Source: Candidatus Omnitrophota bacterium (GTDB lineage: Bacteria > Omnitrophota > Omnitrophia > Omnitrophales > Aquincolibacteriaceae). Taken from it: 64,000 bases of DNA. The stretch is taken from assembly GCA_022711115.1 (NCBI GenBank), contig JAKLFP010000005.1, forward strand, positions 8,572-72,571. Direction: 5' to 3'. The notes under the pieces were generated by a model that did no database searches, was not told the origin of the DNA, and saw nothing but the letters and a program-made list of their open reading frames with translations. The position numbers and the translations under genes are program-made. Positions 1 to 64,000 of the stretch are shown here, piece by piece; the first letter of the stretch is position 1, and each line of letters opens with the position of its first letter.

Positions 1-587
1 TGTCCTGGATCAAACCCGGTGTTCTGTGGGCTAAATATAAGAAGATTGTTATCGCTCCTGTGGATACGACGCATTTGATGAAGGCGGATTTTTGGCAGGA
101 GATGGGACGGAGTGACGACATCGAGAAGGACATCAAGAAACTCGCGCTGTATACCCGATCCTCTTTTCTGCGCGAATTTTTTATGGATCCCAACAAGCGT
201 TTTAAGGTCACGTACAGCATGGAGCCGAATCCCGATACCCTTCAATTGGAAATGGCGTTGACGGAACTGACTCCGAATAAGGTGCTTTTGAAAGCCGCTG
301 GGTATGTGCCGCTTTATGGTTTGGTGGCCAAAGCCGTGAACCAGACGAATACGAGTTATGTGGCAATCGAAATCCGTTTGAAAGACGCTCGGACAGGGGA
401 AATCCTTGCCAAATTCGCGGACAAGAAGAACGAACCACTCACGTTTGTGAATGTCAATCAGATGACCTGGTACGGTTTTGCCGAAAAGAGAGTGGACCAG
501 TGGGCATTGAAGTTAGTCGAGACTCTGAATCGCCGGCCGGGGCAGGTCGTGGAAGGATCCTCCAACATTGATCTGAGTCTATGGTGA
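1..587 (+). CDS. hypothetical protein, 5'-truncated at the window edge (frame stays open to position 3)
   Basis: The reading frame is open from position 3 to the stop at 585-587; the ORF track gives an internal GTG at 60. I could not recognise any catalytic motif. Confidence 0.4.
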   Translation, partial: SWIKPGVLWAKYKKIVIAPVDTTHLMKADFWQEMGRSDDIEKDIKKLALYTRSSFLREFFMDPNKRFKVTYSMEPNPDTLQLEMALTELTPNKVLLKAAGYVPLYGLVAKAVNQTNTSYVAIEIRLKDARTGEILAKFADKKNEPLTFVNVNQMTWYGFAEKRVDQWALKLVETLNRRPGQVVEGSSNIDLSLW

Positions 588-638
588 TTTTCGGATCAGC
601 ACATCAATGAAAAGGTAAAGCTTTCAAGGCTGGTCTTT

Positions 639-1703
639 TCATTTTGTCATACCTTCACGCATTGCCTCGTCCAACTCTTCTGAAGTAATCACATATTTTT
701 TGAGTGCGCGCGGGGTTTTTTCCCAAAGGGCATAGGGAGTAGCGATAATGACTTCCTGGGAAGGGTCCAGCGTCGACAAGCGCTCCATGGAAAAATTCTC
801 CTGCCGGATGTTGTCCGGCAAAGCGAGAGGCGAGCGGTAGATCCGATCGCGCCAATCTTGCACCGTGCTGACCATGGCCGTATGCTTCTTATTTTTAAAA
901 TAATCTCGGTTTGCCATAAAAACAGAAAGCGGCATTTTGGAATAAATTTGTACGTGCTGGTTCTGTTTTTTGAGTTTTCTCCGGGTCATGGCATCCCGAG
1001 ATTTTTCAATCATGGTGATGGCTTTCGAACTGACTCTTACCACCTCCCGGTTGATCCTTTTGAGTCCCGCGGATATTTGCCAGCGAAAGTAACCCATGCC
1101 ATCCGCAACGTAGCCGAGACTTTTCACGCGAACCGGTTTTTTGCTGAGAGAAGACGCTCCCCAGTTGATAGGAGACATAAAAGCTTTGTCTATGTCATAC
1201 AGGATGTCCTCGAGCAAAACAACCAACAAATAAGCACGGACTTGCATTAATGGAGTGACCCCGCCCAGGCTGTCACCCCCTATGACTGAATTTGCCAAAC
1301 GGGCATCGGACAGCGAGATTTGACGCAGTTGTAAGGCGTCCCAAAATTGGCCGAAACGCCGCACCGGTTGAACGCGTGGTAATCGAGAATAAGCGTACTC
1401 AAGCGAATCGAGCGATTTTGAAATAGGGCTTTTGTTATTCCTAGCAATCAGTCCGATCATCCCGTCACCCAACCGCACAAATTCCAGTTCCGTGAAAGCG
1501 AAAGCGGAAGCGGCGATATTGTGAAGGTCTGTATCTTTTTTATAATCATGGACCGTCATAGGATCCGTCCAGAAAAGATCTTCCGACGAATCCTTGACAG
1601 GGGATGCCACAAGCGTCGTGGAAACAAAACAGATAAATCCGAACGCAATGATCCCTGCGATGCTTTTAATTTGCAAAAATCCCTCCGATGGGTTCCGAAT
1701 CAA
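639..1703 (-). CDS. hypothetical exported/membrane-anchored protein
   Basis: 354-aa ORF with an N-terminal hydrophobic segment (IAGIIAFGFICFVSTTLVASPV). It overlaps the stop of the upstream minus-strand phosphodiesterase gene by 38 nt, which suggests co-transcription. Confidence 0.5.
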   Translation of the reverse strand: MIRNPSEGFLQIKSIAGIIAFGFICFVSTTLVASPVKDSSEDLFWTDPMTVHDYKKDTDLHNIAASAFAFTELEFVRLGDGMIGLIARNNKSPISKSLDSLEYAYSRLPRVQPVRRFGQFWDALQLRQISLSDARLANSVIGGDSLGGVTPLMQVRAYLLVVLLEDILYDIDKAFMSPINWGASSLSKKPVRVKSLGYVADGMGYFRWQISAGLKRINREVVRVSSKAITMIEKSRDAMTRRKLKKQNQHVQIYSKMPLSVFMANRDYFKNKKHTAMVSTVQDWRDRIYRSPLALPDNIRQENFSMERLSTLDPSQEVIIATPYALWEKTPRALKKYVITSEELDEAMREGMTK

Positions 1704-3483
1704 AATCTGTTTTTTCGGAGTGGTCCAGGATCTGGAACAAAGTGGGTGTGACGTCGATGATCCGGTGAGGGGAAGGATCGATCCCGGAACGGATGTTGGG
1801 TCCGGAGAGCATCAAAATCGATCGCAGGGAATCTTTATAAGCGGATCCGTGGTCCGCACCATGAATATCCTCACTCCTGAAATTCCAGCCGGGAGTGGCG
1901 GATAACCAAATATCCGGATCCTGCGCCTTGGCCATAGGAGCAAATTCCGGTTTCCACATCAAGGCGTGAACGATCGCACTGATAGCGTCCGGGTAGTCCG
2001 TTTCGTACGTTGCTTCAAGCCATTCCTGATCGTTATGGAATTCCCCGATGAATTTTTCGGGATCGGGAGTATGAAAATGGGGATGTTTGAGATAGCCGAA
2101 AGGATCGTCTGCGGAGGCTGCTTCATAATTCAGAGATCCCTTTGCGTCTTGAGAAACGTTATGGGCCGGTTCATAACGGTAGCGTAATTTGCCCTCGGTT
2201 GATTCGATATGAATCAGGGCGTCATTGCCCGTTCGTTTCGCGATGTAAATAAGCTCTTCTGAAAGTTTTATAATGAGGAAATCCACGGGATGGGGGTCGA
2301 TCTTTTCCGGAAATTTATTTCTTTGGGAAAGGTCAATGTTAAGAAGCTCCCGGATAAGATTTACCGGTTCTCGGTTGGGACCCAGGCCGTAATGTTGTAA
2401 CTCATACAAGGTATTGGGCCGGTCCCATTTTCCGGAATTGCTGTCCCCAACCGGGAGAAAAATCCTTGCCTGCCCTCTTCCCATATTATCGATAAAGGTG
2501 AAAGACGAGAGGTCCGTTCCGGGATGAGAAATCACATAATCCGGGCTGCGGACATTCATCTTGAGGGTTTTGTAAAAAAAATCACGGTCGAGATAGTAAG
2601 GCTGATTGTAAATCCCCCCCATGCCGCCATAAGAGCCGTGGTCGGAAAAAAAGACGACATAAGGAGCGCGGCCGTTATCTTCACGCATGAAGGCTTCGTG
2701 AAGTTTTCCAATCCATTTGTCCACGCCTTCAATTTTTTTCCGGACTTCCTGGCTAAATTGTCCCCACTCGTACCGGTGCTGGTCCTCATCCATCTCGGTG
2801 AACCAAAGCAAAAACAGTTTGCCGCGTGTGTCCGGAACCATATAACGGAGACCGTACAAGCCATTGACGTTGTCTAAACGCTCCGCGGCTTCGATCGTCA
2901 CGCGGTAAGGGTGTTCAACGTCATTGGCCGCGACGTGCGGCCAGGCCCAGGGTGCTATCAGAGGATGGACCGGAACGACCGAAGAATGATACTTCTCACC
3001 CAAGTAATCATAAAATGCCTTGATCCCGTTTTGCTTGAGAATGAAGGACGGCTTATCCACCCGGCTCAGGAGATTGAAATATCTTGGGAAATGCTCGGGA
3101 ATGAAAAACATTCGTTTCATGATATTTTTTTTTCGGACCGGGAAGCGTTCAAAAACGGATTGCGCCTTGAGACCGGATTGATCCTGCCATTTTCCGGTAA
3201 TCAGACAGGTGAAGGCGGTGATGGTGAGGGATGGGAAAGTGCTGAAAAAGTTCGGGAAACGAAGCCCTTGGTCATAGAAAAGTTTTTTGATCGTAGGAAG
3301 CTGGCCTTTATCGACCATGTCATCCACCACATCGGGCCGAAGGCTGTCAACAAAGATGAAAAGGATTTTTGAATCCGGAAGAGCGGCCTTATGAGTACCG
3401 CGCGAAGCGGTGGAAGCCGCATGCGCCGGGACTGAAGACGTAAACCATATGGCTAGGAACAGCCACAGTAATATTCTCTTCAT
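1666..3483 (-). CDS. alkaline-phosphatase-superfamily enzyme (type I phosphodiesterase / nucleotide pyrophosphatase-like), secreted
   Basis: 605 aa with a signal peptide (MKRILLWLFLAIWFTSSVPAHA). FVDSLRPDV near the N-terminus and GADHGS near the C-terminus are the metal-ligand motifs of the AlkP / ENPP family. Confidence 0.7.
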   Translation of the reverse strand: MKRILLWLFLAIWFTSSVPAHAASTASRGTHKAALPDSKILFIFVDSLRPDVVDDMVDKGQLPTIKKLFYDQGLRFPNFFSTFPSLTITAFTCLITGKWQDQSGLKAQSVFERFPVRKKNIMKRMFFIPEHFPRYFNLLSRVDKPSFILKQNGIKAFYDYLGEKYHSSVVPVHPLIAPWAWPHVAANDVEHPYRVTIEAAERLDNVNGLYGLRYMVPDTRGKLFLLWFTEMDEDQHRYEWGQFSQEVRKKIEGVDKWIGKLHEAFMREDNGRAPYVVFFSDHGSYGGMGGIYNQPYYLDRDFFYKTLKMNVRSPDYVISHPGTDLSSFTFIDNMGRGQARIFLPVGDSNSGKWDRPNTLYELQHYGLGPNREPVNLIRELLNIDLSQRNKFPEKIDPHPVDFLIIKLSEELIYIAKRTGNDALIHIESTEGKLRYRYEPAHNVSQDAKGSLNYEAASADDPFGYLKHPHFHTPDPEKFIGEFHNDQEWLEATYETDYPDAISAIVHALMWKPEFAPMAKAQDPDIWLSATPGWNFRSEDIHGADHGSAYKDSLRSILMLSGPNIRSGIDPSPHRIIDVTPTLFQILDHSEKTDFDSEPIGGIFAN

Positions 3484-3718
3484 AGGATATTTTCCTTAGT
3501 TTGGTTCATGATTCTACGGAAATGATATCTTTTAATCAAGCATGGAACTTTGGAGAGGGGCATCTTTCATGTGGTCACAAACAGCTGCAGGGCATGCCAT
3601 GAATTTTGAAGAACTGGCTATCAGTTTCGTATATAATGCTGCCGATCAAGAGACCTCTCGTGATCAGTCTCCAGAAACAATCATTATGGGCCACCAAAAA
3701 GCAACAGGATAGAATTGC

Positions 3719-4438
3719 ATGTTGAGTTCACAACACCATTCGGGAATTGCATCCAAGCCGTCGCGCGTCGGTGCTTTTCGTTTTTCCATGGAATATTTTC
3801 TTCTTTCACTTATTCTTCTGATTGCCGCGACTCCTTTGTTAGAGGAATGGGTTTTTGGTGTTCTTGTTGAATCGCTTCTGCTCACACTTGTCCTTTTGTC
3901 CGCGGTGTTCGCTGTGGCCAGCAACCGGCGATCTTTGATCATTGCATCAGTACTTGTCATCCCTCCCTTAGTCATGCGATGGATCCGGTTTTTTTCTCCC
4001 GAAAGTCTGTGGCCGGAAAGCGTTTTTTTACCCGCGGTGATCTTCATGGTTTATGTGATCTGGCATCTTCTTCGTTTTATTCTGCGAGCGCCGTGCGTGG
4101 ATAAAGAAGTTTTGTGCGCCGGGATCGCGACTTATCTCACGCTGGGTTTGATGTGGGCTTTTATCTATATCCTGTTAAGTAACGTCGATCCGGGTTCTTT
4201 CCGATTCACAAGCGGACCGATGGCGCAGGTTTCCATGAGAGGTTTTACGGGGATCTATTTCAGCTTGGTGACTTTAACCACCGCAGGCTATGGTGATGTT
4301 ATCCCGGTTTCCAGTTTGGCGAGAATGCTTGCCGCGATGGAAGCGGTAACGGGTGTGCTTTATGTGGCGGTTTTGATATCCCGCCTTGTGGCCCTGCATG
4401 CGTCGGAAAGTATGGCGCGACGTAGTGGGGAGCGCTAG
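3719..4438 (+). CDS. potassium channel family protein (2TM/pore type)
   Basis: Selectivity-filter signature TTAGYGD preceded by a pore helix and flanked by TM helices. Alternative start at MEYFLL (3788). Confidence 0.75.
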   Translation: MLSSQHHSGIASKPSRVGAFRFSMEYFLLSLILLIAATPLLEEWVFGVLVESLLLTLVLLSAVFAVASNRRSLIIASVLVIPPLVMRWIRFFSPESLWPESVFLPAVIFMVYVIWHLLRFILRAPCVDKEVLCAGIATYLTLGLMWAFIYILLSNVDPGSFRFTSGPMAQVSMRGFTGIYFSLVTLTTAGYGDVIPVSSLARMLAAMEAVTGVLYVAVLISRLVALHASESMARRSGER

Positions 4439-4480
4439 CGAAGTGTTTATGAGCATTTTAGATTTTGAAAAGGAGTCAGT

Positions 4481-5242
4481 ATGCTTTCAATCTTGAATAG
4501 TTTGTTTGTCTTTGGCTGTGTTTTCGGCGGCGCGCTTGCCGGTTTGTTTATCCGGACGATTCTTCCGGGCCATCATATGAGCGAAGAGTCCAGGGATGCC
4601 GTGAAATTGGGGGCCGGTTTGATCGCCACGCTGACGGCTTTAGTGCTTGGACTTTTGATCAGTTCGGCAAAAGACTCGTTTGATTCTGTGAATTCCGCTC
4701 TGACGCAATCCAGCGCAAAGATCATCTTGCTGGATCGCACGTTGTCGAAATACGGACCGGAGACACAAAAAGCTCGGGAGCAACTGAAAGAGTCTTTAAC
4801 TTCGAGTATTGCGATGTTCTGGCCTGAAAAAAAGGCACAAATGCCGAAGTTGAGTGCTTTTGAGAAAAAAACGGGCATGGAGCAGGTTCAGGACCGGGTT
4901 CGGGAACTCGCCCCGCAGAGCGATCCCCAAAGATCACTTCAAGTGCAGGCGATCCAACTCAGCAATGACATTTTACAGATTCGGTGGTTGATGATCGAGC
5001 AAGCCCAGATTGCGCTGCCGAAAGTGTTTTTCGTGATCCTGCTTGCCTGGCTTACCATTCTTTTTATGTGTTTTGGATTGTTGGCGCCAAGAAACACAAC
5101 TGTCATCGTCGTTTTTTTCGTTTGCGCGGTATCCGTGGCCGGCGCGATGTTTCTGATCCTTGAAATGAACAGTCCTCTTGCGGGCATGATGAAAATTTCC
5201 AGTGCCCCGCTTATCAAAGCCATGGAATTAATAGGGAGATAA
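4481..5242 (+). CDS. membrane protein with 2 N-terminal and 2 C-terminal TM segments (DUF4239-like)
   Basis: 253 aa. Hydrophobic segments at both ends and a polar middle; RBS-like GGAG lies upstream of the ATG. Confidence 0.5.
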   Translation: MLSILNSLFVFGCVFGGALAGLFIRTILPGHHMSEESRDAVKLGAGLIATLTALVLGLLISSAKDSFDSVNSALTQSSAKIILLDRTLSKYGPETQKAREQLKESLTSSIAMFWPEKKAQMPKLSAFEKKTGMEQVQDRVRELAPQSDPQRSLQVQAIQLSNDILQIRWLMIEQAQIALPKVFFVILLAWLTILFMCFGLLAPRNTTVIVVFFVCAVSVAGAMFLILEMNSPLAGMMKISSAPLIKAMELIGR

Positions 5243-5352
5243 AGGGCAGGAAAAAATAATTTTTGTTACAGCAGCCTTTTAATATTTCTTAGCTTGACCT
5301 CCATCCCTTATAGAGAGTTTACAGGCAGGAAGTTCTTGTCTATACTCTCTTC

Positions 5353-6771
5353 GTGATGATCGAAAATTCCCTCGAACGAGACAGGCAGATTTTTAGTCGG
5401 CAAAGTCTGTTAACGCTTGCTTTGGCCGTTTTACTGGTATTCCAGGATGACTTCATGCTCCGAATTGCCGGCTGGCTTTTGATCTCTGGGGCTATCCTGA
5501 AATCTCCGGAACAGGGCATGGCGCTTTGCTTTTTCTTTGCGCCCTTCTTTTGGTATTCGGCAGGTTCCTTCAAACTGTTTTTTACGTTAAAACCTTTCCA
5601 ACTGACTTTTTTTCTTACTGTATTGGCTTGTTTTTTTTCAAAGCGAGAGATAATTGGGCATGCCATCAAGCTCACATGTAAAGACATCAAAAACTGGCTT
5701 CTCCTGGGATTTCTTTTAAGTTTATATCTCGCGATCTTCTTGAATCACGCGGATCAAAAAAGTGTGCGGCTGACCCTGAATCTGACACTGCTGATCGCCT
5801 GGTTTTTTCTGGCCTCTGGTATGATCCGAACTCCGCTGCTCTTTGAGGCCTGCCTTAAAAGCTATTTGGCCGGTAGTGCTCTGATCGTGGGCGGTATTTC
5901 TTTGAAAGGAATGCTAGACCGTGGTTACTCCATCTTTGAAGGGCATAATGCCTACGGCGATTTTCTGCTTTTTTGCATTCCTTTAACAGCAGTTTTTTTT
6001 GTTTCGACAAAAAGCAGGGTTAGGAAATTTTTTCTTTGGTTGTTTTTTTCTCTTCTGCTGCCCAATCTTTTTCTTTCCTTTTCGCGGTCGGCGCTTATAG
6101 CGTGCCTCACCGTTTCTTTAGGCGTGATACTTTTCTTTATTTTGAAAAAGCGTGGGCGAGAGGTTTTAATGCTTTTGGGTGCCTTATGTTTGCCTCTCTT
6201 GGTCGCTTGGTATTTTCCGCATAAATTCGGAGATCCACCGATGACATTTCGAGAACGGGTCATCGGCTGCGTTCAAATGGCCGGAGAGGTTGTGGGCACT
6301 GAAAAGAGAACGCCGTTCGTGATCGGCGGCGGATATCAGAGTATGCAAAACGGTCCGGTTCTAGGAACATTTTCGGTAAAAGGAAAAATGGATGCGGCAT
6401 TGAAATTTCGGTTTCTTGCGTGGCGCGATATGATTTCGGAAATAAAGAAAAATCCCTTTTGGGGTAAAGGGCTCTATCTCGACGGGCACAGCGTGTATGT
6501 CGATGTTTTGTATTCTGCCGGGGTGTTGGGTGCGGGGTGTTTTTTCCTTTTTCTTCTATTCTGGTGTTATCAGGTGCTTTGTTTTATAATTCAAAGCCGT
6601 TGCAAAAATTTGGTTTATCCGGCGGTGGGTGTTTTTGCAGGAGTGACGGCTTGGCTGATCCAGTCTTATGTAGAAACCTATTTCCTGCTTTTCTATATCT
6701 GGGCGTTTCTGGCTGCAGGGGCAGCTTTGAGCCAGTTGGGGCAACGGGAGGCTCCGTTACCGTCGGAATAA
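5353..6771 (+). CDS. O-antigen ligase / polymerase family (Wzy_C domain) polytopic membrane protein
   Basis: 472 aa with at least 10 TM segments. It has the Wzy_C-like loop (FSRSALIACL ... periplasmic loop ... WGKGLY) typical of WaaL/O-antigen ligase-like proteins. Confidence 0.6.
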   Translation: MMIENSLERDRQIFSRQSLLTLALAVLLVFQDDFMLRIAGWLLISGAILKSPEQGMALCFFFAPFFWYSAGSFKLFFTLKPFQLTFFLTVLACFFSKREIIGHAIKLTCKDIKNWLLLGFLLSLYLAIFLNHADQKSVRLTLNLTLLIAWFFLASGMIRTPLLFEACLKSYLAGSALIVGGISLKGMLDRGYSIFEGHNAYGDFLLFCIPLTAVFFVSTKSRVRKFFLWLFFSLLLPNLFLSFSRSALIACLTVSLGVILFFILKKRGREVLMLLGALCLPLLVAWYFPHKFGDPPMTFRERVIGCVQMAGEVVGTEKRTPFVIGGGYQSMQNGPVLGTFSVKGKMDAALKFRFLAWRDMISEIKKNPFWGKGLYLDGHSVYVDVLYSAGVLGAGCFFLFLLFWCYQVLCFIIQSRCKNLVYPAVGVFAGVTAWLIQSYVETYFLLFYIWAFLAAGAALSQLGQREAPLPSE

Positions 6772-6842
6772 AAATGAGAAATATGGCAAAAAACAACCGG
6801 GCTGGAAAGCCTTGAACCCTTTTATTTTTTTGCTGGAGCATT

Positions 6843-7748
6843 GTGGAAGATTATCGCATAAGTAAGCTTCGTCTTCTTGAGGCCGAAAGTATTCACATTA
6901 TTCGTGAAGTGGCCGCGTCTTTCGAGCGTCCCGTCATGCTCTATTCCGTTGGGAAAGATTCCTCCGTCATGGTGCGGCTGGCCCAGAAGGCTTTTCATCC
7001 CGGCAAACTTCCATTTCCTCTTCTTCATGTGGATACCGGCATGAAATTCAAAGAAATGTACCAATTCCGGGATCGGTTCACGAAAGAAATCGGAGCGGAA
7101 TTGCGTGTCTATAAGTTCCAGAAGGCCATGGACCAGGGAACTAATCCGTGGGATCTCGGGACAATCCAATGCTGTGCCCTTCTTAAAACCCAGGCCCTTT
7201 TGAATGCCCTTCAAGAGGGAGGGTATCAAGCCGCGCTTGGAGGTGCCAGGCGGGATGAAGAGAAATCCAGGGCCAAAGAACGTATTTTTTCTTTCCGGGA
7301 CGAATACGGGCAGTGGAATCCCAAGAACCAGCGTCCCGAGATTTGGAAGCTCTATAACACCCTGGCTGGCCAGAAAGAAAGCATCCGCGTTTTCCCGTTA
7401 TCCAACTGGACAGAACTTGATATCTGGCAATATATTCATCTTGAGAAGATCCCTGTGGTTCCGATGTATTTTGCCAAAGAAAGAGAAATGATCCTGCGCG
7501 AAGGGCAGCTGATCCCGCTGGACGGTCCTGTCCCTCTGAGGGAAGGGGAAAAACCCCAAAAGGTTCTTTGTCGATTCAGGACATTGGGCTGCTATCCCTG
7601 TACGGGTGCGGTCCGTTCCGCGGCTGCCACAGTGCCCGAGATTATAGAGGAGATCATGACCGTAAAAAATTCCGAGAGAATTACGCGCCTCATCGATCAT
7701 GATCAGGATTCTTCCATGGAACAAAAAAAGAAGGAAGGATATTTCTAG
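6843..7748 (+). CDS. cysD: sulfate adenylyltransferase subunit 2
   Basis: PAPS-reductase-like fold motif [12 protein letters not shown] and overall CysD-like length and sequence. Its stop overlaps the start of the next gene (TAGTG). Confidence 0.9.
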
Positions 7749-9679
7749 TGCCGCAAGGGGCCAAGAGTGTTCACACAATTCTTGAGCAAAGCGAAAAAGC
7801 GGATCTTCTCCGTTTTACGACCGTAGGAAGCGTGGATGACGGAAAATCAACGTTGATCGGGCGATTACTCTATGAAGCGGGGGGACTTTATGAGGATCAG
7901 CTGGCTGCGATTCGCAAAGACTCCGGGAGATTCAAGCGCGAAGAGTTTGACCTCTCGCTTGCCATGGACGGCCTGAAGGCTGAACGGGAACAGGCAATCA
8001 CCATCGATGTTGCTTACCGTTATTTTTCCACGCCGAAACGCCACTTTATCATTGCCGATACGCCGGGCCACGAACAGTATACGCGCAACATGGCGACAGG
8101 CGCCTCCACGGCCGATCTGGCGATCATCCTGATTGATGCCTGCCACGGTGTTTCCATTCAGTCCAAGCGTCATGCCTTTATCGCTTCGCTTCTCGGTATC
8201 CGGCATATGGTGGTGGCCGTCAACAAAATGGATCTTGTGGATTATTCCGAGGAGGTTTTCCGGAAAGTTGAAGAAGATTTCAATATTTTTGCTGAAAAGC
8301 TGAGAATTTCCGACCTCATGTTCATACCGATCAGCGCGCTGAAAGGGGACAATGTCGTTAAAAAAAGCGGAAACACTCCCTGGTATGAAGGATCGGCCCT
8401 GTTGTCTCATCTTGAGACTGTTCATGTCCAAAGTGACCGGAACCTGATTGATCTGAGGTTCCCAGTGCAATATGTCCTGAGGCCGGACCGAAATTTCCGG
8501 GGATATTGCGGACAACTTGCCGGAGGAGTGCTGCGCAAAAAAGACGAAGTACTGGTTTTGCCTTCTTTGAGGAAAACGCACATTCGATCCATCTCTACCG
8601 GCGAAAAAGAAGTGCCTTATGCCTTTGCGCTTCAATCCATCACCGTGACACTTGAAGACGAAGTCGATGTGACGCGAGGCGATATGGTAGTTCACTCAGG
8701 GAATCTGCCGAAGATCCAGCGTGAAACGGATGCCATCCTCGTGTGGATGGATGAAAAACCCTTAAAAACGGGAGAGGTTTATCTGATCAAACATACCACG
8801 CAGCTTCTCAAAGGGACGGTTGCGCATCTTCATTTCAGCATTGACCCGGATGATCTGAAGCGAAAAAAGGCCAAAGAACTGAAGATGAACGAAATCGGCA
8901 GGGCGACGGTTCAGTTTTTTCGGTCTGTTTTCTGCGATGATTATGCGAGGAACCGTGAAACCGGAAGTTTTATCATGATCGATCCGGTGACCCATGCGAC
9001 TGTGGCCTCAGGAATGATCATCGAGAGAGGGCATCTTCCTTTGATGGCCAAACCGGATGAAAAGGCCTCGGTCAAAAGTCCGTTTCTGCACCGGCAGGAA
9101 GGGATCATATCTCTCAAAGATCGCAGCCGTTTATTGCGCCAAAAACCAGCAACGCTATGGATGACCGGCCTGAGCAGTTCGGGAAAATCCACGATTGCTT
9201 TTGAACTGGAAAAAAGGCTCATGGCTGAAGGTCGCTTGTGTTATGTTCTCGACGGTGACAATGTCCGTTATGGATTGAACCGTGATCTCGGATTTTCGCC
9301 GCAGGACCGGAGCGAGAATATTCGCCGCGTAGCCGAAGTTGCGAATCTTTTTAACGAAGCCGGCGTGATTGTGATCACAGCTTTTATTTCGCCGTACCGG
9401 GAAGACCGGGCACAGGCAAGAAAGATCATCGGGGCTGAACGATTCATCGAGGTTTTCGTGGATGCGCCGGTCGAGGTTTGCGAAACAAGAGATCCCAAAG
9501 GACTTTACAAAAAAGCGAAGAGGGGAGAGATTCCGGAATTTACAGGTGTGAATGCTCCCTATGAAGTGCCGGAATCGCCCGAGGTCCATCTGAAGACCGG
9601 AGAAGAAAGTACGGATCTTTCCGCGGGAAAAGTTTACCAGTATTTGAAGGAACGCGGGTGTCTGGAGGCCTGCGAGTAA
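7748..9679 (+). CDS. cysNC: bifunctional sulfate adenylyltransferase subunit 1 / adenylylsulfate kinase (CysN-CysC fusion)
   Basis: N-terminal GTPase motifs (GSVDDGKSTLIGRL, DTPGH, NKMD) as in CysN. The C-terminal domain has the APS-kinase P-loop LWMTGLSSSGKST and CysC-like motifs (DGDNVR, FISPYREDR). Confidence 0.9.
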   Translation: MPQGAKSVHTILEQSEKADLLRFTTVGSVDDGKSTLIGRLLYEAGGLYEDQLAAIRKDSGRFKREEFDLSLAMDGLKAEREQAITIDVAYRYFSTPKRHFIIADTPGHEQYTRNMATGASTADLAIILIDACHGVSIQSKRHAFIASLLGIRHMVVAVNKMDLVDYSEEVFRKVEEDFNIFAEKLRISDLMFIPISALKGDNVVKKSGNTPWYEGSALLSHLETVHVQSDRNLIDLRFPVQYVLRPDRNFRGYCGQLAGGVLRKKDEVLVLPSLRKTHIRSISTGEKEVPYAFALQSITVTLEDEVDVTRGDMVVHSGNLPKIQRETDAILVWMDEKPLKTGEVYLIKHTTQLLKGTVAHLHFSIDPDDLKRKKAKELKMNEIGRATVQFFRSVFCDDYARNRETGSFIMIDPVTHATVASGMIIERGHLPLMAKPDEKASVKSPFLHRQEGIISLKDRSRLLRQKPATLWMTGLSSSGKSTIAFELEKRLMAEGRLCYVLDGDNVRYGLNRDLGFSPQDRSENIRRVAEVANLFNEAGVIVITAFISPYREDRAQARKIIGAERFIEVFVDAPVEVCETRDPKGLYKKAKRGEIPEFTGVNAPYEVPESPEVHLKTGEESTDLSAGKVYQYLKERGCLEACE

Positions 9680-9715
9680 ATTTTTTTGAATGTCATTTAA
9701 AAAGGAGAAAATGTC

Positions 9716-10468
9716 ATGACCTATTTGATTATAGCAGGCATTACTTTTTTGAGTGAATATCTTGATTCCGGCCTTGGCATGGGATACGGGACGGCGCTCG
9801 CGCCGATTCTTATTTTGATGGGATTCGACCCGGTTCAGGTCGTACCGGCAGTGCTTATTTCCCAGCTGTTTACTGACATCGCCGCCTGCATCAGCCATCA
9901 TAAAATGTTCAATGTGGATCTGAAGCCGGGCTCACAGGATTTCAAGGCAGCATCCCTTCTGGGATTGATGAGCGTGATTGGGGTCGTGATCGCTGTTTTT
10001 GTGGCGGTCAAGATTCCAAAAAAGATCCTGACCCTGTATATCGGGTTGCTTGTTGCATCCATGGGAGCACTTGTCCTTTATACGACGAATCGGCCCATGA
10101 AGTTCTCCTGGAAGAAATTGATGGGCATCAGCCTTTTGGCCTCTTTCAATAAAGGTATTTCAGGCGGCGGCTATGGACCGCTTGTGATGGGAGGACAAAT
10201 GCTCTCCGGCGTTCACGTCAAGAGTGCCGTCGGGATTACGGCATTTGCCGAAGCCATTACGTGCCTCGCGGGTTTTCTTATTTATATTATTACAGGAAAG
10301 GCTATTGATTGGAAGTTGACGCTTACTTTGATCATTTTTGCGACAGGGGCTGTGCCGGTTGCGGCCATGACCGTCAAGCACGCTCCTTCCGCATCTTTGA
10401 AAAGGTATGTCGGGATTATGATGCTGCTGCTCGGCTTTCTGACCTTAACCAAAGTTGCCGGATCTTAA
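9716..10468 (+). CDS. TauE/SafE (DUF81) family anion transporter
   Basis: 250 aa with 7-8 TM segments and the internal-repeat glycine motifs typical of TauE/SafE sulfite/sulfonate exporter family proteins. It sits directly after cysNC. Confidence 0.75.
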   Translation: MTYLIIAGITFLSEYLDSGLGMGYGTALAPILILMGFDPVQVVPAVLISQLFTDIAACISHHKMFNVDLKPGSQDFKAASLLGLMSVIGVVIAVFVAVKIPKKILTLYIGLLVASMGALVLYTTNRPMKFSWKKLMGISLLASFNKGISGGGYGPLVMGGQMLSGVHVKSAVGITAFAEAITCLAGFLIYIITGKAIDWKLTLTLIIFATGAVPVAAMTVKHAPSASLKRYVGIMMLLLGFLTLTKVAGS

Positions 10469-10593
10469 AGGCTGCGGAAATTTGGTGTTTCCTGAGGAAA
10501 TCTGACAAGGTCGGACAATGCGATTGAGTACGTCAATTATTTTTGCTACACTGACCCACTCATTTTTTAAAAATAAGCACTAAAGGATTTAAA

Positions 10594-12321
10594 ATGGAAC
10601 GTATACTTCTGATCAATCCATCAGGTTGGCAGAAGGAGAGCATTAATTTAGGACTCTCCTATTTAGCTTCTTCTTTAATGGCCCATGGGTTTGATGTGCT
10701 CATTCTTGATTTGAATCGTTATGAAATGAGCGATGCCGCATTCTTGGAAAATGTCCGTCAGTTTAGTCCTCGTTTGGTTGGAATATCCATAAAAACTGCA
10801 ACAGCACGAGAAGGGGGGCGACTATCGCGACTCCTGAAGGAAGCGATGCCTGAAGTGATTACCGTTGCTGGCGGACCCCACATGTCTCTCTGCCCAGAAT
10901 CTTATATGCGAGATTATCCTTCCATTTCTTTCGGTGTTATGGGGGAGGGTGAGGAAGCTATGGTCCATTTAGCCAAAGCAATATGCAATGGCGGAAAAGT
11001 GGAAAAACTCAACGGGATCGTATGGAGACAGAACGGTCAAATTCTCCTCAATAAATGGATGCCGCCGGAGAACCTCGATGCTCTGATGTTTCCCAACCTT
11101 GATGTGATTCAGGGGTTTAGTTGGAAAAATTTTCGCTACCCAATACTTTCCAGTCGAGGTTGTCCTTTTGGTTGTATTTATTGCTGTGTGAATAAGCTGA
11201 CTGGTTCCAGAAAGTGGCGTTACCGTACTCCGGAAAATGTGGTGGATGAACTGGAATCGCTTGTGCGAACGAAAGGCATCACTTCTTTTGAAATTTGGGA
11301 TGATAACTTTACATTGGACTTGTCGCGTGCGAAAAAAATTTGCCAATTACTTATCGATCGCAAGCTTAATTTATCCTGGTACTGCCATAATGGAATCCGG
11401 GCCGACCGCATTGATGAAGAGCTGGCTCAAATGATGAAAGCGGCGGGTTGCACAAGCCTGGCTTTTGGCGTTGAGAGCGGAAGTCCTGTCACCTTTGCCG
11501 CCATTAAAAAGGGAGAACCCCTTTCCGCAGTCATTAACGCTGTGAAATTAGTCAAAAAGGCCGGTATCAAAGCCGTTGGCTATTTCATCATAGGACTTCC
11601 TGGGGACACTTTGGAAAGGTTTGTTGAAACGGTTTATTTCCAACGATCCCTCGAGTTGGATCATTATGTCTACGGCATGCTCATCCCTTATCCCCATACG
11701 GAACTCTGGGAAATAGTACAAACTCATGGAACTATGTTCTGCGAAATTACCGAAACACAACACTTCAGCGATGACATGGTTCCAATCTCGTTTGAGCTGC
11801 CAGATTTTCCGAAAGCCGATATGATTCGAGCGTTCTATATTGCCAAATATTTCGACTTGTTTGATGCAATCCGGCAGGTTGCTGACAGCGTCAACCTAAC
11901 CGTGGTCCATCATGTCTCTCCTCCCATGATAAGTCATCTGCCGGGCATGTTTATTGCCGGAGGCTCGAAAATTTGCCATGTAGTCGTTGGCGGGGATGAG
12001 GCTGTTGTGCGGGCACTGCCTTCTTTCACGCAGGTACCAAACACAACCAAAATATTATTTTCTGATAACATGCCTTCAGACATTCCTTTTGAAAATCAAA
12101 TAGCTGTCGTCGATCAAGGCTCTAATATATTGGAACGCATTTCTCCCGATTCCGGCCTTGTCTTATTCGATGCGAGGCGGCCGCTTCGTCATTTGACTCT
12201 AGTGCGGCTTCCCAAGGCTGGATCTTTGGGTGCGCGCGGAGCACCTGACAGTGATTTGAAAAACGATGAAAAGAAGAATGTGTTTTCCAAAGCACTGGAT
12301 GCTTTGGGTATTCATCCATGA
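10594..12321 (+). CDS. B12-binding-domain radical SAM protein (copy 1) with C-terminal extension
   Basis: N-terminal Rossmann-like cobalamin-binding region (ILLINPSGW ... VAGGPH). The radical SAM cluster motif is CPFGCIYCC, followed by a glycine-rich SAM motif. About 175 aa of unassigned C-terminal tail. Confidence 0.8.
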   Translation: MERILLINPSGWQKESINLGLSYLASSLMAHGFDVLILDLNRYEMSDAAFLENVRQFSPRLVGISIKTATAREGGRLSRLLKEAMPEVITVAGGPHMSLCPESYMRDYPSISFGVMGEGEEAMVHLAKAICNGGKVEKLNGIVWRQNGQILLNKWMPPENLDALMFPNLDVIQGFSWKNFRYPILSSRGCPFGCIYCCVNKLTGSRKWRYRTPENVVDELESLVRTKGITSFEIWDDNFTLDLSRAKKICQLLIDRKLNLSWYCHNGIRADRIDEELAQMMKAAGCTSLAFGVESGSPVTFAAIKKGEPLSAVINAVKLVKKAGIKAVGYFIIGLPGDTLERFVETVYFQRSLELDHYVYGMLIPYPHTELWEIVQTHGTMFCEITETQHFSDDMVPISFELPDFPKADMIRAFYIAKYFDLFDAIRQVADSVNLTVVHHVSPPMISHLPGMFIAGGSKICHVVVGGDEAVVRALPSFTQVPNTTKILFSDNMPSDIPFENQIAVVDQGSNILERISPDSGLVLFDARRPLRHLTLVRLPKAGSLGARGAPDSDLKNDEKKNVFSKALDALGIHP

Positions 12322-12567
12322 GCATGGATCACAAGATGCCATCCGGACATAGCTGTGACCAGCCACCATGCGGTTTACGCCTTATGATGAAAAATGCTAG
12401 ATCTTTTTTTCTTTCAAAAATTTCATTAAAGACTTCGCTTCAAAGTCTTAAAAAAAATATTGCCGGTATGGGTAAAATCCTGCAAACACTGAAGCCGGAC
12501 CGGAAATTTTTATGGGTAAAAATACAACTCTTGATGAAACGAAAATCGAAACAAAACTTTCCATACG

Positions 12568-13800
12568 ATGAAAATTCTTCATATTTGTGATTGGTATACC
12601 CCTATTGGGGGAGCCGAGAAACTTCTTTTCGGGACACTTGATAGGCTGGAGCAAAAAGGCCACACAAATATCGTGGTTTTCAACGAACATCCCCATCAGG
12701 GCCTGACGGGGAAGCGTGCTGAGTATGCCTGCAAGTTTCTGGAGCTTTTTGTGTATTTTCATCCTGACGCACCCTCTTTCGCAATGCAGTCTATTCCGCG
12801 ACTCAAGGAGATTATTGACCGGCATGCCCCTGATGTCTGTCATATCCACAATTTTCAAAATCCCTATGCGACAGAATTTTTGCTTGAAGAAATTCCCTGC
12901 GTTCGTTCTATTCACGATCCTCGCCTCTATTGTTTTACGAACTGGCGGTTACTGCCGGATCGCAGTATTTGCCCTTACCCTCTTGGTGTTGAATGTCTTC
13001 GACAAGGTTGTTTGTCTTCCGGGCTAAAGCCGAAGACCGATTTTGATAGGAACGCTTTTTGGGTATTGAGGCATCACAACCTGCATAAAAAGATGCCGGC
13101 GCTTATCCTGGAAAGCCGGATGCAAATGGACTGTATGATCCAGAACGGATTTTCACCGAAACAGCTTTTCTGGCTGCCTAATTCGACGTCGATTCAGCCC
13201 ATAACCGAGGTGCGGGAGTTTGTGGAAAAACACCATGACCCGAATGAACGCATCGTTCTGTTTGTCGGGCGGGCTTCGTATGAAAAGGGGATTCATGTGC
13301 TGGTGGAATCTTGTCGGTATCTTCGCAGTGACTGCAAGATTGTAATTATCACAGCGGGTCCTTTGCTTGAAGAGATCCAGCAGCAAGCTGCTGAATTTGG
13401 CGATCGCATTGAGGTGATTCCCGGGCTGTCTTATGAAGAAACCCGGGTCTACTATGCTCGAGCCTCCGTGGTGGCGGTCCCATCGGTTTGGCTTGAAAAT
13501 TTCTGTCTGGTCGGTCTGGAGGCCTTTGCCAATATGAGGCCCGTGATTGGTTCTCGTATCGGGGGTATCCGCGACTGGATGAAAGAGGAAGAGACAGGAT
13601 GGTTTTTTGAGCCGGGGAATTCAAAAGATCTGGCGGCTAGAATCGATAACGCATTCGAGAACAAAGAACGTCTTCAAGCCATGGGTGAGAGTGCGTATCG
13701 GCGAGTACAAACATATTATAACCAGGATCTCTATACCTTTCGTTTGTTAGAAATTTATTCAAAAGGAATCGAATATTTTAATGCTGAGAGGTGTCTGTGA
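12568..13800 (+). CDS. glycosyltransferase family 1 (GT4-like), copy 1
   Basis: N-terminal MKILHICDWYTPIGGAE and a C-terminal GT-B nucleotide-sugar-binding region (EAFANMRPVIGSRIGGIRDW). It is a paralog of the protein at 28071-29342. Confidence 0.75.
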   Translation: MKILHICDWYTPIGGAEKLLFGTLDRLEQKGHTNIVVFNEHPHQGLTGKRAEYACKFLELFVYFHPDAPSFAMQSIPRLKEIIDRHAPDVCHIHNFQNPYATEFLLEEIPCVRSIHDPRLYCFTNWRLLPDRSICPYPLGVECLRQGCLSSGLKPKTDFDRNAFWVLRHHNLHKKMPALILESRMQMDCMIQNGFSPKQLFWLPNSTSIQPITEVREFVEKHHDPNERIVLFVGRASYEKGIHVLVESCRYLRSDCKIVIITAGPLLEEIQQQAAEFGDRIEVIPGLSYEETRVYYARASVVAVPSVWLENFCLVGLEAFANMRPVIGSRIGGIRDWMKEEETGWFFEPGNSKDLAARIDNAFENKERLQAMGESAYRRVQTYYNQDLYTFRLLEIYSKGIEYFNAERCL

Positions 13801-14846
13801 AGGTCGCTTTGGTAAAGACACACAACCAGGTGCGTCTGGATGAGATCAAGACACCTGTGCCGAGTCCGGGTGAGGTTCTGCTTCAAATCGATGCTTGTGG
13901 TGTCTGCGGTAGCGACTATCTTGAGGCGACGGCTTGGGCGCACTCGTGGAAGCGTTTTGGTCATGAAATAGCCGCCACAGTATTTGCTACAGGAAACGGG
14001 GTAGAAGGATTCGCGGTGGGAGATCAAGTGGTTGTGGCGCTCTCTGTTGCTTGTGGGACATGCAAAAGCTGCCTAGCGGGTCATCCAAGACATTGTTCTC
14101 GTCTTATTATTGCAGAGCAAGGCGGTTTTGGAGATTATTTGTTGGTCAAAGATACCCGCCTTTTATTCAAAGTGGAGCCTCGCCTTCCGGTTGAATTAGC
14201 GGTCTTCACAGAGCCTGTTACCGTTGTGTTGGATGCTTTCCATCTTGTTGAATTAAAACCGGAAGATAAATTAGTAGTGATTGGCGGTGGTTTTATCGCC
14301 TGTATCGCTCTTTTGATCGCCAAGATTCTTGGGGTGATCCATCCCTTGGTATTAAGCCGCAAATCTCATCCGCTGCTGGATGCCTGTCTGGCATCGACAG
14401 GAGGGGATTATGTTTCATGGCTTGCAGTGGGAGAACATACGGTGGCAGCGCCAGAGACTTTTGCACAAAAACTCGCAGAACATACAGGACGTGTTGTGGC
14501 CATCCATACAGCTCCCGCCAAGTTCATGCCTCTTTATATTGAAAAATTGCCCTATGATTCTTGTGTCGTGAATTTGGGTTTGTCTGCAAGCGACAAAGAT
14601 AATGAGATGCCATTGGATGCATCGCGGCTTATTTTTAAAAGAATGCAAATTATGAGTGCTTTTCCGGTTCCCTGTCTTTACCTTGCGGAGGCGGTTCATC
14701 TTCTCCAGAAAAATCAGGATTTATTTTCTCTCCTGACCCCTGAAAGTCTTCCTCTCGAGCGGTTACCGGAAGTGATTGCAGCACCCCGGAAATTAAAACG
14801 TAAAATCATGATCGTTTCCCAACCGTCCGGAGGATTACGATCATGA
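13791..14846 (+). CDS. zinc-dependent medium-chain dehydrogenase/reductase (sorbitol/threonine dehydrogenase-like)
   Basis: CGVCGSD and GHE catalytic-zinc motifs, a structural-zinc Cys cluster (CGTCKSC...C) and a GGGFIA Rossmann motif. The start is 13791 (GTG) or 13797 (GTGA overlap with the upstream stop). Confidence 0.75.
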   Translation: MSVKVALVKTHNQVRLDEIKTPVPSPGEVLLQIDACGVCGSDYLEATAWAHSWKRFGHEIAATVFATGNGVEGFAVGDQVVVALSVACGTCKSCLAGHPRHCSRLIIAEQGGFGDYLLVKDTRLLFKVEPRLPVELAVFTEPVTVVLDAFHLVELKPEDKLVVIGGGFIACIALLIAKILGVIHPLVLSRKSHPLLDACLASTGGDYVSWLAVGEHTVAAPETFAQKLAEHTGRVVAIHTAPAKFMPLYIEKLPYDSCVVNLGLSASDKDNEMPLDASRLIFKRMQIMSAFPVPCLYLAEAVHLLQKNQDLFSLLTPESLPLERLPEVIAAPRKLKRKIMIVSQPSGGLRS

Positions 14847-17023
14847 GCTCAAAAGGTTCGCATACCAGGCCTATTTTTATCACCGCAAGGTTTCGAAGCG
14901 GTTCCACCCTTCTCTGGAATCTTTTTCGCAACCTACCGGGTTGCCTTGCTTTTTATGAACCCTGCAATGACCTTCTCACCACTCATATCGAGATAGATAC
15001 CAAACCCCCTCCGTCACATCAGGGAGTGACTTCCTATTGGGACGAGTATCGACCTATATTGGAAGAGTTGCGTTTGCGGTATCGTCAGGAATTCGGTCTG
15101 AACCATTTGTATTTAGAAAACCAGGATACGTATCCTGATTTTGAGAATTATATCCGTTTTTTGCTGAAAGCAGCTTCGGGAAAAGTCCCGGTGCTCCAGT
15201 TTAACCGAATAGATTTTCGTCTGCCATGGCTGCGCGAACGCTTTCCGAATGCATTTATTTTACACCTTACCAGAAATTCCAGAGATATGTGGTTTTCCAT
15301 GATACGAGGTCTCTCGGGTGAATCCTGGCGGGATCCTTTGGAAAACACGAACTATGATCTTTTGCTGTGGTCTGTAGCTCTTTCCAGTGAGTTTCCGTTT
15401 CTGTTTAGTCCTGAAGTTAAAACGACCTATCATCGTCATTATCTTCTCTGGCGGCTCAGTGGGCTCATGGGGACACAGCAAGCTGACATGACGCTGGATT
15501 TTGATCGTGATCTGCTTGGAACCCGGGAGAAGACACTTCAATTAATCACAGATCTTGTGGGAGCTGACAACGCGGAGATCGAACGTCTTGCGAAGCTGGT
15601 GGTCATGCCCGAAACTGGCGGTTGGAGAAAGTTGATCGATGGGCGCTGGTTTACTAAGGCCGAAATGGAATGTGATGCGCTTCTCGAAGAGTTAGGGCTT
15701 TTGGAGGATTTTGGGAAAAAACCGCTTGCAAGCATAAGAAAAAAACATCTTTCAGCATGGAATCATGCGACAGCTGCGGCAACGGAAAGGGTGGCTAAAG
15801 CGTCCGCAAAACTGTTCGGAATGCTGCGACGGGACCGGCTAGTTTTAGGTAAGGATCATGAACAATATGTGATCAATAGTGGAAATGTTATTCGCCATGA
15901 TAAAAAGTTGCTCGAGGATGCCGCTCACCGTTTAAACTCCGTGCAACAAAACTTTCAGGAAGCAGAGGAGTCGTTGCGTCTCAAACAGCAAGCATTTGAA
16001 GAAAGCCAAAAGGTTTTAGCAAACACCCAGACTGCACTTGAAAATAAGAGGCAGGAACTGGTTACGATCAATCAGCGTTATTCGGAGGTGCAGGAACAAT
16101 TACGCGCCAAGCAGCAAGCATTTGAAGAAAGCCAAAAAGTTTTAGCAAGCACCCAGACTGCACTTGAGAATAAGCGGCAGGAGCTGGTTTCGATAAACCA
16201 GCGTTATTCGGAGAAGCAGGAACAATTACGCGTCAATCAGCAAGCATTGGAAGAAAGCCAAAAGGTTTTAGCAAGCACCCAGACTGCGCTTAACAGTAAG
16301 AACCAGGAGTTGGTTGCGATAAATCAGCGTTATTCAGAGACGCAGGAACAATTACGTGTCAATCAGCAAGCATTCGAAGAAAATCAAAAAGTTTTGACGG
16401 GTACGCAGACTGAGCTCAACAGTAAGAGTCAGGAGCTAGCGGCGCTAAGCCAGTGTTTTTCAGAGACGAAGGATCTGTTGCGTGTCAAGCAGCAGGAATT
16501 CGAGGAAAGCCAAAAAGTTTTAGCAAACACCCAGACTGCGCTTGAAATTGAGAGGCAGGAGCTGGTTGCGATAAATCAGCGTTATTCGGAGACGCAGGAA
16601 CAATTACGCGTCAAACAGCAAGCATTTGAAGAAAGCCAAAAAGTTTTAGCAAGTACCCAGACTGCACTTGAAAATAAGAGCCAGGAGTTGGTTGCGATCA
16701 ATCAGCGTTATTCGGAGACGCAGGAACAATTACGTGTCAATCAGCAAGAATTCGAGGAAAGCCAAGAGGCTCTTTCGGATGCGCAAAATGGACTCAATGA
16801 AAAAGAGCGGGAACTCATTTTGATGAAGGAGACTCTTGGAGAAATGCGCCTGGAATTACACAAAGAAAGATCGGAGCTGGAAAATGCGCAAGAAATACTT
16901 ACTAATACAAGAATTATTTTAGCCCAAAATGAACAGATTTTGCGTGAAACCGCGCTTAGGGTTCAGCCGAAGCAATTTTTTCAAAAAAATTTCATAATTA
17001 AAAAAATAAAAAAATTTTTTTAA
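14843..17023 (+). CDS. sulfotransferase-domain protein with long C-terminal coiled-coil repeat region and basic amphipathic C-terminus
   Basis: The N-terminus has the PAPS 5'-phosphosulfate-binding motif (PIFITARFRSGSTLLWNLF) and the 3'-phosphate-binding motif (LHLTRNSRDMWFS). Residues about 378-671 are 7 tandem 42-aa heptad-like repeats (LRxKQQAFEESQKVLAxTQTALENKxQELVxINQRYSExQEQ). The C-terminal tail is KQFFQKNFIIKKIKKFF. ATGA overlap with the upstream gene. Confidence 0.75.
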   Translation: MSSKGSHTRPIFITARFRSGSTLLWNLFRNLPGCLAFYEPCNDLLTTHIEIDTKPPPSHQGVTSYWDEYRPILEELRLRYRQEFGLNHLYLENQDTYPDFENYIRFLLKAASGKVPVLQFNRIDFRLPWLRERFPNAFILHLTRNSRDMWFSMIRGLSGESWRDPLENTNYDLLLWSVALSSEFPFLFSPEVKTTYHRHYLLWRLSGLMGTQQADMTLDFDRDLLGTREKTLQLITDLVGADNAEIERLAKLVVMPETGGWRKLIDGRWFTKAEMECDALLEELGLLEDFGKKPLASIRKKHLSAWNHATAAATERVAKASAKLFGMLRRDRLVLGKDHEQYVINSGNVIRHDKKLLEDAAHRLNSVQQNFQEAEESLRLKQQAFEESQKVLANTQTALENKRQELVTINQRYSEVQEQLRAKQQAFEESQKVLASTQTALENKRQELVSINQRYSEKQEQLRVNQQALEESQKVLASTQTALNSKNQELVAINQRYSETQEQLRVNQQAFEENQKVLTGTQTELNSKSQELAALSQCFSETKDLLRVKQQEFEESQKVLANTQTALEIERQELVAINQRYSETQEQLRVKQQAFEESQKVLASTQTALENKSQELVAINQRYSETQEQLRVNQQEFEESQEALSDAQNGLNEKERELILMKETLGEMRLELHKERSELENAQEILTNTRIILAQNEQILRETALRVQPKQFFQKNFIIKKIKKFF
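15974..16855 (+). repeat. 7 x 126-bp in-frame tandem repeat inside the sulfotransferase gene
   Basis: Repeat units start at 15974, 16100, 16226, 16352, 16478, 16604 and 16730. Long stretches are identical between units (for example caagcatttgaagaaagccaaaa(g/a)gttttagcaa). Confidence 0.85.
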
Positions 17024-17056
17024 ATAACCGGCAATTCATTCCAAGAAAGGAAGAGT

Positions 17057-18790
17057 ATGGAAAACAAAAAAACTACACTTATCGAATTGGCTCTTTCACG
17101 ATTTAATTTCGCATTTAAAAAACCGAACAATTTTTTTGCAATGTTGCTTAGATACTTTTTAAAAGCAAAGAATAGAAATGATGCGATACCGACATTTATT
17201 AATTTAATTCATTCCCAGCATCCTTATGGGATGACAGTCAATGGTGTTGGTGGTCTGCAAGAAGGTGATAAGGGTTTGTATCGCTGGTTTTCAGGAAGTG
17301 AGACAATACTCCGATTCAAGTTGCCTCAGGAAAAAAATATGCAACTCTGTCTGGATTTTTACAACACCTTTCCTAACCAGAGCATATCGGTCATAATCAA
17401 TGGCCATGTCATGGAATCTTTTAATGATATTCATCCCGGGGCCAGAATAAAAAAACGGTACTCTTTTGAGGGGCATGCCAGTAACGAAATCGTACTGCAA
17501 TATAAAAAAACAAATAAATCACTCAAGCTTTATCCTGACGACGCAAGAGATTTAGCGGCAATCTTTTTTGAATTCAAAGTTCTTTTTAGCGATGTAAATG
17601 CGAACCGCCATTTGCAACGATTCGATCTTTCGTCGATTACATATCTTGGATCACCCCTTAAAAACGCTAGGCTGAATCGAGAAGAATATGAGAAGGGGCG
17701 AACGATTCTGAGAAGTCTTCCTTCTGTGGTAACATTAGCCTTGACGACATATTGCAACAATAAGATCCCGTGCCTCATTTGTGACAGGGTTACCCGTAAT
17801 AGGGTCACTGATTGCGACATCAGTGAAGAAATAATTAACAGTGCCAGTCCATTGCTTAAAACCGCGATGTATGTATTATTACATTCTGGTGGGGAGGCGA
17901 TGCTCTCACGACATTATGATAAACTAATAAAAGAAATTAATCCTCCCACACGAGTTTCTTTTGCTACAAACGCCATGCTCATGACGCCTAAACGGGCGGA
18001 TCTGATGCTTGAGAGGGATATTATGGCCGGTATCGTCATATCGTTAGATGCGGCTACGCCGGAGATGTACCGGCTCATGAGGCCAGGTTCGAACTTTGAA
18101 ACCGTGATTAAAAATGTCGCTTATTATATTGACAAGGCTAAAAGTTTAAATCGACATCACTCTAATGTTGATCTTAATATGACGCTTTGCAACTCCAATA
18201 TCATGGATGTCCCTAAACTGGTTGATCTTGCAAAGAAAATTGGTGCCCGCAGCATAAGTTATACTCATCTTAATATCGGGCTTCACCACAAAGTTCAGAC
18301 AGTCGAGGGTTGGGAGTGGGATTATGTCGAACAGATGAATTTTAAAAACAAGGAGCTGCATGACGATTTACTTTTTGAAGCCTATACTACAGCGAAAAAA
18401 AATGGGATAGTCATTTCTCTGCCATCGAATCGTCCCTACATCGGAAAAAACGCAGAAAAATATAATCAGTCAATGCTCAAAACTCCTTGTGAAATTCCTT
18501 TTCAAGAGAGTCAAGGGGTAAAGCATTGGGATTCGCGGTATCATCATAAGATCGCACCCCATATTCCGCTATGTTTTAAGCCTTGGCAGGAAATAGCTAT
18601 TCTCCCGGACGGGGCAACAAGAATTTGTTGCTTCCATGGTAGGGAATTCTACATTGGATATCTTCGGATGAACAATTTTATGAACATTTGGAATTCCGAT
18701 GTAATGGTAGCAACTCGGGAGCAATTTCTGGCTCATGGTGTGGCTCGTGTATGTGTAGAGTCGCAGCCTTGTCCTCACCGCCCGAAGTAA
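17057..18790 (+). CDS. radical SAM-like protein with non-canonical Cx5Cx2C cluster motif and Cys-rich (SPASM/twitch-like) C-terminus
   Basis: TYCNNKIPCLIC followed about 40 aa later by the glycine-rich SAM motif LLHSGGEAML. The C-terminus has CCFHG...CVESQPCPH. About 220 aa of N-terminal domain could not be assigned. Confidence 0.5.
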   Translation: MENKKTTLIELALSRFNFAFKKPNNFFAMLLRYFLKAKNRNDAIPTFINLIHSQHPYGMTVNGVGGLQEGDKGLYRWFSGSETILRFKLPQEKNMQLCLDFYNTFPNQSISVIINGHVMESFNDIHPGARIKKRYSFEGHASNEIVLQYKKTNKSLKLYPDDARDLAAIFFEFKVLFSDVNANRHLQRFDLSSITYLGSPLKNARLNREEYEKGRTILRSLPSVVTLALTTYCNNKIPCLICDRVTRNRVTDCDISEEIINSASPLLKTAMYVLLHSGGEAMLSRHYDKLIKEINPPTRVSFATNAMLMTPKRADLMLERDIMAGIVISLDAATPEMYRLMRPGSNFETVIKNVAYYIDKAKSLNRHHSNVDLNMTLCNSNIMDVPKLVDLAKKIGARSISYTHLNIGLHHKVQTVEGWEWDYVEQMNFKNKELHDDLLFEAYTTAKKNGIVISLPSNRPYIGKNAEKYNQSMLKTPCEIPFQESQGVKHWDSRYHHKIAPHIPLCFKPWQEIAILPDGATRICCFHGREFYIGYLRMNNFMNIWNSDVMVATREQFLAHGVARVCVESQPCPHRPK

Positions 18791-18852
18791 AAAAATAACA
18801 TGATATTTATTTATCAACCCCTGAATTTTGTTTTTAAAATAAAAATTTAATA

Positions 18853-19638
18853 ATGATTAAATTAATACGCCATAATCGTCACCTGATTGCATCGATGGTT
18901 GCGCGCAATCTAAAGGCCCGATTTGCCGGGACTGCCATGGGAATACTCTGGTCATTTTTTTTACCACTCGTCCAGGTTTGTATCTATACCTTTGTATTCT
19001 CTGTCATCATGCATGCCAAAGCCCTTGGAGAATACCAGCATGTGCCGTTTCCGATATGGCTCTGCGCAGGGTTACTTCCTTGGAACATGTTTAGCGAGGG
19101 TTTGGGGATGGCTGTAGGTTCCATTACCGGGAATTCTCACATTGTCAAAAAGACGATGTTTGATAAAAGGATATTACCGCTTTGTTCGGTTATTACCAGT
19201 CTTGTCAACCACGGTATCGCTCTTTCAGTCCTGCTGGTTTTTATGTTGTTTTTCGGAATCCGTCCGGGATGGACCCTTTTGTGTTTGCCCCTAGTGAGCG
19301 TGATCGTGTTCTTATGGACGCTAGCTTGGGCCTATATCGTTGCCGCTTTGAATGTTTTTTTGCGTGATATCAGTCAAATGGTGGGAGTTATTTTAAACTT
19401 TTGTTTTTTTGCAACGCCTATTGTTTATTCTAAGGATCTTGTGCCGCCGGTTTTTGGAATGATTGTCAAAGCAAACCCGTTTTTTTATCTTTTACAAGCG
19501 TACCGAGAGATTATTTTGCTGAACAAGCTGCCCAATATTTTTGAATTATGCGTCGTCACAGCAGGGATCACGCTTTTTCTGTCTGCTGCGGTTTATTTAT
19601 TTAAGATTTTATCGTACGATTTTGCCGACTCTCTTTAG
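18853..19638 (+). CDS. wzm: ABC-2 type polysaccharide export permease (Wzm/TagG family)
   Basis: 261 aa with 6 TM segments. The N-terminus NRHLIASMVARNLKARFAGTAMGILWSFFLPL is characteristic of Wzm/KpsM-type permeases. Confidence 0.8.
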   Translation: MIKLIRHNRHLIASMVARNLKARFAGTAMGILWSFFLPLVQVCIYTFVFSVIMHAKALGEYQHVPFPIWLCAGLLPWNMFSEGLGMAVGSITGNSHIVKKTMFDKRILPLCSVITSLVNHGIALSVLLVFMLFFGIRPGWTLLCLPLVSVIVFLWTLAWAYIVAALNVFLRDISQMVGVILNFCFFATPIVYSKDLVPPVFGMIVKANPFFYLLQAYREIILLNKLPNIFELCVVTAGITLFLSAAVYLFKILSYDFADSL

Positions 19639-19655
19639 ACACGAGAAAGATCGAA

Positions 19656-20978
19656 ATGGAAAATAAAGTACTGATCACGGTGGATGAGATATCGAAAAAA
19701 TACAAATTGTATAATAAGCCGTTTGACCGGTTGAAGGAATTGGCGGATCCCTTCCGGAGGCAATATCATCGTGATTTTTGGGCCCTTCGCGATATTTCTT
19801 TTGAAGTCCGCAGGGGAGAAAGCGTGGGTATTATTGGCGTGAATGGCAGCGGTAAATCCACCCTGCTTCAAATCATCTGCGGGATATTGAAACCCACGAA
19901 AGGTCAGGTGGAGGTCAACGGACGGATTTCAGCGCTCCTGGAGCTTGGGTCGGGATTCAATCCTGAATTGCCCGGCCGTGACAATGTCTATCTGCAAGGG
20001 GCTATGCTGGGATATTCGCCTCAAGAAATGAAAAGAAAATTTAACAAGATAGTAGAATTTGCGGATATCGGTGATTTTTTGGACCAGCCGGTTAAAACAT
20101 ACTCGTCCGGTATGATGATCCGTTTGGCATTCGCAGTGGCGATTCAGATTGATCCCGAAATTTTGATCGTCGACGAAGCCCTTTCCGTGGGAGATGTTTT
20201 TTTTCAGTCGAAATGTTTTCGAAGAATCGAAGAGCTATGCAACAAAGGTGTCACGATCTTATTTGTCTCGCATCAGCTAAGTACGATCCAATCCGTGTGC
20301 CAAAAGGCTATTCTGCTCGACAAGGGAAGGATTGTCTGCCAGGGAGATTCCAGAACCACAGTGGAGGCTTACATCCGTCATATTGCCACGTTGCATGGAG
20401 CCAGGGATATGGCAACGATCCAAGAAGATATACGGATTGAAAAAGAAGTCAAGGAAACGGTCGCCGCGGAAGATCATTCGAAAGACAACCTGGGCGATGA
20501 ACGTTTTTCAGCAACGAATCGTTATGGGACCGGCAAAGCGAGGCTTCTAAAATATGTCGTCAATGATTTGAATAATTGCAAGCAGATAGTGGTTCAATCC
20601 GCGGCTTCTTTAAAGATCCGGTTGACCTATAAAACACATGCGAGGATAGAAAAACCTTTTGTGGCTATTCGTATCAATACTGTTACAGGTGTTCAGATCT
20701 ATGGCAATAATACGACCTTTGCTAACGTTTCTTTGGAGTCTTGTTCAAAAGGAGATGAGATTGAAGTGGAGTTTGAGCAGTATTTGTACCTGAATCAAGG
20801 AAGCTATTTGCTGACATTCGCTTTTGCCGAATGGGGTGAACATGGGAAAGTAATCCATATCGATCGGTTTGTTGATGCGGTTCACATTAATGTAGCCGGC
20901 GGTCCTTATCCCTACGCCGGAATATGTAATTTTCAAGGGAAAGTAACCGTGCTTAATCATACGAAACAGGAGGCATGA
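19656..20978 (+). CDS. wzt: polysaccharide ABC exporter ATP-binding protein with C-terminal glycan-binding domain (Wzt/TagH family)
   Basis: Walker A GVNGSGKSTL, ABC signature YSSGMMIRLAFA and Walker B ILIVDEALSVGD, plus a C-terminal domain of about 190 aa as found in Wzt. Confidence 0.85.
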   Translation: MENKVLITVDEISKKYKLYNKPFDRLKELADPFRRQYHRDFWALRDISFEVRRGESVGIIGVNGSGKSTLLQIICGILKPTKGQVEVNGRISALLELGSGFNPELPGRDNVYLQGAMLGYSPQEMKRKFNKIVEFADIGDFLDQPVKTYSSGMMIRLAFAVAIQIDPEILIVDEALSVGDVFFQSKCFRRIEELCNKGVTILFVSHQLSTIQSVCQKAILLDKGRIVCQGDSRTTVEAYIRHIATLHGARDMATIQEDIRIEKEVKETVAAEDHSKDNLGDERFSATNRYGTGKARLLKYVVNDLNNCKQIVVQSAASLKIRLTYKTHARIEKPFVAIRINTVTGVQIYGNNTTFANVSLESCSKGDEIEVEFEQYLYLNQGSYLLTFAFAEWGEHGKVIHIDRFVDAVHINVAGGPYPYAGICNFQGKVTVLNHTKQEA

Positions 20979-21703
20979 TGGAAAAGGTGGTTTTTACAAG
21001 TATCCCTAAAACTGGAACGCATCTTTTATTGAGATATTTTTATTTTATTAACTTTAAACAAGCTGGACCCTATGCTGTCCCCTTTTTTGACAAAAAATTT
21101 TACGACTTTATCAGAAATTTAAAATCTGGCGAATACAGCGTGTGGCATTATCACTGGAGTGAAGAACTTGCCGCGATCACTCGTGACGTAGGAGCAAAAG
21201 TTGTTTTTCTCTATAGAGATCCCCGTGCCTGGGTCAGTTCTACGCTGCATTGGATCATGCGGTCACCGACAAACCCCCTTCACGAATTATTTGCGAACCA
21301 TTTTAAGACTGATCAGGAAAGAATTGAAGTATTGATCAAGGGTTCGAACAGCGATGCAATTTCCCCTCCAATTCAAAGTATGAATAATTTTTGGCATACC
21401 TACGAGGGATGGCTGTATGAGCCCAATGTTTATAAAGTACGTTTTGAGGACATTATAGGGCCTCGAGGCGGCGGAGATAAAGAAACGCAACTGCGTGTCT
21501 TGGGTGAATTAATGCAATTTACAGGGGTGAGGAATGAATCGGTCACTAAAGAAGAGATTATCGATCAGCTTTTTTCTTCTGAGGTCGAGACGTTCCGAAA
21601 GGGAACTATCGACTCATGGCGTGAGGATTTTACCCCCGAACTCCACGACTTGTTTTTGAAGGAGGCCGGTGAATTGCTTAAAGTCTGGGGATATGCCCCT
21701 TAA
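20975..21703 (+). CDS. sulfotransferase-domain protein (tandem paralog 1)
   Basis: 5'-PSB-like motif TSIPKTGTHLL and 3'-PB-like motif FLYRDPRAWVSS. ATGA overlap with the wzt stop. Confidence 0.65.
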   Translation: MMEKVVFTSIPKTGTHLLLRYFYFINFKQAGPYAVPFFDKKFYDFIRNLKSGEYSVWHYHWSEELAAITRDVGAKVVFLYRDPRAWVSSTLHWIMRSPTNPLHELFANHFKTDQERIEVLIKGSNSDAISPPIQSMNNFWHTYEGWLYEPNVYKVRFEDIIGPRGGGDKETQLRVLGELMQFTGVRNESVTKEEIIDQLFSSEVETFRKGTIDSWREDFTPELHDLFLKEAGELLKVWGYAP

Positions 21704-21820
21704 GGCATGTCAGTAAGACCAGAAAACGATTCATGGGCCTAGGCCACCAGCAAATTTCATGTGGCAACATGGAAATCTTAATTAACAGGGATCATATAAA
21801 AATCGTCTGGAAAGCAGCTG

Positions 21821-22618
21821 ATGGAAAAAGTGCTTTTTGTGAGTATCCCGAAATGCGGAACGCATCTTTTATGGCGATATTTCCCTTTTGTGGGTTTTAA
21901 GTATGAAGGCCCGTACGATGCCGCTTCATTCAAAATAGAATTTTATGATTATGTTCGAAATTTAAAAGAAGGGTTTTACAGCGCCTATCATTTTCTTTTG
22001 ACGGAAGAATTGTCAGAAATCATCAGATCGAATGGCATTAAAACCGTTTTTTTATATCGTGATCCCCGGGCACAAATTTGCTCAAATAAGAATTATATCC
22101 TAAAAACGCCTTCCCACATATTGCATCGGCATTTTACGGAAGATATGACCGATGATGAAGACAGAATCAAACTGCTCATTCAGGGGTTTGATCCCGACAA
22201 GGATAAGCTATACAAAGAGATTTACCAGAAGCCCATGTACCCTATTTCTTTTCGAAAAAAAGGTCCTGATTTTAAATTTCGAGGAGGGATTAACGCGCTT
22301 TATAGTACCTACGCCCCGTGGCTTGAAGCACCCAACTGCTATTGTGTCCGTTTTGAGGATTTGGTGGGTCCTAAGGGCGGAGGCAGCGCTGAGCGACAGT
22401 TGCAAGTCGTTCGTGAATTAATGGATTTCACGGGGACACCTCGTGGAAGATTAGATCCGAAAGAAGTCGCCAATATCCTTTACAATGAAAAGGCAGATAC
22501 GTTTCATAAAGGTCAAATTGATTCGTGGCGGGAAGAATTTACTCCGGAGTTGCACAAAATCTTTATGCGCGAAGCCGGTGAATTACTGAAATATTGGGGC
22601 TATCCAGAGGATGTTTGA
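21821..22618 (+). CDS. sulfotransferase-domain protein (tandem paralog 2)
   Basis: VSIPKCGTHLL and FLYRDPRAQICS motifs. Its C-terminus (DSWREEFTPELHKIFMREAGELLKYWGY) is nearly identical to that of paralog 1. Confidence 0.65.
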   Translation: MEKVLFVSIPKCGTHLLWRYFPFVGFKYEGPYDAASFKIEFYDYVRNLKEGFYSAYHFLLTEELSEIIRSNGIKTVFLYRDPRAQICSNKNYILKTPSHILHRHFTEDMTDDEDRIKLLIQGFDPDKDKLYKEIYQKPMYPISFRKKGPDFKFRGGINALYSTYAPWLEAPNCYCVRFEDLVGPKGGGSAERQLQVVRELMDFTGTPRGRLDPKEVANILYNEKADTFHKGQIDSWREEFTPELHKIFMREAGELLKYWGYPEDV

Positions 22619-22734
22619 GAGTTTTGAGGCCGAAATTTCGGGGGTTTTCTGAGTGAAAATTATCATAAAGTATGTTGACGAAATTTTAAAAAGAAAACTA
22701 TCTGTTTGAGCTTAACGAAGCGGGGAACCATCCA

Positions 22735-24858
22735 GTGATTTCCGGAAATTTAGATTTTTTAAAGGCATTAAAACGGCAAGAAAAATGGTTGTCAGGGATT
22801 GTCTTATGCGGGGTCATTTTTTTAATTTGGTCCTGGGTACATAGCCGTACTTCGATGGTCGCTTGGCAAACACCGCTGCGTTATGAAGGGGGGAAAGATG
22901 TTGCATTCGTTCTAGCTTATGCAAAGGCATTCATGGATGGTGATATTTTCCCTGTTTTGTCTAAGTGGGTGTCGCATCTGAATGCCCCTTTTTCTGCCAA
23001 TTGGAACGACTATCCTGTAACGGATGAATTTATCTACGCAGCCATGGGCTGGATTGGTAAGGGGATAGGCCTTTTCCCAGCGGCTAATCTTATGGTTCTT
23101 TTGGCGCATTTATTGACGGGGCTATCCTTCTACTACGTGGGCAGAAAATTAAAATATCGTCTTGCCTTTGTCTTCGCGGGCGCCGTTCTGTTTACTTTTT
23201 TCCCTTATAGTTTCCCACACAATTTAGTAAATATTATGTATTCCTATTACGGGCATATACCGTTAATGTTGCTAGTGAGCTGGTGGGCCTTTTCATCGAC
23301 GACGCCCCAAATTAAGAGCCGAAAATGGTCCATAGCGGTTGTCATTGCTGCGATCTCGGGCACGTTTAATGTATACTACACAGGAATGTTTCTGCAGTTT
23401 CTCGGATTTACGGTGTTGCTGCATCTTGCCAGGAAGGAGTATCGTCTCATCACCTTTCCCCTATTGTTGATCGGAGTCACTGTGGCTAGTTTTCTAATTA
23501 TGAATGCTGATACTCTAAGCTATACATGGTTTCACGGACAAAACCCTCAAGCCATTGTTCGTAACTTGACATCTTTGGATAAATTTGCCTTAAGGATTCC
23601 CTCACTGGTATTTCCTCAAGATCATCACCGTTGGCATGCTTGGGCTGAATACGGGCAGAGCCATTACTTTATTCCCACAATGATAGAAGGGGAAAAAAAG
23701 GGGGGGTATCTTGGTTTGGTTGGGTTGGCTGGATTGATGTGGCTGACGGGAACAAGTTTGTTTCGCCTCCTCCAAGGTAAGTTGAACCTGATTCCTATAC
23801 ATGCATGGCAAATCCTTTGGGTTTTGCTGTTTTCTCTTGCGGGTGGCATTAATCTTCTTTTAGGGACATTCGGATTTGTTTTATTTCGCTGTACGTTTCG
23901 GTATGGCCTTTTCATATTCGCTCTTGTTTTATTATTCTTAGTACGCCAACTCTCTCGGAAATGTTCCCCCAAATGGACTATACCCTTAGCATGTGGAATT
24001 ATCGTTATTGGCTTATGGGATCAATTACCTCCTAAAGATTCACCGGCCGAAATTCAACGCATAGCTAATTTTATGAAATCTGAACGTAATTTTTCAAAAG
24101 AATTAGAAGCGCAATTACCTCAGGATTCGATGGTATTCCAATTGCCTGTTGTCGCCTTTCCAGAGACTCGCCCCATATATCAGATGACTGATTATGAGCA
24201 TTTTAGACCATATTTGTTTACACGACACCTGCATTACTCTTATGGTACTAATAAGGGCCGGCGTGATGCCGATTGGCAAGTGGTGGTCAATAAATTAACT
24301 CCAGCAGATATGATTGCTAAACTAGAATCTTATGGATTTGGCGCGATTATCATTAACCGCAAGGGATATGAAGACAAAGCTGTACAGTTACTTGAGGGCA
24401 TAGTCGCTACGGGTCGGTCCATCATTGCGGATAACGGTGAATTGGTTGCGATCAAATTAAAGCCTATGGCAAAGCCGATTCTTCCAGAGATACCCCCGTT
24501 TTATAGCACTGGCTGGTCGTTAGATGAGGGCACTCACAGATGGGCCATCTCAAGGCATGCCGAAATCAACATTTTTAATAATGACAAAAAACCAAAGCAG
24601 GTAACTATAAAATTCGCCTTAATCACTTTAAAACCGAGAAATGTACGAATCGGAATTAATGGTACAACATTACAAACTGCCTCGCTAGACAACACTAATG
24701 CAAAGCCATATTTTGAATTGGTATCCGTAACCTTGAATCCTGGTGGAAATTCCTTGTTTATTGATACAGATGTCCCTCCTCAATATCCGGGGAATAATGA
24801 TTCGCGTAAAATATCCTTTGGAATTTCTGGTTTTATGATTAAAGAGTACCAAACATGA
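22735..24858 (+). CDS. large polytopic membrane protein with C-terminal soluble domain (GT-C/YfhO-like architecture), function unknown
   Basis: 707 aa with about 12 TM segments in the first roughly 430 aa, then a soluble domain of about 270 aa. Putative GTG start. Confidence 0.5.
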   Translation: MISGNLDFLKALKRQEKWLSGIVLCGVIFLIWSWVHSRTSMVAWQTPLRYEGGKDVAFVLAYAKAFMDGDIFPVLSKWVSHLNAPFSANWNDYPVTDEFIYAAMGWIGKGIGLFPAANLMVLLAHLLTGLSFYYVGRKLKYRLAFVFAGAVLFTFFPYSFPHNLVNIMYSYYGHIPLMLLVSWWAFSSTTPQIKSRKWSIAVVIAAISGTFNVYYTGMFLQFLGFTVLLHLARKEYRLITFPLLLIGVTVASFLIMNADTLSYTWFHGQNPQAIVRNLTSLDKFALRIPSLVFPQDHHRWHAWAEYGQSHYFIPTMIEGEKKGGYLGLVGLAGLMWLTGTSLFRLLQGKLNLIPIHAWQILWVLLFSLAGGINLLLGTFGFVLFRCTFRYGLFIFALVLLFLVRQLSRKCSPKWTIPLACGIIVIGLWDQLPPKDSPAEIQRIANFMKSERNFSKELEAQLPQDSMVFQLPVVAFPETRPIYQMTDYEHFRPYLFTRHLHYSYGTNKGRRDADWQVVVNKLTPADMIAKLESYGFGAIIINRKGYEDKAVQLLEGIVATGRSIIADNGELVAIKLKPMAKPILPEIPPFYSTGWSLDEGTHRWAISRHAEINIFNNDKKPKQVTIKFALITLKPRNVRIGINGTTLQTASLDNTNAKPYFELVSVTLNPGGNSLFIDTDVPPQYPGNNDSRKISFGISGFMIKEYQT

Positions 24859-25051
24859 GAAGATGGAAAACCGTAATATCAATCAAAAATAATTGAAGCT
24901 TCTGTAATGCTCCCCGTTAAGCAAGAGTGAAAAACTGTAGAACCGAGCTCGTGTTTTGGTGGGGCTATAAATGTGTAATTGATGAATAAACATATAGCGG
25001 CAAAAAAAATAATCCTAATAATTTTTTTGAATATAGCATTAATATTGGGTA

Positions 25052-25981
25052 TTGGGTATTGGGGAAGTTATAGCCCGCATCACCTATGTGAAACCATGGT
25101 ATTTGAAATTAATTGAAGAACAAAAAGCCAATTATTTAAGAATCAAACCGCGCATCAATGCATTAGGTTTGAGGGGCGGAGATTACCAAGCAACAAAAGC
25201 ACCGAATTGTATGCGAGTCCTTGTTTTGGGAGATTCTTTTACTTTTGGTTCGGGAGTCGGCGATGATGCGGCGATCTTTCCGGAAGTGTTGGAAAATAAA
25301 CTCAGCATGGAATTTCTGCGGCAAGGGGAAAAAATCGAAATTTTAAATGGCGGTATTCCCGGAAGTCTTACGAGCGATTGGGTGGACCTTTTGTTAAAAC
25401 TAAAAGACCCTTTTAAGCCCGATATCATTTTGGTGGTATTTTTTATGCGCGATGGAACAAAAACCAGTTCCATGGGAAGCTTTTTTTCACCCATACGGGA
25501 AGAAATGAAGTTGCGGGACAAGCAATCTTTTCTATACCAGCACCTGTTTTTTTTCAGATTCATTCAGGAATACCGAGACCGTGTCTGGTTATCCAAAAAA
25601 TATTCTACCGCATTGCTTGAGTCTTATTTTGGGGATACCACGCAAACAGAGGAATGGCAAAATGCGCAAAGAAATATTTTGAAGATTAAGAAGCTCGGAG
25701 ATGAAATGAACGCCAAGGTGGCGCTGGTGGTTTTTCCAATACTTGTTGAATTAAATCGAAATTATCCTTTCAAAGACATTGATCGAGCTGTTAGTGAATT
25801 TGGGATCCGGCATCATATTCCTGTCCATAGTCTTTTGCCTGCTTTTATGGGGAAAAATGGAGCTCAATTATGGGTATCTCATTACGATCAACATCCCAAT
25901 GCGCAGGCGCATTTGATCGCAGCGGATTCTATTTTACCCTTCTTGAGAGAATTGCTAGTATCAACGGGCGCTGGAAATTAA
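25052..25981 (+). CDS. SGNH/GDSL-family hydrolase (possible glycan O-acyl esterase/transferase)
   Basis: GDS(F) block VLVLGDSFTFGSG and downstream SGNH-like blocks (NGGIPG, DQHPN). The ORF track starts at a TTG (25052); the ATG at 25211 (MRVLVLGDSF) is an alternative start. Confidence 0.55.
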   Translation: MGIGEVIARITYVKPWYLKLIEEQKANYLRIKPRINALGLRGGDYQATKAPNCMRVLVLGDSFTFGSGVGDDAAIFPEVLENKLSMEFLRQGEKIEILNGGIPGSLTSDWVDLLLKLKDPFKPDIILVVFFMRDGTKTSSMGSFFSPIREEMKLRDKQSFLYQHLFFFRFIQEYRDRVWLSKKYSTALLESYFGDTTQTEEWQNAQRNILKIKKLGDEMNAKVALVVFPILVELNRNYPFKDIDRAVSEFGIRHHIPVHSLLPAFMGKNGAQLWVSHYDQHPNAQAHLIAADSILPFLRELLVSTGAGN

Positions 25982-26220
25982 AATAGTGTCAATATTCATT
26001 TGAGATTGAACGAGCTAACCAAAGAAACCGGAACATACTCATTCTTCGCTTTTCCCGTTCTTTATCATGGTTTTTTCCCGATGATTCAAATGTATGGAGT
26101 CATGAGATTCAGAGCGATCAGCCCTTGGACCAGTAACTTTTTGAGAAAGATCAAAACTCACCACATATTACAAAGATCAACCGCTGAGATTTTAAAAATG
26201 AAATTATCAGGATTGAAATC

Positions 26221-28074
26221 ATGAAAATCCTTTTGATCAACCCGCCGGGGTGGCAGGACGGAAGTGTCAGTCTTGGGCTGGCGTATCTTTCAGGCGCTTT
26301 GCTTCAAGGAGGTCACGAGGTCAAAATTCTTGATTTCACCGGGAAAAACACAACGCCGGAAGCCATTGCCGAGATGGCAAGAGAGTGGGAGCCTGAGTTC
26401 ATTGGCTTACATATAAAGACAGCACAGGCTAATACCGCATCTAAAATTTCCAAGGCTATAAAGAAAATTTTTCCTCATGCGCTTCATGTGGCAGGGGGGC
26501 CGCATGTGACGCTTTGTTATGAAAAATACCTGAAGGAGAATCCGGAGTTTGAATATGGATTCTCGGGAGAGGCCGATCGCAGTTTTCCCGAGTTTTGCGA
26601 AAGGATTCAGAAAAAGGAATCTGTTGAAAGCCTGGGAGGACTGATCTTCCGGCGAAACGGAAAAATCATTCTAAACACACCGGAACCGATTCTTGATCTT
26701 GATCATTTGCCGCAGCCCTGTTTTGATGTTATGGAAGGTTTCCATTGGGCTGGATTTCGTTACCCTCTTTTAACAAGCCGCGGATGTTCCTATCAGTGTA
26801 ATTTTTGTTCCGTTCCTCGTTTATCAGGAAAAAAATTTCGTTATCGATCACCGCAAAATTGCATCGAAGAATTAGCTCGCGTTAAAGCTGACAAAGGGAT
26901 CCAATCGTTCGAAATTCTCGATGACAATTTTACGTTTTTGATGGATCGCGCAAAAGATTTCTGTCGCAAGTTGATCAAGGCCGATCTCCATCTCTCATGG
27001 TATTGCCATAACGGTATCCGTGCCGACAGGTTTGACGATGAACTTGCCGGACTCATGAAAGAAGCGGGGTGCACGAGCGTTGCTTTTGGTATTGAATCGG
27101 GTGATGAGGCCGTGTTCCGCAGGATCAATAAAGGCGAAAAACTGGAGCAGATTGTACAGGCGATTGCCACGGCCCGAAAGGCAGGGCTTCAGACGGTCGG
27201 ATATTTTATTATCGGGCTTCCGGGGGATAGTTTGCAGGCGGTGAAGAGAACGATCGCTTTCCAGAAAACTCTCAAGCTGGACCATTATATCTATGGCATT
27301 TTTATACCTTACCCCGGGACCAAGGGAGAAGAGGATGTCTTAAGGGAAGGCAGAATCCTTCGGGATATTAGGGAAACAAGCCATTTTTCTGACCGGCCAC
27401 AAGTTCCCATCGAATACCCTTATTTTACAAAAGAAGAGATAGAAGAGGCTTACTATTTGGCATCTGCGGGGGAGTTGCTTGATCTTATCGAAACATGGAA
27501 GATCAACGGTTCCTTGAAAAATGTTATTTTTGTTGAAATGAATCCGCCGACCTATGCCTTTCGCAGGTTTTCTCGATGGGTGGAGGGAGGGATGGATCTT
27601 TTGATCAATGCGATTTTTGACGGCTGTTTTGAGCTTGATAAAAAAGAAGGATCGGTGCGGCAGGTCTATTCCTACCAACATTATTTGTATCGCTGGCGGA
27701 TGATTCGAGAACTCGTCAGTCATTTTTGGCTTCTTCGGAAAAAAAGATACCAATTGGCTTTTTTCCCGTTCAAAAGAAGAAAATCCGTCCTTTTATTTTT
27801 TTGGGCGATTGTGGGTGCGAAACATACTGTGCTTTATGATTTTGAGGGGAGCCGTTTTGTGGAAATCTCTCTGCGAAGCCCCCATTTCCGGTCTTTTTTG
27901 AAAAGATACATAAAAAAGCAAATCCCAAACATTCCCTGGATATTGCTCGACGGCATCAGCGGTATCTTTGAAGGCGTCCTTCAAAGGATCATTCATGCCG
28001 GTATTTGTTGTTATCTCTATTTCCGAAAGCCTTTTTCATCGGAAGCTCTTCAAAAGGAAAACGGAGAAAAATGA
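26221..28074 (+). CDS. B12-binding-domain radical SAM protein (copy 2) with divergent C-terminal extension
   Basis: Paralog of 10594-12321 with the same order of B12-binding, radical SAM (CSYQCNFC) and SAM motifs. About 200 aa of extra hydrophobic/basic C-terminal tail. Confidence 0.8.
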   Translation: MKILLINPPGWQDGSVSLGLAYLSGALLQGGHEVKILDFTGKNTTPEAIAEMAREWEPEFIGLHIKTAQANTASKISKAIKKIFPHALHVAGGPHVTLCYEKYLKENPEFEYGFSGEADRSFPEFCERIQKKESVESLGGLIFRRNGKIILNTPEPILDLDHLPQPCFDVMEGFHWAGFRYPLLTSRGCSYQCNFCSVPRLSGKKFRYRSPQNCIEELARVKADKGIQSFEILDDNFTFLMDRAKDFCRKLIKADLHLSWYCHNGIRADRFDDELAGLMKEAGCTSVAFGIESGDEAVFRRINKGEKLEQIVQAIATARKAGLQTVGYFIIGLPGDSLQAVKRTIAFQKTLKLDHYIYGIFIPYPGTKGEEDVLREGRILRDIRETSHFSDRPQVPIEYPYFTKEEIEEAYYLASAGELLDLIETWKINGSLKNVIFVEMNPPTYAFRRFSRWVEGGMDLLINAIFDGCFELDKKEGSVRQVYSYQHYLYRWRMIRELVSHFWLLRKKRYQLAFFPFKRRKSVLLFFWAIVGAKHTVLYDFEGSRFVEISLRSPHFRSFLKRYIKKQIPNIPWILLDGISGIFEGVLQRIIHAGICCYLYFRKPFSSEALQKENGEK

Positions 28075-29342
28075 AAATACTCCATGTCTGTGATTGGTAT
28101 CGGCCGTTTGGAGGTGCGGAAAGGCTTCTCTTGGGGACATTGGAACTTTTGGAGGCGGCAGGGCATCAAAATATCATAATCACTTCGGATCACCCCTCGC
28201 AGATGAGGACGGGTAAGCGTTTGGAATATTTCCTTCCCAATCTCGAAATCAATTTCGCGTTATTGCCCCGGTGGAGAATTTTTGCACGAAATATGAAACA
28301 GCTTCAAAAAAACATCGGAGCTATTATCCGGGAACACAGGCCGGATGTGATTCATATCCACAATCTGCAAAATCCTTATGTGATTCAAATCTTAACTCCA
28401 TTGGCTCCTACGGTGCGATCTGTTCATGATCCAAGGCTTTATTGTTTTACGAACTGGAGATTGCTTCCCAATAACGAAATTTGTCCTCATCCTCTGGGAA
28501 AGGCTTGCCTAAAAGAAAAATGCTTGTCGTGGAACTTTTTGAGGCTTTCGAACACTGAAAAATGGGCGCCGTTCAAGTTAATGCATTTGCGCGAAAACAA
28601 AAAAATCGATATGCTGATAGCGGAATCTCATGCCGTGGAAGCCTGTTTAAGGCAAAATGGATTCTCCGATCTCCAGATTGCTCTGCTTCCTAATTACACG
28701 GAGAAAAAAGGGGAATGGCGGCAGGTCGAAGCATTTAACCGGCGTTATCACGTTCCAGGACAACGCGTGGTTGTTTTTGTGGGCAGGGCTTCTTACGAAA
28801 AAGGAATAGAGCATTTGGTGGAAGCCATGGCGCTGATCCCTAGGCCGTGGAAGCTGGTCCTTGTGACGGGCGGGGAATATCTCGGCCGGGTGCGTGAAAA
28901 GATCGAGGCTTTGAATCTTGGCGATGCCGTAGAGATCCCCGGAGTTCATGATTATGAAACAACACGCACCTATTATGCCCGCTCCGATGTGGTGGTTGTT
29001 CCTTCTGTTTGGATGGAATCTTTTTGTCTGGTGGGGCTTGAGGCGATGGCAAACGGGAAACCCGTTGTTGCTTTTCGGGCAGGCGGTATTCCGGATTGGC
29101 TTCTAGACAATGAAACAGGCCTTTTGGCGCCTGTCAGGGATGTCAAAGCGCTCGCGGGGAAAATACAAACATTGCTTGATAATGAAAAACTTGCCCGTGA
29201 AATGGGCAGAAAAGGATATGAAAGAGCCGCAAAAGTTTTTTCGAAAGAACGATATCTTTCGGCTCTGGAAGGAATTTTTCAAAAAGCAATCCAGCTGAAA
29301 AACAAAAGCCATAAAGCAAACGTTACACAAAACCAAGCCTAA
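28071..29342 (+). CDS. glycosyltransferase family 1 (GT4-like), copy 2
   Basis: MKILHVCDWYRPFGGAE N-terminus and GT-B C-terminal motif EAMANGKPVVAFRAGGIPDW. ATGA overlap with the upstream radical SAM gene; the ORF-track start at 28005 was rejected as an upstream read-through. Confidence 0.75.
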   Translation: MKILHVCDWYRPFGGAERLLLGTLELLEAAGHQNIIITSDHPSQMRTGKRLEYFLPNLEINFALLPRWRIFARNMKQLQKNIGAIIREHRPDVIHIHNLQNPYVIQILTPLAPTVRSVHDPRLYCFTNWRLLPNNEICPHPLGKACLKEKCLSWNFLRLSNTEKWAPFKLMHLRENKKIDMLIAESHAVEACLRQNGFSDLQIALLPNYTEKKGEWRQVEAFNRRYHVPGQRVVVFVGRASYEKGIEHLVEAMALIPRPWKLVLVTGGEYLGRVREKIEALNLGDAVEIPGVHDYETTRTYYARSDVVVVPSVWMESFCLVGLEAMANGKPVVAFRAGGIPDWLLDNETGLLAPVRDVKALAGKIQTLLDNEKLAREMGRKGYERAAKVFSKERYLSALEGIFQKAIQLKNKSHKANVTQNQA

Positions 29343-29484
29343 AATTTTAACGTAGAAATAAAACCCTTTCTCGCGTTTTTAGGCGAAATTCACAATAACT
29401 TAAAGTGCGGTGTAGTGAAAAGCATAGAGGTTGATGAATATGACTGTCGATCTTGAACTCGAAGCTAAAGTGGAATAACCGATC

Positions 29485-30702
29485 ATGAAAATTGCTTTTT
29501 TCCACAATCTTCCGTCCGGCGGCGGTCTCAAAACGCTTTGTCAGAAAGCAAATTGTCTCAGGCAAAAAGGGCATGAGATTGTCGTTTATAGTTTTAGTTC
29601 CGCGGAGAAGGACTTCCCTCGCTTATGGGATCATGTCACGGATCATCAAGTCGTGATTCCGTTGGAGTTTAGGGGGGGCGGAAAATACCGTGCGTATCAG
29701 AAGGCTTCGGAAGAACTGGCGGGACGGATCAATCAGTCGGATGTGGATATGGTGCTTGTTGACAAGTGCCGGTTTTTGGGTTCGCCGACGATGATGCGGT
29801 ATTTGAAGAAACCGTTTATTTTTTACACGCAGGAGCCCTTACGGTACAAAGAACATGAACGTTTAGCGCCCCCTGATTTTTTAGCAAAGAATTTTATCCA
29901 TAAAAAAAAGCCAATACAGGCGGGCGGCAGAGGGTTCCGTTTGGGGCAGATCTTTGATCACTTGATGATCCGAAAAATCGATCGGCAAAATTTACGCAAA
30001 GCTGAAAATATTTGGACCAATTCCTGTTTTAGCCAGGCGTGGCTTCAGCGTGTCTATAATGTTCGTGCGGAAGTGGTTTATCAGGGGATCGATGTGGAAT
30101 GCTTCAAACCCGAACCCGGTCTTAAAAAAACAAACCGGGTTCTTTCAGTGGGACGGATTAGCCGGATCAAAGGCTATGATCTGCTTTTAGAAGCCATCAC
30201 AAAAATTCCTGTTGCCGTGAGACCGGGATGGGACATCGTTTGTGATGATGAAACTTCATCCTATTCGATGGGACTCCAGAAACAGGCTGAGGAAAACGGG
30301 GTTGACTTGCGTGTCTTCAGACGGATTCATGAAAAAGAGCTTTGCCGTTTATATCAGGAAAGCAAGGTTGTTCTTTGTGCTTCCCACCGGGAACCCTTTG
30401 GATTGGTCCCGCTGGAAGCGATGGCTTGCGGAACGCCGGTGATTGCAGTGGATGAGGGGGGGTATCGGGAAACGGTTGTTCATGGAAAAACAGGCCTTTT
30501 ATTGCCGCGGGATCCGGCGCTCTGGGTCCAACACATTCAAGAAATCTTTAAAGAACCTGAGATGAGGGAAAATTTTGGAACCGCGGGACGACAACGAGTA
30601 GAACGGCAGTGGACTTGGAAAAATTTTATAGATGCGATAGAATCCTGGGCACAAAGCCATTTAGAAAGAGGCGACAAAATTCATGGACCGCGTCCCACAT
30701 AA
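29485..30702 (+). CDS. glycosyltransferase family 1 (GT4)
   Basis: The EPFGLVPLEAMACGTPVIAVDEGGYRETV motif is the canonical GT4 E-x7-E nucleotide-sugar-binding block. Confidence 0.8.
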   Translation: MKIAFFHNLPSGGGLKTLCQKANCLRQKGHEIVVYSFSSAEKDFPRLWDHVTDHQVVIPLEFRGGGKYRAYQKASEELAGRINQSDVDMVLVDKCRFLGSPTMMRYLKKPFIFYTQEPLRYKEHERLAPPDFLAKNFIHKKKPIQAGGRGFRLGQIFDHLMIRKIDRQNLRKAENIWTNSCFSQAWLQRVYNVRAEVVYQGIDVECFKPEPGLKKTNRVLSVGRISRIKGYDLLLEAITKIPVAVRPGWDIVCDDETSSYSMGLQKQAEENGVDLRVFRRIHEKELCRLYQESKVVLCASHREPFGLVPLEAMACGTPVIAVDEGGYRETVVHGKTGLLLPRDPALWVQHIQEIFKEPEMRENFGTAGRQRVERQWTWKNFIDAIESWAQSHLERGDKIHGPRPT

Positions 30703-31687
30703 AACAGTCAAGTTGACCATTATCATTGTGAATTGCGATACTCCGGAATTGACGATGGACTGCATCTACTCTATTTATCAATTCAAGCCGTCATGCCCCT
30801 TTGAAGTCATCCTTGTCAACAATGGTACGAACGGAATCGAGGCAGAGCATCTGAAAGAATTTCCCGGGATTAAAATGATCAAGACCGGCAGCAACCTGGG
30901 ATTCAGCAGGGCCAATAATCTCGGGATTTATAATTCCTTGGGTGATTTTATCGTTCTCCTCAATAGCGATACCAAGTTGATCGATCGGAGTTTTGACGCC
31001 ATGCTGGACTATATGGAAGAAGCCAAAAACCGGCATGTCGGAGCACTGGGCCCCAGAGAAGTGGACGGTGAACAACGGTTTCGCCTTTCCTGTGGTTCTT
31101 TCCCGACTTTTTTTTCCGAATTGACCAGAAAAGTTTGGCACTACCGTCTTTCGATCAATGATTATAATTTGCGCGATTATCTTGATTCAAAGCACGCGAT
31201 CATGAAAGACGTGGACTGGGTATCCGGCTCCTGCCTGATGCTGCGCCGGTTGGCGCTTCATGAGGCCGGTTTGCTGGATGAAAGCTTTTTCTTGTATTTT
31301 GAGGACATTGATCTTTGCAGCCGTTTGTGGAAAAAAAAGTGGGAAGTTCACTATTTCCCGGAAACCAGCGTGATTCACTATGGGGGCGGCTCTGCCCGGA
31401 AAAACTTGATGCTGGCCATGACGGAATACCGCCGCAGTGAGATTTATTTTGTCAGGAAATATTATGGTTGGCTTGGGGAAATGGGGATTCGCTTTTTTCT
31501 GTTTTTAAAATACGGCTACTATTTTGCGAAACAGTATCCTGTTTTTCTGATCCGGAAATTCCTCAAAAAAAGGTTCCGGGAGGCTTACGTGGCCGCGCTG
31601 CTTTCAAAAAAAGTCGTCGAAATCACATGGGATGCTGTCAATGCCAATCCCATCGAGCCTCCTTTAAAGATGAAAGGCAAAAGCTGA
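30683..31687 (+). CDS. glycosyltransferase family 2
   Basis: LTIIIVNCDTPELT (GT-A N-terminus), the VLLNSDT DxD-like block and a GT2-typical length. 20-nt overlap with the upstream GT1. Confidence 0.75.
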   Translation: MDRVPHKTVKLTIIIVNCDTPELTMDCIYSIYQFKPSCPFEVILVNNGTNGIEAEHLKEFPGIKMIKTGSNLGFSRANNLGIYNSLGDFIVLLNSDTKLIDRSFDAMLDYMEEAKNRHVGALGPREVDGEQRFRLSCGSFPTFFSELTRKVWHYRLSINDYNLRDYLDSKHAIMKDVDWVSGSCLMLRRLALHEAGLLDESFFLYFEDIDLCSRLWKKKWEVHYFPETSVIHYGGGSARKNLMLAMTEYRRSEIYFVRKYYGWLGEMGIRFFLFLKYGYYFAKQYPVFLIRKFLKKRFREAYVAALLSKKVVEITWDAVNANPIEPPLKMKGKS

Positions 31688-31791
31688 CAAAGGGCAGGCG
31701 CATCCGGTGTTTGTTTTTGTCATCGATTGTTTTTTAAAAGAATAAGCTTCTCAACTTGCAATTTGTATACTTCCCAGTATAATGCATCCCC

Positions 31792-32601
31792 ATGTTACTT
31801 GATACCTTCACCCACTTACAAGACATGACAGACGATAAGTTTGTCTCTCCGCTCAAGAAGATGAACTCTTTGACAGAGTCCATGAAACTTTATTGTCTCG
31901 GCGTCAGTCCTGAAGACTGGTCTTTGGTAAGTAACATCGTTTATGAGAGCGGCGACATCATCGTTCCTTTTTTTGGGATCCATCCGTGTCATGTGAACCA
32001 CACCCCGCCCGGATGGGAAAATCAGCTTAAGAATATCTGTGTCAAGCACATCGAATCCGGGGTCGGGGAGATCGGGCTTGATAAAGCGACAAAGGCGACG
32101 GATTACGAAAAGCAGAAGGAGATTTTCAAAGCTCAGGTCAATCTCTCGGAGAAGCTTCTCAGGCCGATGGTGATCAGTTGTGTCCAGGCGTGGGACGATC
32201 TTTACTCGGTCTTGAGCGGCATCAACACTTATAGCTCCCGCTTTATGATCAAAGCCTATGACGGACCTTCGAGTATGCTGAAAAAACTGCTGGATCTCGG
32301 TGGTTTTATCTCGTTTTCCCACAGGCAGCTTGCCAGCGGGAAAGAGTTCATCAAGAATCTTTTGGCGGATGTGCCATTGGACCGGTTGCTGGTAGGGACG
32401 GATTATCCTTTTTCGGAGAACCGCAAAATCGAAGCCGTCACAAGCTACGACAAATATCTTGCCCGGCTCCGGGAAACTTATACCCTGGCAAGGCAGGGCC
32501 GAGATATTGAAGAGGCGGAATTTAAAAAGACCTTGTACGCCAACGGGGATTACTTTGTTACGGGGCATAAGAACCCCAAAGACAAAAAAAAGCTTCTCTG
32601 A
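31792..32601 (+). CDS. TatD-family metal-dependent hydrolase
   Basis: GEIGLD and LLVGTDYPF motifs of the TatD/amidohydrolase TIM-barrel fold. The antisense ORF 31816-32568 was rejected. Confidence 0.6.
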   Translation: MLLDTFTHLQDMTDDKFVSPLKKMNSLTESMKLYCLGVSPEDWSLVSNIVYESGDIIVPFFGIHPCHVNHTPPGWENQLKNICVKHIESGVGEIGLDKATKATDYEKQKEIFKAQVNLSEKLLRPMVISCVQAWDDLYSVLSGINTYSSRFMIKAYDGPSSMLKKLLDLGGFISFSHRQLASGKEFIKNLLADVPLDRLLVGTDYPFSENRKIEAVTSYDKYLARLRETYTLARQGRDIEEAEFKKTLYANGDYFVTGHKNPKDKKKLL

Positions 32602-33100
32602 AATTCCGCATCAAGCTTCTCAATATTCCACCTTCTGGTTGTTCCTTATTTGCAAATATTACTGAAACACAAAATTCAACTCACCTTCGACATCATCTTT
32701 TCGATTAGAACAAACGAATAACAAATTTTCGCATTTTCGTGTTCGAACTTTTATTTTTAAAATCATTGCCAAAGCATATCTTTTTTCAAAAATACATTCT
32801 GTTTCACTGATTTTGATCGATGTAAATACAACTCAATCCAATCCAATACCAGCCAAAAACCTGCCGAGTTTACTTATTCTCGAAAAAGAAATATGAAACG
32901 TTTTTGTTCAATCATTCTTTAAAAAAGAGAAATCTTAAAGTATTTTCAAGTAAGGCTAGTTCCTGCTATATTCTGCTAGAAAGAACTTTCTCGGATGTCC
33001 TGGTCTGTCCCGGTCTGTCCTATTGTAGTAATTTCATCGATTGTTTATACTTCCTCCGTATTGAAAAAATTCGAATTACTAACTGAGGGGGACTCATCAC

Positions 33101-34003
33101 ATGAAAAAACTAATCATCATTGGCTTTATAATGCTTTCGTTTGTACCGGCGGCCTTTGCCGTTACGGTTCTTCCTGATCCTTCGACGACATACGATGGAC
33201 TTCCGGTGGCCTTACCCTATGATCAGTTTTTTTCTTACTCAACGAAATTACTTACCCAATTCGGTTATTCAGGATTTACCAATGCGGCGGGCGTCGGAGG
33301 ACTCGATGTTGTGCTTCTTACGCAGGCCGGCGGTATCGACAATGATCCTGTAAACGGAAGTTTTGTTTTTGAGGATCCCCAACCTTCTGCTACCGGTGGC
33401 ACGGACACATTGTCAGGCACATGGGGCGCTGGCAATGAAGCTCACGGCCCTGTACTTGTCGATAATTTGGTCGGATATTTGCATAATCAATTTGGTCCCA
33501 CCAATAATATCCCGGTATTTACTTTTGATATAGTAGAGCCGGGCAACGGTGATCCATTTTCTGGAATCCCGATTCCTCCAAGTCCGATTGATTTACAAAT
33601 GGTAGCAAAATTTAGCGTTTATGATCCTGTCACTAAAACGGACAAAGCAATTTGGTCGCTTGACGGTATCAACAATGGCTCATGGGATCCCAATGATTTT
33701 ATTACTGTTCACGGAAAACTATCGTTTCAAGGACTGTCCGGCACTGTTTATACAGCAGACAATACAGGGTCGGGGAAGTACGATTTTCTTGTCTATGCTC
33801 CGACCATGGATCTTAGCCAGTATACAGGGAAGGGGTATGAATTTCATATTAACACCCAAATGAAACTTTTGGATGGAGGTGGGGAGGAATCTTTTATTTC
33901 GGGTGCTTTTACGACCGGTAGGACGGTCACTCCCGAACCTGCAACTGTTCTTCTCCTTGGGACAGGTCTGTTAGGGTTAGTGATCAGGCGCAGGCTTTTC
34001 TAA
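33101..34003 (+). CDS. PEP-CTERM sorting-domain secreted protein
   Basis: Signal peptide, then the C-terminal PEP-CTERM signature VTPEPATVLLLGTGLLGLVIRRRLF (PEP motif, TM helix, Arg cluster). The gene follows a roughly 500-nt AT-rich leader. Confidence 0.8.
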   Translation: MKKLIIIGFIMLSFVPAAFAVTVLPDPSTTYDGLPVALPYDQFFSYSTKLLTQFGYSGFTNAAGVGGLDVVLLTQAGGIDNDPVNGSFVFEDPQPSATGGTDTLSGTWGAGNEAHGPVLVDNLVGYLHNQFGPTNNIPVFTFDIVEPGNGDPFSGIPIPPSPIDLQMVAKFSVYDPVTKTDKAIWSLDGINNGSWDPNDFITVHGKLSFQGLSGTVYTADNTGSGKYDFLVYAPTMDLSQYTGKGYEFHINTQMKLLDGGGEESFISGAFTTGRTVTPEPATVLLLGTGLLGLVIRRRLF

Positions 34004-34247
34004 AACCGCTTAGTTTTTTCAGCGTTACAGTATCCTCATATCACTCGCCATACTCTTTCCTGACAGAGTGTTTCCTTTCGCGGGATTATTCCCTTCATAA
34101 AATATGTAAAGACACAGACCTTTGTCGAGATCCTTGCCTTAGACAGGAAGCTTCTTGTCGACAAATACTTCAGCGAGGGAAATTAAAACTTTTTCAAGAA
34201 TGGTAATAGCGCGCTTCTAAAAGGTAGCGACTGTGATTCAAAGAGGA

Positions 34248-35132
34248 TTAGCTGCTATTTTTGGAAAGAATGAACTGGATAAAGGCCTGAGCGGCGGAGC
34301 TCATTTCCGCATTCATTCTTGTTGCGATGGCCAGGGGATATTCCCAGGAGCTTTGCGGAACTGAGATTTTCTTGATTCGCTTTAATTCCACTTCTTTTTC
34401 AACCGCTATCTCTGGAACAATCGCAATACCCAGTCCGCTCTCAACAGCTTGTTTCATGCTTTCAACTTCATCAAAAACATGAACGATATTAGGGCGAATA
34501 CCCATTTCATTTAAGAGTTGATCGATGACCTTGCGTGCCGGCAGAGTTTTATCAGGGAAAATAGTCGGATTTTGAAAAAGCCTACTCAGACCCGATAAGG
34601 TGGAAGCATAGCGCGGGTATGTTGGGGGAGTGATGATAGCAAGTTTGTTTTTTTTGAATATTTGAAGCTTTATTTGAGGATGTTTTTGAGGAAAAGCCAC
34701 AAGCGCCAGGTCTGCTTTATCGCTTAAAATATGCTCATAAATATCAGGCATCTTGGCATAAGTAATGTTGATATGGATTTTGGGATATTCCTGCATAAAG
34801 GGGCCGGAATAAACGGGCAATTCATGTATTCCCACGGTGATGCTCGTGGCGATTTGGATCGGCCCGGCAATTTCAGCGGAGTCTTGCGCAAGCGATTTTC
34901 TAAGCCTCTCATAATCACGAAGAATAGCGATGCTTGTTTTATAAACCTTTTTTCCTGCTTCCGTAAGCTGGATGGAGCGCCTTGCCCGGTTGAGGAGGCG
35001 GTGGCCGAGATTTTCTTCCAGAGAACGTATATGATGACTGACGGCGGATTGGGTAATGTAGTTGATTGAGGCTGCTTTGGTAAAACTGCTCATTTTTACA
35101 AGGTCGCAAAAAATTTTCAAAGAATGTAACAT
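34248..35132 (-). CDS. LysR-family transcriptional regulator
   Basis: N-terminal wHTH (FTKAASINYITQSAVSHHIRSLEENLGHRLLNRARR) and a LysR substrate-binding domain. I chose the start at 35132 (MLHSLKIF) because a GAGGAA RBS lies 7 nt upstream; the ORF track extends to 35168. Confidence 0.85.
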   Translation of the reverse strand: MLHSLKIFCDLVKMSSFTKAASINYITQSAVSHHIRSLEENLGHRLLNRARRSIQLTEAGKKVYKTSIAILRDYERLRKSLAQDSAEIAGPIQIATSITVGIHELPVYSGPFMQEYPKIHINITYAKMPDIYEHILSDKADLALVAFPQKHPQIKLQIFKKNKLAIITPPTYPRYASTLSGLSRLFQNPTIFPDKTLPARKVIDQLLNEMGIRPNIVHVFDEVESMKQAVESGLGIAIVPEIAVEKEVELKRIKKISVPQSSWEYPLAIATRMNAEMSSAAQAFIQFILSKNSS

Positions 35133-35253
35133 GAGAAATTCCTCATATGAGTAATAAATATTATTCATTTACTTTATACATCGAACTGTGCCATAATGCA
35201 ACCCTTAAATGGGCAACTCAAAAGCTTTCTGCAGTTCTAACCAGGAGGAAATC

Positions 35254-36261
35254 ATGAAAAAAGTTTTGAGTTATTTTGTCGTCTTCTCCCTTCTTGTAGG
35301 TATCCCCCTATTAACCTCTTCTACGTTATCGTATGCCGCCGAAACAAATCAGAATAGCCAGTATGAAAATGACCTTGGAGGATTGGGTATCTGGAGCATG
35401 ACCGGAGGCGGGCATGCGGATCAGAGAGAAAATAAAGGTTACAAAGCCTTTCAGGACAATACACTGGTAACGTCAGCAGGGTTTGACAAGATCGTGACCC
35501 CGCATGTTCGTCTTGGGAGCTATTTCGGGTACGGGTATTCCAATAAAAATTACAAAGTGAATATGCCCGGGTATGGAAGTTACGGATTGAATGACGATGC
35601 GTTCAGTGTGGTAGGGACAGTGACTTACGATTCGATCAATCTTTGTGAATCCCGATCAAGGGGGAAGTATTCGCCCGAAGCGGTTCGGAATCAAGGCATT
35701 GACGGATGGTATGTTGATAGCGCTATGGGATTCACCCAGCATAACTATGATCTGCGTACGGAAAGGTTCAATGGCGCCCTTGCCCCCAATCTGGAGGTTG
35801 GAAAAGGTGATGATCACGGGCAGGAATATTTCGTCGGGTCAGAAGCAGGATACATCTACAATACGGGCAAGGAGAACACAATTCATATTACCCCCTTTAC
35901 GTCCTTGTCATATGATCATCTCTATAAAAATGTGCTGAAAGTCAAAGGTCTGGGCGTCAATGACTACAAGCTCAAAGAGGGGGGATCCAATAGTCTTGAG
36001 CAAGGCTTTGGCGTCAAACTCGCCAAGTCGCTTGTTTCCGAGAAAATGGGTACTTTCATCCCTTATGTTAAAGCCGAGTGGTTGATCGATTATATTCACG
36101 ATATCCAGAGCCAGAATAGACAGAGGAACACCGGAGTGTTTGGAGCCGGGATCATCTTTCTGAGCAAAGGGCACATGACCTGGTCGGCCAACTGGGATAT
36201 GGACATTCAGAACAGGAATTTTGGAAATGTCGGCTACGGAAAAATCCGGTATGATTTCTAA
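35254..36261 (+). CDS. outer-membrane beta-barrel protein (autotransporter beta-domain/OMP-like), divergent from the LysR gene
   Basis: Signal peptide (MKKVLSYFVVFSLLVGIPLL), alternating beta-strand pattern, and a C-terminal aromatic residue (IRYDF). Start taken at 35254 with an AGGAGG RBS. Confidence 0.55.
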   Translation: MKKVLSYFVVFSLLVGIPLLTSSTLSYAAETNQNSQYENDLGGLGIWSMTGGGHADQRENKGYKAFQDNTLVTSAGFDKIVTPHVRLGSYFGYGYSNKNYKVNMPGYGSYGLNDDAFSVVGTVTYDSINLCESRSRGKYSPEAVRNQGIDGWYVDSAMGFTQHNYDLRTERFNGALAPNLEVGKGDDHGQEYFVGSEAGYIYNTGKENTIHITPFTSLSYDHLYKNVLKVKGLGVNDYKLKEGGSNSLEQGFGVKLAKSLVSEKMGTFIPYVKAEWLIDYIHDIQSQNRQRNTGVFGAGIIFLSKGHMTWSANWDMDIQNRNFGNVGYGKIRYDF

Positions 36262-36300
36262 GCAAAGGTTTTTTTCAAAACAACAACAGGAGGTTTAACA

Positions 36301-37776
36301 ATGTTTCACTCTAAAAAATTCATGAGTGTTCTCGTTTTGCTGCTTGTCGTCGGTACGGCGTTTGTGATGTCGGGCTGTGCGACTTGCTGCGGCGGCCCCG
36401 CTCCCGTGAAAGCCAGCAAGTGTGCGTTTGGGGTTCAAGGGTGCGATAAAGGTAACAGTGCCATCTGGATCGAGAAATCGATGCCGGAGCAGGTCGTTGT
36501 CGGGAAACCCTTCGAGTACACCATCCAGGTGACGAACCTGAGGTCGTGTGCGTTGGAGGATGTGGCAATTAGTGAGAGAGCTTCAGAAGGGCTTACGATT
36601 CAGTCAGGTGAAGCGGAATTGAAGATCGGGACTATGAAGCCGCATGAGGTGCGTCAGATTAAGATGACCGCTGTTGCCAATGCGGGCGGGACTCCCTCGA
36701 CTTGCACTAAAGCGGATTACAAACCCGTGCTTTGCTGCGGGTTGGAAGCGATTTCACCGAGTTTGAAAGTTGTTCTTGAAGCGCCGAGTCAGGCGTTACT
36801 CTGCGATCTCATTCCCGTGAAAGTAACGGTGACGAATACGGGTACGGGCAATGCGCAGAATGTGAAAGTAACACAAGCTTTACCTCAGGGATTGACCACG
36901 CATGATGGAAAGACATCCCTTGTGATGGATGCGGGGACACTTGCAGGTGGGGCTTCCAAGAGCTATACAGTAAACCTGAAAGCCGCACAATCGGGTGATT
37001 ATAGTAACAGCGCTTCAGCGGCTGCCGCGAGTGGTATTACGGCCGCTTCAGGAGCTGTGACGACTTCCGTTGTGCAGCCTGTGCTCAAGGTTGGCGTTTC
37101 TGGTCCAGGCAAGATTTTTGTGACCAAAAATGCGGATTTCAAGGTTGATGTTCAGAACACCGGAAATGCTGATTCTGCAAACACCACAGTGATGGCGACC
37201 ATTCCCGCGGGGATGAGGTTTGTTGGCGCCTCCAACGGTGGTGCTGTTTCTGGTAATTCGGTGGTTTGGAACATCGGGACGTTGCCTGCCGGCAAAGGTG
37301 CTACTCTTGACATGACCTTCAATGCTGTGTCGGGTGGAACGGGAGAAAGCATTGCCAGAGCCACGGGTACTTGCTGCCAGGAAGCAAATGCAGCAGTCAA
37401 ATCCGATGTCGAAGGAATCCCGGCGATCCTGCTGGAGGTTGTTGATACGGAAGATCCTATTCAGGTTGGTGCGGCGGAAAAGTATTACATCACGGTTACC
37501 AACCAGGGATCTGCTCCGGATAACAACATTGTCGTGAAAGTGAATTTCGAAGACAATCTCGACTATGTGTCTTCTTCCGGTCCGACCCAAGGTCAGTCCG
37601 GGGATGTCAAATCAGTCGCATTTGCTCCGTTAGCAACACTCGGAGCTGGCCAAAGGGCAACATGGGAAGTGACTGCGAAAGCGGTCAAAGAAGGGGATCA
37701 TCGCACGACGGTTGTTATGACGAGCGATGTGATCAGCCGGCCGGTTCAGGAAACGGAAGCGACTCGAATTTACTAA
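36301..37776 (+). CDS. lipoprotein with DUF11 (conserved repeat domain, OmcB-like) repeats
   Basis: Lipobox VMSGC, then repeated blocks of about 110 aa of the type (Y/F)TI(Q/T)VTN-G ... NxV as seen in DUF11/CARDB-like repeats. Several paired cysteines (CCGG, LCCG, GTCCQ). Confidence 0.6.
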   Translation: MFHSKKFMSVLVLLLVVGTAFVMSGCATCCGGPAPVKASKCAFGVQGCDKGNSAIWIEKSMPEQVVVGKPFEYTIQVTNLRSCALEDVAISERASEGLTIQSGEAELKIGTMKPHEVRQIKMTAVANAGGTPSTCTKADYKPVLCCGLEAISPSLKVVLEAPSQALLCDLIPVKVTVTNTGTGNAQNVKVTQALPQGLTTHDGKTSLVMDAGTLAGGASKSYTVNLKAAQSGDYSNSASAAAASGITAASGAVTTSVVQPVLKVGVSGPGKIFVTKNADFKVDVQNTGNADSANTTVMATIPAGMRFVGASNGGAVSGNSVVWNIGTLPAGKGATLDMTFNAVSGGTGESIARATGTCCQEANAAVKSDVEGIPAILLEVVDTEDPIQVGAAEKYYITVTNQGSAPDNNIVVKVNFEDNLDYVSSSGPTQGQSGDVKSVAFAPLATLGAGQRATWEVTAKAVKEGDHRTTVVMTSDVISRPVQETEATRIY

Positions 37777-37800
37777 TTCGAGGATTGTGCTGTCAGTCAG

Positions 37801-37842
37801 CAAAGGCGCCGAAGGCAGCAATTCGGCGCCTTTGCTGTTTTA
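37801..37842 (+). terminator. Rho-independent terminator
   Basis: 13-bp perfect stem CAAAGGCGCCGAA / TTCGGCGCCTTTG with an 8-nt loop, followed by CTGTTTT. Confidence 0.65.
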
Positions 37843-37992
37843 CGAATTTATGAGCAAGGCGATTTCTGAAAAAAAGTTGGCACGCTATTCCTCCTTGGTT
37901 TGGTAAGCGTGCCTTCTTTTTCACAAGGAAAGTCTAACCCCTGCTTTATAACGTTCAAGGGAAGCACATTTTTAAAAAAAGGAAGGAAGACA

Positions 37993-38412
37993 ATGAAAAA
38001 AAATATATTCAAAATAGCGAGTCTCTGTTTTCTCATGTTTTGCGTTGCTTCGCTGGGCGTTGTTGCTTACGGTGAGGATGTCACGGAAAAAACCCCCGAA
38101 GGTTGGAGCAAAGGGCTGAAAAAAGGCTGGCAGGGGAATATGCCTCCCGGGCTTTCGAAAAAAGAAAGCAAAAAGATAAGTAAAGAAGCTGAAAAGGCTG
38201 CAAAGGAAGTTGACAAGCAAAAGAAAAAAGCAGAGAAAGAAGCCAAAAAGGCTCAGAAGCAAGCAGAGAAAGATGCCAAGAAAGCCAAGAAGCAAGCTGA
38301 AAAAGAAGCCAAGAAGCAGAAGAAAAAAGCAGAAAAAGAGGCTAAGAGAGCAGAAAAAGAAGCCCGAAAGGCCCAGCAACAGGCTGAAAAAGAAGCGGGG
38401 AAAGTTTCTTAA
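37993..38412 (+). CDS. small secreted Lys/Ala/Glu-rich repeat protein
   Basis: Signal peptide MKKNIFKIASLCFLMFCVASLGVVAYG, then about 90 aa of AEKEAKKAQKQ-type degenerate repeats. RBS AGGAAGG upstream; the ORF-track start at 37900 was rejected. Confidence 0.5.
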   Translation: MKKNIFKIASLCFLMFCVASLGVVAYGEDVTEKTPEGWSKGLKKGWQGNMPPGLSKKESKKISKEAEKAAKEVDKQKKKAEKEAKKAQKQAEKDAKKAKKQAEKEAKKQKKKAEKEAKRAEKEARKAQQQAEKEAGKVS

Positions 38413-38477
38413 ACTTTTAAATGTGAAGCGTTTGTTTTGAAAAGCTTTTTTTATTTCAAAAAAGGAGAAATGAAACT

Positions 38478-38918
38478 ATGAAAATCATGGAAGAATTCAA
38501 GGCCTTTGTCATGCGCGGCAATGTCATTGATATGGCGGTCGGCGTGATTATTGGTGCTGCTTTCGGGAAAATAGTGACGTCTTTGGTGAACGATGTCTTG
38601 ATGCCGCCGATCGGACTACTGCTCGGTAAAGTCGATTTCAGCAACCTCTATATCAACATGTCAGGAAAAGTGTTTGAATCTTTGGCGGAAGCTCAAAAAG
38701 CCGGTGCTCCGACCTTGAACTACGGGATCTTTCTAAATAACGTGATCAATTTTATAATTGTGGCCTTTGTGATCTTCATATTGATCAAGCAGATCAATCG
38801 GCTGCAGCGTCAACCGAAACCGGCACCCGCGGTTCCGACGACCAAGGACTGCCAGTTTTGTTGTTCTACGATTCCGATTAAGGCGACCCGCTGTCCGAAC
38901 TGCACATCTCAGGTCTGA
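38478..38918 (+). CDS. mscL: large-conductance mechanosensitive channel with C-terminal CxxC...CxxC zinc-ribbon-like tail
   Basis: Conserved MscL N-terminus ([27 protein letters not shown]...DVLMPPIG), a second TM segment, then [24 protein letters not shown]. Confidence 0.85.
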
Positions 38919-38967
38919 TCGGTTGCTTCAGATGTTTTTTAACATTAAAATCAATGGAGGCATTAAC

Positions 38968-39711
38968 ATGAAAAAACTTTTTGTGGTGTTTTTGGTGGGA
39001 GGGATGATTCTGGCAGGCATGTCCGGTTGTTCCAAGCAAGAACAGCCCGTGCAGAATTTGCCGGTTGTTCCGTCGACGGAACAGCCTTTGCAGAACGTGG
39101 TTGACCAAACGACCGAACAAGTTCAAACCGTTGCTGCGGAAGCCCAATCGAAGGCGGATGAGGTTGTGCAAAATGTTCAAGAAAAAGTCACAGAAGCGGG
39201 AACGGCCTTCCAGGACCAGCTGAATAATATGGTCAAGTCTTCAGAAAATGTTACGGAAGATCTTGCGCAGAAAGTTGATGCGGCAGTGGACAGCACGGTA
39301 ACGCAGGCTGAAACTAAGGCCGCTGAAGCGACAGCCCCCATTACGGAACCTTCAATTCCGGCTTCGCCGGATGCTGTGGTGAGTCAAGCCGAGCAGGCGG
39401 TTGAGGCAGTTGTGGAGGGAGAGGCGAAACAAGTTGGCGCCACAGTTGCAGACACGGCAGCTCCGGTGGCGGCACCTTCGGTCCCGGACACGCTCGATGC
39501 TGTGGTAGAGCCGGTAAAAGAAGAGGTTGTTGCCGCGGTTGATAGTATGGCAAAATCAGCCGAGACTCAAGCCGCAGAGGTTTCAGCTCCGATAACAACA
39601 GAGACAGTGCAACCTGCAACTCCTGTGACGCCGGCTGCGGCAAATGTTGCCAATGCCGTTAGTGAGGCTGTTGCGCCGGATTCAACGAACACTCCTGCCT
39701 CTACGATTTAA
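38968..39711 (+). CDS. low-complexity (A/V/E/Q/T-rich) lipoprotein
   Basis: Lipobox GMSGC after the signal peptide MKKLFVVFLVGGMILA; the remainder is low-complexity. The ORF-track start at 38923 was rejected. Confidence 0.45.
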   Translation: MKKLFVVFLVGGMILAGMSGCSKQEQPVQNLPVVPSTEQPLQNVVDQTTEQVQTVAAEAQSKADEVVQNVQEKVTEAGTAFQDQLNNMVKSSENVTEDLAQKVDAAVDSTVTQAETKAAEATAPITEPSIPASPDAVVSQAEQAVEAVVEGEAKQVGATVADTAAPVAAPSVPDTLDAVVEPVKEEVVAAVDSMAKSAETQAAEVSAPITTETVQPATPVTPAAANVANAVSEAVAPDSTNTPASTI

Positions 39712-39722
39712 GAAAACAAGCT

Positions 39723-39769
39723 AAAGAGGTGCCCCATTTTAACTGGTTGGGCGCCTCTTTTCCTTTTCT
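39723..39769 (+). terminator. Rho-independent terminator
   Basis: 12-bp stem AAAGAGGTGCCC / GGGCGCCTCTTT (one G-U pair) with a 14-nt loop, then TCCTTTTCT. Confidence 0.5.
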
Positions 39770-39808
39770 AATCAAAGAATCGCATCACTTTTAAAAGGAT
39801 AATCTCGC

Positions 39809-41152
39809 ATGATTCAGAAAATGCAACGATTTTTAAAACAGGATATCTGGCGCATTCGAGTCGGGGAAGCCAAGGGGTTTCGAGGAAAAGGGATCCGCCT
39901 GCTACGCATTTTTTTACTCTCTTTCAGTCAGTTTTCAAGCGATATGTGCTCGCTTCGCGCTTCTGCGCTTACGTTCTATACCCTTCTTTCCATCGTTCCG
40001 GTGCTCGCCATGTCTTTCGGCATCGCCAAAGGGTTCGGTTTGGATAGGCTTTTGCGGGAAAAGTTAATCGAGGGCATGCAGGGCCAGCAGGAAGTTCTGA
40101 ATCGGGTCATTACGTTTGCGGAAACCATGCTGGAAAATACACGGGGCGGGTTGGTCGCAGGGGTCGGTGTCGCCCTTCTTCTCTGGTCCGTGATCCAGGT
40201 GCTTGGAAATATCGAATCCTCATTCAATGATATATGGGGTATCAAAAAGCAGCGCAGTTTAGGAAGGAAATTCACGGATTATCTTTCCATGATGTTGATT
40301 GCTCCGATTCTTTATATTGTCGCAAGCAGCGCCACCGTGTTTGTGACGAGTCAGATCACCCTGATTATGGAAAAGATAGCTTTTCTTGGCCCCGTGGCGC
40401 CTTTTATTATTATGAGCCTCAAAATCCTTCCTTTTTTTATTTTTTGGGGACTTTTGACTTATCTCTACATTGCCATGCCTAACGGAACAATCCATTTTAA
40501 ATCCGCACTTCTCGGAGGTATTGTAGCCGGCACGATGTATCAAATTGTTCAATGGATTTATATCCGTTTTCAGATCGGAGTCTCGAGTGCAGGCGCTATT
40601 TACGGAAGCTTTGCGGCTTTGCCGCTTTTTTTGATTTGGCTGCAGATGAGCTGGCGGATCGTGCTTTACGGCGGAGAACTTGCGTTCTCGCATCAGAACG
40701 AACAAACCTTTGAGTTCGAACATGATTGTCTGAATGCAAATTATGCTGTCAAAAAACTTCTTTCGCTCCGGATCGCGCAAATCTGTGTTAACCGTTTTGC
40801 CGAGGGACTGCCGCCTCTTACTGCCGAAAAAATTGCGGCGCAGTTGGAAATGCCGGTGCGGCTCGCGCGGGACCTGATCTTTCATTTGACGGAGGCGAAT
40901 ATTTTGACGACGGCTCAAGGAGAAAACGAACGTGACCGCCGTTACCAGCCTGCCCGTGATGTGGGGGATATGACGGTCCAGTTCGTGATCGAACAAATGG
41001 AGAAAGCGGGGACAAGCGATATCCCGGTCATAGAAACGCCCGAGCTTGATAAATTGCGGGGATCGCTTATGGCCTTTGGCGTTGCTGTCAAAAAACTGCC
41101 TGAAAATAAACTTCTGAAAGACTTGCATGCGATCTCTTCACCTGTGTCGTGA
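39809..41152 (+). CDS. YihY/BrkB family inner-membrane protein with about 150-aa C-terminal cytoplasmic extension
   Basis: YihY-like N-terminus (ASALTFYTLLSIVPVLAM) and 6 TM segments. The antisense 289-aa ORF was rejected. Confidence 0.7.
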   Translation: MIQKMQRFLKQDIWRIRVGEAKGFRGKGIRLLRIFLLSFSQFSSDMCSLRASALTFYTLLSIVPVLAMSFGIAKGFGLDRLLREKLIEGMQGQQEVLNRVITFAETMLENTRGGLVAGVGVALLLWSVIQVLGNIESSFNDIWGIKKQRSLGRKFTDYLSMMLIAPILYIVASSATVFVTSQITLIMEKIAFLGPVAPFIIMSLKILPFFIFWGLLTYLYIAMPNGTIHFKSALLGGIVAGTMYQIVQWIYIRFQIGVSSAGAIYGSFAALPLFLIWLQMSWRIVLYGGELAFSHQNEQTFEFEHDCLNANYAVKKLLSLRIAQICVNRFAEGLPPLTAEKIAAQLEMPVRLARDLIFHLTEANILTTAQGENERDRRYQPARDVGDMTVQFVIEQMEKAGTSDIPVIETPELDKLRGSLMAFGVAVKKLPENKLLKDLHAISSPVS

Positions 41153-41155
41153 AAT

Positions 41156-41902
41156 ATGATGCATAGAAAAACAGCCTGCTTTATTTGCTTTGTTTTTTTT
41201 GCGGCTATTTCGTGTGTTCAAGCGGGTTGGAGAGAACAGCTGCAAACGGTATTCAAACCATTGCAACAGGCAAGTCTTAGCGATACCCAAATCGGGCAGG
41301 GGTTGAAAGAAGCTTTAATGACCGGTGTCGATCATGCGGTCAAAAAGGCAAGTGCGGCAGGCGGGTATTTCCAAAACGAACAAATCAAGATCAAGTTCCC
41401 GCAACAGCTTTCCATGGTTGAAAAAGGGCTAAGAACGATCGGGATGGGCTCGAAGATCGATGATTTTGAGAAAAGCGTCAATCGCGCGGCAGAAGCAGCG
41501 GCCCCTCAAGCCAAAGGAGCTTTGCTGGATGCGGTCATGGGGATGTCCTTTGAAGATGCACGAACGATTCTTAAAGGAGGTGATACGGCCGCCACGGATT
41601 ATTTCAAGCAAAAGACTTGGAACCGGCTTTACCAGATGGTGGCGCCCTCGATGAAAAAGACCCTCGACCAATACAGTGTTTCTCAGAAATATGATCAGTT
41701 GCTTGGGGCGTACAACAAAATCCCTCTTGCCGCGAAGCCGAAACTCATTTCAGCAGATCAGTATGCCACGGCCAAAGCGCTGGATGGGCTTTTTGTTCTG
41801 ATTGCCGAGCAAGAGAAAAAGATCCGGACCGATCCGCAAGCCCGTATCACTGACCTTCTGAAGAGCGTTTTTGCCTCAACCGGAAAAAACAACAAGTTAT
41901 GA
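41156..41902 (+). CDS. secreted hypothetical protein (DUF4197-like)
   Basis: Signal peptide, 248 aa, no catalytic motifs recognised. Confidence 0.45.
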   Translation: MMHRKTACFICFVFFAAISCVQAGWREQLQTVFKPLQQASLSDTQIGQGLKEALMTGVDHAVKKASAAGGYFQNEQIKIKFPQQLSMVEKGLRTIGMGSKIDDFEKSVNRAAEAAAPQAKGALLDAVMGMSFEDARTILKGGDTAATDYFKQKTWNRLYQMVAPSMKKTLDQYSVSQKYDQLLGAYNKIPLAAKPKLISADQYATAKALDGLFVLIAEQEKKIRTDPQARITDLLKSVFASTGKNNKL

Positions 41903-42132
41903 TGACACTTAAACACTGGATATTCTGTGTAATGGCGTGTATGTTGATTGCGGGATGTGCCAGTAAACCTGTTCCCGAAGAATGCAGCACGTGCCGGGAA
42001 ACAGCCCCGGCGGTCTCCCCGTCCAATCACGGCCTCGTTTAAAGAAATATTCCGGCATGGTCTAGCACAAAGCAGATTCAAAGCTTGATGCAAAAGTTTC
42101 TTCGACACTTCAACATGAAAAGGAGATTGAAC

Positions 42133-43989
42133 ATGAAAAAGTTTCTTATGATTCTTTTTATCATCATACTTATCATCATGGTGGGGGGGGCTGTTTTTTT
42201 AATGACGCTCGACGTGGATAAATTCAGGCCTCAGATCGTGAGCCAGATCGAAAATGCCATCAAAAAACCTGTCCTTTTGGATAAAATCAAATTGGGCTGG
42301 CAATCCGGTATGGCCCTGGAGCTTCGGGGATTTGCTGTTTTAAAGAGCCAGCAAAGTTCTGAAGCGCTCGTCAAAGTGGATTCTGCCAAGGCCCTTTTGA
42401 AACTCGCGCCACTTTTTTCCCGGCAGATCCAGATCACGACTATCTACTTGGATCATCCCTTAATCCATCTCATCAAAAAACAGGACGGGACGTTCGAAGG
42501 TTTGGAATCTGCAGTACAACCGCCGAGCCGGCCACAAGACGGGAACAGTTCGGGTCAAGCAGCGGCCCTTGCCTTTCTTGTGAATGACATCAGGATCAAC
42601 GACGGAGAAGTTATTTTTAAAGATGTTTCGGGTAAAGAACCGATGGAGATCAACCTTCGCAAGATCCATGTGACCCTTGCCAATGTCGCGCTGAATGAAC
42701 CGATCGATTTCAAAATCGCAGCAGCGGTTTTCAGCAATGGTCAAAATCTGAACGCCCAAGGGAAACTAACGATTTCTCCACAAGAGCGAACCCATACCGT
42801 AAAGGGATTTCACGCCGCATTGCAATTGGCGCCAATGGATTTCCAGGAAATGGTCAAAGTCAGCCCGGCTCTCAAGACGTCGGGGATTGTCTTTCCGCTT
42901 GAGGGAACCCTGACGGTCGATGCCGACTCCTTGAAGATGGATGATCAAGGACTTAAAAATGAACCCATAAAAATTCGTTTGAATCGCGGCAAGATCCGTT
43001 TGCAATCGCTTAAAGATCCGGTTGAAAATATTTCATTGGATGCACTTGTGACGGTTGCCATGATCAAGGTTCAAAAATTCACGGCCGACCTTGCCGGCGG
43101 AAAAATTGAAGGACAAGGTGCAGTTAACATCACAAATCCTTCAAGCCCGGTAACCGCTTTTGATGTAAAAGTAGATAAATTGAAAATCGAGAATCTGACC
43201 ACATCGCTTCCACAAGCCGGTCCCCAAGCTAAAGGATTGCTTTCAGTGGTGGTGAGAGGGAACTTGACCGGACAAACTCCGGAGGATATCCAACAGACGA
43301 TCACTGCGGAGGGGACTGTGACTTTGGAACAGGCTGTGATCACCCATCTGAATATTCTGAGGGAAGTCTTTCAAAAACTGTCCGTGATTCCCGGTCTGGT
43401 GGAAAAACTTCTGATGCGTTTACCGAAGAATTACCAGGAAAAATTAAAAACAGAAGATACACAACTAAAAACGGTTCAGTTTCCATTTTTAGTAAAGAGC
43501 GGAGTAGTTCGTTTGCCGCAAATAGATGTGAGTACAGATTCCTTTCAGGTAACAGGCTCCGGGACCTATGGCTTGGTACAAAGTGATGTGGCCGGAACCG
43601 CTGTGCTTGCCATCGAACCGGATCTTTCCGGGGCGATGATCCGTAGTGTAGAAGAACTGCAGTATCTGACAAATGAAAAGAAGGAAATTCAGGTTCCTCT
43701 GGCGATTCAGGGCCGTATCCCGAAAGTTACGGTGATGCCGGATCTTCAGTTTGTAGCTTCCAAGATAGCGGCCCAGAAGGCAAAAGAAGTGATCGGCGGT
43801 TATCTGGAAAAGGCGCTCGGCAAAAAAGAAACCCCAGCAGATCCAAGGACCACATCTGCCAAGTCTGAACCGGTGACTGCGGAATCTCCGACTAAAAAGG
43901 CAGGACTGCTTGGAGAACTGCTCCGGCAAGGTATGAAGGAAATTCTTTCCGAAGACCCAGCATCTACAGCAACAGAAAAAGTCTTATGA
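42133..43989 (+). CDS. AsmA-family protein (outer-membrane biogenesis/lipid transport-like)
   Basis: N-terminal TM anchor (MKKFLMILFIIILIIMVGGAVFLM) followed by a long beta-rich periplasmic region with the AsmA-like N-terminal block (LDVDKFRPQIVSQIENAIKKPVLLDKIKLGW). RBS AAGGAG upstream. Confidence 0.7.
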   Translation: MKKFLMILFIIILIIMVGGAVFLMTLDVDKFRPQIVSQIENAIKKPVLLDKIKLGWQSGMALELRGFAVLKSQQSSEALVKVDSAKALLKLAPLFSRQIQITTIYLDHPLIHLIKKQDGTFEGLESAVQPPSRPQDGNSSGQAAALAFLVNDIRINDGEVIFKDVSGKEPMEINLRKIHVTLANVALNEPIDFKIAAAVFSNGQNLNAQGKLTISPQERTHTVKGFHAALQLAPMDFQEMVKVSPALKTSGIVFPLEGTLTVDADSLKMDDQGLKNEPIKIRLNRGKIRLQSLKDPVENISLDALVTVAMIKVQKFTADLAGGKIEGQGAVNITNPSSPVTAFDVKVDKLKIENLTTSLPQAGPQAKGLLSVVVRGNLTGQTPEDIQQTITAEGTVTLEQAVITHLNILREVFQKLSVIPGLVEKLLMRLPKNYQEKLKTEDTQLKTVQFPFLVKSGVVRLPQIDVSTDSFQVTGSGTYGLVQSDVAGTAVLAIEPDLSGAMIRSVEELQYLTNEKKEIQVPLAIQGRIPKVTVMPDLQFVASKIAAQKAKEVIGGYLEKALGKKETPADPRTTSAKSEPVTAESPTKKAGLLGELLRQGMKEILSEDPASTATEKVL

Positions 43990-44111
43990 GACTAAGCGCC
44001 ATTCTTGGCATCAGCAAAAGATAATCCCGCAAAGCGCATGATTTTGGTTTGCATCCCTCAGGTGATGAGAAGAGCAAAGTTGCTTGGTCAATGGAGCCGT
44101 CTGTAAAGCCT

Positions 44112-44924
44112 ATGGGGAATAAAAAAAGGGCGCATCAAGCGATAGCCGTATTCCTTTGCCTTTCCCTGGGGATGGCGGGTTGCGCGGTTTTAAAAACAGA
44201 TGAGTATGCCCAATTTGGGTACAAAGGCCAGGCTGAAACGAAAGAAGGCCAAAGAGTTCTGCCGATTGATTGGCTCGGGAATTTTTTTGGAGCTTTTTCA
44301 AAATTGATTCTCTGGAATTGGAAAGTAGACCGCCATCATATTCAGGCAGATACCCAAGAAGTGGTGGCCCAATACCTACGAGCTCACGAAGATACGCTTG
44401 GAAATGTTTTGGTTCAGTTGAACCGTTATGCCCCTCAGGATTCCTGGGGACGTCTTTTTCAAAATAAGGGAGTCCAATGGCCGTATCGGTATTTTTTGGG
44501 GATTTTCAGTGTTTTAATTTTGGATACGCTCCTGCCTGGGCGCATCTTTGGCGGTGATCGATACGATCCTTTCACGCATACAGTCCATCTTTACTCTGAT
44601 CTTCCCTCGATCGCTCTGCATGAACTTGGCCACGCGGAGGACTTTGCAGAACGCCGTTACCGTGGCTCTTACGCCTTATTCCGGATCGTGCCCTTTGCCG
44701 ATCTTTATCAAGAACGTAAAGCTACCGATTTTGCCTTTCAGTATGTCCGTAGTGAAAAAATGTATTCCACCGAAATCGAGAGTTATAAGGTGCTCTACCC
44801 GGCGTATGGAACCTATGTGGGCAGTTATCTGTTTTCTTTTGGAATCGTAGCTCTTATTGTGGGCCATATCTGGGGGAGATCGGAAGCTCACGGGCTGGAA
44901 AAACGCATTGCCATAAAGGCATAG
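44112..44924 (+). CDS. putative lipoprotein with HExxH (zinc-metallopeptidase-like) motif and C-terminal TM segment
   Basis: Signal/lipobox-like GMAGC, the motif ALHELGHAEDF, and a C-terminal hydrophobic segment. The start is uncertain; the ORF track begins at 44049. Confidence 0.4.
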   Translation: MGNKKRAHQAIAVFLCLSLGMAGCAVLKTDEYAQFGYKGQAETKEGQRVLPIDWLGNFFGAFSKLILWNWKVDRHHIQADTQEVVAQYLRAHEDTLGNVLVQLNRYAPQDSWGRLFQNKGVQWPYRYFLGIFSVLILDTLLPGRIFGGDRYDPFTHTVHLYSDLPSIALHELGHAEDFAERRYRGSYALFRIVPFADLYQERKATDFAFQYVRSEKMYSTEIESYKVLYPAYGTYVGSYLFSFGIVALIVGHIWGRSEAHGLEKRIAIKA

Positions 44925-45134
44925 TTTTCAGCAAAGCAGACAAGGCTGTTGCCGAATGACAAACCGCATCTTTCTCAAACGAAGGGCCCCGGTTTTCTTC
45001 CAAAGACTTGCATCGCTCCATTTGGATCGCAGAATATCCCAAGTTGTGATCTATGATCTTGTGTTATAAAAGCTGATGCCGATTTGTATGTGGCCTATTT
45101 GGTCGAAAAGAAGTAAAATGCCACCTTAAAATAG

Positions 45135-46517
45135 GTGGTGTATCCCATGCTTTCAAGAAATCTTCACGCGACTTTTTTGCGTTTCGCGGCTTGTCTTTTT
45201 GTCATCTCGCTTATAGGTGTTATAAGTGCAGGGTGTGCGCGCTATCGGCCTGACTTTTCCAAAAATGCACCATACTTCCAACGGGTACAGACCCAGGAGA
45301 AAGACAATGTTTCTGTGTCCGTGGTCGGATTGAGCGCGGAGGAGAGCAAGAAAACTTTTGGAGCAAAGCTTGCCAAGAAGAAAATCCTTCCTTTGTGGCT
45401 CAAGATCGAGAACCGCGATCCCAAGAAATCTTACTTCTTTTGGGAGCGGGGAATCGATGCCGACTATTACCCTGCGGGAGAAGCGGCTTATATGCTCAAA
45501 GTAAAGCCGGGGATTCGGTTATTCGACCGGCCTCTCATGCGGCTGCTTTTACCATTGGGTTTTCTCGCGATGCCGATTGACCATTTTTTTGTTCAGCCTG
45601 CCAATGACAAAATGAGAGAGACTTTTACGCGCGAGTCGATCCGGTTTGGATGGATCGCACCGGGAGAGACGAAGTCCGGGTTTATTTTTGTACCTCTCGA
45701 ACTCGGAACAAAGCAGGTGACGGTGGATCTCTATGGTGATGAGATCAAGACGGGAGGGGAAGGCCTGAAGCATTTCAATTTCTTTGTGCAGATTCCAGGA
45801 ATCCAGGCGGATTATCGCACCAAAAAATTCGAAAGCTACTATAGAGCGGACCAAATCAAAGAGATCGCCGATGACAAGGAATTCGCAAAGGAAGTGGTAG
45901 CACTTCCGTGCTGTGTGACGAACGCGAGCGGAACAAAGAACGGAGATCCTGTGAATTTGGTTGTGATCGGGACTCAGGATGAATTGTTGTCGGCATTCAC
46001 GACCGCCAAGTGGGACGAGACCGAGATCTTGTCATTTAAAACAGCGATGAAGATGGCGGGTTCGTTTCTTTTCGGCGAGAGTTATGACTATTCGCCGTTC
46101 AGCTCTCTTTATCTTTACGGACGCAGTCAGGATATCGGGCTTCAAAAAGCGCGCAACATGAATGAACGGTTACACCTCAGACTTTGGTACAGCCCGATCC
46201 GATATAAAGGAAAACCGGTCTGGGTAGGGCAGGTGAGCCGGGATATAGGAGTTCGGTTTACGACCAAGACTTGGAATTTGATGACGCATAAGATCGATCC
46301 GGATATTGATGAATCGGCCGTTTATGTTCTTTCGGATTTAATGTACCACCATCGCATTGCCAAGCAGGGTCCTGTAGGGGGGAGTGTTCCTAGCACTCCT
46401 GAAAAACCCGCCAAGAACCTGACCGGAGATCCCTATTTCACTTCTGGGAAAAGGGTTGTGATCTTACTTTCGGAAAATATTGCCGCGGGTCCTCCGGGTT
46501 GGTTTGATTGGCAATAA
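45135..46517 (+). CDS. lipoprotein with LssY-C-terminal-like domain (paralog A)
   Basis: Lipobox ISAGC. The conserved C-terminal block (NGDPVNLVVIG ... LHLRLW ... GKPVWVGQVSRDIGVRFTTKTWNLMTHKIDPDIDE) is shared with the protein at 58494-59849. Confidence 0.55.
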   Translation: MVYPMLSRNLHATFLRFAACLFVISLIGVISAGCARYRPDFSKNAPYFQRVQTQEKDNVSVSVVGLSAEESKKTFGAKLAKKKILPLWLKIENRDPKKSYFFWERGIDADYYPAGEAAYMLKVKPGIRLFDRPLMRLLLPLGFLAMPIDHFFVQPANDKMRETFTRESIRFGWIAPGETKSGFIFVPLELGTKQVTVDLYGDEIKTGGEGLKHFNFFVQIPGIQADYRTKKFESYYRADQIKEIADDKEFAKEVVALPCCVTNASGTKNGDPVNLVVIGTQDELLSAFTTAKWDETEILSFKTAMKMAGSFLFGESYDYSPFSSLYLYGRSQDIGLQKARNMNERLHLRLWYSPIRYKGKPVWVGQVSRDIGVRFTTKTWNLMTHKIDPDIDESAVYVLSDLMYHHRIAKQGPVGGSVPSTPEKPAKNLTGDPYFTSGKRVVILLSENIAAGPPGWFDWQ

Positions 46518-46712
46518 TAAAAATATTCCGATACAGCGTTTTTTTGATGATGGAGGAGTCAACCTTTGTACTTGAATTTAAAGGGCTTACGTTTAGTATA
46601 AATGCCAATTTCCATTTTGTGAATCTCCATCGATGCGTTGAATATCGGAGTTTACTCCCAAGGCTCAGCACGAACTTTTTTTTTAAAATCATCAACGATT
46701 AAGGAGTCAACT

Positions 46713-47771
46713 ATGTCTATAAAAATTTCCAAGCAGTCTTTTAAAAAAATCATTCCTGTTATTGCCGTCGCGGCAGTCGTGGTTTTTGGTGTCCAGTATT
46801 GGAAGGCGAAGCAGTCGGAATTGCCAAAGGGCATCGCCTCGGGGAACGGGAGGATCGAGGCCAAACTGGTTGATGCTGTCGCTAAGGATGCATTGAGGGT
46901 CAAGGAAATCCTTGTTGATGAAGGAGATCTTGTTAAACCGGGTCAGGTATTGGCTGTTCTGGATACGGCTACATTTGAGTCTCAATTAGCAGAAGCCAAG
47001 CTCAATGCTGTCGCTGCGGAACAACGCGTCGCAACCGCTAATGCTGCCGTGATCAAGCAAAAGAGCCTTCTTGATAACGCAAAGCTCGAGTACGAGCGTA
47101 CAAAAAAGCTTGTCGAACAGAATGCCCTTTCTCAAAGGGAATTCGATGCCCGCACAACATCTCTAGCCACCAATACGGCTGCTCTTGCAGAAGAAGAAGC
47201 GAAGTTGAATACGGCAAAACAAGAGGTCGAAGTGGCTAAGCAGAATATCATAACCATTCAAACCCATATTGATGATGCCACGCTCAAGTCTCCCGTGACC
47301 GGAAGAGTTCTTTATCGCTTGGCTGAGCCAGGGGAAATGCTTGCTGCCGGAGGAAAAGCATTGACGTTAGTAAATTTGGGAGACGTTTATATGGAGATCT
47401 ATCTTCCCTCCGAACAAGCCGCCGGTCTTAAAGTCGGTGCCGAGGCTAGATTGACAGTTGATTTTGCTCCGGGCCGCGCGGCTCGCGGGTATGTCAGTTT
47501 TGTATCTCCCGAGGCGCAATTTACTCCTAAACAGGTCGAAACACGCAGTGAACGGGATAAACTGATGTTTCGGGTCAAGATTCAGGTTCCCAAAGAGTTG
47601 GTGTCTGCCTCTGTGGAACGCATCAAGACGGGGATACGTGGTGTCGGGTATGTCAAAATAAAGGATTCCGCAGTTTGGCCAGAGTGGTTGCAGAATTTAT
47701 GGGTTCCCCCCAGCCAACCGAACACAGAGCCCACTCGACAATCGGCCACTGCTACAGCAATAACGAAGTAA
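46713..47771 (+). CDS. HlyD-family membrane-fusion (periplasmic adaptor) protein
   Basis: N-terminal TM anchor, the biotinyl/lipoyl-like hairpin (VKPGQVLAVLD ... TLKSPVTGRV) and a central coiled coil. AAGGAG RBS upstream. Confidence 0.8.
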   Translation: MSIKISKQSFKKIIPVIAVAAVVVFGVQYWKAKQSELPKGIASGNGRIEAKLVDAVAKDALRVKEILVDEGDLVKPGQVLAVLDTATFESQLAEAKLNAVAAEQRVATANAAVIKQKSLLDNAKLEYERTKKLVEQNALSQREFDARTTSLATNTAALAEEEAKLNTAKQEVEVAKQNIITIQTHIDDATLKSPVTGRVLYRLAEPGEMLAAGGKALTLVNLGDVYMEIYLPSEQAAGLKVGAEARLTVDFAPGRAARGYVSFVSPEAQFTPKQVETRSERDKLMFRVKIQVPKELVSASVERIKTGIRGVGYVKIKDSAVWPEWLQNLWVPPSQPNTEPTRQSATATAITK

Positions 47772-47878
47772 AGCAAATGTTATTCTTGCTGGGGCCTTTC
47801 AAGGTGCTAGAAGGAATCACTTTGTGGGGTAACATCGATTTAACCCCAATGAAATGCATGACTAGAGGAATCTGACCT

Positions 47879-50674
47879 ATGGTGTCTTCTGCTTTCCGAA
47901 CATCTTCGATAGAATCACCTGGAAAACCCGTGGTTTCTATTAAAGATGTGATCCATCGTTATGGCAAAGCCGTAGCACTCAATAACATTTCTCTCGATAT
48001 TCCAAGCGGACTCATGGTTGGGATTATCGGCCCTGACGGTGTCGGCAAATCAACGATTATGGCGTTGATTGCCGGATCCAAAACAATACAGCAAGGAAGC
48101 GTGACAGTTTTGGATGGTGATATGGCAGACATCAAACATCGGCGTGTCGTATGTCCTAAGATTGCGTACATGCCTCAAGGACTGGGGAAAAACCTCTATT
48201 TGGAACTCAGTGTTTATGACAATGTTGCTTTCATGGCGCAACTCTTCGGACTTTCCAAAGAAGAAGTTCCGATACGCGTAAAGCAACTGCTTGAGGCTAC
48301 GGGGCTTGGCCCTTTTGCCAGTCGTCCTGCGGGCAAGCTTTCAGGTGGTATGAAGCAAAAAGTCGGTCTTTGCGGTGCGTTGGTTCATGATCCAGACCTC
48401 CTCATTCTTGATGAACCCACGACGGGCGTCGATCCGCTTTCTCGGCGTCAGTTCTGGACGCTTATTGATGATATCCGTGCTAGCCGGCCTGGTATGAGTG
48501 TTCTCATTTCCACAGCCTACATGGATGAAGCGCAAAAGTGGGACTGGATCGTCGCCATGGATGCCGGCCGCGTGCTGGCAACAGGTACGCCGAAAGAATT
48601 GATGAAGCGGACTAACGCTAAAGATCTTGAGGAATGCTTCATTGGTCTGTTGCCGGAAGAAAAACGCAGAGGACATACCGAACTTGCTATCCCGCCACTC
48701 ACCATCGAAAAATCTGAAATTGTCATTGATGCTAAAGGTCTAACGCGTCGTTTCGGCAGCTTTACAGCAGTGGACCATGTCACTTTGTCGATAGAGTGCG
48801 GCGAGATCTTTGGTTTTCTTGGCTCCAATGGTTGCGGCAAGTCCACTACCATGAAAATGTTAACCGGATTGTTACCTTCTACTGAAGGAACCGCAACTCT
48901 TTTTGGAAGTTCGGTCGAAGCCGGGAGCATGGAAGTACGCAAGAAGCTTGGTTACATGACGCAGGCGTTTTCTCTCTACGGAGAATTGACTGTTCGCCAA
49001 AACCTGGTTCTGGATGCTCTTCTTTATCATATTCCAAAGGAAAAGGCAGATACGCGTATTAAAGAGTTGGTCGAAAAATTTGGCTTAGGTCCACACCTCG
49101 ATTCGTTGGCGGATTCTTTACCGATGGGTTTACGGCAGCGGCTTTCGCTGGCAGTTGCCGTACTTCATGAACCTAAAATATTGATCCTTGATGAACCCAC
49201 TTCGGGGGTCGATCCCGTTGCCCGCGACAGTTTTTGGGAGCTGCTGATCGATCTTTCGAGGAAACAGGGTGTGACGATTTTTATCACCACGCATTTCATG
49301 AACGAAGGTATGCGCTGTGACCGAATCTCGCTTATGAACTCGGGAAAAGTGCTAGCATGTGATGCTCCACAGAAACTGATCGAAGAGCGTGGTGCTACTT
49401 GTTTAGAAGATGCCTTTATCGCCTATATGGAAGACGCGATTGCTGAAAGCCCTTCCGGTGGCAAAGGTAAAGATAAGGCGAAAGGGGATGCTTCCTCAGT
49501 CCAGCAGTCCGGACTTTCTCAAACATCATCAACTCCGTCTTCTTTTCAATTGAAACTTATGCGCATGTTTGCTTATGTTCGTAATGAAACCATGCAGATT
49601 CTTCGTGACCCCGTGCGATTGGTTTTTTCATTCTTGGGATCGGCACTATTGATGCTTGTTTTCGGCTTTGGGATCACGACCGACGTCGAACACGTTCGCT
49701 ATGCCGCATACGATCTTGACCAGTCACCAGAAAGCCGTGCGTATCTTGAGCAATTCGCGGGATCGCCCCGTTACTTTACTCGTACGCCAGAGGTTCGATC
49801 TTCCGCGGAAGGCTTGCATCGGCTTCAAGCAGATGATATTTCGGTACTTCTTGAAATTCCGCCTAATTTCGGCAGAAATTTCCGCAGGGGAAATAGTCCC
49901 GATATCCTGGCTCAGGTGGATGGCGCCATGACATTCCGTGGCGAGACGGTTGCCCAGTATGTTCAAGGCGTCAATGATAAGATGCTGCAGAATCCTGCGA
50001 TGGGATTGCAAACGGGTGCTCCGAAATACACCGCTCAATTTCAAGAACGCTATATGTACAATCCAACGTTCGAAAGTGTTTTTGCAATCGTGCCGAGTGT
50101 TCCGGCCTTGTTGCTTGTTTTGATTCCGGCGATTCTCATGGCAGTGAGTATTGTGCGCGAAAAAGAGCTTGGTTCCATGATTAACTTTTATGTGACGCCG
50201 ACAGGAAAACTGGAATACCTTCTTGGAAAACAATTACCCTACATCGCGATAGCGTTGCTCAACTTTGTGATCCTAGCCATAATGGCGCGATTTGTTTTTG
50301 GTGTGCCTATCAAAGGCAGTTTTCTATTTTTGACGTTGTGCACGTTGCTTTATGTGACGACGACCACGGGTATCGGGATGGTCATATCGACTTTTACCAG
50401 CAGCCAGGTTGCGGCTGTGTTTGTGACTGCGATTCTCACGATTACACCTACGGTTCAATTTTCAGGCTTGTTGCAACCCGTCTCGACACTGATGGGAAGA
50501 GCACGGCTCTTTGGGACATTCTGGCCCACCACTTATTACATGCATTCGAGTGTGGGAGCTTATACCAAGGGAATCAGTGCCTGGCTCATGATGCCGGACA
50601 TCATTTATCTTGCTTGTTGTATCCCGATTCTTTGGGCAATCAGTATGCTTGGCCTTAGAAAGCAGGAGAAATAA
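47879..50674 (+). CDS. fused ABC transporter: two ATP-binding domains plus an ABC-2 permease domain (RbbA/YhiH-like)
   Basis: Two Walker A sites (GPDGVGKST; GSNGCGKST), two ABC signatures (LSGGMKQKV; LPMGLRQRL), two Walker B sites (LLILDEPT; ILILDEPT), then a 6-TM ABC-2 domain. Confidence 0.85.
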   Translation: MVSSAFRTSSIESPGKPVVSIKDVIHRYGKAVALNNISLDIPSGLMVGIIGPDGVGKSTIMALIAGSKTIQQGSVTVLDGDMADIKHRRVVCPKIAYMPQGLGKNLYLELSVYDNVAFMAQLFGLSKEEVPIRVKQLLEATGLGPFASRPAGKLSGGMKQKVGLCGALVHDPDLLILDEPTTGVDPLSRRQFWTLIDDIRASRPGMSVLISTAYMDEAQKWDWIVAMDAGRVLATGTPKELMKRTNAKDLEECFIGLLPEEKRRGHTELAIPPLTIEKSEIVIDAKGLTRRFGSFTAVDHVTLSIECGEIFGFLGSNGCGKSTTMKMLTGLLPSTEGTATLFGSSVEAGSMEVRKKLGYMTQAFSLYGELTVRQNLVLDALLYHIPKEKADTRIKELVEKFGLGPHLDSLADSLPMGLRQRLSLAVAVLHEPKILILDEPTSGVDPVARDSFWELLIDLSRKQGVTIFITTHFMNEGMRCDRISLMNSGKVLACDAPQKLIEERGATCLEDAFIAYMEDAIAESPSGGKGKDKAKGDASSVQQSGLSQTSSTPSSFQLKLMRMFAYVRNETMQILRDPVRLVFSFLGSALLMLVFGFGITTDVEHVRYAAYDLDQSPESRAYLEQFAGSPRYFTRTPEVRSSAEGLHRLQADDISVLLEIPPNFGRNFRRGNSPDILAQVDGAMTFRGETVAQYVQGVNDKMLQNPAMGLQTGAPKYTAQFQERYMYNPTFESVFAIVPSVPALLLVLIPAILMAVSIVREKELGSMINFYVTPTGKLEYLLGKQLPYIAIALLNFVILAIMARFVFGVPIKGSFLFLTLCTLLYVTTTTGIGMVISTFTSSQVAAVFVTAILTITPTVQFSGLLQPVSTLMGRARLFGTFWPTTYYMHSSVGAYTKGISAWLMMPDIIYLACCIPILWAISMLGLRKQEK

Positions 50675-50676
50675 CC

Positions 50677-51801
50677 ATGAATTCGTTGCTGAACATTTTT
50701 TGGCTTGGGCTCAAGGAGATTCGCAGTTTGATTAGCGATAAAGTGATGCTTTTATTCGTGATTTACGCTTTCACGATGGCCGTCTACATTCAGGCGACTG
50801 GGACCTCGAATGAAGTCAACAACGCTTCGATTGCTTTTGTGGATGAAGATAATTCCGCCTTGTCAAAAGAACTCTTCAATGCGTTCTACCCACCACGCTT
50901 TCAGATCCCTAAGAAAATTAATGCGCATGAGGTCGAAACCGCTATGGATAAAGGGCAGTTTATGTTTGTGGTGGTCATTCCGCCTCAATTTGAATCCGAC
51001 CTTCGTGCTGGGCGTAATCCGGAAATTCAAATTAATATCGATGCCACAGCGATGCAACAAGCCAGCATTGGCACGAATTACATCAAAAATATCATTAACA
51101 AACGCATCTCAAATTTTCTTAAACGTACAGATGAAAAAACCACGATGCCTGTGAATCTCATCGTTCGCAAACTTTTTAATCCCAACGGAGTGTCTTCTTG
51201 GTTTTTGAGTGTGGTGGCTATCATCAATCAGATCTCTTTGCTGACGATCGTGTTGACGGGTGCTGCGGTTATTCGCGAACGTGAGCATGGAACATTGGAA
51301 CACCTGCTCGTCATGCCGCTCACCGCTTTTGAGATCGCAATGGCAAAAGTTTGGGCTAATGGTCTGGTGATTCTGATCGCTACAGCCGTTTCGCTTTTTG
51401 GTGTCGTGGAAATGGCTCTGAAAGTGCCCTTTGCCGGTTCGCACTTGCTGTGGTTTTTTGGCGTCATTCTCTATTTGTTCTTTGCCACGGCACTCGGGAT
51501 ATTTTTAGGGACCATTTCGCGTTCGATGGCTCAATTCGCTCTTTTGATCATCTTGGTCATTCTTATGTTGATGCTCCTCTCAGGAGGATCGACGCCTGTC
51601 GAAAGCCAACCCGAGTGGCTTCAGCGCCTGACTTTCTTTTTACCGTCACGACATTTTGTGAGTTTTTCACAAGTGATCATTTATCGTGGCGGCGGGCTGA
51701 ATGCGGTTTGGAGTCAATTTTTGATGGTCAGCGCGATGGGTCTCGGATTTTTCATTTACAGTCTTGCGCTTTTTAGAAAATCAATCGCAGTCACGAAATA
51801 A
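50677..51801 (+). CDS. ABC-2 family permease (YhhJ-like)
   Basis: 374 aa with an N-terminal TM segment, a large periplasmic loop and 5 C-terminal TM segments. It starts 2 nt after the upstream stop. Confidence 0.8.
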   Translation: MNSLLNIFWLGLKEIRSLISDKVMLLFVIYAFTMAVYIQATGTSNEVNNASIAFVDEDNSALSKELFNAFYPPRFQIPKKINAHEVETAMDKGQFMFVVVIPPQFESDLRAGRNPEIQINIDATAMQQASIGTNYIKNIINKRISNFLKRTDEKTTMPVNLIVRKLFNPNGVSSWFLSVVAIINQISLLTIVLTGAAVIREREHGTLEHLLVMPLTAFEIAMAKVWANGLVILIATAVSLFGVVEMALKVPFAGSHLLWFFGVILYLFFATALGIFLGTISRSMAQFALLIILVILMLMLLSGGSTPVESQPEWLQRLTFFLPSRHFVSFSQVIIYRGGGLNAVWSQFLMVSAMGLGFFIYSLALFRKSIAVTK

Positions 51802-51829
51802 GTTTAATCATCGTAGAGGAGAACATTCA

Positions 51830-53233
51830 ATGAAGCAGACGACCCTTTTTCTTATTCTTGCCGTATTCGTTTCTGGTTGTGCGATCGGGCCGCGCTACCG
51901 TGAGCCGAAAATGGAACTACCTCAAAGCTACCGCAGTTACAAGACCGTAGAACAGGGTGAGGCCATGGTCAATATGCCGTGGTGGAAAGTTTTCAATGAC
52001 CAGACCCTGCAAGAGTTGATTCGGGAAACTCTTGCCAATAACTACGATCTTCGGGCGGCAGCTGCGCGCGTTGATGAGGCGCGAGCCCAGGTAGGCGTGA
52101 CGCGGTCTCAGATCATGCCTCATACCGATCTGACAAGCAGTGTTTCGCGGGATCGCAATTCCAAAGATCTTTATCCATGGTTGGAGCCACTTACATCCAC
52201 CTATACTGGCGGGTTCAATACGGCGTGGGAAGTTGATCTTTGGGGAAAGATCCGTCAGTCTATCCGGGCTTCCAAGGCTGAATTTTTGGCCACCGAAGAT
52301 GCGCGTCGGGGTGTGATGGTGACCCTTGTGGCCGATGCGGCTCAAACTTATTTCACAATCCTTGAGCTTGATCTTGAACTGGATATTGCCACTAAGACGC
52401 TTAAAACTCGGAGTGACAATTTAGATCTATTCAGGAAGCGCTTTCAAGGTGGTACTGCTTCAGGGCTTGAAGTGGCTCGGGCCGAAGCAGACTATCAACA
52501 AACCGCCGCAAATATTCCCGAGATCGAACGTCAGATCGCGATCCAGGAAAATAAGCTATCGGCGTTGTTGGGAAGGAATCCTGGGCCGATCCAGAGAACG
52601 GCTACCCTTGACAAGCAATCCTTCGTGCCCGCCATGCCCGGATCCGGTCTTCCGTCCGAAGTATTGAAGCGGCGTCCGGATATTATGGGAGCGGAACAAA
52701 TGGTGCGTGCGGCGAACGCGACGGTGGGCGTTAAGGTCGACGAATTCTTACCGCTCGTGAATCTAAACAATTTTGTTGGCGGTGCTGGCGAACGCCCTTC
52801 AAAGGTTTTTGATTCGGATGGGTATACTTGGACAATCGGTGGAGATGTGAAGATGCCTCTCTTCCAAGGTGGGAAAAATGTCTATAACTATAAAGCCGCT
52901 AAAGCGCAATGGCAGCAGTCGGTCGCGTATTATAAACAGACGGTAGTGACTGCATTCCATGAGGTAGCGGACGCGTTGGTCGGTATTGAAAAGATAAAAA
53001 AGGTCCGTGAAGAACAAGAGAAACAGGTAGAGGCACTCAAAGAGTCTGCCAAGCTTTCACTATCACGCTATGACGCCGGGCTTTCCAGCTACATCGAGGT
53101 TCTAGATGCCGACCAGCAATATTATAGCGCACAGACTTCTCTTGCAAAAACCCAAGGCTCTCAGTTGATCTATTATGTTCAACTTTATCGAGCGCTTGGC
53201 GGCGGTTGGCAGCCTGAAGAGACCAAGAAATAA
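51830..53233 (+). CDS. efflux transporter outer-membrane factor lipoprotein (NodT/OprM family)
   Basis: Lipobox VSGCA, PRYxxP-like motif (GPRYREPK) and TolC-like repeat blocks. RBS GAGGAG upstream; the ORF-track start at 51764 was rejected. Confidence 0.8.
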   Translation: MKQTTLFLILAVFVSGCAIGPRYREPKMELPQSYRSYKTVEQGEAMVNMPWWKVFNDQTLQELIRETLANNYDLRAAAARVDEARAQVGVTRSQIMPHTDLTSSVSRDRNSKDLYPWLEPLTSTYTGGFNTAWEVDLWGKIRQSIRASKAEFLATEDARRGVMVTLVADAAQTYFTILELDLELDIATKTLKTRSDNLDLFRKRFQGGTASGLEVARAEADYQQTAANIPEIERQIAIQENKLSALLGRNPGPIQRTATLDKQSFVPAMPGSGLPSEVLKRRPDIMGAEQMVRAANATVGVKVDEFLPLVNLNNFVGGAGERPSKVFDSDGYTWTIGGDVKMPLFQGGKNVYNYKAAKAQWQQSVAYYKQTVVTAFHEVADALVGIEKIKKVREEQEKQVEALKESAKLSLSRYDAGLSSYIEVLDADQQYYSAQTSLAKTQGSQLIYYVQLYRALGGGWQPEETKK

Positions 53234-53270
53234 AGATTTTTTGAAGATAGTTATTACGAGATCTTAATCT

Positions 53271-54563
53271 ATGACCGAATCGAATCTTGATTTTACAATA
53301 CAAAAACTTGGTGAATGCCGTTTCTCTTCACCTGTCTCAGACAGACATTTTTTGACGGATAACGATCTGTTGCTTTATCACTCCCAATTAAAAGATTTCA
53401 AGCCCTACTCCGATATGTGGCAAAATTTACCGGCCATGGAATTGGCGGGCCCCAGGGATAAAATCTTTTTTGATCCGAACGAGTTGAATTGCGGCATCGT
53501 GACGTGCGGCGGTCTTTGTCCAGGGCTGAATGATGTGGTGCGGGCCGTGGTCATGGAACTTCACTATGGCTATGGTGTCAAAAAAGTTCTTGGGTTCCGT
53601 TATGGCTATGAAGGATTAGTGGAAAAGTTCGGACATATTCCTGCGGAGTTGACGCCGCAAAATGTTAGCAGGATTCATGAAATGGGCGGGACGATTTTAG
53701 GTTCGTCACGCGGAAATCAAGACCCGTGTGAAATGGTAGACAGGCTTCAGGCTTTGAAGATCGGGGTTTTATTCACGCTCGGAGGGGACGGAACACTGCG
53801 GGGGGCTCATGCAATCTATGAAGAGATCACAAGGCGTGGTTTGAACATTGCGGTTATCGGAATTCCAAAAACGATCGATAATGATATTTCGTTCGTACAG
53901 AAAACTTTTGGATTGGAAACAGCCGTCAGCGAGGCTCGGCGTTTCACTTATGCAGCCCACAGTGAGGCGACGGGTGCCCGCAACGGGATCGGACTTGTGA
54001 AACTCATGGGGAGGGACTCCGGATTTATTGCGGCTTATACATCCCTTGCGGACAGTCAGGTCAATTTCTGTCTGGTCCCGGAGTCGGTGTTTACGCTCGA
54101 AGGTTTTTTAAAAGCCTTGCAAAAAAGGATCGAAGCCAAGGGGCATGCTGTGATTTTGGTGGCGGAAGGGGCCGGACAGGATCTGATCGTAAAAGATGTG
54201 ACGCGAAAGAAAGATATGTCGGGGAATATTCTTCATGAAGACATAGGGGGTTTCCTTCGCGATGAGATCAAAGCCTATTTCAAGGAAATCGGAGTTGAGA
54301 CCAGCGTCAAATATATCGATCCCAGCTATACCATCCGAAGTATGCCGGCCAATGCCCATGATTCCGCGTTCTGTCTTCTTTTAGGACATGCCGCAGTCCA
54401 TGCCGGCATGTCAGGTCGGACCGATATGATGGTGGGTTCCTGGAAAGGGGAAGCGACGCATATTCCCATTTCTTTGGCAATCTCTAAGCGTAAAAAAATC
54501 GATCTTCACGGTTGGTTATGGGAAACCGTTCTCGCCTCGACGGGTCAACCCCGAGTGATGTAA
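53271..54563 (+). CDS. pfk: 6-phosphofructokinase (long, group III-like)
   Basis: GGDGT, PKTIDND and GLCPGLND motifs. It carries Gly in GGDG but Lys in PKTIDND. Confidence 0.85.
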   Translation: MTESNLDFTIQKLGECRFSSPVSDRHFLTDNDLLLYHSQLKDFKPYSDMWQNLPAMELAGPRDKIFFDPNELNCGIVTCGGLCPGLNDVVRAVVMELHYGYGVKKVLGFRYGYEGLVEKFGHIPAELTPQNVSRIHEMGGTILGSSRGNQDPCEMVDRLQALKIGVLFTLGGDGTLRGAHAIYEEITRRGLNIAVIGIPKTIDNDISFVQKTFGLETAVSEARRFTYAAHSEATGARNGIGLVKLMGRDSGFIAAYTSLADSQVNFCLVPESVFTLEGFLKALQKRIEAKGHAVILVAEGAGQDLIVKDVTRKKDMSGNILHEDIGGFLRDEIKAYFKEIGVETSVKYIDPSYTIRSMPANAHDSAFCLLLGHAAVHAGMSGRTDMMVGSWKGEATHIPISLAISKRKKIDLHGWLWETVLASTGQPRVM

Positions 54564-55483
54564 TTTTGAATTTCTTAGATTCCGTTAAACTTAAAGCAGG
54601 CACGTGTTTCAAAGAAAAATTTCCGAAAGCAACTTCTTTTTTGACACGGAAGCACTGGGTTGCAATATTCACCCTATTTTGTTTTTTGTCCAGCTCTTGT
54701 GCGACGATTTCGCCGGATGTCCGGCGTTCTAAAGCGGACAACATGGCAGAATTAACCGGCTTCAAGAAAGAGATGGTTAAAACCGATCCCTTCCTTCTAA
54801 CTGCTTACGCGCGCCTTTCGGAGCCCGGGAAACCGATTCACATCTATATTGAAGGGGACGGTTATGCTTGGGTAACACCGTCAAGAGTTTCCGGGGATCC
54901 GACCCCCCGTGATCCCATGGTGCTTTCGTTGGCGGCCGAAGATCCCGCTTCTAATGTGGTTTATCTAGCGAGACCATGCCAATACACTTCTATGGGAAGC
55001 AATCCGGAATGTGAAGCTTTTTTTTGGACGAGCGGCCGGTTTTCGGAAGAAGTGGTGCGGTCCATGAGCCAAGCTGTTTCCTATGTCGCCGCTAGCGTAA
55101 AATCTTCTGAGATCCATTTGATTGGGTATTCCGGTGGCGCGGCTGTCGCAGTATTGATCGCTGCTAGGCGGCAGGACGTTAAAAGTTTGCGGACTATCGC
55201 GGGCAATCTTGATCCTGAACTCGTGAATCGACGTCATGGCGTGAACCAACTTAAAGGATCTTTAGATCCACTTGATGTTGCTGACCGTGTTGCTTCCATT
55301 CCGCAGATTCATTTTGTGGGGGGCGACGATACGGTTATTCCTTTGGAAGTCACAGGTTCTTTTTTGGAAAAAATGGGGAATGATCGGTGTTTTCAGATTC
55401 AATCTCTTCCCGAAGCTTCCCATAAAGACGGTTGGAGGGATCACTGGAAGGAACTGCTTCGCTTGCCTTTGCGGTGTCAGTAG
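54512..55483 (+). CDS. alpha/beta-hydrolase-fold lipoprotein (start uncertain)
   Basis: GYSGGA (GxSxG nucleophile elbow) and a lipoprotein-like FLSSSCA. The ORF overlaps the pfk 3' end by 52 nt; an in-frame TTG at 54641 is a plausible alternative start. Confidence 0.5.
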   Translation: MVMGNRSRLDGSTPSDVILNFLDSVKLKAGTCFKEKFPKATSFLTRKHWVAIFTLFCFLSSSCATISPDVRRSKADNMAELTGFKKEMVKTDPFLLTAYARLSEPGKPIHIYIEGDGYAWVTPSRVSGDPTPRDPMVLSLAAEDPASNVVYLARPCQYTSMGSNPECEAFFWTSGRFSEEVVRSMSQAVSYVAASVKSSEIHLIGYSGGAAVAVLIAARRQDVKSLRTIAGNLDPELVNRRHGVNQLKGSLDPLDVADRVASIPQIHFVGGDDTVIPLEVTGSFLEKMGNDRCFQIQSLPEASHKDGWRDHWKELLRLPLRCQ

Positions 55484-55560
55484 AATTTATCTGATGCAAC
55501 ATCAAGCTCAGGGAGGCTTCGGGCAGACCGCCGGTAGTTTTATAAGGCAATAATTAAAAT

Positions 55561-55590
55561 TTGACAAACGGAACGAGATAGGGCATATTA
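55561..55590 (+). promoter_or_regulatory. sigma70-like promoter candidate (TTGACA, about 17-19 nt, CATATT/TATTAA)
   Basis: Perfect -35 hexamer at 55561-55566 with a weak -10. A second perfect TATAAT lies at 55774-55779, just upstream of the cspA RBS. Confidence 0.3.
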
Positions 55591-55627
55591 ACACCGTAGT
55601 AAGCAAAGAGGTAGAACAAGCTTTGTA

Positions 55628-55668
55628 CCGCAAGGTAAGACAGTTCGCCTTGCGGTTTTTTGTTTTTA
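55628..55668 (+). terminator. stem-loop plus U-tract (intrinsic terminator or attenuator) between the hydrolase gene and cspA
   Basis: CCGCAAGG - 12 nt - CCTTGCGG, followed by TTTTTTGTTTTT. Confidence 0.5.
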
Positions 55669-55803
55669 CCCTGTTTTTAACTTCCCGAAAGGGAAAAAGA
55701 AGCGGGCTAGCTCCAACTGGACGTGGTTGAATTCAGTACCGAACAGAGAAAGTTGGTCTTGTCATGCGTTACTATAATTTTATCGAAAGGAGTACTGACA
55801 ACC

Positions 55804-56004
55804 ATGGTAAAAGGTAAAGTGAAGTGGTTCAACAACTCAAAGGGTTTTGGGTTCATTTCTCGTGAAGGTGGCGCTGATGTCTTCGTACATCACACCGCGA
55901 TTCAGGGGGAAGGATACAAGTCTTTGGAAGAAGGCCAAGCGGTCGAATTCGAAGTGACCCGCGGTCCCAAGGGCGAACAAGCCTCTAACGTTGTGAAGAT
56001 CTAA
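55804..56004 (+). CDS. cold-shock protein (CspA family)
   Basis: [34 protein letters not shown] carries the RNP1/RNP2 motifs; 66 aa. AAGGAG RBS; the ORF-track start at 55723 was rejected. Confidence 0.9.
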
Positions 56005-56023
56005 CACCACAACTGAACAAATC

Positions 56024-56062
56024 AAAAAGGCCCGATGGCGTAAGCTGTCGGGCCTTTTTTTG
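56024..56062 (+). terminator. Rho-independent terminator
   Basis: GGCCCGA - 12 nt - TCGGGCC followed by TTTTTTT. Confidence 0.7.
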
Positions 56063-56124
56063 TCCATTCTTGCTATGTCCAATGCAATTTTTTATACTAT
56101 CCACAATTTGGGAGGAAAGGATCC

Positions 56125-57522
56125 GTGACTTCCAGTCAGGTGTGGCTGATTGCTAGCGTTGCGATGTATATGGCTTTCATGCTCGGGATCGGTTTCTGGA
56201 CGAGTAAAAGAATCCATAATACCAAAGACTACATTATCGCAGGTGGCAAAATGGGTTGGTGGCTTTCTGTCGGCACCATTTTCGCGACTTGGTTTGGGGC
56301 TGAGACCTGCATGGGTTCTTCCCGTACGGCATTTGAAAAAGGTATTCTTGGTGTCATTGCTGATCCGTTTGGCGCCGGGCTTTGTCTCATTTTGGCGGGT
56401 CTTTTTTTCGCCAAGATTTTTTACCAGTTGAAAACCGAAACGATTATTGATTTTTTTGAGCAGCGGTACGGAAAAAATGTCGCGGCCATTCTGAGCCTTC
56501 TTTATATTCCCGTTTATCTCGGTTGGATTGGCGGTCAATTACTCGCTTTTGGCATCATTCTCCATGCACTGACGGGGCTTCCGGTCATGTTGTCGGTGTT
56601 GATCTCAACTGCCGTGGTGATCCTTTACACCTATTGGGGCGGGATGTGGGCGGACGCGGTGACGGATCTTTATCAGATGATATTTATCCTGCTGGGTCTT
56701 TTGATCCTTTTTCCATTACTCGTACATGATCTCGGAGGATTTTCCTCCGTTGTAGCCAAGACGCCAGAATCCTATTTTCATTTCTATCCACACACAAATT
56801 CCAAACTCACCTGGTTGAACTATATTCAGGCCTGGATGATGGTCGGGATCGGTTCGCTGCCCGCACAGGACCTTTTTCAGAGGATGATGGCCCCCAAAAC
56901 CGCGGCGATGGCAAAAAAGGCCGCGATTCTTTCGGGAATGATGTACATTGTGATCGGGTTTATTCCGGTCATGCTCGGCATTTTGGGAAGGCTCGCGATG
57001 CCGGAAAGTACCGGAGAGTCGATTCTGATCGATCTTGCCCAAAAATACCTTTCGCCGCCACTTATGGCGCTGATGGTGGGCGCGCTTCTTTCTGCCATCA
57101 TGAGCTCCGCGGACAGCGCGCTTCTTGCGCCGGCAGGTATTATCGGTCACAATATTGTTTCTTATCTCAGCCCCGGAGCCAGTGAGAAATTGAAACTTCA
57201 GTGGTGCCACAGAAGCATTCTCATCGTAGGGGTGTTGTCGCTTGTCCTTGCGCTTTATTTTCGAAATATTTACACGCTTTGCACACATGCCTGGGGGATT
57301 CTTCTTGTGGGAGTGGCTGCCCCGATGATGGCGGGGGTGTATTGGCATAAGGCCAGCACTGCGGGCGCAGTGGCCGGAACTTTGTCCGGAACGTTTTCTT
57401 GGATTTTGTTTTCTGTTTTTTTACCGGAGGGTTACCCGACCCATCTCTTTGGCTTTTTAATTTCTTGTTTAGGCTTGATCATCGTTAGTTTATTCACATC
57501 GCGGAAAGGACGTTTCTCATGA
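56125..57522 (+). CDS. sodium:solute symporter family (SSF) transporter
   Basis: 465 aa with about 13 TM segments and SSF-typical N-terminal blocks (DYIIAGGKMGWWLSVGTIFATWFGAETCMG). GTG start with a GGAGG RBS. Confidence 0.8.
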   Translation: MTSSQVWLIASVAMYMAFMLGIGFWTSKRIHNTKDYIIAGGKMGWWLSVGTIFATWFGAETCMGSSRTAFEKGILGVIADPFGAGLCLILAGLFFAKIFYQLKTETIIDFFEQRYGKNVAAILSLLYIPVYLGWIGGQLLAFGIILHALTGLPVMLSVLISTAVVILYTYWGGMWADAVTDLYQMIFILLGLLILFPLLVHDLGGFSSVVAKTPESYFHFYPHTNSKLTWLNYIQAWMMVGIGSLPAQDLFQRMMAPKTAAMAKKAAILSGMMYIVIGFIPVMLGILGRLAMPESTGESILIDLAQKYLSPPLMALMVGALLSAIMSSADSALLAPAGIIGHNIVSYLSPGASEKLKLQWCHRSILIVGVLSLVLALYFRNIYTLCTHAWGILLVGVAAPMMAGVYWHKASTAGAVAGTLSGTFSWILFSVFLPEGYPTHLFGFLISCLGLIIVSLFTSRKGRFS

Positions 57523-58457
57523 AAAAAATTCTTTTCTGGCTCGCGAATGGATTTCCGGTATGGGTCCTCGCGGCTTCTCTGATCGCCTTATGGCAGCCTT
57601 GGATTTTTACGTGGTTTGCCGGTCGCCTGATCACGATTGGGTTGGGGATCATCATGCTTGGGATGGGGCTGACACTCACGCTTGAGGATTTTAAGCGAGT
57701 TGTGAAATTCCCAGCGTGGGTAGGGATCGGAATGCTTCTCCAGTATACCGTGATGCCGCTTTTGGGATGGGGCATGAGTTATCTTTTTCATCTCCCGACT
57801 GTTTTTGCAGTCGGGTTGATTCTTGTTTCGTGTTGCCCCGGTGGCACGGCGTCGAATGTGGTCAATTACCTGGCCCAATCAGACGTGCCGCTTTCTGTGA
57901 CGATGACGGCCATTTCCACGATCCTCGGTGTTGTGATAACGCCGCTTCTCACCGCACTGCTTGCCGGCAGCCGCATTGAAGTGAATGCCTGGGGTCTTCT
58001 TGCTGATTGTTTTTGTGTTGTTATATTTCCTGTAGCGTTAGGGATAGGGTTAAACCGATATGCTCCAAGATTCACGCAGAAAATCGTACCGGCAGCCCCG
58101 TTTGCTGCCGTTGTATTCATTACTTTGATTGTGGCATCCATCATCGGCGCCGGCCGCGATATGATCCTTCGGAGCGGTCCGTCACTGCTTGGAGCAGTTT
58201 TTAGTCTTCATGCCGGAGGTTTTTTTCTGGGATATCTTTTCAGCAAGTGGATGACCCATCATGAGATTGTTTCACGAACCATCTCTGTGGAAGTAGGCAT
58301 GCAGAATTCCGGACTTGGTGCCGTTCTGGCGCGTAATAATTTCACAGATCCCGCGACCGCAATTCCTTCTGCGATATCAAGCCTGACACATTGTCTTATC
58401 GGGAGTTTTCTTGCAGCCCTTTGGCGGTTCAAAAACATGCGGCAAGAAAGACATTGA
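57519..58457 (+). CDS. bile acid:sodium symporter (BASS/SBF) family transporter
   Basis: 312 aa with about 9 TM segments and BASS-like blocks (LGLILVSCCPGGTASNVVNYLA ... EVGMQNSGLG). ATGA overlap with the upstream gene. Confidence 0.8.
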   Translation: MKKILFWLANGFPVWVLAASLIALWQPWIFTWFAGRLITIGLGIIMLGMGLTLTLEDFKRVVKFPAWVGIGMLLQYTVMPLLGWGMSYLFHLPTVFAVGLILVSCCPGGTASNVVNYLAQSDVPLSVTMTAISTILGVVITPLLTALLAGSRIEVNAWGLLADCFCVVIFPVALGIGLNRYAPRFTQKIVPAAPFAAVVFITLIVASIIGAGRDMILRSGPSLLGAVFSLHAGGFFLGYLFSKWMTHHEIVSRTISVEVGMQNSGLGAVLARNNFTDPATAIPSAISSLTHCLIGSFLAALWRFKNMRQERH

Positions 58458-58493
58458 GATGAAAAATTCCTTTCGTTTTTTGAAGAATCACGC

Positions 58494-59849
58494 TCAGCTT
58501 AGATGATCGACCAAATCATTCCAGCTAAAAGAACTTACGGGAACATCCTGGGTAGAAAGTTCAAGCACGAGCAATTTATTATCCGTTTGATAGGGATCTC
58601 CCGTAAGGTTTTTACGGGGGTGGGTAGATTGTTCCAATGCCTGATTTTTGATGAAGCCGAATTTTGTTACCTTGAATACTTGCATCAGATCTGCTAGCAG
58701 ATAATCCCGCGCATCATCGAGGTTCGGATCAATTTTGTGGGTTGTCAGATACCAAGTCTTGGTGGTGAGCCTTACTCCGATATCGCGGCTGATGGTGCCG
58801 ATCCAAACGGGTTTTCCATTGCAACGGATGGGAGTATACCAGAGACGCAGGTGAAGCCGTTGATTGATGGTGTTTCTGGCTTTTTGAAGTGCGATGTCCT
58901 GTGGGTGTCCTTTGTAATAAAGAGGACTCACCGGTGAGTAGCGGTCACTTTCTCCTGTAAAAAAGGCCTTGGCCATGGCAAATCCTGAACCGGCCGTAAG
59001 CGCCTTGGTTTCATCCCAACCGGCTGAGGTGAAAATCGTTATGACGTCTTCAAGTTCCCCAAGCACCACAAGATTAAAGGGATCTCCGTTCTTCGTACCT
59101 TTTTTATTCGTGGTACAGCAAGGGATTTTTTTTAAAAGTTCAGGGATCTGTGCCGTCGAACACTCCGTGACTGTTTCTTCCGGGTAACGATCCTCGTAAT
59201 CCTTTGTCGTGTAGTCAGGTTTGATCCCCGGAACGGTGACTACAAAATCCATTGTTTTGGGGCCTTCGTTGCCAAGGAGTTCTACTTTTACGTGTTTGGT
59301 CCCTTCGTCCACGGAAGTGAAGACGAATCCGGATTCCTTGGACTTTGGCATGATAATATTGCTGGGTAGGGCAACTTTATTAAAAAAAGTGTCCATTTTT
59401 TTATTGTTATAATTAGCCGCAATAAGGTTCACTGGAATGATCGCCAGTGCCGGGAAGAAAATAATTGCGATCAATCCTGCCTCTAAGAGTTGGCGGCTTT
59501 TTTTGAAATGAGCCATATAGGAGGCTTCTTCGGTTGAATAATAATTTGGGTCCATGTTGTGCGGTATGAAAACATAGGGGGTTATTCCTTGATTTTCGAT
59601 CTCAAGCCAGACAGGCTGGATTCCTTTTTTGGCAAGATTGACCCCGAAGGTTTTTTTGCTTTCTTTGTCGCTTAAGACCGTGATGGTTGCGCGGAGGTTA
59701 TCTTTTTCCTGGGTTTGGGCTCGCTGCATGAAGGAACTGCGGTCGGTGATGTTCGGCCGATAGGAGATGCAACCTGAAAAAGACATCGCCAAAATAAGAA
59801 AAGGGACGACTGCTTCTTTTATCCTTTTGATCCGATTTATTCCGGGCAT
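58494..59849 (-). CDS. lipoprotein with LssY-C-terminal-like domain (paralog B)
   Basis: Lipobox FSGC. Co-linear similarity to 45135-46517 over the whole length (QRAQTQEKDN, KNGDP(F/V)NLVV(L/I)G, LHLRLWY(T/S)PIR, THKIDP(N/D)(L/I)D). Confidence 0.55.
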   Translation of the reverse strand: MPGINRIKRIKEAVVPFLILAMSFSGCISYRPNITDRSSFMQRAQTQEKDNLRATITVLSDKESKKTFGVNLAKKGIQPVWLEIENQGITPYVFIPHNMDPNYYSTEEASYMAHFKKSRQLLEAGLIAIIFFPALAIIPVNLIAANYNNKKMDTFFNKVALPSNIIMPKSKESGFVFTSVDEGTKHVKVELLGNEGPKTMDFVVTVPGIKPDYTTKDYEDRYPEETVTECSTAQIPELLKKIPCCTTNKKGTKNGDPFNLVVLGELEDVITIFTSAGWDETKALTAGSGFAMAKAFFTGESDRYSPVSPLYYKGHPQDIALQKARNTINQRLHLRLWYTPIRCNGKPVWIGTISRDIGVRLTTKTWYLTTHKIDPNLDDARDYLLADLMQVFKVTKFGFIKNQALEQSTHPRKNLTGDPYQTDNKLLVLELSTQDVPVSSFSWNDLVDHLS

Positions 59850-59980
59850 GTTTTTAACCGTTTTTTCGAAAGTACCTTTTAGTGGAGTTCAGTAGTATTG
59901 TGTTTTATAATACAAACGTATTAAGAACAACGTCTAATATCTTATCTTCTTTATCAAAATACAAAAAGGGAGATTTTTTC

Positions 59981-60772
59981 ATGAAAAAGATCACTCTGTT
60001 TGCTATATCCTTATTTCTTATCGGTTGCACTACCGTGCCTATTACGGGGCGCAAACAGCTTTCCTTTATCCCTCAGGGGGAATTGCTCACTCTTAGTGAT
60101 CAAAATTACAAACAGGTGCTGAGCCAGTCCAAAATTTCATCGGATGCCAATTGGAGCGCCAAGGTGACAAGTGTCGGGCAAAAGATCGCGGTATCGGCTG
60201 AAACGTTCATGCGTGAAAACGGCATGGAAAAAGAGCTCCAGAATTATCAGTGGGAATTCAGGTTGATCGATGACCCGAAGACTGTGAATGCTTTTTGCAT
60301 GCCGGGCGGGAAGATCGTGGTCTATACGGGAATTTTGCCGGTCGCAAAGGATGAAATTGGTCTCGCAACGGTGATGAGCCACGAGGTTGCGCATGCCATT
60401 GCCAATCACGGCGGCGAGCGTATAAGCCAGCAATTACTTGTTCAATTGGGAGGGATGTCGCTGGAACAGGCCATGAAATCTAAGCCTGCCGCAACTCAAA
60501 AGATCTTGATGCAAGCCTATGGCGCCGGAACGCAAGTCGGTGTTCTTTTGCCTTACAGCCGTTCGCATGAATCTGAAGCCGATCATATTGGTCTTATCCT
60601 GATGGCTCGTGCCGGATATGATCCCGCGAAAGCGGTCGCGTTTTGGGAAAGAATGAATGCTTTGGGCGGGATGAAATCGCCTGAGTTTCTTTCTACCCAT
60701 CCAGCGACCTCGCGCCGGATCGCGGATATCAACAAAGAAGTTCCCGAAGCAGAAAAGTATTATAAAAACTAG
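59981..60772 (+). CDS. M48-family zinc metallopeptidase lipoprotein
   Basis: Lipobox LIGC. HEXXH motif MSHEVAHAIANH and a downstream E (GHESEADHIG), characteristic of the M48/Ste24-like fold. RBS AAGGGAG upstream. Confidence 0.75.
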   Translation: MKKITLFAISLFLIGCTTVPITGRKQLSFIPQGELLTLSDQNYKQVLSQSKISSDANWSAKVTSVGQKIAVSAETFMRENGMEKELQNYQWEFRLIDDPKTVNAFCMPGGKIVVYTGILPVAKDEIGLATVMSHEVAHAIANHGGERISQQLLVQLGGMSLEQAMKSKPAATQKILMQAYGAGTQVGVLLPYSRSHESEADHIGLILMARAGYDPAKAVAFWERMNALGGMKSPEFLSTHPATSRRIADINKEVPEAEKYYKN

Positions 60773-60864
60773 CACGAAATAAAATATGCGGCATGAAGCA
60801 AAAACTTTTTTTGCCGCATAGCGTATGATTTGCGCGTCATGCATTTTAAATTGAGGGAGGCAGT

Positions 60865-62319
60865 ATGAGCGGTATTTACGGAATTATTTCTAAAAAAGAT
60901 TGTATGGATTCCCTGTTTTACGGAACGGATTATCATTCCCATCTTGGAACGGAATTCGGAGGGATTGCTGTGATGGACGGGGATCAGTTCAGCCGGCAGA
61001 TCCATGGCATTGCGCAGAGCCAGTTCAAGTCTAAGTTTTTTGAGGATCTGCCAAACCTGAAGGGGAATAAGGGCATCGGTGTGATCAGTGACTGCCATGA
61101 GCAACCGATCTATTTTAATTCCAAATTCGGGCCGTTTTGCATTGTTACGGTTGGACTCATTGAAAATTCCGAAGAGCTGGTTGAAGAACTTCTTCACCGT
61201 GGGCACTCATTTGCTGAGATGAGCAGCAAGGGGCCCGTCAATACGACCGAACTTATTGCCAAGCTCATTACGCTTGGAGACAACCTCGTTGATGGGATCG
61301 ATCATATGTTTGACATGATCGAAGGCTCTTGTTCGCTTCTAATCCTCAACCGGGACGGGATCTATGCCGCCCGTGACCGGTTTGGTTATACACCGCTTGT
61401 CATTGGAAAACGTGCGGATGCTTATGCGGTGGCTTCCGAAACTTCGGCTTTTCCGAACGATGATTTCAAAATTCTGAAATATCTTGCTCCCGGAGAGATC
61501 CTGCTGCTCAATGAAAACGGTCTTTCGACTCAGAGAGAAGGAAATGCTGAGATGCAGATCTGTACCTTCCTTTGGATCTATACCGGGTTTCCAGCTTCGG
61601 ACTATGAAGGTGTCAACACGGAAGCTTCAAGAGAACGCTGCGGCAGAGCTCTTGCAAGGAAGGATAAGGATATTCAGGTGGATCTGGTTGCAGGCGTCCC
61701 GGATTCCGGGACCAGTCATGCGATTGGGTATGCCATGGAAAGCGGAAAGCCGTTACGACGTCCGCTGGTAAAATATACACCAGGTTATGGGCGCAGCTAT
61801 ACGCCACCTACACAAAGAATTCGTGATCTTGTTGCAAAGATGAAATTGATCCCGATCCGCGAAATCATTGCCGGGAACAGGATTGCGATTTGCGATGATT
61901 CTATTGTTCGTGGGACACAACTCAAGAACTTCACGATTAATAAACTTTGGGAAGCCGGCGCCAAAGAAATTCATGTTCGGCCCGCTTGTCCGCCATTGAT
62001 GTTTCCGTGCAAATTCTGTCTTTCCACGCGCAGTACCCATGAATTGGCCGCACGCAAGGCGATCCGCAGCATTGAGGGCCAGGACGTGGAGGATGTTTCA
62101 GAATATGTGGATCCTGATTCTCCCAAGTATAGGAAAATGGTTGATTGGATTGCAAAAGATCTTGGAGTCACAACACTCCGGTACCAGACTGTGGACGACA
62201 TGGTCGAGGCGATCGGTTTACCGAAAGAAAAATTATGCCTTTATTGCTGGACGGGGGAATGTCCGGTTTCCAAGAAGAAAGAATTTCATAAATCTTGCAA
62301 TGCGTCTGGGAGATCATAA
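60865..62319 (+). CDS. amidophosphoribosyltransferase-like protein (class II glutamine amidotransferase domain + type I PRTase domain) with Ser in place of the N-terminal Cys nucleophile
   Basis: The N-terminus MSGIYGI compares with PurF MCGIVGI. The PRTase PRPP-binding loop is IAICDDSIVRGTQL. C-terminal Cys cluster (CPPLMFPCKFC ... CLYCWTGEC). Strong GAGGGAGG RBS. Confidence 0.7.
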   Translation: MSGIYGIISKKDCMDSLFYGTDYHSHLGTEFGGIAVMDGDQFSRQIHGIAQSQFKSKFFEDLPNLKGNKGIGVISDCHEQPIYFNSKFGPFCIVTVGLIENSEELVEELLHRGHSFAEMSSKGPVNTTELIAKLITLGDNLVDGIDHMFDMIEGSCSLLILNRDGIYAARDRFGYTPLVIGKRADAYAVASETSAFPNDDFKILKYLAPGEILLLNENGLSTQREGNAEMQICTFLWIYTGFPASDYEGVNTEASRERCGRALARKDKDIQVDLVAGVPDSGTSHAIGYAMESGKPLRRPLVKYTPGYGRSYTPPTQRIRDLVAKMKLIPIREIIAGNRIAICDDSIVRGTQLKNFTINKLWEAGAKEIHVRPACPPLMFPCKFCLSTRSTHELAARKAIRSIEGQDVEDVSEYVDPDSPKYRKMVDWIAKDLGVTTLRYQTVDDMVEAIGLPKEKLCLYCWTGECPVSKKKEFHKSCNASGRS

Positions 62320-62345
62320 ATTCTGAGTAACGAAAGGAAAAACGT

Positions 62346-62735
62346 ATGGAGCGTAAGATCGCGTCAAGTTTCTTGTTGATTATTTTCATGCTTATGATCC
62401 TGTTCGGACCGGTTCAGGCGGCAGAAGATGCGGTTTCTCCGGGGACTCAAGCTTCTTCCCAAGCTTTAAACGAACAAGTTTCTTCTCAGAGTTTAGGCGC
62501 ACAAGCCGGGGAAACCGCCAAAGAATTAAAAGATAAAGCTGAAGTGGCTAGTGTCAAAGTTGCTGAGGCATCCAAAAAAGTTGAAGCGGAAGCCCAGGAT
62601 CTCTTTAAGGATCTTCAAAAACAATGGGATGAATTTGCCAAGCGGTTCCAGGCATCGCTCCAACAGCTATCCGTTCAAATGAAACAGCAGGAAGAAGATT
62701 TCAAAAAATCCTTCAATAAACCGCCCAAGTCTTAG
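62346..62735 (+). CDS. small secreted hypothetical protein
   Basis: Signal peptide (FLLIIFMLMILFGPVQA) followed by a charged helical region. RBS AAAGGAAA. Confidence 0.45.
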   Translation: MERKIASSFLLIIFMLMILFGPVQAAEDAVSPGTQASSQALNEQVSSQSLGAQAGETAKELKDKAEVASVKVAEASKKVEAEAQDLFKDLQKQWDEFAKRFQASLQQLSVQMKQQEEDFKKSFNKPPKS

Positions 62736-63198
62736 TTTCTTTTATAAACGTCGTGGGTGGTGCTGATGTTGCGATGTTTTCTCTATAAAAAATCATCAAG
62801 TAATGATCTGAACCTTTTGTTACGGTTGCAGCGAAAAAGACATCTTCAAAAGACTTCCTAGCGGTTTTTAAATCAGGGTAAAATGCCTTTTACCGGTTAT
62901 TTTGGATCTTGTGTCGGTGCATGAAAAATCTGGACCAAGGGAAAGGGGCGTAAAAAAATCCCATTTTGAAGGGCATCTTTCCAAGGAGATGCCGCCAATA
63001 TTTTTGGTTCCAGGGAAGCTCTTTTCTAAAAGAGCCGATTATTTTTAGAAGAGATTTTGGTCATAGGCATACCAGCTTAGTAGGGCGGCTTATGAACGCG
63101 GCTATGACTTTTCTCACCAAGAAGAGTGTTCAGGTTGTGGTTGCCATTTTTTTCCTTATCAAAGTGATTTAAAGACTGACAGGGGGCATGATTCGTTG

Positions 63199-64000
63199 AT
63201 GAAGAAAGTAATTGTCCTCTCCTTTTTTGTTCTTGGCTTTACATCGCTCATTTCGCAGGTAGTTATCATTCGGGAAATTGCGATGAGCTTCTATGGAAAC
63301 GAATTTTTTATCGGCTGGGTCCTTTTTGTCTGGCTTTTTTGGACAGGATTTGGCAGTTATCTCGAAAACAGGTTTTCAAAGACTCCAGAAACAGCCTTCC
63401 GATGGTGGGGATTCTGCCACATTGCGGTCGCCCTGCTTTTCCCGTTTATGCTCGCACTGATTCGCTCAGGAAAGTTGCTTCTCGGAACACCGGCGGGTGC
63501 GGTTCCGGATCTTTTTTCCTCGCTTGCTTTCTCCTGCCTTGCTCTCGGACCTTTCTGCTTAATTTTGGGTTTTCAGTTTGCGGTAACTGCACGATGTTGG
63601 GTGCTTCAGGATCCCGAAACGCGAACTTCGTCCGTTCTAGGCCGGTCTTATCTGTATGAAACGTTTGGTTTTATTGCAGGGGGCACTCTGTTCAGCTATG
63701 CGTTTGTTTTTGCCAATGAGTTTAAAGTGGCATTCCTTCTCATGCTCATGAATTTTACAAGTGCCGGCATTCTTTTTTATTTAACGAAAAATCAAAAACG
63801 GAAAATCTTTTTGGGACTCTGTTTGATTTTTACTTGGGCATCTGTGGGTATATTTTTTGCCGCCGAATTTTTACAGCGACAAACGGCCCGATGGCATTTT
63901 CCGACGGAACAATTTGTAGAGATGCGCAATACCGTGCATGGCAATCTCGCGGTGACGCGGGTCGGTCACCAATATAATTTTTACCAAAACGGTCTTCTTT
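63199..64000 (+). CDS. spermidine-synthase-family protein with N-terminal multi-TM domain (3'-truncated at the window end)
   Basis: ATG at 63199 in frame 1, absent from the ORF track because no stop is reached. About 7 TM segments, then the start of the soluble domain (VHGNLAVTRVGHQYNFYQNGLL), which resembles the SpeE N-terminal tetramerisation segment. Confidence 0.45.
   Translation, partial: MKKVIVLSFFVLGFTSLISQVVIIREIAMSFYGNEFFIGWVLFVWLFWTGFGSYLENRFSKTPETAFRWWGFCHIAVALLFPFMLALIRSGKLLLGTPAGAVPDLFSSLAFSCLALGPFCLILGFQFAVTARCWVLQDPETRTSSVLGRSYLYETFGFIAGGTLFSYAFVFANEFKVAFLLMLMNFTSAGILFYLTKNQKRKIFLGLCLIFTWASVGIFFAAEFLQRQTARWHFPTEQFVEMRNTVHGNLAVTRVGHQYNFYQNGLL

Follow-up and report, generated by a model that had tools for sequence, protein, structure and literature searches.

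The locus described here raises a simple question: what is a PurF-like protein for when the residue that should act as its glutaminase nucleophile has been replaced? PurF catalyses the committed, regulated step of de novo purine synthesis and is a textbook Ntn amidotransferase with an ammonia channel, in which the nucleophile is an N-terminal Cys exposed by removal of Met or of a propeptide. In the stretch of DNA analysed (64,000 nucleotides of a Candidatus Omnitrophota contig, hereafter the window), the open reading frame list gives a Cys-less PurF paralogue of 484 aa plus stop at 60865..62319 (+ strand, as for all features below). Its product begins with MSGIYGIISKKDC (MSGIYGI), and codon 2, read directly as AGC (60868..60870), puts Ser where the Ntn nucleophile Cys1 would be. 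The original prediction had set this start immediately after a strong ribosome-binding site, which is borne out by GAGGGAGG (60853..60860), found by direct reading 4 nt 5′ of the ATG. It had also allowed for an upstream in-frame start yielding a propeptide that ends in Cys; the sequence read directly, however, has an in-frame TAA stop 18 nt 5′ of the start (60847..60849), so that neither a longer N-terminus nor such a propeptide is possible.

The other reservation in the original prediction was a sequencing error at a single base. AGC and TGC are indeed one base apart, and an artefact could be either a TGC to AGC misreading or a purF pseudogene in decay. However, 118 of the 120 closest database homologues (71–100% identity), which come from independent assemblies, start with [MV]SG and thus carry Ser, the remaining two starting with MPGIKNGG and LWYNAGLQ. 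AGC also occupies codon 2 in an 83%-identical orthologue from the metagenome-assembled genome (MAG) GCA_022709525.1, and synonymous sites are saturated between this gene and the window gene. The reading frame is intact and the ribosome-binding site strong, four more catalytic positions and two indels distinguish the protein from canonical PurF, and the family described below is found in at least 600 species. Purifying selection is evident in both domains, with pN far below pS (pN 0.12 for the N-domain and 0.08 for the phosphoribosyltransferase (PRTase) domain, against a saturated pS of ⩾0.76, when compared with the orthologue at locus L001). The Ser of the homologues, the low pN and the codon-2 data of the family together rule out a sequencing error or a pseudogene, to which we assign a practically negligible probability.

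Judged by its sequence, the gene belongs to an ancient family of PurF paralogues, whose members are labelled in databases as ordinary PurF. This Cys-less PurF-like family is delineated here and has no separate name in Pfam or NCBIfam. Against the NCBIfam equivalog purF TIGR01134 the query scores 217.5 bits, below the cutoff of 350, and in the PDB it matches the B. subtilis PurF (E 7e-60, with approximately 30% identity over the full length). From the family alignment (A1) we have derived a motif consisting of a small non-Cys residue 2 and G-x-[FY]-G, followed by G-[TV]-D-Y-[HN]-x-H-[LM]-[GA]. A scan of the genome collection with this motif is the source of the count of at least 600 species given above, mostly anaerobic bacteria and archaea. 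The carriers include abundant human-gut Oscillospiraceae and Bacteroidales. The query fits the N-terminal motif (MSGIYGI...YGTDYHSHLGT) and has the family PRPP loop [DE]-D-S-[IL]-V-R-G-T-Q, the family short glutamine loop G-I-G-x-I-S-D-x-[DE]-x-Q-P and a C-terminal insertion of approximately 26 aa, all of which are common to the query and to Omnitrophota and gut Firmicutes members. In a neighbour-joining tree it falls inside the Cys-less clade. Alignment with a Ser-containing PurF-like clade, as had been suggested, thus finds such a clade to exist, to be old and to include the query, position 2 being occupied by Ser, Gly, Thr or Ala.

That Ser is not family-wide at this position is a point absent from the original prediction. 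Position 2 is Ser in 19 of 39 family representatives, Gly in 13, Thr in 3, and Ala, Val, Lys or Ile in one each. The 84 family gene starts counted (the retrieved family loci plus the window gene) have AGC (33), AGT (7), TCT (1), GGN (42) or ACT (1) as codon 2, that is, mostly AGY or GGN, a single step away from TGY. Since position 2 varies among Ser, Gly, Thr and Ala, the family has no conserved nucleophile, and the presence of Gly, Thr or Ala speaks against Ser as a stand-in nucleophile. In Ser-nucleophile Ntn hydrolases of the penicillin acylase type, Ser1 is conserved as the nucleophile and an oxyanion hole is present, whereas here Ser is confined to a subclade and the oxyanion Asn101 is Val in the query.

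What, then, has been kept? Most of the family-invariant residues of A1 are concentrated in the type I PRTase domain (residues 231–465, 61555..62259), as delimited by full-length alignment to PurF. Its catalytic flexible loop KYTPGYGRSYTPPTQRIR (residues 303–320, 61771..61824) matches E. coli residues 326–343 (KNRYVGRTF..P.Q..R), with Lys303, Arg310, Ser311 and Arg320 invariant and Pro314 and Gln317 at least 90% conserved in A1. The PRPP-binding loop IAICDDSIVRGTQL (residues 340–353, 61882..61923), which reads CDDSIVRGTQL in the query and aligns with canonical DDSIVRGTT, has Asp345, Ser346, Arg349 and Gln352 invariant in A1. Four cysteines are predicted [4Fe-4S] ligands by alignment with B. subtilis PurF, namely Cys233 (61561..61563; B. 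subtilis Cys236), which is invariant in A1, and Cys382 (62008..62010; B. subtilis Cys382) and the Cys458-x-x-Cys461 pair (62236..62247; B. subtilis Cys437/Cys440), which are at least 90% conserved. The alignments therefore agree with the earlier claim that the PRTase loop and the C-terminal Cys cluster are intact, and establish that the PRPP site, the catalytic flexible loop and the putative [4Fe-4S] site have all been preserved. The family-specific insertion of 25–26 residues (399–423, 62059..62133), which MAFFT alignment finds absent from canonical PurF, lies in this C-terminal domain and is conserved within the Ser clade. It is followed by a variable C-terminal tail (residues 466–484, 62260..62316; mean column identity 0.22), which is predicted to be disordered and has a pLDDT below 50 at residues 469–484 of the AF2 model. 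That model has a pLDDT of 91.6 and keeps the two-domain fold of an Ntn alpha-beta-beta-alpha domain plus PRTase, with Foldseek TM scores of 0.80–0.85 to the B. subtilis PurF structures 1ao0 and 1gph (E 5e-42 to 1ao0), a range that also spans Arabidopsis and E. coli PurF.

The N-terminal Ntn-type domain (class II amidotransferase-like; residues 1–230, 60865..61554) is still recognized by Pfam GATase_7 (3e-14), yet its catalytic residues are lost. We take Arg26, Arg73, Asn101, Gly102 and Asp127 to be the glutamine-binding and oxyanion residues of E. coli PurF. In the query, the alignments place the family motif DYHSHLGT (residues 22–29, 60928..60951) where canonical PurF has LQHRGQE, so that Arg26 becomes Leu; within it, Tyr23 and His26 are invariant and Asp22 is at least 90% conserved in A1. 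HMMER comparison with 1gph and MAFFT alignment with canonical PurFs show a shortened glutamine loop GIGVISDCHEQP (residues 70–81, 61072..61107), in which Arg73/Tyr74 are replaced by Ser75/Asp76 and eight residues including Thr76 are deleted; Ser75, Gln80 and Pro81 of this loop are at least 90% conserved in A1. In alignments with canonical PurFs, the oxyanion-hole segment HNGNLxN is replaced by VTVGLIEN (residues 95–102, 61147..61167), with canonical Asn101 changed to Val96 (query numbering) and the Gly corresponding to Gly102 retained. The canonical Asp127 reads Asn or Thr, with a 6-aa insertion ahead of its former position. This dismantled glutaminase-site pattern is common to all 39 family representatives examined. 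The sequence thus shows the N-domain to be a folded scaffold that is under selection and has lost all the residues required for binding and hydrolysing glutamine. The loss of glutamine hydrolysis, suggested at first from residue 2, is now predicted from a family-wide set of changes (C1S, R26L, R73S/Y74D with the 8-aa deletion, N101V and D127 to N/T).

A mere scaffold may not be the whole account, however, as the new polar residues of the N-domain (Cys13, Asp22, Tyr23, His24, His26, Ser75 and Asp76) are themselves strongly conserved. This conservation seems to exceed the needs of a passive scaffold and hints at a ligand-binding or catalytic role beyond a simple free-NH3 model. One explanation is that Cys13, Asp22-Tyr23-His24-x-His26 and Ser75-Asp76, plus Ser1 in the subclade of the query, would form a site for another nitrogen donor (another amide, carbamate, carbamoyl phosphate, or NH3 from PurQ or a class I glutamine amidotransferase (GATase)) or for a regulatory ligand, serving the PRTase site. 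The invariant polar residues stand where the glutamine site was, and the Ser of the 118 close homologues mentioned above also points this way. Some neighbouring genes do so too: carB without an adjacent carA lies next to the gene at six loci, a class I GATase gene lies 27 nt upstream at L093–L096, and purQ is immediately upstream at L026. These neighbours are, however, neither family-wide nor present in the window, and Gly or Ala occupies position 2 in much of the family, so that Ntn-type nucleophilic catalysis is not a family trait. We regard this explanation as unlikely. A separate class I glutaminase was also considered as a conserved partner and rejected, being seen only at L093–L096 and not recurrent.

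Gene order at a minority of its loci links the family to purine biosynthesis. In gut Oscillospiraceae the family gene (X) sits in the purF slot of the order purE-purC-X-purM-purN-purO-purH-purD-purL, with no second purF-like gene in the operon, and in Muribaculaceae it follows purL. At two Omnitrophota loci (L025 and L026) there is likewise no other purF-like gene, and the order is purL(-purQ)-X-purM..purD-purE; in other Omnitrophota a canonical purF occupies the same slot of the pur cluster, and at L021 the canonical purF and the Cys-less gene lie in tandem. These pur-linked Omnitrophota orthologues (L021, L025 and L026) are 62–70% identical to the query. At L071 the family gene lies downstream of gdh, at a distance of no more than approximately 1 kb, and the genes that come directly after it are carB, glnA and one for a sigma-54 activator. 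Linkage to pur genes is found at approximately 10 of approximately 84 distinct loci, leaving approximately 74 of 84 without it.

The window belongs to the unlinked majority. Its gene is flanked by genes for an M48 peptidase, an LssY_C protein, transporters and a small secreted protein, with no pur neighbours. A phmmer search of the 64-kb window with the query matched only the gene itself, with no canonical purF in the 60 kb upstream, and nine pur-operon proteins used as phmmer queries against the same window gave no further match. A riboswitch or other RNA element upstream of the gene was looked for, but no Rfam match at the gathering threshold was obtained across the window, and promoter and terminator scans of the window gave no excess over the shuffled expectation. 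Among the close Omnitrophota relatives, a search for a functional conserved neighbourhood found none: the nearest (L001–L003) have only M48, LssY_C and small-protein synteny with the window, and L004–L006 have no context in common with it. Orthology of the window M48 gene and of the L001 DUF1570 gene with the M48 and DUF1570 genes beside Omnitrophota pur clusters was tried as a link and dropped, the identities of 28% and 23% being too weak.

The scarcity of linkage bears on a different kind of phosphoribosyl transfer, in which the acceptor for PRPP would not be ammonia and the pathway would have nothing to do with purine synthesis. Most loci are indeed unlinked to pur genes, the TIGR01134 score falls far short of the cutoff (217 against 350 bits), and the family has indels of its own (RGTQL instead of RGTT, a flexible loop with a +1 insertion, and the insertion of approximately 26 aa). 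However, linkage, where present, is with pur genes and with the gene in the purF slot, the PurF-specific flexible-loop residues are kept, and no other pathway context recurs; we consider such a transfer very unlikely.

The family gene also lies directly beside a canonical Cys-PurF gene in five phyla (Phycisphaerae L016, Omnitrophota L021, Anaerolineae L085, and Asgard L040 and L072). The adjoining canonical PurFs have a propeptide plus Cys, together with LQHRGQES, GHxRYSTTG and AHNGNL. Canonical PurF is normally a homodimer or homotetramer, and the Cys-less protein could instead be a partner subunit, forming a hetero-oligomer with canonical PurF and tuning its regulation, stability or channelling with little or no catalysis of its own. 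Besides these adjacencies, the Omnitrophota MAG GCA_016783385.1 has both genes, albeit on separate contigs, canonical PurF is common in Omnitrophota, and the N-domain is highly conserved although it appears to be catalytically dead. The PRTase catalytic residues and flexible loop are nevertheless invariant, which would be needless in a non-catalytic subunit, and several pur operons contain no purF-like gene besides the Cys-less one. Most loci, the window included, moreover have no canonical purF within 10 kb, and in the window this extends to the 60 kb upstream. On balance we judge a partner subunit to be improbable, while noting that its placement directly next to canonical purF in five phyla is just as compatible with a heteromeric partner.

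The original prediction had left an NH3-dependent enzyme, a different substrate and a regulatory role side by side. Because pur linkage, where it occurs, points to purine synthesis, we infer that the NH3-dependent option is the one to be favoured. With modest confidence, we propose that the protein is an ammonia-dependent, glutamine-independent isozyme of phosphoribosylamine synthase. PRPP-Mg would be bound in the PRTase site and the flexible loop would close as in canonical PurF, and free NH3, not NH3 derived from glutamine, would then attack C1 to give 5-phosphoribosylamine and PPi. With the glutamine loop truncated, what used to be the glutamine pocket and channel may stay open and funnel NH3 inwards. 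In anaerobic habitats where ammonia is plentiful and energy is short, such an isozyme would spare glutamine and hence the ATP of glutamine synthetase; it would work alongside canonical PurF in some lineages and take its place in the pur operon in others. A bolder version, possible and offered only tentatively, is a glutamine-independent purine entry enzyme whose dead Ntn domain has been rebuilt as a new module for nitrogen entry or sensing. The conserved Cys13/Asp22/Tyr23/His24/His26/Ser75/Asp76 constellation and the truncated glutamine loop would make up this module, which might, for instance, funnel ammonia or dock a separate partner that delivers nitrogen, CarB and PurQ being candidates.

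How far does this proposed isozyme depart from known systems? With PurF of the B. subtilis type (EC 2.4.2.14; 1AO0/1GPH) the query has in common the Ntn plus type I PRTase architecture, the PRPP loop, the flexible-loop residues and the four cluster cysteines, and some orthologues in its family likewise lie in pur operons. In contrast to that enzyme, it lacks the N-terminal Cys, has Arg26, Arg73, Tyr74, Thr76, Asn101 and Asp127 replaced or deleted, has a glutamine loop 8 aa shorter and a 6-aa insertion before the former Asp127, and differs in the C-terminal insertion of approximately 26 aa and in RGTQL replacing RGTT. Ammonia-using counterparts of glutamine amidotransferases are familiar from AsnA versus AsnB and from the NH3-dependent versus glutamine-dependent NadE. 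The logic proposed here is the same, namely a glutamine-independent isozyme where ammonia is plentiful, but AsnA and NH3-dependent NadE have no glutaminase domain or have another fold, whereas the query keeps a conserved dead domain.

In open-access full text we found no characterisation of the Cys-less PurF family, the only related items being a remark on Mlab_0150 and data on C1S/C1A mutants. According to the passage of PMC3261824 that cites Mei & Zalkin 1989, E. coli PurF with C1S or C1A loses glutamine-dependent activity and keeps NH3-dependent activity. As reported in that passage, these mutants carry the same first-position change and would offer a functional precedent for the NH3 mechanism, but they are single-site laboratory mutants, whereas here a natural, ancient family under selection has its whole glutamine site remodelled. 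Mlab_0150 is likewise PurF-like and of natural origin, has Ser in place of the nucleophile and occurs together with a canonical purF in one organism; its authors call it a recent duplicate, closest to the same organism's own purF, and leave its function open (PMC3261824). By that description it would differ from the query family, an old clade set apart by motifs and indels of its own. A further parallel is found in the herpesviral vGATs, homologues of PFAS that have lost glutaminase catalysis, are conserved and act as non-enzymatic partners of cellular enzymes (PMC7605207). Loss of the glutaminase together with conservation is common to both cases, but the vGATs are non-enzymatic, whereas the PRTase half of the query looks fully catalytic.

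If the protein is indeed an ammonia-dependent isozyme, metabolic models of many anaerobes, among them dominant gut taxa and members of candidate phyla like Omnitrophota, would need a different nitrogen donor and ATP cost for purine synthesis. Both paralogues currently receive one name and one EC number from annotation pipelines, a practice that would then need correction. The family would also serve as a natural experiment on roles of the glutaminase domain and channel other than the supply of NH3, for instance in feedback control, oligomerisation or signalling between domains, and would raise the question why many genomes hold both versions, sometimes adjacent to each other. Should the dead domain prove to have been rebuilt as proposed above, many anaerobes would enter purine synthesis through a first committed step whose nitrogen source and regulation are unlike those of the textbook pathway.

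The gene for the Cys-less PurF-like protein (60865–62319, + strand) encodes 484 residues with the N-terminus MSGIYGIISKKDC, and a ribosome-binding site read in the window sequence, GAGGGAGG, ends 4 nt before its ATG. A Cys-ending propeptide from an upstream start had been raised as an alternative; because an in-frame TAA lies upstream of the ATG at 60847–60849 (+ strand), such a propeptide, or any longer N-terminus, is impossible. The product is a PurF homologue over its full length: the NCBIfam purF model TIGR01134 matches residues 3–465 at 217.5 bits (cutoff 350), and the closest solved structures are B. subtilis [4Fe-4S] PurF (1gph/1ao0, E 7e-60), followed by the Arabidopsis and E. coli enzymes. 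An AlphaFold2 model (pLDDT 91.6, poor solely in the variable tail 469–484) superposes full-length on the PurF of these three organisms with TM 0.80–0.85. Pfam detected the class II amidotransferase domain alone; no Pfam or NCBIfam model separates the Cys-less family from canonical PurF, and every source that labels family members names them 'amidophosphoribosyltransferase'.

In an alignment with PurF of E. coli, two canonical PurFs from Omnitrophota and members of the family, Ser2 (counting the initiator Met) fell on the catalytic Cys1, as originally predicted, and all the glutamine-site residues that define Ntn amidotransferases were changed except Gly102. Besides Cys1 to Ser, LQHRGQE becomes DYHSHLGT (Arg26 to Leu), GHVRYSTTGSS...QP becomes GVI--------SDCHEQP (Arg73 to Ser, Tyr74 to Asp; a 'glutamine loop' shorter by eight residues, Thr76 among them), AHNGNL becomes VTVGLI (Asn101 to Val, Gly102 retained), and TSD-SE becomes a 6-aa insertion plus VNTTE, replacing Asp127. 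Ser2 is one part of a larger remodelling in which the glutamine site is lost, and the replacement of Cys1, Arg26, Arg73/Tyr74, Asn101 and Asp127 together supports the suggested loss of glutamine hydrolysis. Compared with this site, the PRTase half is intact. The PRPP loop IAICDDSIVRGTQL is present, and the 34-sequence family alignment shows D345, S346, R349 and Q352 of this loop, as well as K303, R310, S311, R320 and K327 of the flexible loop, to be invariant. Retention of the Cys cluster was likewise borne out: the predicted ligands C233 (invariant), C382, C458 and C461 (at least 90% conserved) align with the B. subtilis cluster ligands.

The missing Cys is a family trait. An [MV]SG start was found in 118 of the 120 closest database homologues (71–100% identity; those named are nearly all Omnitrophota, with a few Planctomycetota, a single Makaraimicrobium and a single Aureabacteria), which refutes a sequencing error at codon 2. 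In the wider family, drawn from 50%-identity representatives, proteins begin M[SGTA]G[IVLF][FY]G, with a conserved FYGTDYHSHLGT after it, and position 2 in 39 representatives is Ser (19), Gly (13), Thr (3), Ala, Val, Lys or Ile (1 each). The window and the fetched loci yielded 84 gene starts of the family, in which codon 2 is AGC/AGT (40), GGN (42), TCT (1) or ACT (1), nearly always one step from the Cys codon TGY. A neighbour-joining tree places the family in a single clade apart from the canonical Cys/Arg26 PurFs, with the Ser subclade of our protein and the Gly subclade nested together. Scanning a single genome for each GTDB species with a sequence pattern gave matches in at least 600 species; the 80 best loci come from Omnitrophota, Planctomycetota, Elusimicrobiota, Thermodesulfobacteriota/Syntrophia, Gemmatimonadota, Acidobacteriota, Aminicenantes, Spirochaetes, Bacteroidales, Clostridia, Verrucomicrobiota, Lentisphaerae and Anaerolineae, and archaea including Altiarchaeota, Methanobacteriota, Thermoplasmatota and Asgard lineages.

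Purifying selection acts on both domains. Against the 83%-identical orthologue in GCA_022709525.1, pN is 0.12 (N-domain) and 0.08 (PRTase domain) while pS is saturated (0.76–0.82); within the Ser clade, mean column identity reaches 0.69 in the N-domain and 0.82 in the PRTase domain, and the N-domain has long motifs with conservation of at least 97%. An artefact or pseudogene, refuted by the shared [MV]SG start and by a pN far below pS in both domains, has practically no chance of being the explanation.

New polar residues were seen in the N-domain at Cys13 (60901–60903), D22–H26 (60928–60942) and S75–D76 (61087–61092). Y23 and H26 are invariant in the family, D22 and S75 at least 90% and C13, H24 and D76 at least 70% conserved; within the Ser clade, C13 reaches at least 97%. 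From the sequences, the pattern resembles a site that may bind a metal or ligand more than it does neutral decay, and these residues speak for a rebuilt N-domain that handles a nitrogen donor other than glutamine, provides a dock for a separate enzyme delivering NH3, or acts as a ligand sensor. We consider such a role unlikely, however, since no partner gene is conserved across the family and Gly or Ala occurs at position 2, variants that exclude Ntn-type catalysis as a family trait. The representative search also returned a second clade without the N-terminal Cys (P0204, P0215, P0232, P0241, P0243, P0257, P0261 and P0268), starting mostly with MAGLxGLS or near variants (MSGLFGIS, MNGLFGMS, MGAFVAES); Arg26 is missing from most members, and at the position of Asp127 most still have an acidic residue (D or E). 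The nucleophile may have been lost more than once within the PurF superfamily.

Protein searches with the query and pur-operon proteins found no other pur genes in the whole 64-kb window. The gene follows those for a phosphofructokinase, a hydrolase, two Na+ symporters, an LssY_C protein and an M48 peptidase and precedes one for a small secreted protein, a context uninformative on function. Elsewhere, genomic context suggests a tie between the family and purine synthesis, although pur linkage was seen in about 10 of about 84 distinct loci; a different phosphoribosyl transfer outside this pathway is quite improbable. In human-gut Oscillospiraceae (relatives named Dysosmobacter, Lawsonibacter and Ruminococcaceae; 3295 sequences in the 90%-identity cluster), the Gly-type gene X is the sole purF-like gene of the operon purE-purC-X-purM-purN-purO-purH-purD-purL and occupies the purF slot exactly; in Muribaculaceae it lies downstream of purL. 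In three Omnitrophota loci X is 62–70% identical to our protein, and the order is purL-purQ-purF(canonical)-X-purM in L021 and purL(-purQ)-X-purM..purD-purE, with canonical purF absent from the locus, in L025 and L026; in further Omnitrophota, canonical purF fills the same slot (purB-purL-purQ-purF-purM-purD-purE). X also adjoins canonical purF in Phycisphaerae (L016), Anaerolineae (L085) and Asgard archaea (L040, L072), and the canonical partners of the tandem pairs have a propeptide plus Cys, LQHRGQES, GHxRYSTTG and AHNGNL. The two genes can thus share or swap one operon slot. As they also occur in one Omnitrophota MAG, GCA_016783385.1 (Ser-type gene on contig 48; canonical purF on contig 17, within purF-purM-purD-purE), and canonical PurF is common in Omnitrophota, the Cys-less gene is a paralogue, more than this phylum's own version of PurF. 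The tandem pairs would suit a hetero-oligomeric partner of canonical PurF, but the catalytic PRTase residues are invariant and some operons hold the Cys-less gene alone, making this a doubtful reading.

Other neighbours were also noted. Six loci, belonging to Omnitrophota, Lentisphaerae and Desulfobacterales, have carB next to X (L014 11480–14713; L043 6739–9993; L052 6288–9506; L067 6139–9363, − strand; L068 ~6747–9577; L071 10320–13532), with no carA beside carB in the four inspected closely (L014, L043, L052, L071). The Desulfobacteraceae locus L071 (6487–16780) is a nitrogen-assimilation neighbourhood: X lies within ~1 kb downstream of gdh, separated by a 163-aa ORF with a weak RAMA match, and is directly followed by carB, glnA and a GAF/sigma-54 activator. 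A DUF1846/UPF0371 gene adjoins X, in differing orientation, in four loci of four phyla (Omnitrophota, L014 8456–9979; Pirellulales, L015 11633–13231, − strand; Vicinamibacterales, L048 5941–7659, − strand; Treponema, L088 3130–4602, − strand). Upstream of X at 6953–9974 in L093–L096, one locus from GCA_016783385.1 and three metagenomes, are an AlaDh/PNT-like dehydrogenase, a YheCD-type ATP-grasp enzyme and a small class I glutamine amidotransferase (PF00117, ~200 aa) whose gene stops 27 nt short of the Ser-type one; this arrangement did not recur among the other fetched loci.

The window (58494–60772, 62346–62735) and its nearest relatives (L001–L003) share the order LssY_C(−)/M48 peptidase/purF-like/small secreted protein; the relatives have an extra DUF1570 gene just 3′ of the purF-like gene, which the window lacks. 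Some pur clusters of Omnitrophota likewise have M48 and DUF1570 genes at their flanks, but identity is only 23–28%, too low for a claim of orthology. The stretch from the M48 peptidase stop to the start of the purF-like gene holds a perfect inverted repeat of 8 bp, ATGCGGCA...TGCCGCAT, whose 18-nt loop is A/T-rich (60786–60819); the repeat was not called by the terminator scan and matched no Rfam family, nor did any family reach the gathering threshold over 1–64000. The window (G+C 46.2%) also carries a sulfation and glycan-export cluster (6843–24858) with a CysD-like PAPS_reduct protein (6843–7748), a CysN GTPase fused to APS kinase (7748–9679), a TauE exporter, a B12-binding radical SAM enzyme, a GT4 glycosyltransferase, two sulfotransferase-domain proteins, a SPASM radical SAM enzyme and a Wzm/Wzt ABC-2 exporter; these genes point to the production of a sulfated polysaccharide at the cell surface.

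E. coli PurF with Cys1 changed to Ser or Ala is described as losing glutamine-dependent activity and keeping phosphoribosylamine formation from NH3 (Mei & Zalkin 1989, as cited in PMC3261824). The Cys-less protein is, we think with some confidence, a glutamine-independent, ammonia-dependent phosphoribosylamine synthase isozyme. PRPP binding would close the conserved flexible loop and solvent NH3 would reach C1 of PRPP, a plausible route being the old glutamine pocket, which loop shortening would leave open. Retention of the N-domain would be due to its part in the closed active site and channel, of which it forms half, and in the oligomer interface. The carriers' mostly anaerobic, ammonia-rich habitats (gut, sediments, digesters) fit a glutamine- and ATP-sparing isozyme, as would the predicted O2-labile cluster.

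Unlike glutamine PRPP amidotransferase, the Cys-less protein has no Cys nucleophile, has its glutamine-site residues replaced and scores below the curated HMM cutoff, whereas fold, PRTase features and Fe-S ligand cysteines are shared; it is predicted to act like the synthase half of PurF. In the open-access full-text literature we found no characterisation of the family beyond the mutant data and a remark on Mlab_0150, a methanogen PurF paralogue with Ser whose function its authors left open (PMC3261824). Taken together, family, context and structure-model results uphold and extend the original prediction, and the protein would represent a naturally occurring lineage of PurF whose glutaminase domain is dead, in a purine-synthesis context, filed under canonical PurF. 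The proposed NH3 chemistry has laboratory precedent in the Cys1 mutants; the breadth of the family, its coexistence or slot-swapping with canonical purF and its conserved, remodelled N-domain can be tested directly.
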